DNA from: Kofleriaceae bacterium
GTDB lineage: Bacteria > Myxococcota_A > Polyangia > Haliangiales > Haliangiaceae
Assembly (NCBI GenBank): GCA_046597055.1
Contig: JBKJLC010000268.1
Coordinates: forward strand, 1-49,313
Length of the DNA stretch: 49,313 nucleotides
Reading direction: 5' to 3'
Of this stretch, positions 1-49,313 are shown piece after piece. Position 1 is the first letter of the stretch, and the number at the start of each line of letters is the position of its first letter. A program made the position numbers and the translations under genes. Below the pieces are notes generated by a model. It made no database searches. It had not been told where the DNA came from and saw nothing but the letters and a program-made list of their open reading frames with translations.

Positions 1-74
1 ACCTGCTGCTGCAGCGTTGCGACCAGCGCGACGAGTTCGTCGTATGTGGGCGGCGTCGAGATCCTGGTATTCAG
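1..74 (-). CDS. 5' fragment of probable IS66 (ISBst12-group-like) transposase
   Basis: Frame reads LNTRISTPPTYDELVALVATLQQQV to the window edge, similar to the 'P.YDELVALV' coiled-coil start of single-ORF IS66 transposases. No in-frame ATG/GTG after the TGA at 95..93; candidates are CTG (74) or ATC (62). Confidence 0.5.
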   Translation of the reverse strand, partial: MNTRISTPPTYDELVALVATLQQQ

Positions 75-115
75 ATCCGATCGCTGCGGAAGTCAAGCAG
101 GACGTGAACGGTTAC
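1..115 (-). mobile_element. Probable left end of an IS66-family insertion sequence; element runs off the window
   Basis: Minus strand from 115 reads GTAACCGTTCACG, and IS66 ends typically start GTAA. It is followed by a TTGACT -35-like box (96..91) and an open frame resembling an IS66 transposase N-terminus. It also cuts an RBS-led ORF. Only one end is visible. Confidence 0.65.
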
Positions 116-129
116 AACTTCTTTTGCAT
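112..129 (-). pseudogene. Small gene MQKKL* truncated by the IS; candidate peptide precursor
   Basis: GGAG (142..139), 9 nt, then ATG CAA AAG AAG TTG TAA, starting 17 nt after the kinase stop. The TAA is supplied by the GTAA of the putative IS end. Confidence 0.55.
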
Positions 130-145
130 GATGATGATCTCCGAG

Positions 146-3100
146 TCAGTTGCTGAGAAACAGGCTTGAAAAGGCCATGAGAGAGCGGCGGCCCCAGAGA
201 ATTCCACGAACGCCGCAGATGCCAAAAATGTCGTCTGTCATGAAACGGGCGCAGAGCAGATCTGCATCATGAACTTGGATGGTGGCTATCCGAAAATCTT
301 CTAGGTCGAACACCATAACCTCGCCGGCGCTGACTGCGATAGCATAGCGTCCGCTCGGAGACTGTGAGATGTCTGCAATGCGCGTGTCTGACTTGAATTC
401 GTAGTCACGGAGGGGTGTGTGCAGCCAGAGCGAGAATCCCTTGCTCGCTAACCAGGTGTCACGGTGGACGACGAACTCTCGTAGAGGTCCGGACGCTTGA
501 GTGACAGCTAGCGGACGCAGGTCACGGCTCCAGTGGACCATCGTGGCGTCCGAGCTCGATGTGCGCAAACCATTGGCAGACCAATCCAGCGCGAAGATGA
601 AGCCTCGATGCACGCGGGATGTGTTCATCGAACGATCAGTCAGGCCGAACGTTGACAGCACGCCTTCTTGGTCTGTCGATGCGATGGAGCGGGCGTCCGG
701 GCTAAACACCAGCCGGTACGGCTCGGAGGCATGCTTATATAGGAGCGTCCGGCGGATACCGTCATAGGACCAAACCGAGCCATCGCTTACCAGATACGCC
801 AGCAACTCCCCATCGGGTGGGCTCGCGGACCAAGGTATCGGCTCCTTGTGTTTTGCGACGATCTCCGTGCGATGAGTATTCGTGTCGGTGCAGATCAACT
901 GGCCGTCCCATCCGCCAGAACAAACCCTCGAGCCAAGCCAAGACGGTTTGAAGGACAGGTCTTGATGCTTATGTAGGTGAACGATCTCATCCGCGAAAGG
1001 TTCTACTAGAGACACCGACCCGTCACGGCAGTCGACCGCAGCCGCGCCGCCCGTGGTTCTCGCCACGATGTTGAAGGGCGTGCAGTTCATGGGAAGCGTA
1101 GAGAGGCCGAGACCCGGACGAAGGCGCCAGCGGCGGATCTCCGGCCCGCCGACCGAGGTCAGCGTGCCCGTGGCACTATCGATGAGGACGAAAGCTACGA
1201 GCCCGCGGTGGCCAATGAACGTCCACACCGAATTCGTCTCGGTGTCGACGACGTGAATGGTGCCGTCAGTGTATCCCCAGGCCGCGATGCTACCGTCCGT
1301 GGCAACGCTAGTAGCCATCACGTCTGATGGTGGTCCAGAAACCGCAGCACCGGCTCCTGGCATGACTAGCCACGGCTGCCCGCGACTATCGACCGCGGCT
1401 ACGAGTCCGGAGCTGGACATTGACAGTTGATAGTCGTCGGTGGTCACGAAGTCCACGGTGCGCTTGCCGCGGCCGTGGCTAATGATCATGTTCTTATCGT
1501 TGCGCAGTGCGACGTAGTCCTCCCCCGAGGTCGCTAGATTGGATGGCATACCGTTATGTTTGCAGCGTCCCAACTGGCGACGAGGCTCACGCAAGGTCTC
1601 GAGATGCCCACCCACCGTGCAGAGTAGGAGGTCGCTTGCGCCGAGTGTCGCCATCCCGCGAACGCCGTCGCGCAGTTGGAGTGCCGCGCCCATTTTCGTT
1701 GAATGGAGACGCCCAGCCTGATCGAGAAGTAAGACGTCATCATCGATTGCAGCAGAGTACTGGGGGAACTGCGGCAACGAGCTCAGGTCGACGCTGGGCC
1801 CAACTGCGGGAGTGCGTTGCAGGCGCGGGCCGTCATCCGTGTTCTGACCGTAGACCCACGCGCCCTGCGCGCGGATCGTCGGGCTGGGTTCCATCAGTCT
1901 CGTGGCGATTACCTGCGTCGTACCATCATCAAGGTTCGCGAGATGGAGACGCCGGTCCGAGGTGCTCACGAGTACGTGAGGTGAACCACGCGTGGACTGT
2001 AGGTCTATGACGATGTAGGGCGAGTACGATAGGATTGAGTGTGCGGTGCCCGAACCATTCACTCGACTCTCGATCGTATCCCGCTCCGCCGAGGGGTTGA
2101 TGCGGTTGGAATCGAGCAGCGTCTTTGCGAGGGTGGGATCCTTCGCGAGCAGCAGTGCCGCTTCCGATATCAGGGCATGGTCGCGCTCTTGCTCTGCAGT
2201 TGCGCGTGCGGACCGCTCACGCTGCTGGGAAAATTCGGCCTTGATTTGCGCATCTCGGGCGCGGTCTCGCTCGTTCAGGATGGTCGCGATCGACCACGAT
2301 GCGGCGATGAAGGCGACAACCGATATGGCGAGGCTGATGATGGCCGCGCGGCGATGACGTCGCAGCCAATGCTCGAGCAGGGCGAAGAGGGAGTAGTGGC
2401 GCGACAGGATGCGCGCCCCGGCAGCGAACGCGTGCAGGTCGACACTGAGTGCGCGTGCGTCGGTGTGGCGGGCCTCGGATTGCTCGGCAGTAGCTTTGAC
2501 GACGATGGCAACTAGATCGGTCTCGATGCGGTTGGCACGCATCGTTTTGACGGCGTGCCGCACGTGGTCTCGATGAAGAGCCGCTCCAGTGCAGAGTTGG
2601 TAAAGCATCGCGCCGATGGCGTAGACGTCGGCGCGTTCGTCCACTGGCTCGCCTCGGGCTTGCTCGGGCGACATGTAGGCGGGGGTGCCGAGGATGGTGC
2701 CGGCGACGGTGACGCCGTCGTCGGCGGGGGCTTTGCGGTACGGGCCGTCGGGGGTCGGGTCGCCGGCGGGGTCGTCGGGGCCGGCTGCGATGTCCTTGGC
2801 GAGGCCCCAGTCGATGACGACGGTCTCGCCGAACTCGCCCACGATGACGTTCGAGGGCTTGAGGTCACGGTGGATGATCTTGTGGTCGTGGGCGTAGGCG
2901 ATCGCGTCGGCGACGGCGATGACGTTGGGGAGGAGGGCGAGGCGGTCCTCGAGGGTCTTGCAGTCGTCGATGAGCTCCTTCAGGGGGCGCCCGGCGACAA
3001 GCTTCATGGCGTAGAACGGGGTGCCGTCGGGCCAGCGGCCCGCCTCGTGGATCGGGACGATGCCGGGGTGCTCGAGGCGCGCGGTGATGAGGGCTTCGCG

Positions 3101-3733
3101 GAAGAAGCGGAGCTCGCTGGAGGTGCCGCGGTGAAGGAGTTCCTTGAGGGCGACGTCGCGACCGAGCTCCTTGTCGCGGGCGCGGTAGACGCGGCCCAGG
3201 CCGCCGCGGCCGTGCTCGGCGACGATCTGGTAGCGCTGGGGGTCGCGGTACTGGAGGGGTGCGGGGAGGCGCTCGAGGGGCGGGCGCGAGGTGAGCGGGG
3301 ATGGTGAGTCGGAGTCGTTGCTGTCGCGAGTGCGGGTGCGGGTGGGGTCGTCGTTGCCGGCGCGGCGGGGTGCGGGTGGCGAGGCAGCAGCGGCGGCGGG
3401 CGACCCGGCAGCGGCAGGCGCGGGCGACCGGGCGGCGGCGGGCGCCTGGGCAGCGACGGCGGGCGACCCGGCAGCAGCGGCCGCGGGCGACCCGGCCGCA
3501 GCGGCGGCGGGCGACCCGGCAGCATCGGCGGGTGGCGTCCCTGCGGGCGGGGTGGCTGGCAGTGGTACGGCCGCGCCGGATTCGTCGGACGAGGGGCTGG
3601 TCAGCTGGCTGTCTTCGCGACCCGAGGGACCTACACCGTGCGACACGACGAGCGGCGAATACGGCATGTCGGTCGGCGACGCAAGACCTATCGCCGACGG
3701 GTCGGCGGATGGGTTCTCGTCGGCAACTTTCAT
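146..3733 (-). CDS. Membrane Ser/Thr (Hanks-type) kinase with Pro/Ala-rich N-terminus, TM helix, coiled coil and C-terminal WD40-like propellers
   Basis: Motifs [66 protein letters not shown]-like repeats (GHRGLV, SGGWDG). Start moved from 3814 to ATG 3733 because a sigma54 promoter lies at 3749-3764. Confidence 0.92.
3385..3530 (-). repeat. Imperfect coding tandem repeat (about 24 bp, GSPAAAAA units) in the kinase N-terminus
   Basis: GGCGACCCGGC recurs four times plus a degenerate copy; protein reads [25 protein letters not shown]...[19 protein letters not shown]. Confidence 0.85.
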
Positions 3734-3748
3734 GGCGAGCGGCGCATC

Positions 3749-3764
3749 AGCACGCAGCGTGCCA
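3749..3764 (-). promoter_or_regulatory. Sigma54 (-24/-12) promoter for the kinase operon
   Basis: Minus strand TGGCACGCTGCGTGCT = TGGCACG-N4-GTGC with exact GG-N10-GC spacing; predicted TSS near 3738, just before ATG 3733. Confidence 0.75.
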
Positions 3765-3827
3765 GCGGCGGAGGCGGCGGAACCGCGCGGAGTTCCGTCC
3801 TGGGAGGCAGTCATGCGGGCTGTGTCG

Positions 3828-3931
3828 GTGTTCCGATACAGCGGTTGCGTGTTCCGGTGCGGTCAGGTGCGTGAATGTGCGGGGCGGCGTCGGAACACAT
3901 CGAGTGTTCCGGTGGTGTTCCGATCGTTCCG
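3828..3931. promoter_or_regulatory. Array of GTGTTCCG sites, candidate upstream activator sequences
   Basis: GTGTTCCG at 3828, 3849, 3904, 3915; inverted CGGAACAC at 3891 (palindrome CGGAACAC-atcga-GTGTTCCG, 3891-3911); partial GTTCCG at 3926. Start-to-start spacings of 21 and 11 bp. Confidence 0.7.
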
Positions 3932-4060
3932 ATCCGAGGCGGCGAGGGGGGGGATGTGTGAGGTGGGGGACAGGAATCGCAGGTCCATTCGTGGCAAGGG
4001 CTGGAACCGGGGCTCAAGGAGCGGATCGGAGCTGGTGCGGGTCGTGCTAATGGTCGCGAG

Positions 4061-5293
4061 ATGTCATGGCAGTGCCTCCTCGAGGGTGAGCTGAAGCAGC
4101 GGGCGATCGAGACCGCGGACGAGATCATCGCGGCGATCGCGGCCAGGCCGGACGGGACCGGTGCCCTGGACGGGGCCGGGGGGCATGCGTGCCTGATGGT
4201 GTACGCGGTGCACGCCGGGCGCGACGAGGCGCTGGCGGAGCGCGCGGCGGCGATGCTCGATGCGATGGTGACCGGGGTGAGCGAGGGGGGTGGGCGCGGG
4301 GCGCTGTGGGGCGGGCTGGCCGGGGCGCGGTTCACGGTGGCGCACCTGGCGGGTGGCGACGAGGCGGGTGAGGCGCTGCTGGCGATGGACGCGGCGCTGC
4401 TGACGATGCTCGCCGTGCCCGCCTGGGACCAGGATTACGACCTGATCGGTGGGCTGTGCGGGTTCGGGGTCGCGGCGCTCGAGGGCGGCGGCGAGGCCGA
4501 GCGGATCGCGGTGCGGGTGCTGGACCATCTGGAGGCGACGGCGCGGCACGAGCCGGAGGGCACGGCCTGGTACACGGCACCGGAGCTACTGCCGGAGTGG
4601 CAGCGTGCGGTGTGCCCCGATGGCTACTTCAATCTCGGGCTCGCGCACGGGATTCCCGGGGTGATCGGGTTCCTCGCGAAGCTGCTGGATGCGGGGGTCG
4701 AGGTGGAGCGGGCGCGGGTGCTGCTCGAGGGCGCCGTGCGCTGGATGTTGACGGTGGCGCCGGCGCGCGAGGGGGGCCGGTTCCCAGCGTGGCGCGGGCG
4801 GGGCGCGAACGACGAGCCGTCGCGGTTGGCCTGGTGTTACGGCGACCCGGGCGTGGCGGTGCCGCTGCTGGCGGCCGCGCGCGCGACCCGCAATGACCTG
4901 TGGGAAGCGCAGGCGATGGAGATCGCGCACGGGATGGCCGCGCGGCCGATGGCCACGAGTGGCGTGGCCGACATGGGCATCTGCCATGGTGCGGCCGGGG
5001 TCGCGCACATCTTCAATCGGCTGTACCAGGCGACTGGCGACGAGGTGCTGGGCGACGCGGCCCGGGCGTGGATCGAGCAACTGCTGGCGATGCGGCGGCC
5101 CGGCGAGGCGGTCGCCGGCTTTCCGTCGATGACGCGCGAGGAGGGCCGCGATATCTGGCAGGAGGATGCCGGGCTGCTGATGGGCGCGACCGGCGTCGGG
5201 CTGGTGCTGCTGGCCGCGACGTCGGAGATCGAGCCGGCCTGGGATCGCGCGCTGCTGTGCGAGATCGCGCCACCGGCGGACGCGCAGCCGTGA
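4061..5293 (+). CDS. lanC: Lanthionine synthetase C (class I LanC-type cyclase)
   Basis: DLIGG, NLGLAHGIPG, RLAWCYGDPG and GICHGAAG motifs; catalytic His and Cys/Cys-His zinc ligands are intact. Confidence 0.92.
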   Translation: MSWQCLLEGELKQRAIETADEIIAAIAARPDGTGALDGAGGHACLMVYAVHAGRDEALAERAAAMLDAMVTGVSEGGGRGALWGGLAGARFTVAHLAGGDEAGEALLAMDAALLTMLAVPAWDQDYDLIGGLCGFGVAALEGGGEAERIAVRVLDHLEATARHEPEGTAWYTAPELLPEWQRAVCPDGYFNLGLAHGIPGVIGFLAKLLDAGVEVERARVLLEGAVRWMLTVAPAREGGRFPAWRGRGANDEPSRLAWCYGDPGVAVPLLAAARATRNDLWEAQAMEIAHGMAARPMATSGVADMGICHGAAGVAHIFNRLYQATGDEVLGDAARAWIEQLLAMRRPGEAVAGFPSMTREEGRDIWQEDAGLLMGATGVGLVLLAATSEIEPAWDRALLCEIAPPADAQP

Positions 5294-5330
5294 CGGGCGC
5301 CAAGGGGACCAAACTGGCGGCGGGGCGGCC

Positions 5331-6728
5331 GTGACCGTCACGGACCTGACGCGGACGGTCAGCCACAGCGAGGACGAGGACGCGGCCGGCGGGGCCGGGG
5401 CCGAGCAGCCGCGGCTGGTGGTGGTGCTGGAGTGCCGGCAGCCGACGGCGCCGGCGCTGCGGGTGTCGCTGGCCGGGGTCGACCAGGTGACGCTCGGGCG
5501 CGGGCCGGTCCGGACGTGGACGCGCACGCGCGATCGGATGGACCTGGCGATTGGCGATCACGAGATGTCGCGCCAGCACGCGCGGCTGCAGCGCGGCGCC
5601 AGCGGGTGGGAGATTGTCGATCTCGGCTCGAAGAATGGCACGCTGGTCAATGGCGAGGTCGTGGTGAGGAGCGTGCTCGCCGATGGTGACGTCGTCGAGG
5701 TCGGCACCACCCTGCTGATGTTCCGCGAGGACCCCGGGCCCGGCGGCGAGGTGGTCGACCGTGATCTGGCGACCGAGGCCGCCACGCCGGCGGCGTTCCG
5801 CTCGCTGGCGCTGGAGCTCGAGGCCCGGATTGCCGATCTGATGAAGATCGCGCCGTCGCCGGTGCCGGTGCTGGTGCGCGGTGACACCGGCACGGGCAAG
5901 GAGCTGGTCGCGCGCGCCATCCACGACCGGTCGGGTCGGCGCGGGGCGTTCGTCGCGCTCAACTGCGGGGCCTTGCCGCGCACGCTGATCGAGAGCGAGC
6001 TATTTGGCTACCGGCGCGGCGCGTTCTCGGGCGCCAAGGAGGACCGCGAGGGCCTGGTCCGGCGGGCCGACGGCGGCACGCTGTTCCTCGACGAGATCGC
6101 CGAGCTGCCCGAGGAGTCGCAGGTCGCGCTGCTGCGGGTGCTGCAGGAGGGCGAGGTCCGGCCGATCGGCGCCAGCCAGGCGGTCAGCGTCGACGTGCGC
6201 GTGGTCGCGGCCACCCATCAGGATCTGCCGCGCCGGATCGTGGACGGACGGTTCCGTCAGGATCTGTACGCGCGCCTGGCCGGCTTCGAGATGACACTGC
6301 CGGCGCTGCGCGAGCGGCGCGAGGATCTGGGCACGGTGATCGCGTCGCTGTTGCCACGGCTGGAGGCGCTGGTGCCGGATCCGGCGCAGATCAGCTTTCA
6401 CCGGCAGGCCGCGCGGGCGCTGCTCGCGTATGCGTACCCGCTCAACGTGCGCGAGCTGGAGCAGGCGCTGCGCACGGCCGCGGTGCTGGCCGACGGCAAG
6501 GAGATCCGCGTCGAGCACCTGCCCGAGGCGATCCGGACCTACTCGCCGGCGGCGCCCGCGAGCGGGCTGCGGCCCGAGGACCGGGTGCTGCGCGAGCGGC
6601 TGGTCGAGGTGCTGCGCGCGCACGGCGGCAACGTGGCCGCCGCGGCGCGGGTGATGAGCAAGGCGCCGATCCAGCTGCGGCGCTGGTGCCGCCGGCTCGG
6701 GGTCGACCTGGCGGCGTTCCGCGGGTGA
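5331..6728 (+). CDS. FHA-domain sigma54-dependent enhancer-binding protein (FHA-AAA+-HTH)
   Basis: FHA motifs LGRG, MSRQH, SKNGT; Walker [21 protein letters not shown]; Walker [17 protein letters not shown]; Fis-type [12 protein letters not shown]. Confidence 0.95.
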
Positions 6729-6834
6729 GCGGCATCCAGCGCCCGCGGCCGAGCGGCCTCCAGCGCCGCGCCGCCACTGAGCGGCATCCATCGCCGCGCT
6801 CACCGCCGCGGCGTCCGTCGCGGCGCTCACCGCC
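6727..6834. repeat. Degenerate intergenic tandem repeat, four units of 24-28 bp
   Basis: GAGCGGC(A/C)TCCA at 6727, 6751, 6779; near-identical 27-mers at 6781-6807 and 6808-6834. Confidence 0.75.
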
Positions 6835-6894
6835 GGGGCCCATGGCCCGCCGGTCGCGGATCGTGACGATGACCTCACGTGCTAGGGTCGTCGC

Positions 6895-7062
6895 GTGAAC
6901 GCGATCGCCCCCGAGGTCGACCCCACGCTGATCGCGGAGATGCTCCGGCTCACGCCCGAGCAGCGGGTCGACCAGAACGACCAGATGCTCGCGATGATCG
7001 AGGAGCTGCGCCGTGGGCTCGCCCCAGCTCAAGAGCCTGCTGACGACGCTCGCCGCGGCTGA
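6895..7062 (+). CDS. 55-aa protein absent from the ORF track; probable partner/antitoxin of the nucleotidyltransferase-like gene
   Basis: GTG..TGA encodes MNAIAPEVDPTLIAEMLRLTPEQRVDQNDQMLAMIEELRRGLAPAQEPADDARRG; strong GC3 bias; TAGGGT 6 nt upstream; overlaps the next gene. Confidence 0.8.
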   Translation: MNAIAPEVDPTLIAEMLRLTPEQRVDQNDQMLAMIEELRRGLAPAQEPADDARRG

Positions 7063-7498
7063 GATCGAGCTCGTGCTGGTCGGCGGTCTCGCCGCCGTTG
7101 CGCAAGGAGCCCCGATCACGACGTTCGACGTCGACATCGTGCATCACCGCACGCCGGAGAACGTGGCGCGGCTGATCGCGGTGCTCACCACGATCGACGC
7201 GCGCTACCGTGGCCGCCCCGCCGGCGAGATCCTGCGGCCGACCGCCGCAATCCTGGCCGGACCGGGACACTCGCTGCTGATGACCGCCATGGGCCCCCTC
7301 GACGTCCTGGGCGCGATCGAGGGCGGACGCGACTACATGTCGCTGCTACCGGACACTGTGGTCAGCCGGTTCGGCGCGCACGAGGTGCGCATCCTCGCCC
7401 TGCCCGTCCTGGTCGAGCTGAAGCGGCATTCGACGCGGCCCAAGGACCAGCACATGCTGGCCGTCCTCCAGGAGACGCTGCGCCAGCAGCGGGGGTGA
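7013..7498 (+). CDS. Pol-beta-superfamily nucleotidyltransferase-like protein (candidate toxin)
   Basis: LVGGLA...TFDVD (hGG plus DxD) and C-terminal LVELKR..RPKD helix. Confidence 0.75.
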   Translation: MGSPQLKSLLTTLAAAEIELVLVGGLAAVAQGAPITTFDVDIVHHRTPENVARLIAVLTTIDARYRGRPAGEILRPTAAILAGPGHSLLMTAMGPLDVLGAIEGGRDYMSLLPDTVVSRFGAHEVRILALPVLVELKRHSTRPKDQHMLAVLQETLRQQRG

Positions 7499-7600
7499 CC
7501 GGGCGTACACCGCTCCCGACCTGCCCGATCGGCGGGCTCGGTCAGGTTGGTGCTCCCGGGCGAGGTCCAGGGGGCGCAGACGCGCTAGTGTGCACGGCCG

Positions 7601-10600
7601 ATGTCTCGACGTGCGGGTGACGCTGATCGCGAACGCGTGGTCGCCGGCCTGGCGTCGCGGGCGGTGCGTTGGTTCTCGGCGACGCCGATCCACAAGGCCC
7701 AGGCCTACGTGCGCGACCGGCGGGTCAAGATCACCGCCCTCGCCGCCCGGACCGCGATCGGACGGGTCCGCGAGCTGTACGCGGGCACCCAGACGGTGAA
7801 CATCGCCGCGCCGACCCATCGGACCGGGCTGCTGCGGGTCGGATGCTCGTGCCCCGACGGTGGCCGGGGCGAGGCCTGCCAGCACGTGTACGCCACGCTG
7901 CTCGCGCTCGATGCCCGTCAGGTCGATCTCGGCATCGGCGTGAGCGTGGCCGCGCTGGAGGTGGGCGAGCTGTGGCTCGAAGCCGGCGAAGACGCCGAGT
8001 GGGACGACGAGGACCACGACGACGAGGACAACGACGAGCTGCCGGTGCCGGCGGCTCCGGCCGCGGCCAGGCGCGCGGTGCCCGCGCTGGCCTCGGCGCC
8101 GGGGGCGGGTCGGGCGGCGCGGGGCCCGGCCTGGTCGGCGCGGCTCGAGTGGCTCGACAGCCTGTCGCCGGCGCGGACGCCGGCCCGGCCGTTCGCGATC
8201 GAATATCACCTCACGGCCGAGGACCCGCTCGATCCGGGCGGGACGCCGCGGGTGCTGCCGGCGCACGTCGAGGTGGTGACCCACCAGCGCGCCCAGCGGC
8301 AGAACGGCGCGCTGGGGCCGCGCACGCCGCTGCGGCTGTGGCTCGACGGCGACGACGTCGCGCCCGGACCCGGCGACGCGGAGGCGCTGGCCGCGCTGCG
8401 GCTCGGCGCGCCGCTGGCCGACGAGGCCGGGGCCGCGCCGTGGGTCGAGGCCGCGCGCAGCGCGCGCGGCACCCTCCGGTACCGGGGCGCGCGGATCCAT
8501 GCCGGCATCCTCGACCGGGTCATGCCGGTGCTGGCCGCGACCGACCGGCTGGGCTGGGTGCCCGCGCACGACGAGCCGGTCGAGTGCGCGCCCGAGTGGT
8601 TCCCGCTGCGCTGGGATGGCGACACCACCTTCGCGCTGGTGGTCTCGATCCGGGTGGCCGGCCGCGGGCTCGCCATCGACGCGGCGCTGGTGCGCGGCGA
8701 CGAGCGGCTGTCGCTGGCCGGCGTGACCGTCTTCTTCGGGGGCGGCTGCCTGGCGATCGACGACCGGCTGATCCGGGTCGAGGCCGGGGCGTCGCTGGCG
8801 CAGTGGTGGGCGATCGCCGGCCGCGAGCCGCTGACGGTGCCGCGCAGTCAGCTCACCAAGTTCGTGGAGCGCCTCGCCGGGCTCCCCGAGCTGCCGCGCC
8901 TCGAGCTGGAGCCGGCGGTGGGCTGGTCGGTCGAGGCGGTCGCGCCGACCCCGCACCTCGAGCTCGAGGAGCTGGCCGATCGCACCGGCTTCATCGCCAC
9001 CGTGGTGTTCCGGTATCGCGACGTGCGCGCGGTCACCGGGGCCGCGCGCGGCTTCGCGCTCGACCCGGTCAACCAGCGCCTGCACCCGATCGACCGCGCC
9101 GCCGAGGTGGCGCACCGGGCCGCCCTGCGCGGGCTCGGCGAGGTGCGCGGCACCGGGGACCTCGTCATCAACACCGACCAGCTGGCCGGCACGGTCGACA
9201 CGCTCGAGACCGCCGGCTGGCAGGTTTGGCTGCGCGCGAAGCGGGTCCGCAGCGGCGGCACGCTCAAGACCTCGGTGGTCTCGGGCATCGACTGGTTCGA
9301 GATCGCGCTGGTCGGCTCGATCGCCGACGTGCCGGTCGACGCGCTGGCGCTGATCGACGCACTGCGCGACGGCCAGCAGCTGGTGCGGCTGCGCGACGGC
9401 AGCCACGGCATCCTGCCCGCGGCCTGGCGCCAGCACGTCGACCTGGCCGAGCTCGGCTCGGTCGAGGATGGCCTGGTCAAGGTGCCGCGCAACCGGGCGC
9501 TGCGGCTCGACATGATGCTCGACGCGCTGCCCGAGGTCGATCGCGACGCGCGCTTCTGCAAGCTGCGCGACCGCCTGCACGACTTCGCGGGCGTGGTGCC
9601 GCACCCCGAGCCGGCCGGCTTCGTCGGCGAGCTGCGCGGGTACCAGCGCGAGGGCCTGGGCTGGCTGGCGTTCCTGCGCGAGCTCGGCTTCGGCGGCTGT
9701 CTCGCCGACGACATGGGCCTCGGCAAGACCGTGCAGGTGCTGGCGGCGATCGTCGAGTCGCAGCAGCAGCAGGGCGGCGCGCGCCGGCCGGCGCTGGTGG
9801 TCGCGCCGCGCAGCGTGGTGTGGAACTGGGTCGACGAGGCCGCGAAGTTCGCGCCCGGGCTGCGCGTGCTCGACTACAGCGGCCCCCTGCGCGGCCTGCG
9901 CGCGGCCGAGCTGGCCGACGCCGATCTGATCGTGACCAGCTACGCGACCATGCGGCTCGATCTCGACGCCCTGTCGCAGCGGACGTTCGGGTACGTCATC
10001 CTCGACGAGGCCCAGTCGATCAAGAACCCGGACTCGCAGCTCGCGCGGGCGGCGCGGGTGCTGCGCGGCGAGCACCGGCTGGCCCTCACCGGCACGCCGG
10101 TCGAGAACCACCTCGGCGATCTCGGCTCGATCTTCGAGTTCCTCAACCCCGGCATGCTCGGCGACGTCGACGCGCTGCGCCGGCTCAACGGGCGGGCCGC
10201 GGCGGCCCCCGGCGAGCTGGCGCCGCTGGCCCGCGCGCTGCGGCCGTTCATGCTGCGCCGGACCAAGGCCCAGGTCCTGCCCGAGCTGCCCGCGCGCTCC
10301 GAGCAGGTGCTGATGTGCCGGCTCGAGGGTCCGCAGCGGAAGTTCTACGACCAGCTGCGCGAGGGCTACCGCGCCTCGCTGCTGGCGAAGGTCGAGACCG
10401 ACGGCATGGCGCGGTCCGCGATGCACGTGCTCGAGGCGCTGTTGCGGCTGCGCCAGGCCGCGTGCGCCCCCGAGCTGGTGACCCCGGCGCGCGCCAAGGA
10501 TGGCAGCGCCAAGCTCGACCTCCTGCTCGAGCAGCTGGCCGAGGTGTGCGCCGAGGGCCACAAGGCGCTGGTGTTCTCGCAGTTCACGTCGTTCCTCACG

Positions 10601-11014
10601 CTGGTGCGGGCCCGCCTCGACGAGGCCGGCATCGTCCACGAGTACCTCGACGGCCAGACCCGCGATCGCAAGGCGCGGGTCGAGCGGTTCCAGTCCGACC
10701 CGGCCTGCCAGGTCTTCGTGATCAGCCTCAAGGCCGGCGGCACCGGCCTCAACCTGACCGCGGCCAGCTACGTGTACCTGCTCGACCCGTGGTGGAACCC
10801 GGCGGTCGAGGCGCAGGCGATCGACCGGACCCACCGCCTCGGTCAGGCCCGCGCGGTGACCGCGTACCGCGTGATCGCGGAGGACACCGTCGAGGACAAG
10901 ATCCTCGAGCTGCAGCGCAGCAAGCGCGCGCTGCTCGATGGCCTGTTCGCCGAGGATGCGGGCCAGCTGGCGTCGCTGACCGCGGCCGATCTCGCCGTGC
11001 TGCTCGGGCCGTAG
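7601..11014 (+). CDS. SWIM zinc finger-SNF2/SWI2 helicase-like ATPase
   Basis: SWIM CSCPDGGRGEACQH; LADDMGLGKT, ILDEAQ, LTGTPVEN, QAIDRTHRLGQ. Confidence 0.95.
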   Translation: MSRRAGDADRERVVAGLASRAVRWFSATPIHKAQAYVRDRRVKITALAARTAIGRVRELYAGTQTVNIAAPTHRTGLLRVGCSCPDGGRGEACQHVYATLLALDARQVDLGIGVSVAALEVGELWLEAGEDAEWDDEDHDDEDNDELPVPAAPAAARRAVPALASAPGAGRAARGPAWSARLEWLDSLSPARTPARPFAIEYHLTAEDPLDPGGTPRVLPAHVEVVTHQRAQRQNGALGPRTPLRLWLDGDDVAPGPGDAEALAALRLGAPLADEAGAAPWVEAARSARGTLRYRGARIHAGILDRVMPVLAATDRLGWVPAHDEPVECAPEWFPLRWDGDTTFALVVSIRVAGRGLAIDAALVRGDERLSLAGVTVFFGGGCLAIDDRLIRVEAGASLAQWWAIAGREPLTVPRSQLTKFVERLAGLPELPRLELEPAVGWSVEAVAPTPHLELEELADRTGFIATVVFRYRDVRAVTGAARGFALDPVNQRLHPIDRAAEVAHRAALRGLGEVRGTGDLVINTDQLAGTVDTLETAGWQVWLRAKRVRSGGTLKTSVVSGIDWFEIALVGSIADVPVDALALIDALRDGQQLVRLRDGSHGILPAAWRQHVDLAELGSVEDGLVKVPRNRALRLDMMLDALPEVDRDARFCKLRDRLHDFAGVVPHPEPAGFVGELRGYQREGLGWLAFLRELGFGGCLADDMGLGKTVQVLAAIVESQQQQGGARRPALVVAPRSVVWNWVDEAAKFAPGLRVLDYSGPLRGLRAAELADADLIVTSYATMRLDLDALSQRTFGYVILDEAQSIKNPDSQLARAARVLRGEHRLALTGTPVENHLGDLGSIFEFLNPGMLGDVDALRRLNGRAAAAPGELAPLARALRPFMLRRTKAQVLPELPARSEQVLMCRLEGPQRKFYDQLREGYRASLLAKVETDGMARSAMHVLEALLRLRQAACAPELVTPARAKDGSAKLDLLLEQLAEVCAEGHKALVFSQFTSFLTLVRARLDEAGIVHEYLDGQTRDRKARVERFQSDPACQVFVISLKAGGTGLNLTAASYVYLLDPWWNPAVEAQAIDRTHRLGQARAVTAYRVIAEDTVEDKILELQRSKRALLDGLFAEDAGQLASLTAADLAVLLGP

Positions 11015-11035
11015 CCGAGCGACCGGCCCGCTGAG

Positions 11036-12550
11036 CTACCGCGCGGCCGGGCCGCTCGCGCCGCTCGCCTCGCGACCGACCAGGTCGGGGATGCACGAGG
11101 CGATGTCGAAGATCATGAACAGGAGCACCTTCTCCTGCGGGGTGAGCGACGTGACCGGCGTGGTGCATCCCCCCGACGGGAAGGAGAGGGACGAGCTCGA
11201 TCGGTCGGCGGCGACGTGGATGTCCGAGAACACCACGCGACCGCAGCGCTGGTCGGCGGGCTGCTCGAGTGGGGTCGTGAACGACAGGTACTGCACCGAC
11301 GGGACGTTGTTGTCGTTGGTGGGCACGTGGATCCAGCGCTGGGCGAGCATCGGCGCGACCATGCTGACCGTGTGCTTGGCGGCGGTCAGCGGGATCTTGC
11401 CGAGCACGGTCGACGCCTGGACGTTCAGCAGCCACTGCGCCAGCTCGGCGCCCCGCACCGACGCCTGATCGACATCGGCGGTGACGCTGCCGAGGTCTCT
11501 GAGGTTTTCGACCCGCGTGATCGCGGACGGCCACGGCTGCGGGCTGCTGTCGAGCCAGATGTTGTGCCAGTGTGAAGCGAACACGCGGCCACCGGCATCG
11601 GCGTAGGCCTTCATCGCCGCGAGCGCCGCGTCCGGCTTGGTCTCGGGCCGCGGCGAGCCCTCGCACGACAGGAACACGACGTCGTATTGCGACAGGCTCG
11701 GCAGGTCGTCCCACAGCGTGGTCGCGTTGGGGAAGTCCGCGCCGCCATTGCCGTTGTCGAACCGATCGGTGCCGTTGCCGGTGAACAGATGGATGCGGCC
11801 GGTGCCCGACGGCGTGGTGATCTCGGCGTCGTCGACGCCGACCTTGCGCAGCAGGCACTCGAGCGCGTCGAAGCTGCCGGTGGTCACCGCCATGCGCGGG
11901 ATGTTGCCCTCGGTCTTGTTGCGGGGCAGCCGGGTCTCGGCGGCCGTCATCGGCGTGTCGATACACTCGGCCACGAACGGGATCCGCACCTGCCGTCGCC
12001 AGCGACCGACCTGGAGCACCAGCGGCACGTCGGCGGTGGCCGGCACGTTCTCGAGCACGAACCGACCGTTGGTGTCGGTGGTGGTCTGGACCAGCGGCGA
12101 CGACAGCACCGTCGAGCACCGGTCGCACGCCAGCTGATCCGCGAACGGCTCGACCGGGCCGTTGGGCACGTACACCGTGATGCCCGACAGGGGCAGCGTG
12201 CCGTTGGGCGCGTACACGGTGCCGCTCACCGAGGTGGTCCCGCCGAGCGTGCACGACACCTGGAAGCACTCGAGCCCGACGCACGGCGTCTCCGCCAGGC
12301 AGCGGCCGTCGGCGGTGCAGGTCTGCCCGTCGGGACAGGTGGCGCTGCCCGGCGCGCAATCCTGGCCGCAGCGACCGTCGCTCTGGCAGTAGAACCCGGC
12401 CGCGCAGGTGCTGGCGGCGCCGGGCCGCGGATCGCACGTCATCCCGCACGCGGCCGGCGGCTCATCGCCGTCGCAGGTGCCAGTGCCGGTCGGGCTGGGC
12501 CCACACGCAGCGATGAAGCCGAGCACGATCACGACGATGAGCTTGCGCAT
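11036..12550 (-). CDS. Cys-rich lipoprotein with carboxypeptidase-regulatory-like beta domain
   Basis: Signal MRKLIVVIVLGFIAA-C; Cys-rich repeats; SVSGTVYAPNG...TDTNGRFVL. Start corrected from 12685. Confidence 0.8.
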   Translation of the reverse strand: MRKLIVVIVLGFIAACGPSPTGTGTCDGDEPPAACGMTCDPRPGAASTCAAGFYCQSDGRCGQDCAPGSATCPDGQTCTADGRCLAETPCVGLECFQVSCTLGGTTSVSGTVYAPNGTLPLSGITVYVPNGPVEPFADQLACDRCSTVLSSPLVQTTTDTNGRFVLENVPATADVPLVLQVGRWRRQVRIPFVAECIDTPMTAAETRLPRNKTEGNIPRMAVTTGSFDALECLLRKVGVDDAEITTPSGTGRIHLFTGNGTDRFDNGNGGADFPNATTLWDDLPSLSQYDVVFLSCEGSPRPETKPDAALAAMKAYADAGGRVFASHWHNIWLDSSPQPWPSAITRVENLRDLGSVTADVDQASVRGAELAQWLLNVQASTVLGKIPLTAAKHTVSMVAPMLAQRWIHVPTNDNNVPSVQYLSFTTPLEQPADQRCGRVVFSDIHVAADRSSSSLSFPSGGCTTPVTSLTPQEKVLLFMIFDIASCIPDLVGREASGASGPAAR

Positions 12551-12704
12551 GGGGGTCCCTTCGGTTCCGAGGGCGCGATGGTACAGGCGCGTCCAGCACG
12601 ACGCGATCACCTTGCATGGCGATGCCGAGCACAAGGCGGCATGTCGCCCGAAAACACCGAGGGCGCGGACCCGCCGCGCCCTCATGGACGAACCCTGGTT
12701 GCGA

Positions 12705-14690
12705 TCAGCCGATCGGCGGATCGAGCGCGACCGGCGGGATGAGGAAGAACACGTCGCGGGTGTCGAGCGTGGTCACGCCGTCGCCGGTGACGCGCACGGT
12801 GGCGCGGAACAGCTGCGGGCGATCGGTGGCCGGGACCGTGACGTTGGTGCGGGGGACCAGCTTCCAGCACACCGGGGTGCCCGCGCGGACGTCGGTGTAC
12901 TCGTCGTCGAAGGTGTCGGCGTTGGTGTCGCGATCGACCAGGCCGCCGGTGCAGGCCGCGGTGCCGAGCTGCAGGGTCTCGAGGTGGTCGACGAACGCGG
13001 CCACCGCGTCGACCGCGTCGGCCGGGTCGTCCTCGGAGCGCGCGCCCATGTCGAGCGGCACGCCGTTGGCGAGGGTGCGGATGCCGTTCTCGATCGCGGT
13101 GGCGGCGTTGGCGTCCGCGCCGTTGAAGACCAGCGGCGCGTTGCCGTTGCCGGCATCCACCGCGCCGGTGTCGCGCGCCATCGTGCCGAGGTCGCTGATC
13201 ACGGTCGCGCTCGAGCCCGAGCCATAGATGCCCATCAGCTTGGCGCTGTGGGTCGCCAGCGCGGCGCGGGTGGTGGCCCAGCTCGGGCACACGTAGGTGT
13301 CGCCACTGGCGAGCGGCACCTCGTCGGTCACCAGCGCGATCACGCTGAGCGCGTTGTTGCGGAAGCACGGATAGCCGTAGGTGCCAGCCGGGCAGTTGGT
13401 GCGCGGCGCGACCGTCGCGCCGAACGTGCAGCCGGCGGCGGCCGCGGTGCCGCTGCCAGTGGTCGACGCCCACACGCCGAAGGTCAGCGGCTCGCGGGTG
13501 TCGGACCCGCTGACGTTCGAGATGGTCTGGCCGGCAAAGTTCGGGTCGACCTGGATGTCGAGGTAGTTGCGGAACGGCTCGGAGCCCACGTAGCCGACCG
13601 CGCCGAGGCCGGCGTAGAGGTTCGGGATGCAGGTCGCCGGCGCGCCGGTGCCGAACGGCGGGCACTGCAGGCGGTCGATCACGCCGCCGAGGTTGTTCTT
13701 GATCGTGCTGGTCTCGCCCGACATCGAGCCCGAGCGGTCGACGACGACGTAGACGTCGAGGTCGCTGATGCGGGTGGTGAAGTCGAGGTCGTCGTCCATC
13801 GGCGATGGCGGCGCCTGGTACGGCACCACGAACACGAAGTCGCCGTTGGCCTGCGGGTTGTCCGTCGAGCTGTTGGGGTCGGTGCCGGCCGCCTGCTCGA
13901 TGAGGTCGGACACGCCGTCGCCGTCGGTGTCGCCGTTGCCGGGATCGGTCTCGCTGCCGTCGCGCACGCCGTTGCAGTTGGTGTCCTCGGTCGTATCGGC
14001 GATGCCGTCGTCGTCGCTGTCGCGATCGATGAAGTCGGGGCGGCCGTCGCTGTCGGTGTCGCGCGGCGGGTTGGCGCCGCCCGACTCGACCATGTCGGAG
14101 CGGCAGTCACCGTCCGAGTCGGTGTCGCGCCAGTTGCCCGCGGCGTCGTCGTCGTAGTCCTCGAAGCCGTCCTGGCTGTCGAGGATCGTGTCGTTGTCGG
14201 AGTCGGTGTCGCGGAAGTCGGGGGTGCCGTCCTCGTCGGTGTCGATCGGGGCGGCCGGGTCGGCGCCGATCTCGTTCACGTCGGTGATGAAGTCGCCGTC
14301 GTCGTCGAGGTCCGCGAAGTCAGGGGTGCCGTCGGTGTCGACGTCACCGGCGCCGTCGACGCCATCGAGCCGGCCGTTGCCGTCGGAGTCGGTGTCGCGG
14401 AAGTCGGGGGTGCCGTCGGAGTCGCTGTCGACCGGGCGGGTGCCGGGGTCGGTGTCGCCGGCCTCGCGATAGTCCGGGACGCCGTCGCCATCCGAGTCGT
14501 CGTCCTCGGCGTCCGGCGTGCCATCGCCATCGGTGTCGGTCCCGGCAGGCTGGCCCTCGTCGGCGTCGGAGATGCCGTCGCCGTCGACGTCACCCGGGGT
14601 GTCGATATCGTCACCGCCAGTACCTTCGGATCCACCGCAGGCGGCGGCGGCCGCCGCGAGAACAGCGACCAGGGTCAGGCGTAACTTCAT
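12705..14690 (-). CDS. Lipoprotein with Ca-binding DxDxDG (TSP3-like) repeats and vWA domain; CglD-like architecture
   Basis: GGGGAG RBS; MKLRLTLVAVLAAAAAA-C; more than ten DxDxDG-like repeats; MIDAS VVDRSGSM; later LVTDE. Confidence 0.85.
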   Translation of the reverse strand: MKLRLTLVAVLAAAAAACGGSEGTGGDDIDTPGDVDGDGISDADEGQPAGTDTDGDGTPDAEDDDSDGDGVPDYREAGDTDPGTRPVDSDSDGTPDFRDTDSDGNGRLDGVDGAGDVDTDGTPDFADLDDDGDFITDVNEIGADPAAPIDTDEDGTPDFRDTDSDNDTILDSQDGFEDYDDDAAGNWRDTDSDGDCRSDMVESGGANPPRDTDSDGRPDFIDRDSDDDGIADTTEDTNCNGVRDGSETDPGNGDTDGDGVSDLIEQAAGTDPNSSTDNPQANGDFVFVVPYQAPPSPMDDDLDFTTRISDLDVYVVVDRSGSMSGETSTIKNNLGGVIDRLQCPPFGTGAPATCIPNLYAGLGAVGYVGSEPFRNYLDIQVDPNFAGQTISNVSGSDTREPLTFGVWASTTGSGTAAAAGCTFGATVAPRTNCPAGTYGYPCFRNNALSVIALVTDEVPLASGDTYVCPSWATTRAALATHSAKLMGIYGSGSSATVISDLGTMARDTGAVDAGNGNAPLVFNGADANAATAIENGIRTLANGVPLDMGARSEDDPADAVDAVAAFVDHLETLQLGTAACTGGLVDRDTNADTFDDEYTDVRAGTPVCWKLVPRTNVTVPATDRPQLFRATVRVTGDGVTTLDTRDVFFLIPPVALDPPIG

Positions 14691-14730
14691 GACTCCCCCA
14701 GAATAGGTGACTGCAAGGAATCTGATCGTA

Positions 14731-14746
14731 ACCAACTTTCATGCCA
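14731..14746 (-). promoter_or_regulatory. Possible variant sigma54 promoter for the CglD-like gene
   Basis: TGGCATG-AAAG-TTGG: good -24 element and spacing, but GG instead of GC at -12. Confidence 0.3.
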
Positions 14747-14906
14747 TCGAACACGACGATCGTCAGGCCCGCATTGTCGACGGTCTAGCCATGTAGGTCC
14801 GTCTCGGTGGGGCATGGAGTCCCGAGCCAGCCTGTCACGGCACGGCCAACGATCGGGGTGACGACCCTCACCCTCCCGGCTTCACGCCCGGCAGGGCCGG
14901 CCGGCG

Positions 14907-16115
14907 TCAGGTCGGGTTCACGCCGAAGATGCTGCGCGCGATGATGCGGCGCTGGATCTGACCGGTGCCCTCGAAGATGTCGTAGATCTTCGCGTCGCGG
15001 TACCACTTCTCGACGGGGTGGCCGGGCTCGAGCGCCTCCTCGCCGAGCAGGGTGAGCGCGCGCGACGTCACGCTCTGGGCGACCCTGGCCGCGTAGGCCT
15101 TGCCGATCGATGCCATGCGCACGTTGTCCAGGTGGTGGTCGGCCATCCACGCCGACTTGTGGACCAGCGCGCGCGCCGCCTGGATCTCCATCTCCATCTC
15201 GGCGAGCTCGAACGTGACGTGCTGGTGCTGCGCGAGCGGGGTGCCCTGCATCGTGCCGCCCTGCACGCGCTCGACGAGGTAGTCGAACGTGGCGCGCGCG
15301 ATGCCGACCGCCTGGGCGCCGACCATGGGCCGGGTCGAGTCGAGCATCTTCTTGGTGTCGCTCAGGCCGGCGCTCGCCTGGCCGATGCCGAGCATCATGT
15401 CGCCGTGGACCCGGCAGTCCTCGAAGTGGACCTGCGCGGTCTCCGAGGCACGGATGCCGAGCTTGGTCTCCTTGCGGCCCGGGATCAGGCCCGGGGTCCC
15501 GCGCGCGACCACGAAGCCGCGCACGCCGGCGCGGCCGGCGTCGGGATCGGTCTGCGCCCACACCACGTAGACCGCGGCCGACGCGCCGTTGGTGATCCAC
15601 TGCTTGTGGCCGTTCAGCACCCAGTGCGCGCCGTCGGGCCGCGCCACCGTCGACAGCCCCGAGATGTCCGAGCCGGTCGACGGCTCCGACAGCGCCATCG
15701 CGGCCACCTTGATGTGGCCGTGCTCGTCGTCGCCCTTCAGCAGCCGGCGGAACTCGGCCTGCTGCTCGTCGGTGCCCATGCGGGCGACCGGCGACGCGGC
15801 CAGGCCGGAGCCGCCGATCGCCAGGGCGATGCCGGCGCAGCCGTAGGCGAGCTCCTCGGAGCCGACGCAGCCGAGCCGCGCCTGCGACTTGGGCTTCTGG
15901 GCGCCGGTGCCCTCGTCCTCGCCGGTGAGGGCCTTGCGGCCGTCGACGACCGCGGTCTGGGTCATGCCGAAGCCCTGGGCCGTCTTCATCAGCTCCCAGG
16001 GCATCGACTCGTCGGCGTCGTGCCGCGGCGCGACCGGACGGATCTGCTGGCGGGCGAACGCGCCGAGCATCTGGCGCACACCCTGGAGCATCGGTTGGTC
16101 GTGGAAGAGGTCCAT
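14907..16115 (-). CDS. Acyl-CoA dehydrogenase, catalytic-type subunit
   Basis: AAGGAG RBS, MDLFHDQ start; MALSEPSTGSD, LNGHKQWITNG, RDAKIYDIFEGTGQIQR. Confidence 0.93.
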   Translation of the reverse strand: MDLFHDQPMLQGVRQMLGAFARQQIRPVAPRHDADESMPWELMKTAQGFGMTQTAVVDGRKALTGEDEGTGAQKPKSQARLGCVGSEELAYGCAGIALAIGGSGLAASPVARMGTDEQQAEFRRLLKGDDEHGHIKVAAMALSEPSTGSDISGLSTVARPDGAHWVLNGHKQWITNGASAAVYVVWAQTDPDAGRAGVRGFVVARGTPGLIPGRKETKLGIRASETAQVHFEDCRVHGDMMLGIGQASAGLSDTKKMLDSTRPMVGAQAVGIARATFDYLVERVQGGTMQGTPLAQHQHVTFELAEMEMEIQAARALVHKSAWMADHHLDNVRMASIGKAYAARVAQSVTSRALTLLGEEALEPGHPVEKWYRDAKIYDIFEGTGQIQRRIIARSIFGVNPT

Positions 16116-16126
16116 GCCGTTCTCCT

Positions 16127-17248
16127 TCAGGCCGAGAGCTGCGCCGCGTGGTCGGCGAGGATGCGATCGAAGCGTTCGTCGCCGAGGAGCTGCTCGAAGG
16201 CGCGGGCATCGCGCATGAGCTTCTCGACCGGGAAGTCGTTCACGAAGCCGTAGCCGCCGAGGATCTGCACCGCGTCGATGGTGGCGCGGCTGACCACGTC
16301 GCCGGCGAGCACCCGGGCGCGGCTGGCGGCATCGGCCGCCGCGGCCCGCGAGGCGTCGTCCTTGACCCGGTCGGCGAGCCAGCCGGCGTGCTGCGCCATC
16401 AGGCGGACCGCGCCCGCGCCGGTCTCGGCGTCGTCGCGCAGCCGGATCAGCGACTCGAACCGGCCGATCGGCTGTCCGAACTGGATGCGCTCGGCCGCGT
16501 ACTTGCGCGCGTGCTCCATGCCGGCCAGCGCGACGCCGGCGGCGCGCGCGGCCAGGCTCACCTTGTACCAGGTGAGCACCTCGGCGATCGCGTCGGCGGC
16601 GGCGCTGCCGCGGGCCAGGACGAAGTCGGCCGGGACCCGGGTCGCGGCCAGCGTGAGCGTGCCCCACGCGGCGGCGCGCCAGCCCGACGGGGTCAGCGGC
16701 TGGCGGTCGCGGTCGTCGATCTCGACCAGCACGAGGACCGGCTCGCCAGCGGTGGTGCGGGCGGCGAGCAGCACGAAGCCGGCGCGGCCGAGCGCGGGCA
16801 GCGGGCCGATCTTGCCGGTGATGCGGACCCCGCCTTCGTCGGGTTCGATCACCAGGGTGCCGCGGGCGTCGCGGCCGGTGGTCGCCAGCCCGCCCGCCGC
16901 CAGCGCGGTGAACAGGGCCGACCGCGCCGCCGGCGAGCCCCACCGGCCGGTCGCGAGCGCGGGCTCGACGTTGGTCTCGAGCAGCGCGGCGACCGCGGCG
17001 CAGCCCCGCCCGAGCTCGTGCCCGCGCAGGGCACGGCGCAGGTGCGAGTAGGGTCCGTCGAGCAGGCCGCCGTCGGCCTCGGGCACGGCGTCGAGGAAGA
17101 ACCCGAGGTCGCCGGCCACCGCGGCCAGTCGGGCCGGGGCCGCACCGGCGCGGTCCGCGTCTGCAGCCCATGCCCGCACGTCCTTGTCGACGAAGCGGCG
17201 CACGGTCTGGACGATCAGCGCTTGCTCGTCGTCGAGTGCGAAGTCCAT
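16127..17248 (-). CDS. Acyl-CoA dehydrogenase-like protein, degenerate partner subunit
   Basis: RIQFGQPIG and VQILGGYGF retained; no TEPxxGSD or FEGT motif. Confidence 0.88.
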   Translation of the reverse strand: MDFALDDEQALIVQTVRRFVDKDVRAWAADADRAGAAPARLAAVAGDLGFFLDAVPEADGGLLDGPYSHLRRALRGHELGRGCAAVAALLETNVEPALATGRWGSPAARSALFTALAAGGLATTGRDARGTLVIEPDEGGVRITGKIGPLPALGRAGFVLLAARTTAGEPVLVLVEIDDRDRQPLTPSGWRAAAWGTLTLAATRVPADFVLARGSAAADAIAEVLTWYKVSLAARAAGVALAGMEHARKYAAERIQFGQPIGRFESLIRLRDDAETGAGAVRLMAQHAGWLADRVKDDASRAAAADAASRARVLAGDVVSRATIDAVQILGGYGFVNDFPVEKLMRDARAFEQLLGDERFDRILADHAAQLSA

Positions 17249-17458
17249 CCAGCCACCATACGCGCGCCGCTCCGACGGTGAAGGCGGTTTGGCCTTACTC
17301 GCCTTTCTCGGCGATCACGACGACGGCAGCCGCCGGGGCTCGTCGGCCAGCGGCGCGGCCACGACCGCGGGTCCACATGACCCAGGTTTTCGCATGCCGG
17401 CCTGGCACGGTTGGCCGACCGCGACGCTCGGCCGCGGACGGTTTGCGTCATTACCCGC

Positions 17459-17487
17459 TTGCGGGTTGGCGCGCGACCTACTAGCTT
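17459..17487 (+). promoter_or_regulatory. Sigma70-type promoter of the tRNA pair
   Basis: TTGCGG-N17-TAGCTT ending 11 nt before the first tRNA. Confidence 0.55.
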
Positions 17488-17498
17488 CCCGCGCCTCT

Positions 17499-17573
17499 GG
17501 CTGGGTAGCTCAGGGGTAGAGCAGGGGTCTCATAAGCCCTTGGTCGGCAGTTCAAATCTGCCTCCAGCCACCA
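17499..17573 (+). tRNA. tRNA with CAT anticodon (elongator Met most likely; Ile2 not excluded)
   Basis: Acceptor GGCTGGG/TCCAGCC, D arm GCTC/GAGC, loop CTCATAA, T arm GGCAG-TTCAAAT-CTGCC, encoded CCA; G1-C72 paired. Confidence 0.93.
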
Positions 17574-17621
17574 CACGCGCTCGCCCACACGGGGCTCAGC
17601 GCGCTACTCTTTTCGCGATCT

Positions 17622-17692
17622 TCGGGGATCGTCTAATGGTAGGACAGCAGCCTTTGGAGCTGCGTATCAAGGTTCGAATCCTTGTCCCCGAA
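17622..17692 (+). tRNA. tRNA-Gln(TTG)
   Basis: Acceptor TCGGGGA/TCCCCGA, anticodon arm GCAGC-CTTTGGA-GCTGC, T arm CAAGG-TTCGAAT-CCTTG; CCA not encoded. Confidence 0.95.
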
Positions 17693-17765
17693 CCCGGTGC
17701 TTCGTGTTCTGGTTCCGCTAGGATGAGTCCGCCGAGACGATCTCCGGCCTGAATCGCAATCACCT

Positions 17766-18140
17766 ATGAAGCTCGACAAGACCTGCGCCCTGTTCTTCGG
17801 TACGAAGATCGACTCGAAAATGCGCGAGGCCCTGTCCCAGGCCAAGCCCAGCGACAAGAAGTACTTCGACGGCAGCTCGGAGGAGTTCCTCCGGATCGTC
17901 GAGGTCGAAGAAGAGAAGTGGATCGGCAAGGTGATCAAGGCCGGACCGGTCGTCACCGAGGTCGACGACATCCAGCGCAACATCGTGTCGATCATGCGGC
18001 GCTGCGCGCCGGGCGCGCGGGTGGCGGCGTCGGGGATCCGGATCTTCGTGCTGCACGGCGCCGGCGTGGTGCCCGCCGTCATCGACGATGACGTCGAAGG
18101 CGACGACCCGGGAGTCTCGGGCGCTTACATCACGATGTGA
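17766..18140 (+). CDS. Hypothetical protein (124 aa)
   Basis: Strong GC3 codon bias and globular composition; no motif recognised. Confidence 0.8.
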   Translation: MKLDKTCALFFGTKIDSKMREALSQAKPSDKKYFDGSSEEFLRIVEVEEEKWIGKVIKAGPVVTEVDDIQRNIVSIMRRCAPGARVAASGIRIFVLHGAGVVPAVIDDDVEGDDPGVSGAYITM

Positions 18141-18170
18141 CGCGCGCCGGATCGGCTCACGATCCGGCCG

Positions 18171-18174
<4 letters not shown>
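18137..18174. terminator. Hairpin between convergent genes, possibly bidirectional terminator
   Basis: GCCGGATCG-gctca-CGATCCGGC (18146-18168), extended by GTGACG/CGTCAC; no U tract. Confidence 0.5.
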
Positions 18175-19088
<914 letters not shown>

Positions 19089-19110
19089 CCGGGCACGGTA
19101 TCATCCGCGC
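19089..19110. promoter_or_regulatory. Overlapping divergent -10 elements in a 22-bp gap
   Basis: TACCGT (minus, 19100..19095) and TATCAT (plus, 19099-19104), each 6 nt from a GTG start. Confidence 0.6.
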
Positions 19111-19686
19111 GTGTCGGATCCGTACCGCAGCCCGCCGATGGCGCCCTACCGCGAGCCGGCGCGCGGATCGTGGCGCTGCCCGCGCTGCGAAGCGCCGCTG
19201 TCCGGTGAGGAACCTGCCGGCGTGCGCCTGGACGTCTGCAGCCGGTGCGCCGGCGTGTTCGCCAGCCACGACGTGCTCAACGGCGTGGTCGAGTCCGAAG
19301 GCGCGGTCGACGAGCTGCGCGCCGTGCTGCCGCGCGCGGCCAGCGCGTGGGCCGAGGGCGGACGCATGTACGTCGCCTGCCCGGTGTGCGAGGCGCTGAT
19401 GAACCGCAAGCAGTACGCGACCGGCGCCAAGATCGTGACCGACACCTGCAAGCACCACGGCGTATGGTTCGACGCCGGCGAGCTGCCGCGCGTGCTCGAC
19501 TTCATCGCCAGCGGGGGCCTGGCCGAGGCCAGCGGGCGCGACGTGCGCGCCGCCCGCGAGGTCGCCCGACGCGCGGAGCTCGACCGCGAGCTGGCCCGGC
19601 CCGAGCCCGGCCGGTACGAGTCGAGCCTGGCGGTCGAGTTCGGCTTCGCGGTGGTCATCGAAGCGATCCTGGGGAAGCTCCGGTGA
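19111..19686 (+). CDS. Tandem zinc-ribbon (zf-TFIIB-like) protein
   Basis: CPRC...CSRC.GV and CPVC...CKHHGVWFDAGEL; start GTG 19111 (ORF-track extension overlaps ppx). Confidence 0.85.
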   Translation: MSDPYRSPPMAPYREPARGSWRCPRCEAPLSGEEPAGVRLDVCSRCAGVFASHDVLNGVVESEGAVDELRAVLPRAASAWAEGGRMYVACPVCEALMNRKQYATGAKIVTDTCKHHGVWFDAGELPRVLDFIASGGLAEASGRDVRAAREVARRAELDRELARPEPGRYESSLAVEFGFAVVIEAILGKLR

Positions 19687-20687
19687 AGGTCACCGGCCTG
19701 CTGCTCACCGGCTTCCTCGGGGCCGGCAAGACCACGCTGCTCAACCGGCTCCTGAGCGCGCGCGCCGCGGCCGGCGCGGGCTCCGCCGGCAAGCTCGCGA
19801 TCATCGTGAACGAGCTCGGCGCGATCGGGGTCGACGGCGACCTGCTGCCGGCCGGGGCCGCCCGCCAGGTCGAGCTCCCCGGCGGCTGCATCTGCTGCAT
19901 GCTGACCGAGGATCTCGACCGCACCGTGCTCGAGATCCTCGACCGCTATCCCGAGGTCGACACGCTCGTGATCGAGACCACCGGCGTGGCCGAGCCGGTG
20001 CCGATCGTGTGGTCGCTCGAGCGGCCGCCGATCGCTGACCGCCTGCGGGTGGCGGCGATCGTCACGCTGGTCGATCCGATGAGCTTCGCCAGCGCCCGCG
20101 CGGCGTCGGTCACCGCGGAGATCCAGGTCGAGAGCGCCGACGTCGTGATGCTGAGCAAGCTCGACGCGGCCAGCGCCGACGAGCTCGCGGCGGCCCGGAC
20201 CGCGGTGGCGGCGCTGGCGCCGGGCGCCCCGGTGGTCGCGGGCAGCGCCGACGACCAGGTGGCCTGGCTGCAGGCGGTGCTGGCCGATCCGGATGGCGAG
20301 GTCACCCGCCGTCAAAGCGACGGTCATCACGGCCACCGCCACGATCAGGAGACCGGCCACGGCCACCCGCCCGGCCCGGGAGCGGCCCACGGGATCGAGG
20401 CGGTCTCGATCGCCCTGTCCGACCGGCTGGTCGACCTCGAAGCGCTCGAGGATGCGCTGGCCGAGCTGCCCTCAGCGTACCTGCGGGTGAAGGGCATCGT
20501 GCGGGCCGCCGATCCGCGCACCGGCGACCTGACCCCGCGCTGGGCGGCCGTCCACCGGGTCGGCCTGCGCGTCTCGAGCGAGGTCGTGCCCGCGCCGGCA
20601 GGAGGTGGCAGGTTGGTTGCGCTCGGACCGGGCGTAACAGAAGCGCCGCTCACCGCCTGCGTCGCGCGCGCCGTGCTAACGTCCTGA
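19683..20687 (+). CDS. COG0523/CobW-family metal-binding GTPase
   Basis: TGFLGAGKTT, VNELG, GGCICC, IETTG, His-rich linker, RVKG; GTGA overlap with the upstream gene. Confidence 0.93.
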   Translation: MKVTGLLLTGFLGAGKTTLLNRLLSARAAAGAGSAGKLAIIVNELGAIGVDGDLLPAGAARQVELPGGCICCMLTEDLDRTVLEILDRYPEVDTLVIETTGVAEPVPIVWSLERPPIADRLRVAAIVTLVDPMSFASARAASVTAEIQVESADVVMLSKLDAASADELAAARTAVAALAPGAPVVAGSADDQVAWLQAVLADPDGEVTRRQSDGHHGHRHDQETGHGHPPGPGAAHGIEAVSIALSDRLVDLEALEDALAELPSAYLRVKGIVRAADPRTGDLTPRWAAVHRVGLRVSSEVVPAPAGGGRLVALGPGVTEAPLTACVARAVLTS

Positions 20688-20696
20688 TCAGTCACG

Positions 20697-21224
20697 ATGC
20701 CGGTCGACGAGCGTCCTTCGGCCCGGACCCTGCGAGAGCTCCTGCTCGAGCTTCGATCCGGGTACGTCCTTCATCGGCCGATCCTCGTCGATATTACGCC
20801 GGGCTCGCGCGAAGGCGCCGACTCCACGCTCGAGCGGACGCTGACGATCCAGCTGCCTGCGACCGACGGCCCCGACGACCTGTCCAACGAGCTGGCGGCG
20901 TGCAGCTTCATGGTGATGGGTCCCAACACGCTGTCGGCCGGGATCGAATCGCCGGTGACGATCGGACGCAGCCGGCGCTGCGACGTGCGGATCGACAACG
21001 ACTCGGTCAGCAAGGTTCACGTGTCGGTGGTGTTCGACCAGGAGCGCAGCGCGCACATCCTGGTCGATGAGAACTCCCGCAACGGCACCCGCCTGAACGG
21101 CACCCAGCTCCTGCCCGGGGTGTCGACCCCGGTCTACTCGGGCGCGCAGATCGCGTTCGGCGACGCGGTATACGTGTTCATCGACCCGCCGACCCTGCGC
21201 AAGCTCGCGCGCATCGCCAAATGA
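20697..21224 (+). CDS. FHA domain protein
   Basis: TIGRS..CD, VSKVH, SRNGT. Confidence 0.9.
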   Translation: MPVDERPSARTLRELLLELRSGYVLHRPILVDITPGSREGADSTLERTLTIQLPATDGPDDLSNELAACSFMVMGPNTLSAGIESPVTIGRSRRCDVRIDNDSVSKVHVSVVFDQERSAHILVDENSRNGTRLNGTQLLPGVSTPVYSGAQIAFGDAVYVFIDPPTLRKLARIAK

Positions 21225-22324
21225 GGTGGCCGCTCGCCGTGGTCGCGCTCCTTGCCAGCTGCAAGGACGACCCGGTCGCCGTCACCGCCGGCACCGGCAC
21301 CGCCTCCGAGCATGGCCGGGCCGCCCTGATCGCGGCGGTCACCGAGCTCGGCGTCGCCAGGCACACGCCGGCCGCGTTCGCGCGCTTCCGCGACCGGGTG
21401 CTGGCGCTGCGCCCGACGATGGATGACACGGTCGCCGAGGAGGCCGAGCGGCTCGCGGTCACCCAGGCGGTCGAGGTGGCACGCCAGGTCCCGGGCGCCG
21501 CCGGTGGCGCCGCGCCGCTGGTGCTCACGGTTTGGCCGCTCGCCCTCGCGCCCGAGCTCGAGGCCCCCGAGCCCGGTCATCCCGACGCCGATCCGTACCA
21601 GCCGTGGCTCCCGCTCGCCGGCGAGGACGAGGCCAGCTACCTCGAGCGGCTGTGCGGCGACCTGCTCGCGCTCGAGTGCAAGGGCGTGGTGCCCGAGGGC
21701 CATGCCGCCCTCGTCGCCGGCCAGGCGATCAGCCGCATGACCGAGCGCGCGCGCAGGGCGGTCTCGCTGTGCCTGACCTGCAGCGACGACGCCTGGAAGG
21801 CGTCCATCGCGGGCTGGGAGGCGCTCGACAGCCAGGCGATCACTGCCGCGACCGCGGCCCGCACCCGGTATGCGCCGGCGCGCTGGCCCCTCGCGGGCGA
21901 GGCGGCCGGGCCCCCGGCCGACGGTCCGCTGCTGAAGGCGACCGACGAGGGCGCGCTCGAGCTCGGCGCCGAGGTCATCGTCCCCGACAGCGAGGCCGAG
22001 GCGATCGCGCTGCTGCAGACCGCGCGCGGCACCACGACCATCCTGCGCCTCCACCTGCCGCCCCGGATGGCGGCCGACCGGGTCCGGCGGATCCAGCAGC
22101 TCGCCGGCCGGGCCGGCTTCGCGCAGATCGCGCTGGTCGCGCGCGCGCCGGCCTACCCGTTCGCCACCCGCGACTACCGGCTCGGGGTGAAGGACGCGCT
22201 GCCGGTGCGGGACGCCGACCCGCTGCAGATCCTGCTGCGGGTGCTCGACGCGCGGGTTCGCAAGGCGCCGGCGACCGTCAAGGACGGTGCAGCGCGCGTG
22301 CCTTCAGCGGATCGACGCCGGTGA
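21221..22324 (+). CDS. Hypothetical lipoprotein
   Basis: MRWPLAVVALLAS-C lipobox; ATGA overlap with the FHA gene. Confidence 0.75.
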   Translation: MRWPLAVVALLASCKDDPVAVTAGTGTASEHGRAALIAAVTELGVARHTPAAFARFRDRVLALRPTMDDTVAEEAERLAVTQAVEVARQVPGAAGGAAPLVLTVWPLALAPELEAPEPGHPDADPYQPWLPLAGEDEASYLERLCGDLLALECKGVVPEGHAALVAGQAISRMTERARRAVSLCLTCSDDAWKASIAGWEALDSQAITAATAARTRYAPARWPLAGEAAGPPADGPLLKATDEGALELGAEVIVPDSEAEAIALLQTARGTTTILRLHLPPRMAADRVRRIQQLAGRAGFAQIALVARAPAYPFATRDYRLGVKDALPVRDADPLQILLRVLDARVRKAPATVKDGAARVPSADRRR

Positions 22325-22853
22325 GCGTGACGGTGCCGTCGGGATCGATGCGGATCTCGGCGACCGGCACCGCGTCGAGCTCGGCGCGGGTGTGGCGCCG
22401 CGACAGCAGGTGGAGCTGCTGGTTGGCCGAGCCACGCAGGCCCTCGCCGAGCCGGTCGGTCGACTGATAGCGACCATCGATCAGCACGTCGAGGTGGGCA
22501 AGCACCGCGGGCCCGAGCGCCTGGGCCGCGATCTCGGCCCGGGTGTAGCCGGAGAACATGAGGGTCGACAGGCCGAGGCGGCGCGCGCCGAGCAGCAGCT
22601 CGAGCGCGGCCGGCGCCTGCTGCATCGGCTCGCCGCCCGACAGCGTCAGGCCGGTGACGGCCCCGGCGCGAGCGCCAGCGGCAAGCTCGTCGAGCAGCCC
22701 GCGGACGTCGGTGCCCGGCCCGGTGGCCGGGTGCGTCGCCGGGTTGAAGCAGCCGGCACAGCCCAGCGTGCAGCCCTGCAGCCACACGACGAACCGGGTG
22801 CCGGGACCGTTGGCCCGGCTGCGCGGCGTCGCCCCGTGGACCCGCGCGATCAA
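22278..22853 (-). CDS. Small radical SAM protein, NrdG/PflA activase-like
   Basis: NGPGTRFVVWLQGCTLGCAGCFNP, TLSGGEP, FSGY, DVLIDGRY, GSANQ; TTG start uncertain. Confidence 0.9.
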   Translation of the reverse strand: MIARVHGATPRSRANGPGTRFVVWLQGCTLGCAGCFNPATHPATGPGTDVRGLLDELAAGARAGAVTGLTLSGGEPMQQAPAALELLLGARRLGLSTLMFSGYTRAEIAAQALGPAVLAHLDVLIDGRYQSTDRLGEGLRGSANQQLHLLSRRHTRAELDAVPVAEIRIDPDGTVTLTGVDPLKARALHRP

Positions 22854-22860
22854 GCCGGGG

Positions 22861-26549
<3,689 letters not shown>

Positions 26550-26581
26550 ACGCGCAAGCCTAGGGGGCGCGTTCGCTCCGG

Positions 26582-27769
26582 TCAAACCGGTCGCTGCGCC
26601 AAGATCGGCGACGACAGCCGCTGCGCGATCAGGGATGCGTGGATCGACGCGCCGACGCAGACCGCCTGCTCGGGGGCGACCCCGGCCTTGAGCGGCACGC
26701 CGAAGTGTTTCTCCACGGCCTCGCGGACCGCCGGCATGAGCGACGAGCCGCCGCACAGGTAGACCGCGGTCAGGTCGGTGGCCTTGATCCCAGCCTGGCT
26801 GAGCGCGCGGGTCCCGACCTCGAGGGTCCGCCGGACGATCGCCCCGGCGGCGCGGGCCAGGGTCGGCCGCTCGAGGGTCAGCTGCAGGTCGACCATGCCG
26901 GTCGCGGTGCGCAGGACCTCGGACACCACCAGCCGGGTCGACTCGACGGTCGACAGCGCGCGCTTGGCCTCCTCGCACGCGAAGCGCAGGCGCTGCAGCT
27001 CGACCGCGTGCTTGCGCAGGTCGACCTTGTGCTGGCGCCAGAACTGGTTGGCGGCGGCGTCGGCAAGCACGGTGTCGATGTCGTCACCGCCCAGCCAGGC
27101 GTCGCCGGCCGAGCCGACCACCTGGAATCGCGAGCGCGACACGTCCACCACCGAGAAGTCGAAGGTGCCGCCGCCGAAGTCGAAGATGCCGACCAGGCCG
27201 CCGAAGCCCGGCACGTAGCGGTTGGCGAGCGCCGCCGCGTTGGGCTCGGCGATCAGCCCGACCACCTCGAGGCCGGCCAGCTTGGCGGCGGTCTCGACCG
27301 CGCGGCAGCGCGCCTCGTCGAAGCTGACCGGCACCGCGATCACCGCCTGCGTGATCGGGCCGAGGTGCCGCTCGGCCACCGCCCGGGCCGCGCCGAGGAG
27401 GAAGCCGCACAGCTGCGGGATCGCCCACTGCTGTCCGTCGATCTCGCAGAGCACCGAGCCATCCTCGGCGGCGGCGGTCCGGTAGGTGGCCTGACCGACG
27501 AAGGTCTGGACCTCCCGATCGACCAGCTGGCGGCCGAGCAGGCGCTTGGGCGACGACACCGTCCGGGTCGGGTCGGCCGCGATCCGCTTGCGGGCCTCGT
27601 GCCCGACCAGCACCGCGCCTCCGTGCGGGAACGACACCACCGACGGAAACGCGCGGGCGCCGTCGGCCCCGGTCAGCAGCGAGACCTTGCCGCCCGAGAC
27701 GACGCCGACCGAGGTGTTGGTCGTGCCGAGGTCGATGCCGACGATGGGGAGGGCGAGTCGGTTGGTCAT
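26582..27769 (-). CDS. Hsp70-family protein, ATPase domain only
   Basis: [28 protein letters not shown]; ends shortly after PEQAVCVGA. Confidence 0.9.
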   Translation of the reverse strand: MTNRLALPIVGIDLGTTNTSVGVVSGGKVSLLTGADGARAFPSVVSFPHGGAVLVGHEARKRIAADPTRTVSSPKRLLGRQLVDREVQTFVGQATYRTAAAEDGSVLCEIDGQQWAIPQLCGFLLGAARAVAERHLGPITQAVIAVPVSFDEARCRAVETAAKLAGLEVVGLIAEPNAAALANRYVPGFGGLVGIFDFGGGTFDFSVVDVSRSRFQVVGSAGDAWLGGDDIDTVLADAAANQFWRQHKVDLRKHAVELQRLRFACEEAKRALSTVESTRLVVSEVLRTATGMVDLQLTLERPTLARAAGAIVRRTLEVGTRALSQAGIKATDLTAVYLCGGSSLMPAVREAVEKHFGVPLKAGVAPEQAVCVGASIHASLIAQRLSSPILAQRPV

Positions 27770-27871
27770 CCCGGGTACCGCAGCGGCCAGCCTTACCAAT
27801 GTATCGCGATTTACCCGCTGCGGACATCAAGCACGCGAGCCGGGGGGCGCACTCCCGATATACTCGCGATC

Positions 27872-28654
27872 GTGGCCGAGGCACGCCGGAGTGCGATCTT
27901 GTTGTTGCACCACGACGGGGAGCTGCTCGACCGGTTGACCCGGGTGTTCGAGGCGCGCGGCTTCGCGGTGAGCCTGGCCGCGACCCAGATGCAGGCCCGC
28001 ACCGTGCTCGTGGCCGACCGGCCGTTCGACGTGGTGATCGCCGGCTGGGACACCCAGCATCCGGTCGGCGGCGACGTCTATCGGTGGGTGCTCGAGCACC
28101 GCTACGAGCTGCGCGATCGGTTCGTGTTCGTCGCCGACGAGGCGCCGCTCGACTTCGATCGGGTGGTGGCCGGGCGGTGCCTGATGGTGCGCTCGGGCGA
28201 GACCGCGGAGCTGATCGGGGTCGCCGAGGCGACCGCGCGCCGCGTCGGCCGCGCCATCAGCGGGTCGGACGAGGCGACCTGGAGCGACGGCAGCCGGCCG
28301 ACCCTGCTGCTCGCCGACGATGATCCGATGCTGCTGGCCGCGATGGCCGAGCTGCTCGAGAGCGCCGGCTGGGCGGTGACCGCGGCCGACAGCGGCCACG
28401 CCGCGATCGCGCTGCTCGATCAGCAGGAGTTCGACGTCATCCTCGCCGACTGGGCGATGGCCAGCGGCTCGGGCGGTCAGGTGCTGCAGTGGCTGGCGAC
28501 GTTCCGGCCGTGGATGGTCGACCGGCTCGTGTTCGTCACCGAGGGGCCGAGCGACGCGATCGTCCAGGCGGAGCCGAGCCGACCGATCTTTCCGAAGGGC
28601 GCCGACTCCGGCGCGCTGGTCGAGGCGCTGCGCGCGATCGCGCCGCCGCGCTGA
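27872..28654 (+). CDS. Response regulator with two receiver domains (N-terminal one degenerate)
   Basis: C-terminal REC LLADDD...VILADW...FVT...PK; N-terminal copy LLHHD...VIAGW; TATACT 7 nt upstream of GTG. Confidence 0.85.
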   Translation: MAEARRSAILLLHHDGELLDRLTRVFEARGFAVSLAATQMQARTVLVADRPFDVVIAGWDTQHPVGGDVYRWVLEHRYELRDRFVFVADEAPLDFDRVVAGRCLMVRSGETAELIGVAEATARRVGRAISGSDEATWSDGSRPTLLLADDDPMLLAAMAELLESAGWAVTAADSGHAAIALLDQQEFDVILADWAMASGSGGQVLQWLATFRPWMVDRLVFVTEGPSDAIVQAEPSRPIFPKGADSGALVEALRAIAPPR

Positions 28655-28674
28655 CCTGCGGATCGCGGGCGCCG

Positions 28675-29412
28675 CTACAGGGAGACGCCGAAGGTGAGAT
28701 CGAGCGCCTGCCCGACCCCGCCGCGCACGACGGCGCCCGGCAGCGGCGGCGCCGCCGCGCCACGCGGGTCGTACTCGCGCATGAGCGTGTCGAGGCGGCC
28801 GCGATCGACCGCGCCGCCGGCGACGTAGGGTCGGACCCCGAGCTCGACCGAGAGCCGGCGACCGACCCGTACCCCGAGCACGACGCGCAGCTCGAACACC
28901 GCGCCGCGACGGCCCCCATCGACGATGTGGCTGACCGAGCCACCGGCAAGCACGAACGGCACCGCGGCCGCGGCCCGCGACCGCAGCGCGAGGCCCAGCG
29001 GATAGGCCCCGACGCCGATCGTGCGCAGCCCGTCGCCGAACCCGACCGGCACCTCGAGCCGCGCGCGCAGCGGGCCCATCACCACGTCGAGCGCGGGCGT
29101 GACCACCAGGAGGTTGGCGGCCAGGCCGACGTCGTCGCCAGTCGACATCGGCGCCGCGCCGGGTGCGCCAGTGGCGTGACCGTGCGCGCGGTTGTAGGCG
29201 AGCGCGGCGCCGTTGTAGGCGTCGACCGCGTCGTCGAGCTTGCTGCCGACGAGCGGCGTCTCGGTCGAGGACTCGAGCTCGAGCGTGCTCGCGCCGGCGT
29301 GCATCGACAGCTCGACATCGGCGCGGCTGGCCGCGGGCACCGCGACGATCGCGAGCGCCGTGACGACCGTCAGGCTGGCACGGGTCGGACGATGAGCATG
29401 GCGTGGAGGCAT
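28675..29412 (-). CDS. Hypothetical exported protein, possibly outer-membrane beta-barrel
   Basis: Signal ending ASRA/D; alternating amphipathic strands; C-terminus LTFGVSL. Confidence 0.65.
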   Translation of the reverse strand: MPPRHAHRPTRASLTVVTALAIVAVPAASRADVELSMHAGASTLELESSTETPLVGSKLDDAVDAYNGAALAYNRAHGHATGAPGAAPMSTGDDVGLAANLLVVTPALDVVMGPLRARLEVPVGFGDGLRTIGVGAYPLGLALRSRAAAAVPFVLAGGSVSHIVDGGRRGAVFELRVVLGVRVGRRLSVELGVRPYVAGGAVDRGRLDTLMREYDPRGAAAPPLPGAVVRGGVGQALDLTFGVSL

Positions 29413-29432
29413 CGAGGAGATCGCTCGAGCGC

Positions 29433-29448
29433 TTCACGGGACGTGCCA
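29433..29448 (-). promoter_or_regulatory. Possible sigma54 promoter for the exported protein gene
   Basis: TGGCACG-TCCC-GTGA: perfect -24, GA instead of GC at -12, ending about 20 nt before ATG 29412. Confidence 0.4.
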
Positions 29449-29649
29449 CCAGCGCCGTGTGCGACTTCGTGGACTTGACGAGCGCCGACCGGAGTGGGGA
29501 GCCCCGATGCGCGAGCGTGTGGCCCCGGCGCGCGTCGCGTTTGCCAGCGCGGCGAACCAGGGTGCGCCCGCCGGCGCGGCGGCTCGTGACCGGCGCTGAG
29601 GTTGCGCCGATGAAGCGGCTGCCGTGACGCCCGCCGCGACGGCCCGCCG

Positions 29650-31647
<1,998 letters not shown>

Positions 31648-31732
31648 GGCAGAGGCTTAACACGCGAGCGCGCCGAGCGCGCCCGGCTCTGCCATGCGCG
31701 ATGGGACCGGCAGGTGCTATAAAAGGACTACT

Positions 31733-32005
31733 TTGCCCAAGGCAACCTTGAAGCCGGTCACCGAGATCAAGCGGCATGCGACCGAGGTGATCCACCAACT
31801 GCGCGTGGATCGGGTGCCCGTCTTGATCACGGAGCGAGGCAGGTCGGCAGCGGTGCTGCTCGATGTCGAGACCTACGACACCATGTTGCGTCGGATCGAG
31901 ATCCTGGAAGGCATCGCGCGGGGAGAGCGCGCGCTCACCGAGGGTAGAGTCGTCTCGCATGCCAAAGCGAAGAAGCGACTTTCGAGATGGCTCGTCGGCG
32001 GCTGA
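31733..32005 (+). CDS. Phd/YefM antitoxin
   Basis: AAGGA RBS and TTG start; PVTEIKRHA...PVLITERGRSAAVLLDVETYD. Confidence 0.9.
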   Translation: MPKATLKPVTEIKRHATEVIHQLRVDRVPVLITERGRSAAVLLDVETYDTMLRRIEILEGIARGERALTEGRVVSHAKAKKRLSRWLVGG

Positions 32006-32280
32006 TCTGGACCGAACCAGCGCTGGACGACCTCGACGAGATCGCCGCGTTCATTGCGCTCGATAAGCCCGGCGCCGCCGCGACCCTGGTCAGGAGGTGC
32101 CTGGCCGCCGTGGAACGCCTCCCGGCCCATCCGGCGTCGGGTCGGCGGGTGCCCGAGGTCCCGGATCGCCCATATCGGGAGATCATCGTGTCACCCTGTC
32201 GCATCCTCTACCGACTCGAGGGCACAGATGTCCTCATCGTTCGCGGCGAGCGTCGCCTTCGCCCTGCGCGGCTGCGCTGA
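31987..32280 (+). CDS. RelE/ParE family toxin
   Basis: LIWTEPALDDLDEI...PASGRRVPE...YREIIVSPCRILYR; overlaps the antitoxin. Confidence 0.9.
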   Translation: MARRRLIWTEPALDDLDEIAAFIALDKPGAAATLVRRCLAAVERLPAHPASGRRVPEVPDRPYREIIVSPCRILYRLEGTDVLIVRGERRLRPARLR

Positions 32281-32289
32281 GAGCACGCC

Positions 32290-33351
32290 TCACAGCCGAC
32301 CGGCGGCGATGGTGCGCTGGGCCTGCTCGCACAGGACGCGGACGGCGTGGACGAACTGGCCGAAGCGCGGGTCCTGGGTGAGGCCCTGCTTCCAGCGGTA
32401 GTAGATCTGCTGGGCGACGACCGCGGTCTTGAACAGGCCGAAGGCGTAGTAGAAGACGATCGCGCCGGTGTCGCGGCCGGTCGCCGCGGTGTAGTGGGCG
32501 GCGACCTCGGCGCGGGTCAGCATGCCGGGCTCGGTGGTCAGCCCGAAGCGCATCATCTGTAGCCCAGGGTCGTCGCCGGCCTCGACCCAGTAGCCGAGCG
32601 AGGTGCCGAGATCCATCAGCGGATCGCCGACCGTGGCCATCTCCCAGTCGAGCACGCCCACGATGCGGGTCAGCTCGGGGTCGAAGACCAGGTTGTCGAA
32701 CTTCCAGTCGTTGTGGATGAGGGTGGGCGCACCGTCGGTCGGCAGCTGGGCCGCCAGCCAGGCCGCGACCTCGAGCACCACCGGCAGGTCGTCGGTCTTC
32801 GAGCCGTGGTAGCGCTCGGTCCAGCCCTCGACCTGGCGGCGCACGTAGCCGGCCGGCTTGCCGAGCTCGCCGAGACCGGCGGCGCGGTAGTCGACCGCGT
32901 GCAGCTCGGCCAGCGCGTCGACCAGCAGCTCGCAGACCCGGCGCGCGGCCGCGGCGTCGACGGTGACGCCGGCCGGCGCCTGCTTGCGCAGGATCACGCC
33001 AGGCTTGCGCTCCATCAGGTAGAACGGCGCGCCGAGCACGGCGTCGTCGGTGCACATCGCGATCGGGCGCGGCGCCTTGGGCCACACCGGGGCCAGGGCC
33101 GACAGCACGGTGTGCTCGCGCCCCATGTCGTGCGCGGTCTTCACCCGCGAGCCGAACGGCGGCCGGCGCAGCACGTACTCGGCGCCGGCGCGGCGCACCA
33201 GGTAGGTCAGGTTGGAGTGGCCGCCGGGGAACTGCAGGATCTCGATCGGCGCGTGGCCGCCGAGCACCCCGTCGAGCCAGCCGCCGAGCACGGCCGGATC
33301 GAGCGCCTCGCCGGCGCGGGCCGGCCGCGGCTCGCCGACGTCGCCGCTCAC
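32290..33351 (-). CDS. APH-family phosphotransferase (ACAD10/11 kinase-like, LvaA-like)
   Basis: [48 protein letters not shown] overlap. Confidence 0.92.
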
Positions 33352-34568
33352 CGCCGGTCCTTTCGCTCCGGTCGCTCCATCCCGTGGCGCTCGAGGATGC
33401 GGCGGGCCACCACCATCTTGTGGACCTCGTCGGGCCCGTCGTAGATGCGAGCCCCACGCTCGTGGACCCAGTAGTGCGCGAGCACGGTGTCGCTGGTCAC
33501 GCCGAGCGCGCCGTGGACCTGGATCGCGCGATCGACCAGCCGCATCATCACGTCGGACACGAAGAACTTGATGATCGAGACCTGATCGCGGGCGGCGTGG
33601 AAGCCCTGGTTCTCGATGGTCCACGCCGCGTTCAGCACCAGCAGGCGCGACGCGTCGATCTCGGCGCGGGCCTCGGCGACCCAGGCCTGCACGATCTGGC
33701 GGGTCGCCAGGGTCTTCTCGTCGTCGATCTTCCGGGACGCGGCCCGCTCGCACATCATCTTGAAGACGCGCTCGCAGATGCCGATCCAGCGCATGCAGTG
33801 GTGGATGCGACCGGGGCCGAGCCGCTCCTGCGCGATCAGGAACCCGGCGCCCTCGGCGCCCAGCCGGTTGCTCTGCGGCACCCGACAGCCCTCGTAGCGG
33901 AGCTCGGCGTGGCTGGCCCAGCCGCCGCCGGCGTCGCCCATGATCGGGATGTTGCGCACCAGCTGGAAGCCGGGCGTGTCGGTCGGCACGATGATCATCG
34001 ACGCCCGGCCGTGCGGCGCCGCGTCGGGGTCGGTCACCGCCATCACGATCGCGAACGCCGCGCCATCGGCGCCCGAGGTGAACCACTTGTGGCCGTCGAT
34101 GACGTAGTCGTCGCCGTCCCGGCGGGCCGTGCACGACAGCATCACCGGGTTGGAGCCCGGGTTCTCGGGCTCGGTCATCGAGAAGCACGACCGGATCTCG
34201 CCGGCGGCGAGCGGCGTCAGCCAGCGCGCCTTCTGGGCGGCGCTGCCCCACTTGTGGAGGACCTCCAGGTTGCCGGCGTCGGGCGCCTGGCAGCCAAACA
34301 CGAAGTGGCCGATCGGGGAGCGACCCAGCCGCTCCGAGATCAGGCCGTGGTCGACCAGGCCGAGCCCGAGCCCGCCCAGGTCCTTGGGGATGTTCGGGCC
34401 CCACAGCCCGGCGGCCCGGACCTTCGCGCGCAGGCTCTCCAGCAGGGGACCGGCCTTGACGAAGCCCTGCTCGAGCACCTCGTGCTCGGCGGGGAGCACC
34501 GACTCGGTGATGATCGCGTCGATGCGGTCGAGGACGGGGACGAGGTGGGGCGGGAGCGCGAAGTCCAT
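33348..34568 (-). CDS. Acyl-CoA dehydrogenase (ACAD10/11-type, LvaC-like)
   Basis: [50 protein letters not shown]. Confidence 0.93.
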
Positions 34569-34588
34569 GGATCCTCCAGCGGTAGCGA

Positions 34589-35320
34589 TCAACGATAGGT
34601 GACGAGGTCGGGGGGCAGGTGATCGACGTGGTTGAACCCGAGCAGCGACAGGTCGCCGGGCGCCCACGCGAAGTCGCGCGACCGCCACACCAGCTCGGTC
34701 ACCGAGGCGTTACGGACCATGCGCCACAGCCGCAGGGTCGCGGTCGCCTCCAGGCCGAGCGCGAGCTTGCCGGCCACGCCGATCGGCCCGCCCGAGGTGA
34801 CGGCGACGATCCGGCGGCCGCGGCCGGGGTGGGCGACGATCAGGCGGCCGAGCCCGTCACGGACCCGCGACACGAACCCGGCGAAGGTCTCGAGGCCCTC
34901 GGTGTCGAGCTCGCCGCTGCACCAGGCGTCGAGCACCATCCCGAAGCCGAGGTCGTGCAGCTCGGCGCGGCCGGTCACGGCGGCGGTCCCGTCGAGCAGG
35001 CCGGCCAGGGCCGGGCGCTCGCGCACGAGCTTGGGCAGGAACCGCCCGATCAGCTCGAACGCCGGGTACTCGGCCAGCTCGTCGAGCACGGTCGGCGCCG
35101 GCAGCTCGTGGCCGGCGGCGACGGCGGCGTCGCGCGCGATCACCAGCGTGTCGCGCTGGCGCTTCATCGGGCCGCTGACCAGCGCGTCGGCGACCAGCCC
35201 GGTCGCGGCCCAGTGGCGGCCCAGCACCTGGGCCTGCTCGATCCCGCGCTCGCTCAGCTGATCGTAGTCGGCGGCGCCGTACGAGGCCTGACCGTGGCGC
35301 ACCAGCGTGAGGGTTCCCAC
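34589..35320 (-). CDS. Histidine phosphatase family protein
   Basis: [30 protein letters not shown]. Confidence 0.9.
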
Positions 35321-35461
35321 CGCCGGACTCTAGCCCAGCGCCCGCGCGGAACGGGCCGACCGGCCACCCTGCCGGAGGCCACCGGCGTTTCGCCTCGCGC
35401 GCGGACCCACGCGCACCGGGAATTCGCCACCCCGCCGCGGATCGAGCGATACTCATCGGAC

Positions 35462-37075
35462 ATGTCCCTCGCGGTCGGCATCGACCTCGGTACCACCAAC
35501 TCGGTCGTCGCGGTCGCGACCCCCACCGGGGTCGAGTTCGCGCTCGGCACGCAGGGCGAGCGCATCCATCCGTCGGTGGTGTCGTTCCCGGCGGCCGGTG
35601 GGGTCGTGGTCGGGCTCGAGGCCAAGACCCGCCGCGCCGCCGAGCCGACCACCACGATCTACTCGGCCAAGCGGCTCATCGGGCAGAACATCAAGTCGCC
35701 GCTGGTGCAGCTGGCGCTGACCGGGCTGCCGTTTCCGGTCGAAGAGGGCGCCAACCAGCAGCCGCTGATCGTCCTGCCGCAGCGGCGCGTGACCGTGCCC
35801 GAGGTGTCGAGCCTGGTGCTGCTTCACCTCAAGCGCTGCGCCGAGCGCCAGCTCGGCCAGGCCGTCCACCAGGCGGTGATCACGGTCCCGGCCAACTTCT
35901 CCGACAGCCAGCGCCAGGCCACCAAGGAGGCCGGCCGCCTCGCCGGGCTCGAGGTGCTGCGCTTGCTCAACGAGCCGACCGCGGCCGCGCTCGCCTACGG
36001 CTTCGGCCAGCGCAAGCACGAGGTCGTGTGCGTGTTCGACTTCGGCGGCGGCACCTTCGACGTCAGCCTGCTCGCGATCCGCGACGAGGTCTTCGAGGTG
36101 CTCGCCACCGACGGCGACTTCTTCCTCGGTGGCGACGACGTCGACCGCGCGATCGCCGAGTTCCTGGCCGCCGAGATCAACCGCCAGCAGCAGGTCGATC
36201 CGCGCCGCGATCCCGGCCTCATGACCCGCTTGATGCTCGCCGCCGAGGAGATCAAGTGCCACCTGTCGGAGCACGGCGCGGCCGAGGGCACCATCGATGG
36301 CCTGATGCACCACGGCCACGAGCTGCATCACCCGTTCCGGCTGACCCGGACCCAGCTCGATGGCCTGATCGGCGGCTTCGTCGAGCGCGCGATCCAGCTC
36401 ACCCGCAACGCGCTGACCGCGGCCCACCTCGAACCCCAGGCGATCAGCGAGGTGGTCTGCGTCGGCGGCAGCACCCGCATCCCGCTGGTGCGGACCCGGC
36501 TGGCCGAGCTGTTCGGCCGCGAGCCGGCGCTGCGGATCAACCCGGACGAGGTCGTGGCCCAGGGCGCCGCGATCCAGGCCGGCAGCCTGTCGGGCAGCCT
36601 GTACCGGGGCGCGGTCCGCTCGACCCGCGAGGCGGTGCCGACCGCCGCGCTGTCGCCGCTCGCCCACGGCGACGTCCCGTGGGCGGCCCCGTCGCCGCCG
36701 GCGCGCCCGATCCTCCTCGACGTCACCCCGGCCAGCCTGCGGATCGCGACCGCCGGCGGCTACACCGAGCAGATCCTCGACAAGAACCTGCCGACGCCGA
36801 TCGAGCGGACCAAGACCTTCACGACCGCGCGCGATCACCAGAGCCAGGTCGCGATCGCGTGCTGCCGCGGCGAGTCGCGCCGCTACGCCGACAACGAGCC
36901 GCTCGGCAACCTCGTGCTCGACGGCCTGCCGCCGCGCCGCCGCGGCGAGTGCAAGATCGACGTGACCTTCCGGGTCGACACCGACGGGATCCTGCACGTG
37001 CGCGCGCGTGACGCCGACACCGGCATCGCCCGCGAGGCGCAGCTGCAGGTGATCGGCGCGCCGGGGGCGTCGTGA
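35462..37075 (+). CDS. Hsp70-family protein lacking the alpha-helical lid
   Basis: [49 protein letters not shown]; stops after SBD-beta. Confidence 0.92.
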
Positions 37076-37578
37076 CCTGGAGCCGGGCCGAGCTCGAGGC
37101 GTGGCTGCGGATGGTGGAGCCGATCGCGAACGAGCGCACGCCCTTCGAGTGGCTGGAGATCCCACCGACCGCGTCGGGCACCGCGATCCAGGAGGCCTAT
37201 CACGCGATCGCACGGACCCGTCACCCGGACCTGTTCCGCCAGCAGCTCGACGTGCCGGGGCTCGACCGGCTGGTGCGGATGTACGCCCGGGTGACCGCCG
37301 CCTACGCCGAGCTGCGGGTGCCCGAGAAGTGCGCCGCGTACCTGCGCACCCAGCGCATCCCGAAGCTGTCGGCGCCGGTGACGAGCGACGCACCGGCGCC
37401 CGAGCCGTCGCAGGCGATGAACCCGAAGGCGCTGACGTCGTACCGCCGCGCCGAGGGCGCGCTGCGCACCGGCGATCACACCGCCGCGATGCTGCACCTG
37501 AAGATGGCGATCGCGTCCGATCCCCGGTCGACCTTCCTGCGCGCGGCGCTCACCGAGCTGGCCGCGCACAAGAAGTAG
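37072..37578 (+). CDS. J-domain protein with C-terminal TPR-like helices
   Basis: PFEWLEI...IQEAYH...RHPD...[12 protein letters not shown] overlap with the Hsp70 gene. Confidence 0.85.
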
Positions 37579-37676
37579 CGCGCCCCGGTCGGACCTTCGC
37601 CAGCAACCGCGCGCGCGGGATCGTTCGACGGCGTCGGGCGCTATCACGGTCCCATCGCGATGGGTATGGTCCGCGC

Positions 37677-38804
37677 ATGCAGGGCACCACCGGGACGGCG
37701 ATCACGGGCTCCGGTGTCTGGCACCCCGAGACCGTGGTGACCAACGCCGAGCTGTGCGCGGCGTTCAACGTGTGGGTTGGCCGGGAGAACGCCGCGCACG
37801 CCGCCGAGATCGCCGCCGGCACCTTCACGGCGCTGCGCGAGTCGACCCCGGACTTCATCGAGAAGGCGTCGGGCATCAAGCAGCGCTACGTCCTCGACAA
37901 GACCGGGCTGCTCGATCCCGACCGGCTCACCCCCAACCTGCCCGACCGCCGCGACGACCAGCTGTCGTACCAGGCCGAGCTCGCGGTCCACGCCGCAACG
38001 GCGGCGCTCGCGCAGGCCGGCAAGACCGGCGCCGACGTCGACCTGGTCGTGCTGGGCGCGTCGAACCTCATGCGCCTGTACCCGGCGCTGTCGATCGAAG
38101 TGCTCGACGCGCTCGGCGGCCACGGCTACGCGGTCGACATCGCGCTCGGCTGCTCGTCGGCGACGATGGCGATCACGATGTGCAGCGAGGCGGTCCAGCT
38201 CGGCAAGGCCCGCTGCGCGCTGGCGGTCACGCCCGAGCTGACCAGCGGCTTCATCAACTGGCGCGATCGCGACAGCCACTTCATCTTCGGCGACGCCGCG
38301 GTCGCGGTGGTGGTCGAGCCCGCCGAGGGCGCCCGCGCCGGCAGCTTCGAGATCCTGTCGACCCGGCAGGCGGCGAAGTACTCGTCGAACATCCGCAACA
38401 ACGGCGGCTACCTCAACCGCTGCGACCCGGCCCGCCAGTTCGCCGACGACAAGCTGTTCTATCAGCAGGGCCGGCGGGTCTTCAAGGATGTGGTCCCGAT
38501 GGCGGCCCGCTTCATCGGCGACCACCTCGCGGCCGACGGCGTCGCCACCGGCGACGTCGCGCGGTTCTGGCTGCACCAGGCCAACCAGAAGATGAACGAG
38601 CTGATCGCCGAGCGCTTGATCGGACACCGGCCGAGCCCGCACGAGGCACCGCTGATCCTGCCCGAGCTCGCCAACACCGCGTCGGCCGGCTCGGTGATCG
38701 CCTTCTCGAAGCACCACGACGATCTGCCGACCGGCAGCATCGGCGTGATGGCCTCGTTCGGCGCCGGCTACTCGCTGGGCAGCCTCTTGTTGCGGCGCCG
38801 GTAA
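37677..38804 (+). CDS. fabH: Beta-ketoacyl-ACP synthase III (FabH-like, long form)
   Basis: KASGI, LGCSS (Cys), IFGD, WLHQAN (His), ANTASAG (Asn), SFGAG. Confidence 0.9.
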
Positions 38805-38934
38805 CCCAGCCCCCCGTGACCGCACCCAGGGAATGAAGCGGCGCCGGCTCGGGTTGCTCCGCGAGGCGTCGACTCGTACGGTGCGCCCTGCGGAGGCATC
38901 GAAGGACGCCTCGCGAACGTTCAGCGGAGGAACC

Positions 38935-40350
38935 ATGCAGGAATCCCAGACTTCTCGACCGCGACGCGTGGCCACCGGGCTGTGCGTCATCGCCCTCGGG
39001 CTCTCGACCGCCGCGATGGCCCAGCCCGCCGCCGACGGCGCGCTGCGGCGCCCGGCGCCGCCTTCCGACCCGGTGATCGGGTTCGAGAAGTACCGGCTCG
39101 CCAACGGCCTCGAGGTGATCCTCGTGCCCGACCCGACCGTGCCGCTGGTCGCGGTCAACGTCTGGTACCACGTGGGCTCGGGCCACGAGACGCCAGGCAA
39201 GAGCGGGTTCGCCCACCTGTTCGAGCACATGCTGTTCCAGGGCTCGAAGCACGTCGGCGAAGACCGCCACTTCGAGGTCCTCAAGAACATCGGCGCCGGC
39301 ATGGTCAACGGCACCACCAACCCCGACCGCACCAACTACTTCGAGGTGGTGCCGTCGAACCAGCTCGAGACCGGGCTGTGGCTCGAGAGCGATCGCATGG
39401 CGCACCTGCTCCCCGTGCTCACCCAGAAGAGCCTCGACAACCAGATCGAGGTCGTGCGCAACGAGCGCCGGCAAAGCTACGACAACGTCCCGTACGGCAA
39501 GGCGCAGTTCGCGCTGGCCGAGGCGCTCTATCCCGAGCGCCATCCCTACCGGTACATGACGATCGGTCGCCACGAGGACCTGACCACGGCGTCGCTCGAC
39601 GACGTGACCGGCTTCTTCAAGACCTGGTACGTCCCGGCCAACGCGACCCTCGCGCTCGCCGGCGACTTCGAGGTCGCCGAGGCCAAGCGCCTGATCGACA
39701 AGTGGTTCGGCAAGCTGCCGGCGAGCACGCGCCCGGCGGTGGTGACCATCCCGGCCCCGACCCCGCGCGCCGAGCGCCGCGTCGTCGAGGACGGCTTCGC
39801 CAAGCTGCGCCAGATCACGTGGGCCTGGCACAGCCCGGCCAACTACGCGCCCGGCGACGCCGAGCTCGATATCCTCGCCTCGAGCCTGGGTCGCGAGGGC
39901 GTGGGCCGCCTGTACAAGCTGCTGGTCCACGAGAAGCAGCTCGCGCAGTCGGTGGCGGCCTACCAGTACGGCTCGACGTTCTCGGGCGTGTTCGCGATCC
40001 AGGTGACGCTGCGGTCCGACGCCGACCTGGCCGCGGTCGAGCAGCTGGTCGCGGCCGAGCTCGGCAAGGTGCTGCGCGAGCCGCTCACCGACTCGGAGAT
40101 TGCGCGCTTCGTCACCGCCACCGAGGCCAGCACGATCTGGGGCCTGGAGTCGCTGATGAGCCGCGCCGAGGTGCTGCAGTCCTACAACCACTTCCTCGGC
40201 GATCCCGGCAAGCTGTCGTGGGATCTCGACCGGTATCGCAAGGCGACCGGCGCGAGCATCCTCGCCGCCGCCAAGCAGGTGATCGCCCTCGACAAGGCGG
40301 TCGTGATCATCACCATGCCCGCCGCCGCCAAGAAGGAAGGCGCCCAGTGA
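38935..40350 (+). CDS. Exported M16 zinc peptidase, catalytic subunit
   Basis: GGAGG RBS; signal peptide; GFAHLFEHMLF, NGTT, LESDRM, VRNER. Confidence 0.93.
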   Translation: MQESQTSRPRRVATGLCVIALGLSTAAMAQPAADGALRRPAPPSDPVIGFEKYRLANGLEVILVPDPTVPLVAVNVWYHVGSGHETPGKSGFAHLFEHMLFQGSKHVGEDRHFEVLKNIGAGMVNGTTNPDRTNYFEVVPSNQLETGLWLESDRMAHLLPVLTQKSLDNQIEVVRNERRQSYDNVPYGKAQFALAEALYPERHPYRYMTIGRHEDLTTASLDDVTGFFKTWYVPANATLALAGDFEVAEAKRLIDKWFGKLPASTRPAVVTIPAPTPRAERRVVEDGFAKLRQITWAWHSPANYAPGDAELDILASSLGREGVGRLYKLLVHEKQLAQSVAAYQYGSTFSGVFAIQVTLRSDADLAAVEQLVAAELGKVLREPLTDSEIARFVTATEASTIWGLESLMSRAEVLQSYNHFLGDPGKLSWDLDRYRKATGASILAAAKQVIALDKAVVIITMPAAAKKEGAQ

Positions 40351-41996
40351 ACCGCCTGTTCGTCGCCGTCCTCGCCACCGCCACGGCCACCACCGCGTGT
40401 GGTGGCAAGAGCGCCACCACCACCGGCCCGACCCTGCCCGACCAGGGCTCGGTCGCCGAGACGCCGACCCCGACCGCTCCTCCTGCCCCGGAGTCCGCGC
40501 CCGTGACCCAGACCGCCCAGCCCCAGGAGCTGTCCTTCCCCGAGGAAGAGTTCCGCGCCAAGCAGCCGGCGCCGACCGCGCCGCGCTCGTTCCGGCTGCC
40601 CAAGGTGCAGACCTTCGCGCTGAAGAACGGCATCTCGGTGTTCCTGGTCGAGCAGCACACGCTGCCGATCGTCAGCATCGACCTGACCTTCGACGGCGGC
40701 GCGCTCGCCGATCCGCGCGGCAAGGAGGGCCTGGCCTCGGTGTGCATGTCGCTGATGAGCGAGGGCACTGCCCGGCTCGACAAGCTCGCGTTCAGCGAGG
40801 CGCTCGCCGACGTCGCGTCGAGCGTGTCGTCGTACGCCGGGGGTGACACCCAGGGCGTGTCGATGTCGTCGCTGACCAAGCACCTCGACACCACCTTCGG
40901 GCTGTTCGTCGACACCCTGCTCACGCCTGGCTTCCGCGCCGAGGACCTCGACCGGATGATCAAGCGCCGGCTCGAAGGCCTCAAGCAGGCCAAGGGCAAC
41001 CCCGAGGCGGTCGCCGGCCGCGTCGCCGGTCCGGTGCTGTACGGCCGCGAGCACCCGTACGGCCGCATCGTCACCGAGGCGTCGCTGGCCGCGATCACTC
41101 TCGACGACTGCAAGGCGTATCACGCCAAGCAGGTCAAGCCGGGCGGCGGTCGCCTGTTCGTCGTCGGTGACCTGACCGCGGCCCAGATCCGCGAGCGCTT
41201 CGAGGTCGGCACGCTCGCGGCGTGGACCGGCAAGGCCCCGGTCATGGCGCGGCTGCCCAGGCCGGCCAAGGCGCCCGCGCGCATCTTCTTCGTCGACGTC
41301 CCGGGCGCGGCGCAGTCGCAGATCTCGCTGGTCCACTTCGGTCCGCTCCGCAAGGCGGCCGACTACCTGCCGACCTCGGTGATGGCGGCGATCCTCGGCG
41401 GTGGCTTCACCAGCCGGGTCAACATGAACCTGCGCGAGGACAAGGGCTACACCTACGGCGCCCGCGCCGGCTTCAACTACAGCCGCCACTACGGCGTGAT
41501 GGGGGCCAGCGCCTCGGTGCGCAGCGACGCGACCTACCAGTCGCTGCTCGAGCTGTTTGGCGATATGCGCGCGCTCGAGCAGGGCAAGCTGCCGCCGACC
41601 GACGGCGAGCTCGATCGCGAGAAGGCGAGCGCGGTGCTGGGCCTGCCCAGCCGGTTCGCGACCGCGGGCGCCTCGCTGGGCATGTTCCGGAGCCTGGTCT
41701 ACTACGGCCTGCCGCTCGACTACTGGACCGGCTACACGGCCAAGATGCAGAAGGTCGGCAAGTCCCAGGTGGCGGCCGCGGCCCGCAAGCACCTGAAGTC
41801 GGGCGACGCGATCTTCGTGGTGGTCGGCGACGGCAAGGCGCCCATGATCATGCGCGAGGGCAAGCAGGACGTCTCCTTGATGAAGGATGGCAAGCAGTTG
41901 ACCCTGCGCGACGCCCTCGAAGGACTCGCGGCCGACGGCACGCTCGGCAAGGGCGGCCTGGTCGTCCTCGACGCCGACGCGCAGCCGGTGCCCTGA
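40347..41996 (+). CDS. M16 peptidase non-catalytic subunit, lipoprotein
   Basis: GTGA overlap; TTA-C lipobox; no HxxEH; NLREDKGYTYG. Confidence 0.9.
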   Translation: MNRLFVAVLATATATTACGGKSATTTGPTLPDQGSVAETPTPTAPPAPESAPVTQTAQPQELSFPEEEFRAKQPAPTAPRSFRLPKVQTFALKNGISVFLVEQHTLPIVSIDLTFDGGALADPRGKEGLASVCMSLMSEGTARLDKLAFSEALADVASSVSSYAGGDTQGVSMSSLTKHLDTTFGLFVDTLLTPGFRAEDLDRMIKRRLEGLKQAKGNPEAVAGRVAGPVLYGREHPYGRIVTEASLAAITLDDCKAYHAKQVKPGGGRLFVVGDLTAAQIRERFEVGTLAAWTGKAPVMARLPRPAKAPARIFFVDVPGAAQSQISLVHFGPLRKAADYLPTSVMAAILGGGFTSRVNMNLREDKGYTYGARAGFNYSRHYGVMGASASVRSDATYQSLLELFGDMRALEQGKLPPTDGELDREKASAVLGLPSRFATAGASLGMFRSLVYYGLPLDYWTGYTAKMQKVGKSQVAAAARKHLKSGDAIFVVVGDGKAPMIMREGKQDVSLMKDGKQLTLRDALEGLAADGTLGKGGLVVLDADAQPVP

Positions 41997-42169
41997 TCGG
42001 GTCCGTTTCGTAGGGTAGGCCCGCCTCGGCATCGGAGCTAACCGGCTGAAGCGGCAGCCCATCCGGGCCGGCCGCGCCCGGGAGCGTCGCGCGAAAAGCA
42101 TTCCTCGACCGGGATAATCCTGAGATGGTATCGGGTGCATTGGCCGGGCTCCCGGCCCCGTGGAGCCTC

Positions 42170-42808
42170 ATGCCCTCGACCCTCTCCTCTCGTGTCGCCG
42201 GTGTTCACCCGCGGCGCCAGCGCGGCAGCGCGATGCTGGTCGCGCTGATCGCGCTGACCGCGCTCGTCACGCTCGGTGGGCTCACCGTGCTGTCGGTGCA
42301 AGGCGGCATCGCGGCCGCCGGCGCCGAGCGCCAGAAGCTGGTCGCGCTCTACGCCGCCGAGAGCGGCGCCGCCGCGGCCATGGTGGCGCTGCGGCAGAAC
42401 CTGAGCAACGTCGACGGCTGGACCGCGTACGTGAAGGTCGCGCCCGAGCCGCTGACCATCATCGGCGCCGGCGCCCAGCCGGGCACCACCGGCAGCGTGA
42501 TCTCGGCCGACGTCCGGGGCTGGTACCAGGTCAAGATCATCAATAACCCTGACGACGACGGCAACAACCTGGTGACCGGCACCATCGCCGACACCGACAA
42601 CCGCGTGATCATCGTGGCCACCGGCCATGGCCCCGGCGGCGTGACCGCGCAGGTCGAGTGGCAGGTCGCCGCCTACGTCGCCACCGGCAGCCGCCCCTGT
42701 CCGGGTTACGGACAGAAGGGCATGGCCGAGGACGGCGCCGGTCGCAACGACTGCCTGACCACGATCATCTCCACCGACGTCGCGACCTACTCGCCGGGAG
42801 GCCCGTGA
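42170..42808 (+). CDS. pilX: PilX-like minor pilin
   Basis: GGAG RBS; RQRG/SAMLVAL without Glu5; ALYAAESG. Confidence 0.8.
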   Translation: MPSTLSSRVAGVHPRRQRGSAMLVALIALTALVTLGGLTVLSVQGGIAAAGAERQKLVALYAAESGAAAAMVALRQNLSNVDGWTAYVKVAPEPLTIIGAGAQPGTTGSVISADVRGWYQVKIINNPDDDGNNLVTGTIADTDNRVIIVATGHGPGGVTAQVEWQVAAYVATGSRPCPGYGQKGMAEDGAGRNDCLTTIISTDVATYSPGGP

Positions 42809-45800
42809 TGCGCACCTCGAGCTCCAGACTGCCCGTCCGCGCCCTGGCCGTCGTCACCGCCGCGCTCACGGGCGTCACCCCGGCGTGGGCGCAGGTCTGT
42901 CCCCAGACCTCGAGCCCGACCAGCTGGAACGGCAGCACGCTCGATACCGGCACCCCGCTGAAGAGCGGCGTGGTGTTCGATGGCACCGGCGCCCGGCTCC
43001 ACCTCGAAAAGGCGGCCGGGCTGTTCCGGTCGACGCCGCTCGGCACCACCGACCTCACCGTGTTCGCGGCGGCCGCCGACTTCAACCAGGACGGCTGGGA
43101 CGACTTCGTCGGCGCCGGCGAGGCCACCAGCTTCGTGCGCGTGTACCGCAACCGCACGATGGACAACCTGCCGCCGACGCCGAACTGGGACGACTCCAGC
43201 TTCGTGGTCGCGCCCAAGTTCACGATGGCGCGCGAGCTGGTCGCGCCGATCGGGTTGCACCGCTGGCGGCCGCTGGCCGCCGGCGACTTCGACGGCGATG
43301 GCTGGCCCGACGTGTTCGTGGCGGTCGCGCGGACCAACAGCGAGCCCGAGTCGGCGACGATCTACCTCAACCAGGGCAGCGTCGACGGGGCCGGCAACCC
43401 GCAGTTCTACCCCGGCTACGACGCGCTGGCCTCGGGCACCAGCCTCGCGCAGCTCGGCGTGCAGCGCTGGGGTGGCACCAACGTCGCCGTCCTCGACTAC
43501 AACGGCGACCGCAAGCTCGACCTCGTGATCGGCAGCGGCAGCAACGGCGGCACGATCCGGGTCTTCCTCAACAACTGCACGCTGGTGAGCCCGCAGCCGA
43601 CCCCGCTGCCCGCCCCCGGCCAGCCGCTGCGCTGCGTGAGCTCGACCACCGGGCCGAGGTTCGCCGCCTCGACGACGCTCATCACCAACCTGGGGTTCCC
43701 GACCCTCGGGTCGCCGGCCACCGGCAACCTGGCGGTGTTCGCGTACGCCGACGTCGACGGCGACGGCAAGCGCGACCTGATCGCCGGCGCGCCGAGCTGC
43801 TGCAGCACGGCGACCAGCCGCCTGCGGTTGTGGAAGGGCATCGACGGCGGTGGCCTGTCCGCGACCGTGCAGTCGATCACCTTCCCGGGCGGCGCGACCT
43901 CGATCCTGGTCGCCGACTACTCGGGCGACGGCCGGCCCGACCTGATCGCCGGCACCGACAACTTCAACTACAACGCCGGCAACGGCGGCAGCGCCTACTA
44001 CTGGGTGAATAGCGGCACCGGCACGCCGTTCTCGGGCACCCGCACCCAGCTGACCTCGCCCGGCAGCCCGACCGCCGACTTCGACGTCGGCTTCGTGTTC
44101 GACTACGACAACGATCCGTCGCACACCCCCGACGTGATGATCGCCGACGGCAACCACTCGTCGAGCTTCTGGGTGCTCGCCAACCGCGTGGTCGCCCAGT
44201 ACGTCCCGTGTGGCGAGGTCGCGTCCGGCACGATCGATCTCGGCTCGCTCGCCAACAACGAGATGGTGGTCACCGCCGCCCGCATCGATCCGACCTACAC
44301 GCTCAATGGCGGCACCGTGACCTTCTTCATGTCCAACGAGGACCCGGCCAACTGGGTCGAGGCCAGCCCGTGCAGCGACGGCTCCGGCGACCTGTGCGCG
44401 AGCTTCCCCAAGCCGGTCGGCCGCGAGGTCCGCTGGAAGGCGACGATGTGCGCGTCGGCCAGCCTGGCCAGCACCCCCGATCTGCGCAGCGTGGAGATGT
44501 CGTTCGACTACACCGAGGCCCGCGAGCACTTCCGCGCCGGGGTCGTGGTCAACGACGGCGTCGCCTACGCCGGCGGCTTCCGCCAGCCGGGCGACCGTGG
44601 CCACCTGTTCGCGGTCAACGCCGGGCTGTCGACCACCTACTGGGACGCCGCCGACACGATCGACAGCGTCGCCGACGCCAGCCGCAACATTTATACGACC
44701 GACCCGACCGGCACCGCGCGCCTCGACTTCACGACCGCGGAGGCGGGCAACCCCACGCTGCAGTCGACCCTGCAGGTCACCGACCCGGTCCAGGCCTCCA
44801 CCCTGATCGACTGGGTGCGCAGCGCGCGGTTCGGCATCGGCAACGCCGGCCTCTCGCGCAGCCGGCTGGGCGCGATCGAGACCTCGACCCCGGCCATCCT
44901 CACCAAGCCGTCGTTTCCGATCTGGTACGTGTACGCGTCGGCGATCGAGCGCGCTCGCCACGTCGCGTTCCAGAACGCGAACGCGACCCGGCGGCCCCTG
45001 GTGCTGTTTGGCGCCAAGGACGGCATGATCCACGCGGTCCACACCAACCCGGCGGCGATCGCCGCCAGCCCGAGCGGGACCGAGGCGTGGGCGTTCATCC
45101 CGCCCAAGGTCGCGGCCGGCATGCTGGGCGACTACACCGACAGCCTGAGCGGCACGCTCACGATCAAGTCGTATCCGGACGGCTCGCCGACCCTGGCCGA
45201 CTACCGCAAGCCCGACGGCAGCTACGCCACCGCGGCGATCGTGTCGGCCGGCAACGGCGGCCAGAGCATCGTCGCGATCGATGTCACCACCACGGTCAAC
45301 CCGCTGAACGGCGCGATCAACGGGCCGCGGCCGATGTGGACCGCGACCCCCGGCCAGGGCGACGCCGGCCAGGGCCACTCGAAGGCCGCGGTCGCGCGGG
45401 TGCTGATCGGCCTCACCGAGCGCTACTACGTGATCGCCGCGACCGGCATCGCGCCCGACAACCCCGCGGCGCCGTGGGTGAAGGGCCGGGTGGTCGCCGC
45501 GTACGACCTCAACACCGGCGAGCTGGTCTGGCAGTTCCGCGCCCGGTGCGCGATCACGAGCGACGTGACGGTGTTCGAGACCGACGACGAATTCGAGCCC
45601 GGCGCGCCGACGATCAACGGCTACATGGATCGGGTCGCGTTCGCCGACGCGTGCGGCAACGTCTACAAGGTCGACCCGGCCCGCGACCTCGACGGCGCCT
45701 GGAACGACAACCGCGTCCTCGGCACGATCGAGGTCGAGGACATCGACGGCGTGAAGCAGATGGCGCTGTTCTCGTCGGCGGTCACCACCGACGCACTCGG

Positions 45801-46392
45801 CGCCGAGAGTCCGATCACCGGGACCCTGGCCGCCCGCTCCGACAACTCGGCGCGGGTGGTGCTGTTCTTCGGGACCGGCGGGCTCGAGAGCCACACCACG
45901 ACCACACCCAACGAGTTCTACGCGATCTACGCCAACACCGGCGCGATCCGGTCGAAGCTCACCGGCACCTGCACCGACGGCAAGTGCGAGAAGTTCTACG
46001 GCGGCGTGGTGGTCACCTCCGAGCAGGTGATCTTCTCGCGCACCACCGACCCCGCGGTCGGGCCGACCAGCTGCGACGTCGGCGGCACCACGCTGCAGGC
46101 GATGGAGCTCGACGCGGCCACCAACGGGACCTTCGTCGAGGACTTCTCCCAGGTGCTGGCGGCGGCGGTCATGGGCGCGGTCTACGGCGACGCCGGCGCG
46201 ATCTACTTCGCGACCCTGTCGGGCACCATCTCGCGCATCGGCACGCCGCGCGCGGCGGTCGCCGGCGGCGACAGCGCGGCCCCACCCGGCTCGATCCCGC
46301 GCTTCGGGCAGGGCAGCGAGAACATCGGCGGCGCCGCCACCATCGGCACCACCGAGGCGCTGACGTTGCTCGGCTGGCGTCAGGTCTACTGA
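42808..46392 (+). CDS. pilY1: PilY1-like pilus adhesin with N-terminal FG-GAP/VCBS repeats
   Basis: Signal peptide; DFNQDGWDD, DFDGDGWPD, DYNGDRKLD, DVDGDGKRD, DYSGDGRPD; C-terminal GAKDGMIHA, EAWAFIP, DGSPT, FFGTG, GWRQVY. Confidence 0.88.
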   Translation: MRTSSSRLPVRALAVVTAALTGVTPAWAQVCPQTSSPTSWNGSTLDTGTPLKSGVVFDGTGARLHLEKAAGLFRSTPLGTTDLTVFAAAADFNQDGWDDFVGAGEATSFVRVYRNRTMDNLPPTPNWDDSSFVVAPKFTMARELVAPIGLHRWRPLAAGDFDGDGWPDVFVAVARTNSEPESATIYLNQGSVDGAGNPQFYPGYDALASGTSLAQLGVQRWGGTNVAVLDYNGDRKLDLVIGSGSNGGTIRVFLNNCTLVSPQPTPLPAPGQPLRCVSSTTGPRFAASTTLITNLGFPTLGSPATGNLAVFAYADVDGDGKRDLIAGAPSCCSTATSRLRLWKGIDGGGLSATVQSITFPGGATSILVADYSGDGRPDLIAGTDNFNYNAGNGGSAYYWVNSGTGTPFSGTRTQLTSPGSPTADFDVGFVFDYDNDPSHTPDVMIADGNHSSSFWVLANRVVAQYVPCGEVASGTIDLGSLANNEMVVTAARIDPTYTLNGGTVTFFMSNEDPANWVEASPCSDGSGDLCASFPKPVGREVRWKATMCASASLASTPDLRSVEMSFDYTEAREHFRAGVVVNDGVAYAGGFRQPGDRGHLFAVNAGLSTTYWDAADTIDSVADASRNIYTTDPTGTARLDFTTAEAGNPTLQSTLQVTDPVQASTLIDWVRSARFGIGNAGLSRSRLGAIETSTPAILTKPSFPIWYVYASAIERARHVAFQNANATRRPLVLFGAKDGMIHAVHTNPAAIAASPSGTEAWAFIPPKVAAGMLGDYTDSLSGTLTIKSYPDGSPTLADYRKPDGSYATAAIVSAGNGGQSIVAIDVTTTVNPLNGAINGPRPMWTATPGQGDAGQGHSKAAVARVLIGLTERYYVIAATGIAPDNPAAPWVKGRVVAAYDLNTGELVWQFRARCAITSDVTVFETDDEFEPGAPTINGYMDRVAFADACGNVYKVDPARDLDGAWNDNRVLGTIEVEDIDGVKQMALFSSAVTTDALGAESPITGTLAARSDNSARVVLFFGTGGLESHTTTTPNEFYAIYANTGAIRSKLTGTCTDGKCEKFYGGVVVTSEQVIFSRTTDPAVGPTSCDVGGTTLQAMELDAATNGTFVEDFSQVLAAAVMGAVYGDAGAIYFATLSGTISRIGTPRAAVAGGDSAAPPGSIPRFGQGSENIGGAATIGTTEALTLLGWRQVY

Positions 46393-46859
46393 TGGTGGCG
46401 CAGCCACCTCGTCGGCGACCGGCGCGGCGGCGTGGCTTCACGCTGCTCGAGATGCTGGTCACGCTCGTGATCACCACCGTCGGCCTGACCGGCCTGCTGT
46501 CGCTGCACGTGGTCCTGACCAAGGGCAACGAGCTGTCGGCACGCAGCGGCGAGGCGGTCGCGATCGCCCAGCGCACGCTCGAGGAGTATCGCAACCGCAA
46601 GGCGCTCGCGCTGCTCACCGAGTTCTCGGTGGTCGACCTGCCGATCGACGCCACCCTCGACACCGTGGCGGGCCGGGCCGGCACCACCTTCGCGCGCCGC
46701 CTGATCGTCCAGCAGCTGACCACCGCCTCCAACAGCCTCATCCGGCTCCGGGTCGTGGTGTCGTGGACCGACGACGGCGCCACCGCCGGCGCCCAGGGTG
46801 GGATCCTCGACCACCAGGTCGCGCTCGAGATCAACCGCACCGTCGAGGAGGACCTGTGA
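46392..46859 (+). CDS. pilV: PilV-like minor pilin
   Basis: RRG/FTLLEMLV; short, with VVSW.D. Confidence 0.82.
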   Translation: MVAQPPRRRPARRRGFTLLEMLVTLVITTVGLTGLLSLHVVLTKGNELSARSGEAVAIAQRTLEEYRNRKALALLTEFSVVDLPIDATLDTVAGRAGTTFARRLIVQQLTTASNSLIRLRVVVSWTDDGATAGAQGGILDHQVALEINRTVEEDL

Positions 46860-48079
46860 ACCGCGGGCAGGCCCGGCGCGAGCGCGGGTTCACCCTGGTC
46901 GAGATCATGATCGCGCTGCTCATCAGCGCGATGCTGGTCGGGGTAACGCTCTCGATCTTCTCGCGGATGTCGCTGGCGTTCCGGACCCAGCAGAACGTCG
47001 GCGATCTGCAGCAGGTGCTGTCGGCCGCCCAGGCGCAGCTGTCGCGCGACCTGCGCCAGGCCGGGTTCGGGATCCCCGACGGCTTCTTCTTCAGCGGCGA
47101 CCAGGTGCTGTACGCGCCGCTCCAGATCGAGAACAACGCCGACGGCTTCGGTCCCGACCTCATCAAGATCTATGCCGCCGATCCGTCGGCGCAGGCCCGG
47201 GTGACCGCGCTGACCGCGACGCAGGTGACGGTCGACGACGTCGACTGGTTCGAACCGAACGACGTGGCCGTGATCGTGGGCTACGACGGCGGGCTGCAGA
47301 ACAGCAAGATCTTCACCGCCTGCATCGTGCAGATCGACGCGGTCTACCCCGGCAGCCCGGGGACGATCGACCTCAACCAGGCCGGCGTCTACGGCACCGC
47401 CGCCCACGCCCACTGCGACGGCATCCGCCCCAACATCGGGGTCGGCTCGTACACCACGATGATCTACCGGTTCCGCGCCCGCGCCTACCGGATCGACCCG
47501 ACCCGCCGCAACCTCGCGGTGCTCCAGGTCTCGACCAGCGGCGGGATTCGCCCGGACGACTGGCAGGATCTCGGCGTCGGCTTCACCGACCTGCAGGTCG
47601 CGTCGCGCTGGTACGAGGAGGGCAACGACCTGGCCGCCGACGACGGCGACCCCGACCCCGCGCGCGAGTGGTACTCGGGCGAGCAGCAGGAGCTCCTGTC
47701 GCTCCCGCTGCAGGCGAGCGGCGCCCCGTACCTGCTGCCGCAGAGCTACGTCGACCCGCTGGGTCGTCAGATCCGCTACCAGCCGGCGCCGATCTCGCCG
47801 GCGATCGTGCCGCCCGAGATCGAGCGGCACCCGGTGCCGACCGAGGTCCGGGTCTCGCTGGTGCTTCGCAGCCACAACCGGATCGACTCGGTGCCGAGCG
47901 CGCGGACACCCGCGCTGATCGACCCGGCCCGACCCAACCACAACCAGCTCGGGGATCGCGCCTCGATCCAGCTCGAGGGCGTCGCCGATCCATCGCGCCC
48001 CGACGAGCTGCAGGGCGATCACGTCTACCGCTACGCGACGGTCGGCTCGGATCTGCGCAACCTCGGGGTCGGACAGTGA
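46856..48079 (+). CDS. pilW: PilW-like minor pilin
   Basis: RG/FTLVEIMIAL; LSRDLRQAGFG; C-terminal LRNL. Confidence 0.85.
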   Translation: MNRGQARRERGFTLVEIMIALLISAMLVGVTLSIFSRMSLAFRTQQNVGDLQQVLSAAQAQLSRDLRQAGFGIPDGFFFSGDQVLYAPLQIENNADGFGPDLIKIYAADPSAQARVTALTATQVTVDDVDWFEPNDVAVIVGYDGGLQNSKIFTACIVQIDAVYPGSPGTIDLNQAGVYGTAAHAHCDGIRPNIGVGSYTTMIYRFRARAYRIDPTRRNLAVLQVSTSGGIRPDDWQDLGVGFTDLQVASRWYEEGNDLAADDGDPDPAREWYSGEQQELLSLPLQASGAPYLLPQSYVDPLGRQIRYQPAPISPAIVPPEIERHPVPTEVRVSLVLRSHNRIDSVPSARTPALIDPARPNHNQLGDRASIQLEGVADPSRPDELQGDHVYRYATVGSDLRNLGVGQ

Positions 48080-48663
48080 GGCGGCCGGCCCGCCCGCGCG
48101 GCTTCACGCTGGTCGAGCTGATGGTCGTGGTCGCCCTGGTGGGTGTGCTCGCCACGCTGGGGATCGCGCTCCTGCGCGACCAGCCGCGCGCACTCGACAT
48201 CGCGTCGCAGCTGTCGGCCAAGATCGGGGAGAGCTCGCGCAAGGCGGTCGCCGCCGGCGCGGTCCGCGGCGACGTGCTCGAGGCCCTGGGGGCCCGGATC
48301 CCGGCCAACCATGCGCGCACCCGGGTGGTGATCGACGTCGGCGTGACCGGTGGCACGCTGTCGCTCGAGCGGCTCGAGGAGTCGCCGCTGCCGGCGAGCA
48401 CCGCGAGCTGGGTCCAGCTGTCGTCCTCGACGGTCCATCACGCGGTGTCGATCCGCGGCTACCGGGCCGGCGCCAGCCTCACCGAGGGTGCGCTGGCGCC
48501 GCCGACCCCCCTGGCGGCGGGGTCGAGCCTGCAGGTCCGGTGCTACCCGGACGGCAGCTGCGACGGCCTGGTGATCTACCTGGCGAGCGACCGGGGCACC
48601 CGCAAGGCGCGGGTCGTGGTGATGCCCCTGGGCGGCTCGCCGCTCACGTTCGACGGCTGGTGA
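48076..48663 (+). CDS. fimU: FimU/FimT-like minor pilin
   Basis: RG/FTLVELMVVV; SRKAV; C-terminal YPDG. Confidence 0.8.
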   Translation: MRRPARPRGFTLVELMVVVALVGVLATLGIALLRDQPRALDIASQLSAKIGESSRKAVAAGAVRGDVLEALGARIPANHARTRVVIDVGVTGGTLSLERLEESPLPASTASWVQLSSSTVHHAVSIRGYRAGASLTEGALAPPTPLAAGSSLQVRCYPDGSCDGLVIYLASDRGTRKARVVVMPLGGSPLTFDGW

Positions 48664-48699
48664 ATTGCTAGCCGGCGGGTTTCGGCTGATTCTTCGCAC

Positions 48700-49313
48700 A
48701 TGTCCGTGAAGACGTCGCGCGTGTCCAGCCGATCGCTCCTGCGCCGCACCGGGCTCGTCCTGCTGGCGTTCCTGGGGGCGGTCTCGATCGTGGTGGCGGG
48801 TTGCGGGCCCAAGATGCCGCTCTACGACTACGCGCAGGAGCCCGACCCCCGCAACCAGGAGTGGATCCTGGGCGTCGGCGACGAGATCACGATCAGCGTG
48901 TGGGAGAACCCGCAGCTGTCGACCGAGGGCACGATCCGCCCCGACGGCAACGTGACCATGGCGCTGATCGGCGACCTGCGCGCGGTCGGCGAGACCCCGA
49001 CCACGCTCAAGGCCAAGATCGCGATGCGCCTGAAGGACTTCGTGAAGATCCAGGGCTCCGAGATCACGATCGCGCTGCGCGGCGCCAACAGCTACCGGTT
49101 CACCGTCGCCGGCGAGGTGTCCCGCCCCGGCATGATGACGCTCGGCTACTTCGTCACCGTCAGCGAGGCGATCGCCCTCGCCGGCGGCTTCACCCGGTTC
49201 GCCAAGCGCAACCAGATGGTCCTGCAGCGCCGCGATCCGAAGTCCGGCACCGTCCGCTCGATCCCGCTCGCCTTCGACTTCCTCATGACAAAGCCCGAGA
49301 TGAACATCGTCCT
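48700..49313 (+). CDS. Polysaccharide export OPX (Wza-like) lipoprotein, runs off the window; absent from the ORF track
   Basis: Translated by hand from ATG 48700: VVAG-C lipobox, ILGVGDEITISVWEN, IRPDGNVTMALIG, VAGEVSRPG, AIALAGGFTRFA. Confidence 0.9.
   Translation, partial: MSVKTSRVSSRSLLRRTGLVLLAFLGAVSIVVAGCGPKMPLYDYAQEPDPRNQEWILGVGDEITISVWENPQLSTEGTIRPDGNVTMALIGDLRAVGETPTTLKAKIAMRLKDFVKIQGSEITIALRGANSYRFTVAGEVSRPGMMTLGYFVTVSEAIALAGGFTRFAKRNQMVLQRRDPKSGTVRSIPLAFDFLMTKPEMNIV

What the first reader, a model, noticed from the sequence alone, without database searches (positions are those of the whole stretch)
1..6728. Candidate lanthipeptide-signal / Ser-Thr kinase receptor / FHA-sigma54 circuit
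Seen: a membrane kinase with a C-terminal propeller and a small downstream gene on one strand; LanC and an FHA-sigma54 activator on the other; a sigma54 promoter and a six-site repeat array between them. Established: FHA domains bind phosphothreonine, LanC closes thioether rings, and sigma54 activators act from upstream enhancers. Inference: the peptide is cyclised and sensed by the propeller, the kinase signals through the FHA activator, and this re-induces kinase plus peptide. It would resemble nisin/agr autoinduction but use a Hanks kinase instead of a histidine kinase. I know of no described system with this arrangement.
Basis: partly seen in the sequence, partly recalled or inferred. Interest (0 to 1): 0.9.

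Follow-up and report, generated by a model that had tools for sequence, protein, structure and literature searches.

The report
Decayed lanthipeptide cluster with kinase–sigma54 control
This soil myxobacterium carries the broken remains of a ring-peptide (lanthipeptide) gene cluster whose control unit, a membrane kinase with a small peptide gene, shared sigma-54 promoters and a phosphothreonine-reading activator, recurs in many relatives and may be a new kind of peptide signalling.

Summary
The window has a Ser/Thr kinase (one membrane helix, tandem beta-propellers), a divergent LanC and an FHA-sigma54 activator. Between them lie 8 CGGAAC hexamers, the densest such array in the 8.4-Mb genome, and two sigma54-type promoters, one towards each side.

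Relatives show what it is. Related genomes have kinase-lanA | LanC-LanB-(GAF-HlyD, C39-ABC exporter, HlyD)-FHA activator, a class I lanthipeptide cluster. The repeat array and both promoters are conserved in 5 of 5 orthologous loci.

A survey of 20 paralogous kinase loci found a double-glycine-leader peptide gene at the kinase stop in 7 of 17. It found the array plus promoter in 9 of 18.

The window's copy is decayed:
- lanA is cut after codon 4 by an IS66-family element that itself carries a nested IS21 element.
- The rest of lanA lies on contig C219, and its core has no cysteine.
- LanB and the exporter are missing from the locus.

Kinase-to-activator signalling and peptide sensing remain inferences. 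I found no published description. The arrangement is a new variant of peptide-regulated lanthipeptide clusters, which normally use histidine kinases.

The parts
1..115 (-). Right end of a 1487-bp IS66-family element (called ISb here). Its transposase N-terminus reads on the minus strand.
   Evidence: Window 1-115 is 100% identical to C282:1882-1996 and to C139:1-115. The transposase has the DDE_Tnp_IS66 domain, E 1.5e-35.
116..129 (-). 5' stump of the precursor gene lanA: ATG at 129-127, three more codons (MQKK) and 2 nt.
   Evidence: The in-frame continuation lies on contig C219, minus strand 7764..7634, next to the left terminus of ISb.
146..3733 (-). Receptor-type Hanks Ser/Thr kinase. The likely start is ATG 3733; the longest ORF starts at 3814.
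   Evidence: Pfam Pkinase E 1.4e-32. The conserved promoter lies upstream of 3733.
2525..3232 (-). Kinase catalytic domain (residues 195-430 of the 1222-aa frame).
   Evidence: It is 71-90% identical to the orthologues.
2285..2341 (-). Single transmembrane helix (residues 492-510), preceded by RRHRR.
   Evidence: Kyte-Doolittle mean 2.23, by far the highest 19-residue stretch in the protein.
149..2044 (-). Extracytoplasmic tandem beta-propeller sensor. GC is 0.60, against 0.71-0.74 for the rest of the locus.
   Evidence: AlphaFold2 pLDDT 78. Foldseek matches tandem WD40 propellers. GC figures. Only 22-32% identical to the orthologues.
3749..3764 (-). Sigma54-type promoter facing kinase-lanA: TGGCACGCTGCGTGCT.
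   Evidence: GGCAC-N5-(G/C)TGCT sits at the same place in 5 of 5 orthologous loci and in 9 of 9 paralogous loci that have an array.
3778..3931 (.). Array of 8 CGGAAC/GTTCCG hexamers, including the inverted pair CGGAACAC-N5-GTGTTCCG at 3889-3911. Candidate enhancer (UAS) shared by both promoters.
4033..4048 (+). Second sigma54-type promoter, facing LanC: TGGTGCGGGTCGTGCT, ending 12 nt before ATG 4061.
   Evidence: Read. TGG(T/C)NN-N5-GTGCTA is conserved 12-14 nt before the LanC start in 5 of 5 loci.
4061..5293 (+). LanC-type lanthionine cyclase, 410 aa. It is the only LanC in the assembly.
   Evidence: PF05147, E 4.9e-39. The GLAHG, WCYG and CHG motifs align with NisC 2g02. One match in the genome.
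5331..6728 (+). FHA - AAA+ sigma54 activator (enhancer-binding protein), 465 aa.
   Evidence: It belongs to a 100/100-supported clade with the cluster-linked activators of G004, G005, G012 and G023.

Best explanation
The region is the regulatory core and remnant of a class I lanthipeptide gene cluster of a soil myxobacterium.

The intact form, seen in relatives, has a shared array of CGGAACA sites between two divergent sigma54 promoters. One promoter drives a bicistron: a membrane Ser/Thr kinase (cytoplasmic kinase domain, one helix, periplasmic tandem propellers) followed by a double-glycine-leader precursor, lanA. The other drives lanC-lanB-exporter genes and ends with the FHA-sigma54 activator.

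The most likely working, in order:
1. A signal at the propellers activates the kinase.
2. The kinase's phosphothreonines are read by the FHA domain of the activator.
3. The activator assembles on the array and opens both sigma54 promoters.
4. Kinase, peptide, modification enzymes and the activator itself all rise together, a positive feedback loop.

In this genome the unit is decayed. lanA is split after codon 4 by an IS66-family element carrying a nested IS21 element, and its core has lost all cysteines. lanB and the exporter are no longer in the locus. The kinase, LanC and activator reading frames are still intact.

Shown: gene content, synteny, conservation of the promoters and array, the decay. 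Inferred: every signalling step.
For: Domains.

Synteny:
- In G012, G004 and G005 the kinase and LanC are divergent. LanC is followed by a full LanB (PF04738 E 1e-140 to 1e-149, plus PF14028). G012 and G005 also have GAF-HlyD, a C39-ABC exporter and HlyD. Each cluster ends with an activator 65-69% identical to the window's.
- Locus L022 has kinase | LanC-LanB-GAF-HlyD-C39-ABC-HlyD.

Precursor:
- A leader-plus-core ORF follows the kinase stop in G012, G005 and L022.
- The same leader type lies beside LanC homologues in 37 of 79 loci at E<=1e-2.

Promoters and array:
- Conserved in 5 of 5 orthologous loci.
- Among the 102 loci held at that point, arrays of this kind occur only in those five, plus one unrelated tandem repeat in L047.
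- The array is the top hexamer cluster in the genome.
- 9 of 18 paralogous kinase loci have an array. Each of the 9 has one promoter-like site just downstream of it, against a background of 0.18 per kb per strand.

Other support:
- rpoN is present.
- The activators form a clade with 100/100 support.
- An activator of this group sits divergent to a kinase with no LanC between in L136, L138 and L142.
- Further kinase | FHA-activator pairs lie on C129 and C199 of the same genome.

Decay.
Against: - No experiment or transcript data. No RNA run was listed.
- Pfam finds no HTH domain in the activator's C-terminus, so DNA binding to the array is unproven.
- The AAA+ loop reads GAFSGA, not the canonical GAFTGA (read; the canonical form is recalled).
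- G023 keeps the activator and LanC but has no kinase within 10 kb and no array. The parts can therefore separate.
- Only 3 of 20 paralogous kinase loci have an activator nearby, and 9 of 18 lack the array.
- The link between the window and contig C219 rests on IS-end parity, reading frame and GC content. There is no bridging read, and there is no target-site duplication at these flanks.
- The leader HMM scores the read-through product at only 14.2 bits (E 0.17 genome-wide).
- The assembly has 7.55% contamination, so LanB on C42 might belong to another organism.
Confidence: 0.6

Rival explanations
1. Full autoinduction. The exported, matured peptide is itself the ligand of the propellers. Each kinase-peptide pair would then be a self-contained quorum or kin signal.
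For: - The peptide gene sits 5-35 nt after, or overlapping, the kinase stop in 4 of 4 orthologous and 7 of 17 paralogous loci.
- The sensor domain is 22-32% identical between orthologues whose kinase domains are 71-90% identical. The peptide cores are unrelated.
- Sensor and lanA share a GC content of 0.57-0.65, against 0.70-0.78 for the rest, in all 4 loci. This fits a variable specificity module.
Against: - There is no binding evidence.
- Co-transcription would equally suit a bacteriocin placed under kinase control.
- In this genome the peptide gene is destroyed while the kinase is intact.
- Four orthologous loci are too few for a covariation test.
Confidence: 0.35
2. The kinase senses an external cue, such as competitor, prey or envelope damage. 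The peptide is only an output: an antimicrobial lanthipeptide made on demand.
For: - The architecture is the same as above.
- A C39-ABC exporter with HlyD partners, and Cys-rich cores, are typical of bacteriocins.
- Membrane kinases with periplasmic WD40 arrays and unknown ligands are common in myxobacteria and planctomycetes (PMC11032199, passages read).
Against: It does not explain why the sensor and the peptide gene share an atypical composition and diverge together. It also does not explain why the peptide gene stays fused to the kinase operon in loci with no LanB or LanC within the stretches fetched (about 7-11 kb each side).
Confidence: 0.3
3. The activator is not the kinase's partner. 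Kinase and activator merely flank a shared promoter region, and the FHA domain reads another of the genome's many kinases.
For: - The kinase subfamily is large: matches at E<=1e-70 in 47 of 61 genomes of the order, up to 20 per genome.
- The genome holds at least 22 activator homologues.
- Most paralogous kinase loci (17 of 20) have no activator nearby.
Against: Activators of the same clade are linked to kinases of the same subfamily in 7 loci: the window, G012, G004, G005, L136, L138 and L142. The array accompanies the kinase genes even where no LanC is present.
Confidence: 0.1
4. LanC acts here without LanB, as a thiol transferase on dehydroamino acids in proteins such as the neighbouring kinase, in the way reported for eukaryotic LanCL proteins. 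That function is recalled, not read.
For: - LanC is kept intact next to the kinase although LanB has left the locus.
- L001 and L013 also have LanC plus the exporter without LanB.
- LANCL1, named glutathione S-transferase in PDB, matches LanC at E 2.5e-7.
Against: - LanC is closer to bacterial cyclases: 8byk at E 8.5e-24 and NisC at E 8e-10.
- LanB follows LanC directly in G012, G004, G005 and L022.
- One LanB does exist elsewhere in the genome.
Confidence: 0.05

Closest known systems
Autoinduced lanthipeptide clusters run by two-component systems (nisin NisRK, subtilin SpaRK, bovicin HJ50 BovKR)
   Same: A lanthipeptide cluster that carries its own membrane sensor kinase and transcriptional activator. 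The precursor and biosynthetic operons appear to be under that activator, giving a positive feedback layout. Passages on nisin and bovicin autoinduction were read in PMC10663231 and PMC11876861.
   Different: - The sensor is a Hanks Ser/Thr kinase with periplasmic tandem propellers, not a histidine kinase.
- The output is an FHA-AAA+ sigma54 activator, not an OmpR-type response regulator.
- The promoters are sigma54-type and only 12-15 nt from the start codons.
- The host is a Gram-negative myxobacterium.
- The peptide gene is fused to the kinase operon.
FHA-domain sigma54 enhancer-binding proteins of Myxococcus xanthus (Jelsbak, Givskov and Kaiser 2005)
   Same: The same FHA + AAA+ sigma54 architecture, in the same phylum, with the same presumed input from Ser/Thr kinases. 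Only the title was seen, in reference lists. The paper is not held, so its content is recalled.
   Different: Those proteins are tied to fruiting-body development. As far as I could find, none is described with a cognate kinase-peptide operon, a defined CGGAACA array or lanthipeptide genes.
Myxobacterial class I lanthipeptide cluster afa of Aetherobacter fasciculatus (PMC11876861)
   Same: LanB, LanC and a sigma54-interacting regulator (AfaO) are listed in one cluster (Table 5 and discussion passages read).
   Different: The passages read describe no kinase, FHA domain, promoter or enhancer. The gene content differs (M4 peptidase, F420 reductase). The regulator is only annotated.
Membrane Ser/Thr kinases with periplasmic WD40/TPR arrays (Planctomycetota, Myxobacteria) and PknD-type beta-propeller receptor kinases
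   Same: Cytoplasmic Pkinase domain, one membrane helix and a periplasmic repeat or propeller sensor. The families are expanded by duplication (PMC11032199, passages read). NCBIfam's PknD model matches the kinase domain at E 3.4e-47, below its cut-off.
   Different: No ligand or genetic partner is described for those kinases. Here the kinase gene is followed by a secreted-peptide gene and preceded by a sigma54 enhancer and promoter.
agr / comCDE-type peptide pherotype cassettes
   Same: The peptide gene and its putative receptor lie in one operon. The receptor sensor and the peptide are far more variable than the rest of the system.
   Different: The kinase class, regulator class and sigma factor are different. 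Peptide maturation is by LanB/LanC and a C39 exporter. The ligand-receptor relation here is untested.

Membership tests
Class I lanthipeptide gene cluster | LanC cyclase with its zinc ligands and catalytic histidine | tested here: met
   PF05147, E 4.9e-39. The GLAHG, AWCYG and CHG motifs align with the same motifs of NisC 2g02. Assigning these motifs to the His, Cys and Cys-His ligands is recalled.
Class I lanthipeptide gene cluster | LanB dehydratase in the cluster | tested here: not met
   LanC's stop at 5293 is followed by the activator's start at 5331. The only LanB of the assembly is on contig C42. LanB follows LanC directly in G012, G004, G005 and L022.
Class I lanthipeptide gene cluster | Precursor with a leader and a Ser/Thr- and Cys-containing core | tested here: not met
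   The gene is split by IS elements. The read-through product has a leader ending in GG and a 20-aa core with 7 Ser/Thr and 0 Cys. The precursors in relatives have 1-5 Cys.
Class I lanthipeptide gene cluster | Dedicated exporter or leader peptidase (C39-ABC) | tested here: not met
   None within the first 11 kb of the window. The nearest copies are on C245 and C190. An exporter is present in the clusters of G012, G005, L022, L001 and L013.
Sigma54-dependent enhancer/promoter system | -24 GG / -12 GC promoter | tested here: met
   TGGCACGCTGCGTGC at 3764-3750 and TGGTGCGGGTCGTGCT at 4033-4048. Both are conserved in 5 of 5 orthologous loci. Activity was not tested.
Sigma54-dependent enhancer/promoter system | Activator with an AAA+ sigma54-interaction domain and the GAFTGA loop | tested here: inconclusive
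   PF00158, E 9.9e-62. The loop reads GAFSGA. The canonical motif is recalled.
Sigma54-dependent enhancer/promoter system | Sigma54 (rpoN) in the genome | tested here: met
   PF04552 match on C253, E 3.2e-65.
Sigma54-dependent enhancer/promoter system | Activator binds upstream repeats through a C-terminal HTH | tested here: inconclusive
   A repeat array is present and conserved. Pfam finds no HTH in residues 393-465 even at E<=10. Binding cannot be tested here.
Hanks-type receptor Ser/Thr kinase | Pkinase domain with catalytic motifs, one membrane helix and an extracytoplasmic sensor | tested here: met
   Pkinase E 1.4e-32. [12 protein letters not shown] and DWG are read (motif names recalled). 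One helix. Tandem propellers.
FHA phosphothreonine reader | FHA fold with the conserved Gly-Arg, Ser-x-x-His and Asn-Gly residues | tested here: met
   PF00498, E 9.6e-15. GR, SRQH and NG are read in the translation; the role of these residues is recalled. Phosphopeptide binding cannot be tested here.
Peptide autoinduction circuit (nisin/agr type) | The secreted peptide is the ligand of the cluster's own sensor kinase | not testable with these tools
   Only indirect support: operon fusion and joint divergence of sensor and peptide.
Peptide autoinduction circuit (nisin/agr type) | Histidine kinase / response regulator pair | tested here: not met
   The sensor is a Hanks kinase and the regulator has an FHA domain in place of a receiver domain.

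The most novel reading that the evidence does not exclude
Myxobacteria of this order carry a large, diversifying family of self-contained peptide-signalling cassettes. Each has a sigma54 enhancer and promoter, a receptor Ser/Thr kinase with periplasmic propellers, and directly behind it the gene for its own secreted, often lanthionine-modified, ligand. Signalling would run kinase -> phosphothreonine -> FHA-sigma54 activator. This would be a eukaryote-like receptor-kinase/peptide-ligand logic for quorum sensing or kin discrimination, with pherotype-like variation of the sensor and peptide.
Probability: 0.3. Interest if true: 0.9.

Novelty: new variant of a known kind. Interest (0 to 1): 0.7.

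Why it matters
Peptide-controlled lanthipeptide and bacteriocin clusters are so far described with histidine kinases. Ligands for the hundreds of myxobacterial and planctomycete membrane Ser/Thr kinases with periplasmic propellers are unknown. The inputs of FHA-sigma54 activators are also largely unassigned.

A recurring cassette that places a secreted-peptide gene directly behind such a kinase, under a conserved sigma54 enhancer, gives concrete and testable pairs for all three gaps:
- kinase and peptide;
- kinase and FHA activator;
- activator and the CGGAACA site.

It also marks a set of unexplored Gram-negative lanthipeptide clusters and a way to switch them on. The copy in the window itself is a decayed example and is mainly useful as the pointer to the family.

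Tried and rejected
- Complex prediction of the G012 sensor domain with its 57-aa precursor gave no verdict (score 0.01 against a mark of 0.34). This is no evidence either way.
- Sequencing runs: three soil-metagenome runs from one study hold the stretch as Logan contigs. No RNA holder was listed. The contigs stop at the IS junction (pieces start at position 88, fewer than 31 letters into the IS). No contig bridges it and no IS-free joint appears. The IS part has about ten times the depth of the unique part.
- Searching the assembly for the other side of the IS by an expected 8-bp target duplication (AACTTCTT) found nothing.
- My first model, two side-by-side insertions, was replaced by a nested IS21-in-IS66 model.
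- NCBIfam has no model for the precursors. Pfam finds no HTH in the activator's C-terminus.
- No CGGAAC array or sigma54-like site lies upstream of the LanB on C42.
- The other two hexamer clusters in the genome are unrelated: C58 is a duplication next to a tRNA-like stretch, and C129 lies inside coding sequence. The cluster in L047 is an unrelated tandem repeat.
- The prolyl oligopeptidase and second FHA activator that follow the lanA remainder on C219 are not conserved beside lanA in relatives.
- Earlier notes of this scan held nothing on this place or these words.
- Literature searches found no paper that joins a Hanks kinase, an FHA-sigma54 activator and a lanthipeptide or double-glycine peptide. 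Subscription journals are mostly not held. Jelsbak 2005 and the JACS 2023 paper on a myxobacterial lanthipeptide (seen only in reference lists) could not be read and may bear on novelty.


Full report
**What is in the window.** The window is a whole 49,313-bp contig (C279) of an 8.38-Mb, 303-contig assembly that is 94% complete with 7.55% contamination. GC is about 72% but falls to 0.55-0.63 in the first 2 kb. Named relatives found with LanC are Myxococcota (labelled Myxococcales or Kofleriaceae) and many Acidobacteriota.

The genes in the reported region are as follows.
- A kinase ORF at 146..3814(-). Pkinase matches residues 195-430 at E 1.4e-32.
- LanC at 4061..5293(+), PF05147, E 4.9e-39.
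- An FHA + sigma54-interaction activator at 5331..6728(+).

The kinase has one strongly hydrophobic helix (residues 492-510) preceded by RRHRR. Its last 711 residues were modelled from a four-sequence alignment (pLDDT 78). They form a long helix and then about 60 strands. The best Foldseek matches are tandem WD40 propellers.

**Promoter and repeats.** TGGCACGCTGCGTGC lies at 3764-3750 on the kinase strand. It is the only such match in the window, but one match is what chance gives (expected 0.53).

The repeat array is far beyond chance. Of 32 CGGAAC/GTTCCG hexamers in 49 kb, 8 lie in 3778-3931. In the whole genome (0.45 hexamers per kb) this is the top cluster. It is also the only place with three or more CGGAACA heptamers within 200 bp. 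The array includes the perfect inverted pair CGGAACAC-N5-GTGTTCCG.

Reading the other strand shows a second sigma54-type site, TGGTGCGGGTCGTGCT, at 4033-4048. It ends 12 nt before the LanC start codon. The promoter facing the kinase ends 15 nt before ATG 3733. That ATG is therefore a better start than 3814. Both transcripts would be nearly leaderless; this is an inference.

**What relatives show.** LanC homologues are patchy. They occur in 13 of 41 related genomes, and in 5 of 16 of the same genus. Three same-genus genomes keep the divergent kinase | LanC pair: G012, G004 and G005.
- In all three, LanC is followed at once by a full-length LanB (Lant_dehydr_N E 1e-140 to 1e-149, plus Lant_dehydr_C).
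- G012 and G005 then have GAF-HlyD, a C39-peptidase ABC exporter and HlyD.
- Each cluster ends with an FHA-sigma54 activator 65-69% identical to the window's.
- Locus L022 (Kofleriaceae) has kinase | LanC-LanB-GAF-HlyD-C39-ABC-HlyD.

These activators, the window's activator and a paralogue on C260 form a clade with 100/100 support.

Across the 79 LanC loci from the public genome collection, the neighbours within 8 kb were:

| Neighbour | Loci of 79 |
|---|---|
| LanB | 37 |
| C39-ABC exporter | 27 |
| GAF-HlyD | 20 |
| sigma54 AAA+ domain | 11 |
| related kinase domain | 8 |
| FHA domain like the window's | 2 |

. The LanC family therefore belongs to class I lanthipeptide clusters in general. 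The kinase and FHA-activator module is a speciality of a few Myxococcota.

**The precursor.** In G012 a 57-aa ORF starts 33 nt after the kinase stop. It has a Lys-rich start, a leader ending in AAGG, and a 21-aa core with Ser and two Cys. G005 and L022 have equivalent ORFs at the same place, with one and five Cys. The G004 contig ends inside the kinase.

A profile built from such leaders finds the same leader type beside LanC in 37 of 79 loci at E<=1e-2, and in 21 of 79 at E<=1e-4. The leader type is a Lys-rich start, then LxLxKETLRxL, an acidic stretch and GG. The cores are rich in Cys, Ser and Thr.

A double-glycine leader fits the C39 exporter. That double-glycine leaders direct export by such transporters is established; I saw the relevant titles only in a reference list.

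**The decayed copy in the window.** After the kinase stop (146-148) come 16 nt, then ATG at 129-127, three codons (MQKK) and 2 nt. The terminal inverted repeat of a 1487-bp IS66-family element (ISb) then begins at position 115.

The assembly holds three right ends of this IS (C282, C139, C279) and three left ends.
- C282 carries both a left and a right end.
- C119 and C139 share 7 of 8 flanking bases, as expected of one insertion.
- The third left end is just the first 12 nt of the IS at C219:7765-7776. An IS21-family element (IstA and IstB genes, inverted repeats starting TGCG) follows it and runs to the contig end.

By elimination, C219 pairs with the window. The DNA left of that terminus on C219 continues the window's stump in frame, giving a 48-aa ORF. 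The C219 part supplies the rest of a leader ending in GG and a 20-aa core. C219 5-8 kb has the same low GC (0.58-0.65) as the window's first kilobases.

Several caveats apply to this link.
- There is no target duplication at these flanks.
- No bridging contig exists in three public runs.
- The leader profile scores the product at only 14.2 bits.

I put the link at about 0.8.

The core has 7 Ser/Thr but no Cys, so it could not form a lanthionine. LanB and the exporter are absent from the locus, since LanC's stop is 37 nt before the activator's start. The assembly has exactly one LanC and one LanB, which sits with a GAF-HlyD gene on contig C42. That LanB has no CGGAAC array and no sigma54-like site upstream.

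Behind the lanA remainder on C219 lie a prolyl oligopeptidase and a second FHA-sigma54 activator, 42% identical to the first. Neither is conserved at that place in relatives.

**Conservation of the control region.** In the window, G012, G004, G005 and L022 the kinase | LanC spacer has diverged (mean column identity 56%). It still keeps, in the same order:
1. the LanC-facing TGG...GTGCTA site, 12-14 nt before the start codon;
2. three direct CGGAACA copies followed by an inverted TGTTCCG;
3. one or two further sites;
4. GGCAC-N5-(G/C)TGCT, facing the kinase.

. Among the 102 loci held at that stage, clusters of four or more hexamers in 200 bp occurred only in these five loci, plus one unrelated tandem repeat in L047. 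G023 keeps the activator and a LanC fused to GAF-HlyD. It has no kinase within 10 kb and no array.

**A wider family.** The kinase's cytoplasmic part finds matches at E<=1e-70 in 47 of 61 genomes of the order, up to 20 per genome. Most open frames are 1000-1250 aa. I fetched the 20 closest loci outside the known ones. G078, flagged unpublished, was not used.
- Of 17 loci with a full-length kinase and a visible 3' end, 7 have a double-glycine-leader ORF at the kinase stop. Five start 5-29 nt after it; two were found by the profile, one of them overlapping the stop.
- Of 18 loci with at least 400 nt upstream, 9 have a cluster of three or more CGGAAC hexamers. Each of the 9 has exactly one GGC(A/C)C-N5-NTGCT site just downstream of the array. 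That relaxed pattern occurs at 0.18 per kb per strand in the genome.
- Three of 20 (L136, L138, L142) have an activator of the same clade (71-75% identical in the AAA+ part) divergent to the kinase with no LanC in between. L142 has LanB downstream.
- In G000 itself, further kinase | FHA-activator pairs lie on C129 and C199. C199 has its own promoter-like site. A kinase-WD40 / C39-ABC / HlyD / two-precursor cluster lies on C190.

The recurring unit is therefore: enhancer array, sigma54 promoter, receptor kinase, secreted-peptide gene. An FHA activator, and sometimes lanthipeptide enzymes, sit nearby.

**Mechanism.** The following are established. FHA domains bind phosphothreonine, sigma54 needs an AAA+ activator bound upstream, and LanB/LanC make lanthionines; these points are general knowledge of the families, recalled. 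rpoN is present in this genome. The signature residues of the kinase, FHA and LanC are present.

The best-supported reading has four steps:
1. The kinase is activated at its propellers.
2. Its phosphothreonines recruit or release the FHA activator.
3. The activator opens both promoters from the shared array.
4. Because the activator gene ends the LanC operon and the kinase heads the other operon, the loop reinforces itself.

Every one of these steps is inferred.

Whether the peptide is the signal remains open. Three points favour it.
- The peptide gene is fused to the kinase operon in 11 loci.
- The sensor is 22-32% identical between orthologues whose kinase domains are 71-90% identical.
- Sensor and lanA share a low GC content (0.57-0.65 against 0.70-0.78) in all four loci. 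This is the pattern of a variable specificity module.

Against it, there are no binding data, and the same layout suits an antimicrobial output.

**Known and new.** Three related things are in print.
- Lanthipeptide autoinduction through histidine kinase and response regulator (passages read in PMC10663231 and PMC11876861).
- A myxobacterial class I cluster listing a sigma54 regulator (PMC11876861).
- Membrane kinases with periplasmic WD40 arrays in Planctomycetota and Myxobacteria (PMC11032199).

FHA activators of M. xanthus I know only from a title in reference lists.

Seven full-text searches found no description of the combination. Subscription papers are mostly outside the library.

I rate the finding as a new variant of a known kind. 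The window's copy is a decayed member. The interest lies in the family it points to.

Noticed in passing
window 1-115; C219 (L103) 7765-10468; C282 510-1996: An IS21-family element (IstA/IstB, 2692 bp, inverted repeats starting TGCG) is nested 12 nt inside the left end of a single-ORF IS66-family element. Two of the three IS66-family copies show no target-site duplication.
   Followed up: partly
L035, L040, L055, L076 (Thermoanaerobaculia loci): Two or three LanC paralogues sit in tandem, followed by a double-glycine-leader precursor with a CT(x)AC-rich core. No LanB was detected in the stretch held; some of these contigs are short.
   Followed up: no
G000 contig C190 (L101) 336-11740: A second cluster in the same genome has a kinase with canonical WD40 repeats (73% identical kinase domain), a C39-ABC exporter, HlyD and two double-glycine-leader peptide ORFs. 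It has no LanB or LanC. The contig starts just before the kinase, so its upstream region is unseen.
   Followed up: partly
G000 contig C199 16150-16700: A divergent FHA-activator | kinase pair has its own promoter-like site, GGCACGTTCCCTGCT, and GTAACAC / GTTACAC repeats in place of CGGAACA. This suggests paralogous modules with different enhancer specificity.
   Followed up: no
window 3290-3560 (kinase N-terminal region): An Ala/Pro-rich low-complexity stretch with a repeated GSPAAAAA unit lies in the kinase N-terminus. It is absent from the orthologues' N-termini, which are also poorly conserved.
   Followed up: no
L095 (G005) 10968-14339: The orthologous kinase of G005 is spread over three reading frames, implying two frameshifts near 11880-12030 and 12470-12550. 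It is either a pseudogene or carries assembly errors.
   Followed up: no
L022 335-7967: Two paralogous kinase-propeller genes flank the precursor gene, in the order kinase 1 - lanA - kinase 2, all on one strand.
   Followed up: no
L094 (G023) 7526-10624: LanC is fused in one 1032-aa open frame to a GAF-HlyD protein. No LanB, kinase or CGGAAC array is nearby, and a Uma2-family gene lies between this frame and the activator.
   Followed up: partly
window 6895-11014: Downstream of the activator are two small overlapping ORFs (55 and 161 aa, no Pfam match) and a 1137-aa ORF whose translation looks like an SNF2-type helicase. C282 carries a paralogue 76-77% identical at the DNA level. Neither was analysed.
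   Followed up: no
window 4033-4063 and 3731-3764; same places in L092, L093, L095, L022: Both sigma54-type promoters end only 12-15 nt before the start codons in all five loci. This implies leaderless or nearly leaderless sigma54 transcripts.
   Followed up: partly
G000 contig C219 (L103) 3128-7422: A low-GC prolyl oligopeptidase (S9) and a second FHA-sigma54 activator follow the lanA remainder. Another S9 peptidase follows the GAF-HlyD / C39-ABC genes on C245.
   Followed up: partly

Follow-up and report, generated by a model that had tools for sequence, protein, structure and literature searches.

In the nisin and subtilin systems (NisK-NisR) and in the streptococcal ComCDE and Blp systems, a lanthipeptide or a peptide with a double-glycine (GG) leader induces its own gene cluster through a cognate membrane kinase. 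The pherotype alleles of ComCDE and Blp pair a peptide with its receptor. These systems consist of histidine kinase-response regulator pairs, whereas the locus described here, located at the start of a 49,313-nucleotide stretch of DNA from a Kofleriaceae bacterium (the window), harbors a Ser/Thr kinase and an FHA-domain sigma54 activator. The S-locus of Brassica links a polymorphic receptor Ser/Thr kinase to a Cys-rich peptide ligand; the resemblance is one of analogy only, with an ectodomain and a ligand chemistry unrelated to those of the kinase-WD40/lanthipeptide pair. Membrane Ser/Thr kinases with WD40 ectodomains are numerous in myxobacteria and planctomycetes, and we know of no ligand identified for these bacterial receptors. 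FHA-domain sigma54 enhancer-binding proteins of Myxococcus were reportedly the subject of work by Jelsbak in 2005. Such activators are thought to receive input from Ser/Thr kinases, and we are aware of neither a peptide ligand nor a polymorphic receptor for those of Myxococcus.

In the staphylococcal agr quorum-sensing system, a variable agrBDC block recombines against a conserved agrA, as described in the accessible part of the source (PMC8768832). The same part of that source describes three features of agr that are predicted here: a secreted modified peptide, a linked membrane sensor kinase, and two regulator-driven promoters (PMC8768832). A variable block of peptide and sensor that is unlinked from a conserved regulator was tested for and is present in this kinase family. 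The hardware differs in that a protein kinase (Pkinase) with a double WD40 ectodomain and an FHA-sigma54 activator take the place of the histidine kinase AgrC and of AgrA, and a predicted lanthipeptide with LanB/LanC and a C39 exporter takes the place of an AgrB-made peptide. The host is Gram-negative and the alleles number dozens, 20-30% identical and in several copies per genome, compared with the four groups of agr. A scan of 30 neighboring proteins revealed no AgrB, and the locus falls outside agr because it has no histidine kinase, response regulator, or AgrB. An initial annotation, made from the sequence alone, had likened the locus to agr specificity groups; the comparison fits better than that annotation could have known, with lanthipeptide-type precursors, divergent promoters, and a common repeat array.

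Class I lanthipeptides (NF038153) resemble the present system in having LanC, a leader motif that ends in GG, and a C39 protease-exporter and, as far as some related loci are concerned, also LanB, and LxLxKx5L/double-glycine leaders with C39 proteases are described for those of Bacteroidetes in the available portion of PMC7268733. That portion mentions no linked receptor kinase, activator, or mosaic cassette in such clusters (PMC7268733). Of the class I components, LanC is encoded in the window, the precursor in relatives, and the protease-exporter in relatives and on two other contigs of this genome (C245 and C190). The receptor architecture, a cytoplasmic kinase, a single transmembrane (TM) helix, and a periplasmic WD40 array, is shared with kinase-TM-WD40 proteins of Planctomycetota and myxobacteria, for which the accessible text names no ligand (PMC11032199); here, in contrast, the alleles are linked to candidate ligand genes. 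A literature search, covering mostly openly available journals and main texts, returned no description of the combination. To judge from its sequence, the kinase-peptide system may represent a new variant of peptide-pheromone signaling with unusual hardware.

Architecture and composition of the kinase gene

The longest open reading frame (ORF) of the kinase gene starts at 3814 (146-3814, minus strand) and encodes a Pro/Ala-rich leader, a Ser/Thr kinase, a single TM helix, and a long beta region. The kinase start is placed at 3733 or later because of the position of a promoter motif; with this presumed start codon, the whole gene occupies 146-3733. The Ser/Thr kinase domain (2405-3247, minus strand; Pfam Pkinase over aa 195-430, E 1e-32) has intact motifs in alignment, and the identity profile divides it into a conserved front of high GC3 and a C-lobe that belongs to the variable portion of the protein. 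The TM helix (2288-2344, minus strand; aa 491-509) is preceded by RRHRR and has a mean Kyte-Doolittle value of 2.23, compared with 1.39 for the next best scoring window. It is followed by a charged stalk, likely a coiled coil, and a helical hairpin (together 2045-2287, minus strand) whose DP motif is invariant in 33 aligned rows.

The remainder of the gene (146-2044, minus strand) encodes a tandem (double) WD40 beta-propeller that is low in GC3 and hypervariable. An AlphaFold model of the C-terminal 675 residues (pLDDT 92, pTM 0.86) begins with three helices and continues as a long all-beta region, and Foldseek matches the propeller model to tandem-WD40 proteins (Utp21, Apaf-1, Gemin5) at TM scores of about 0.33-0.38. 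The propeller is predicted to lie outside the cytoplasm because positively charged residues precede the single TM helix, and the double propeller is predicted to act as a periplasmic sensor. Planctomycete kinase-WD40 proteins are predicted to be arranged in the same way, according to the part of the source that is accessible (PMC11032199).

The composition of the gene changes within the kinase domain. With Met and Trp codons excluded, GC3 from aa 191 onward falls from 0.958 (190 codons) to 0.682 (806 codons). Likelihood is maximized by a change at aa 385 (position 2662), with a 2-log-likelihood interval of aa 379-387 (2680-2656); the log-likelihood ratio (LLR) is 39, whereas none of 300 permutations exceeded 12. 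Low GC3 is sustained beyond this point, with all 30-codon windows across aa 391-1200 between 0.50 and 0.87. The composition switch that the initial annotation reported at YMSPE, with spot GC counts that proved exact (29/60, 39/60, and 43/60), is thus real and sharp, a step and not a gradual change. The switch interval (2656-2680, minus strand) lies at the YMSPE motif of kinase subdomain VIII, and we infer that it is the crossover zone; DNA similarity between the window and its closest relatives stops near 2600. The usual contrast between catalytic domain and tail is dismissed as the source of the step because no other kinase ORF among 93 in the same genome, each extending 250 codons or more past YMxPE, shows a GC3 drop greater than 0.15. 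The gene in the window drops by 0.27; the next-largest drop is 0.11 and the median 0.014.

Mosaicism across the kinase family

Searches with the kinase front identified 65 genome loci and 20 metagenome loci, and the close ones carry the titles Kofleriaceae, Myxococcales, or Deltaproteobacteria. At a strict cut-off, 22 of the 138 genomes in the bacterial family to which the window belongs encode such kinases, and a single genome may hold as many as 8. The proposal that the gene is a mosaic generated by recombination is supported by the unequal conservation of its halves, by the divergence of front-matched pairs, and by incongruent trees. In comparisons between the window and its relatives, aa 190-410 are 75-90% identical and the propeller 23-31% (aa); LanC is 49-59% identical, the activator 60-70%, and an aconitase-like control gene 78-86% in five of these genomes. 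The closest C-terminal (propeller) relative, the best of 7999 scored candidates, is 32% identical. Two tandem copies at locus L043 have a DNA identity of about 99% over 150 codons, after which it drops to about 40%. Pairs drawn from 53 genes include 22 with fronts at least 91.5% identical, which share members and so are not independent; 21 of the 22 have unrelated propellers, and identity is lost inside the kinase in 19 pairs and near the TM helix in 2. The control pair L131/L138 is collinear at 83-98% to the end.

The separate kinase and propeller trees suggested in the initial annotation are incongruent. The propeller tree consists of two deep clades, and each front-end clade holds members of both. 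AU tests, both on quick trees, reject the window's propeller clade with front data (p 1e-12; 37 rows, L049 outside the front tree) and the window's front clade with propeller data (p 3e-42; 33 rows, five long-branch rows dropped). The site of exchange varies, and a fixed crossover at subdomain VIII, as first proposed, is not supported. Of the 12 members of the front-end clade that includes the window, 10 switch between -33 and +40 codons relative to YMxPE, and two partial genes do so at -37 and +52 codons; other loci switch at +73 to +230 codons or later, some of them beyond the TM helix, and many family members have no GC3 switch.

The front of the kinase follows the resident activator gene. 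Across 10 loci, front identity is correlated with activator identity (rho 0.83, p 3e-4), and propeller identity is weakly related to it (rho 0.32, p 0.02). The closest pair among these loci, which rests on assigning L107 and L061 to a single organism in view of their identical promoters, is 85% identical in the activator, 99% in the front, and 27% in the propeller. Its DNA identity of 78-80% extends over lanB-lanC-promoter-front, ends in kinase subdomain IX, and returns weakly at the downstream esterase-like gene; the peptides are unrelated. At fourfold sites, front identity exceeds random expectation in the pairs L107/L042 (74/90, expected 0.66) and L045/L091 (75/87, expected 0.72), and the C-parts of both pairs are at random level. 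The window's own swap is undatable because the fourfold sites of its front are near random expectation against all seven relatives tested. No same-species allele pair was found among the loci, and the strain-specific signaling and kin recognition raised in the initial annotation are accordingly not supported.

Joint movement of the sensor and the peptide gene, also proposed initially, is supported by composition: the GC3 of the precursor tracks that of the propeller (rho 0.72, p 1e-4), not that of the front (rho 0.15). A query with the window's propeller across 19 loci returned five matches, all five located 3' of a kinase domain in the same orientation and none orphan. The analogy that had been drawn with polymorphic toxin tips fails: a WD40 propeller, separated from the kinase by a TM helix, forms the tip here, and the small gene encodes a precursor, not an immunity protein.

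Low-GC propellers account for 8 state changes on a 33-row tree and occur next to high-GC kin, with L117 (0.67) being 54% identical to L058 (0.94); in L076 and L117, the whole gene is low in GC. Such scattered propellers and whole-gene copies fit repeated AT drift better than one foreign donor, and we infer that AT drift of modules within this family's own accessory gene pool produced the low GC3. A genome-wide set of low-GC3 ORFs consisted mostly of antisense frames and was discarded.

A history with no cassette import is unlikely. In such a history, old paralogous sensor-peptide ends would diverge in place under diversifying selection and AT drift, gene conversion would homogenize the front alone, and the GC step would mark the edge of a conversion tract. 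Tandem and same-genome copies do have common fronts, low-GC propellers sit on long branches (GC3 versus nearest-relative identity, rho 0.56), and the front has a C bias of 0.73-0.97 at fourfold sites in 10 of 11 clade members tested, compared with ∼0.52 genome-wide. However, the two loci that are 78-80% identical in DNA from lanB through the front have propellers only 27% identical and unrelated peptides, and the front tracks the resident activator, both of which count against such a history. In addition, the role of gBGC in shaping bacterial GC is disputed, according to the accessible part of the source (10.1101/2024.05.31.596828). The question of gene conversion concerns the history of the gene, and a signaling role is compatible with it.

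Linked precursor peptides and genomic context

Precursor genes are linked to the kinase in relatives of the window. Of 33 complete kinase genes, 23 are followed within 250 nt by the start of a gene for a precursor of some 50-80 aa, which in 6 of these 23 overlaps the kinase stop (gap -3); the other 10, the nearest relative (L106) among them, have no precursor that close. The leaders have an LxLxRxTxRxL...GG pattern, and 5 of 10 tested match the class I lanthipeptide leader model NF038153, 1 of them above the cut-off. All 23 cores contain Cys and Ser/Thr and are mutually unrelated; many have just one Cys and lack cationic character. The initial annotation had suggested looking for covariation with the downstream peptide, and in a comparison of 23 loci core and propeller sequences showed no significant covariation (Mantel r 0.07, p 0.13). 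Every Mantel comparison that set core or leader sequences against those of propeller or front was likewise nonsignificant (p 0.05-0.43), and propellers 50-60% alike can carry unrelated cores. The only pair that shares both, L084 and L065, has propellers 71% identical and a CPTGSWP core, which may reflect plain co-inheritance. Modeling of the L084 propeller in complex with the C-terminal 30 residues of its precursor, in unmodified form, scored 0.00 and carries no weight in either direction.

In the window itself, the precursor gene is interrupted in codon 5 by an IS66 element. The small gene of the initial annotation is a 14-nt stub (116-129, minus strand) comprising MQKK and two bases, with a GGAG ribosome-binding motif (139-142, minus strand) 9 nt before the ATG; its position and similar start match the precursors of 23 of 33 complete relatives. 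Positions 1-115 (minus strand) hold the left end of IS66, with the terminal repeat and the start of the transposase frame, and the contig ends inside the element. C282:1882-1996 and the beginning of C139 match this segment with 100% identity. The whole copy on C282 has an ORF that matches DDE_Tnp_IS66 (PF03050, E 1e-35), and both of its ends open with the same 12 bases, placing the transposase between terminal inverted repeats. The rest of the precursor is absent from the assembly: no contig carries a matching flank, and a leader HMM run over contig ends matched solely the intact peptide on C299. The right-end flank on C119 was considered as the other side of the insertion and rejected, as it fits C139 (7/8 bases) and not the window. 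A 31-aa open frame at 1-93 was also rejected as a gene, having no Pfam match and being an out-of-frame reading of IS66. Five intact precursors are present on other contigs of this genome.

On the plus strand, the window encodes a LanC lanthionine cyclase (4061-5293; Pfam LANC_like, PF05147, E 5e-39, above cut-off) and an FHA-domain sigma54 enhancer-binding activator (5331-6728; Pfam FHA, E 1e-14; Sigma54_activat, E 1e-61). Pfam searches with 30 selected neighboring proteins identified LanB, LanC, a C39-ABC exporter, and GAF-HlyD and HlyD proteins. The C39-ABC exporter and HlyD are present in loci L016, L017, and L021, and both LanB domains (PF04738 and PF14028) in L017, L021, and L029; of the 57 loci retrieved, many of which are short, 5 contain LanB. 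Genes for erythromycin-esterase-like proteins and for M1 or S41 peptidases are often found downstream of related kinases. This genome has one lanB, which lies on C42 away from lanC, and its exporters are on C245 and C190. The activator co-occurs with the kinase: one FHA-sigma54 subfamily is present in 21 of 138 genomes, of which 19 are among the 22 kinase genomes. LanB is found in 20 of the 22 kinase genomes versus 47 of 116 other genomes, a background that includes two genomes flagged as unpublished (G088 and G089), and related genomes are non-independent samples in these counts.

Conserved divergent promoter motifs and an enhancer-like array are located between the kinase and lanC. Two motifs, which we take to be of the sigma54 -24/-12 type from the consensus, face the kinase (3749-3764, minus strand; aligned in 6 of 7 loci) and lanC (4033-4048, plus strand), and an array of GGAACA/TGTTCC sites spans 3829-3921 with a perfect palindrome at 3892-3910. 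Both motifs and the array are visible in a 7-locus alignment. The array is the sole place in the 8.4 Mb assembly with at least 4 GGAACA sites in 160 bp, and arrays of at least 4 sites lie upstream of only 12 of 51 related kinases. It is likely an activator-binding enhancer. The stretches scanned upstream of this genome's lanB (C42) and exporter (C245) contain no GGAACA site or sigma54 motif, and neither a sigma70 promoter nor a terminator was found in 3600-4100.

A candidate peptide circuit and its alternatives

The reading we favor, and regard as slightly more probable than not, is an autoinducing lanthipeptide circuit that works like agr and like nisin autoregulation, but in which a eukaryote-type kinase stands in the histidine kinase's place and recombination swaps the module formed by sensor and peptide. 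LanB and LanC would dehydrate and cyclize the precursor, and the C39 exporter would cut it at the GG-type site and secrete it. The periplasmic propeller pair of the linked kinase may bind its own peptide, upon which the kinase would autophosphorylate on Thr and be bound by the FHA domain of the activator. Positioned on the GGAACA array, the activator would drive both sigma54 promoters, and the resulting positive loop would amplify the kinase, the peptide, and the modifying enzymes. Recombination in the conserved front would re-pair the circuit with new sensor-peptide modules. With its linked precursor broken by IS66, the copy in the window would act as a receiver that produces no linked signal of its own, unless a precursor encoded elsewhere fills that role. 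Several observations weigh against the circuit, namely the lack of core-propeller covariation, the 10 of 33 kinase genes without a near precursor, the many members without a switch, the restriction of arrays to 12 of 51 loci, the unlinked positions of lanB and the exporter, and the fact that LanB is common anyway (47 of 116).

It is possible, as a more tentative proposal, that Kofleriaceae lineages each possess private lanthipeptide/WD40-kinase pairs, joined to a common front and one FHA-sigma54 activator, that serve self-specific quorum sensing or kin recognition. If the circuit is real, peptide quorum sensing in these social Gram-negative bacteria would operate by Thr phosphorylation and FHA recognition in place of a two-component relay. 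A large uncharacterized set of class I lanthipeptides would gain a signaling role, and bacterial kinase-WD40 receptors would have their first named ligand class. The pairs would also constitute a second polymorphic identity system alongside TraA/SitAI, as the latter is presented in the accessible part of PMC12288465. About two dozen putative natural receptor-peptide pairs, along with the predicted activator, promoters, and enhancer, make ligand specificity directly testable by reporter.

The peptides might instead be mainly weapons, lantibiotics directed at neighbors or prey, with the variable kinase as a cognate self-protection or danger sensor and an arms race driving the diversity. We consider this distinctly unlikely. 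The hypervariable, Cys/Ser/Thr-rich cores, the patchy distribution with up to 8 copies per genome, and the esterase-like, M1, and S41 peptidase genes often found downstream are all consistent with weaponry; however, the annotated loci contain no recognized small immunity lipoprotein or toxin domain, many cores are single-Cys and not cationic, and this genome retains an intact sensor though its linked peptide is lost.

It is very unlikely that the kinase answers another outside cue, or helps to modify the precursor, and that the peptide gene is linked only as a convenience of the operon. The absence of core-propeller sequence covariation and the generality of the kinase-TM-WD40 architecture, common according to the accessible text of PMC11032199, would suit such a role, and kinase domains of class III/IV synthetases modify precursors, as the available portion of PMC7268733 describes. 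On the other hand, peptide GC3 follows propeller GC3, the precursor start often overlaps the kinase stop, dehydration would already be supplied by LanB, and the other kinases of the genome are not mosaic, all of which count against such a role.

An assembly chimera, in which two kinase genes were fused at a common motif, is hardly conceivable: the assembly is a metagenome-assembled genome (94% complete, 7.6% contamination) and numerous unrelated kinase contigs pile up at the same motif, but the same switch is seen again in independently assembled loci, and an assembly join is dismissed because contigs from three public runs, all of one study that may include the source sample and thus not independent, span 2662 (pieces 2356-2852, 1958-2852, and 1657-2854) with no differing letters. 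Contigs assembled from the same three runs also span the IS junction at 115/116.

Kinase front and C-lobe

The conserved front of the kinase gene (window 2798-3247) and the homologous fronts share an extreme bias toward C at fourfold sites, with a C fraction of 0.73-0.97 in 10 of the 11 members tested from the front-end clade that includes the window kinase, compared with ∼0.52 in the high-GC3 genes of the window's own genome. The low-complexity N-terminal leader of the gene contains tandem repeats encoding AAAAGSP (window 3372-3532). The C-lobe segment that links the DVYAIG helix to the DLxAI motif (window 2500-2630) is short and variable, spanning 19-40 aa in most members of the kinase family and 48 aa in two more distant kinases, which suggests a reduced substrate-docking region.

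The same genome harbors two family kinases besides that of the window. One is a truncated, low-GC3 copy adjoining an FHA activator (contig C199:14849-17623); the other is complete and lies near an exporter (C190:336-3803). Among the related loci from other genomes and metagenomes, L112 (830-3592; DNA GC of 46-48%) is the extreme case in composition, with a GC3 of 0.89 in the front versus 0.45 in the C-part.

Precursor genes and associated enzymes

Lanthipeptide-type precursor genes are also present in the window's genome unlinked to the window kinase, at C65:14765-14929, C231:8599-8772, C178:1238-1441, C299:495-713, and C190:11332-11520, with weaker candidates at C190:11387-11740, C88:6392-6616, and C219:7632-7772. 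A sigma54-like motif lies upstream of the unlinked precursors on C65, C190, and C88. Two related loci carry tandem arrays behind one kinase, consisting of five precursor genes in L065 (12571-14116), where the kinase reading frame is interrupted, and three in L084 (13196-14211); the precursors of both arrays share the core start CPTGSWP.

In four related loci, the peptide gene is followed by a gene for an erythromycin-esterase-like protein (L017:17012-18913, L018:1-1659, L024:17035-18336, and L027:8259-10070), often low in GC and in some cases in tandem; these proteins are possible peptide-processing or signal-degrading enzymes. A single open frame at L019:26-3124 holds both LanC and GAF-HlyD domains, a possible fusion.

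Small genes in the window and on C119

A 55-aa ORF is followed by a 161-aa ORF at window 6895-7498, possibly forming a toxin-antitoxin-type pair. The 161-aa ORF, for which a Pfam search returned no match, resembles a nucleotidyltransferase. On C119 (59600-62590) of the same genome, short genes form a low-GC (∼0.6) run, closed by an IS66 right end and interspersed with inverted-repeat elements that resemble integron attC sites.
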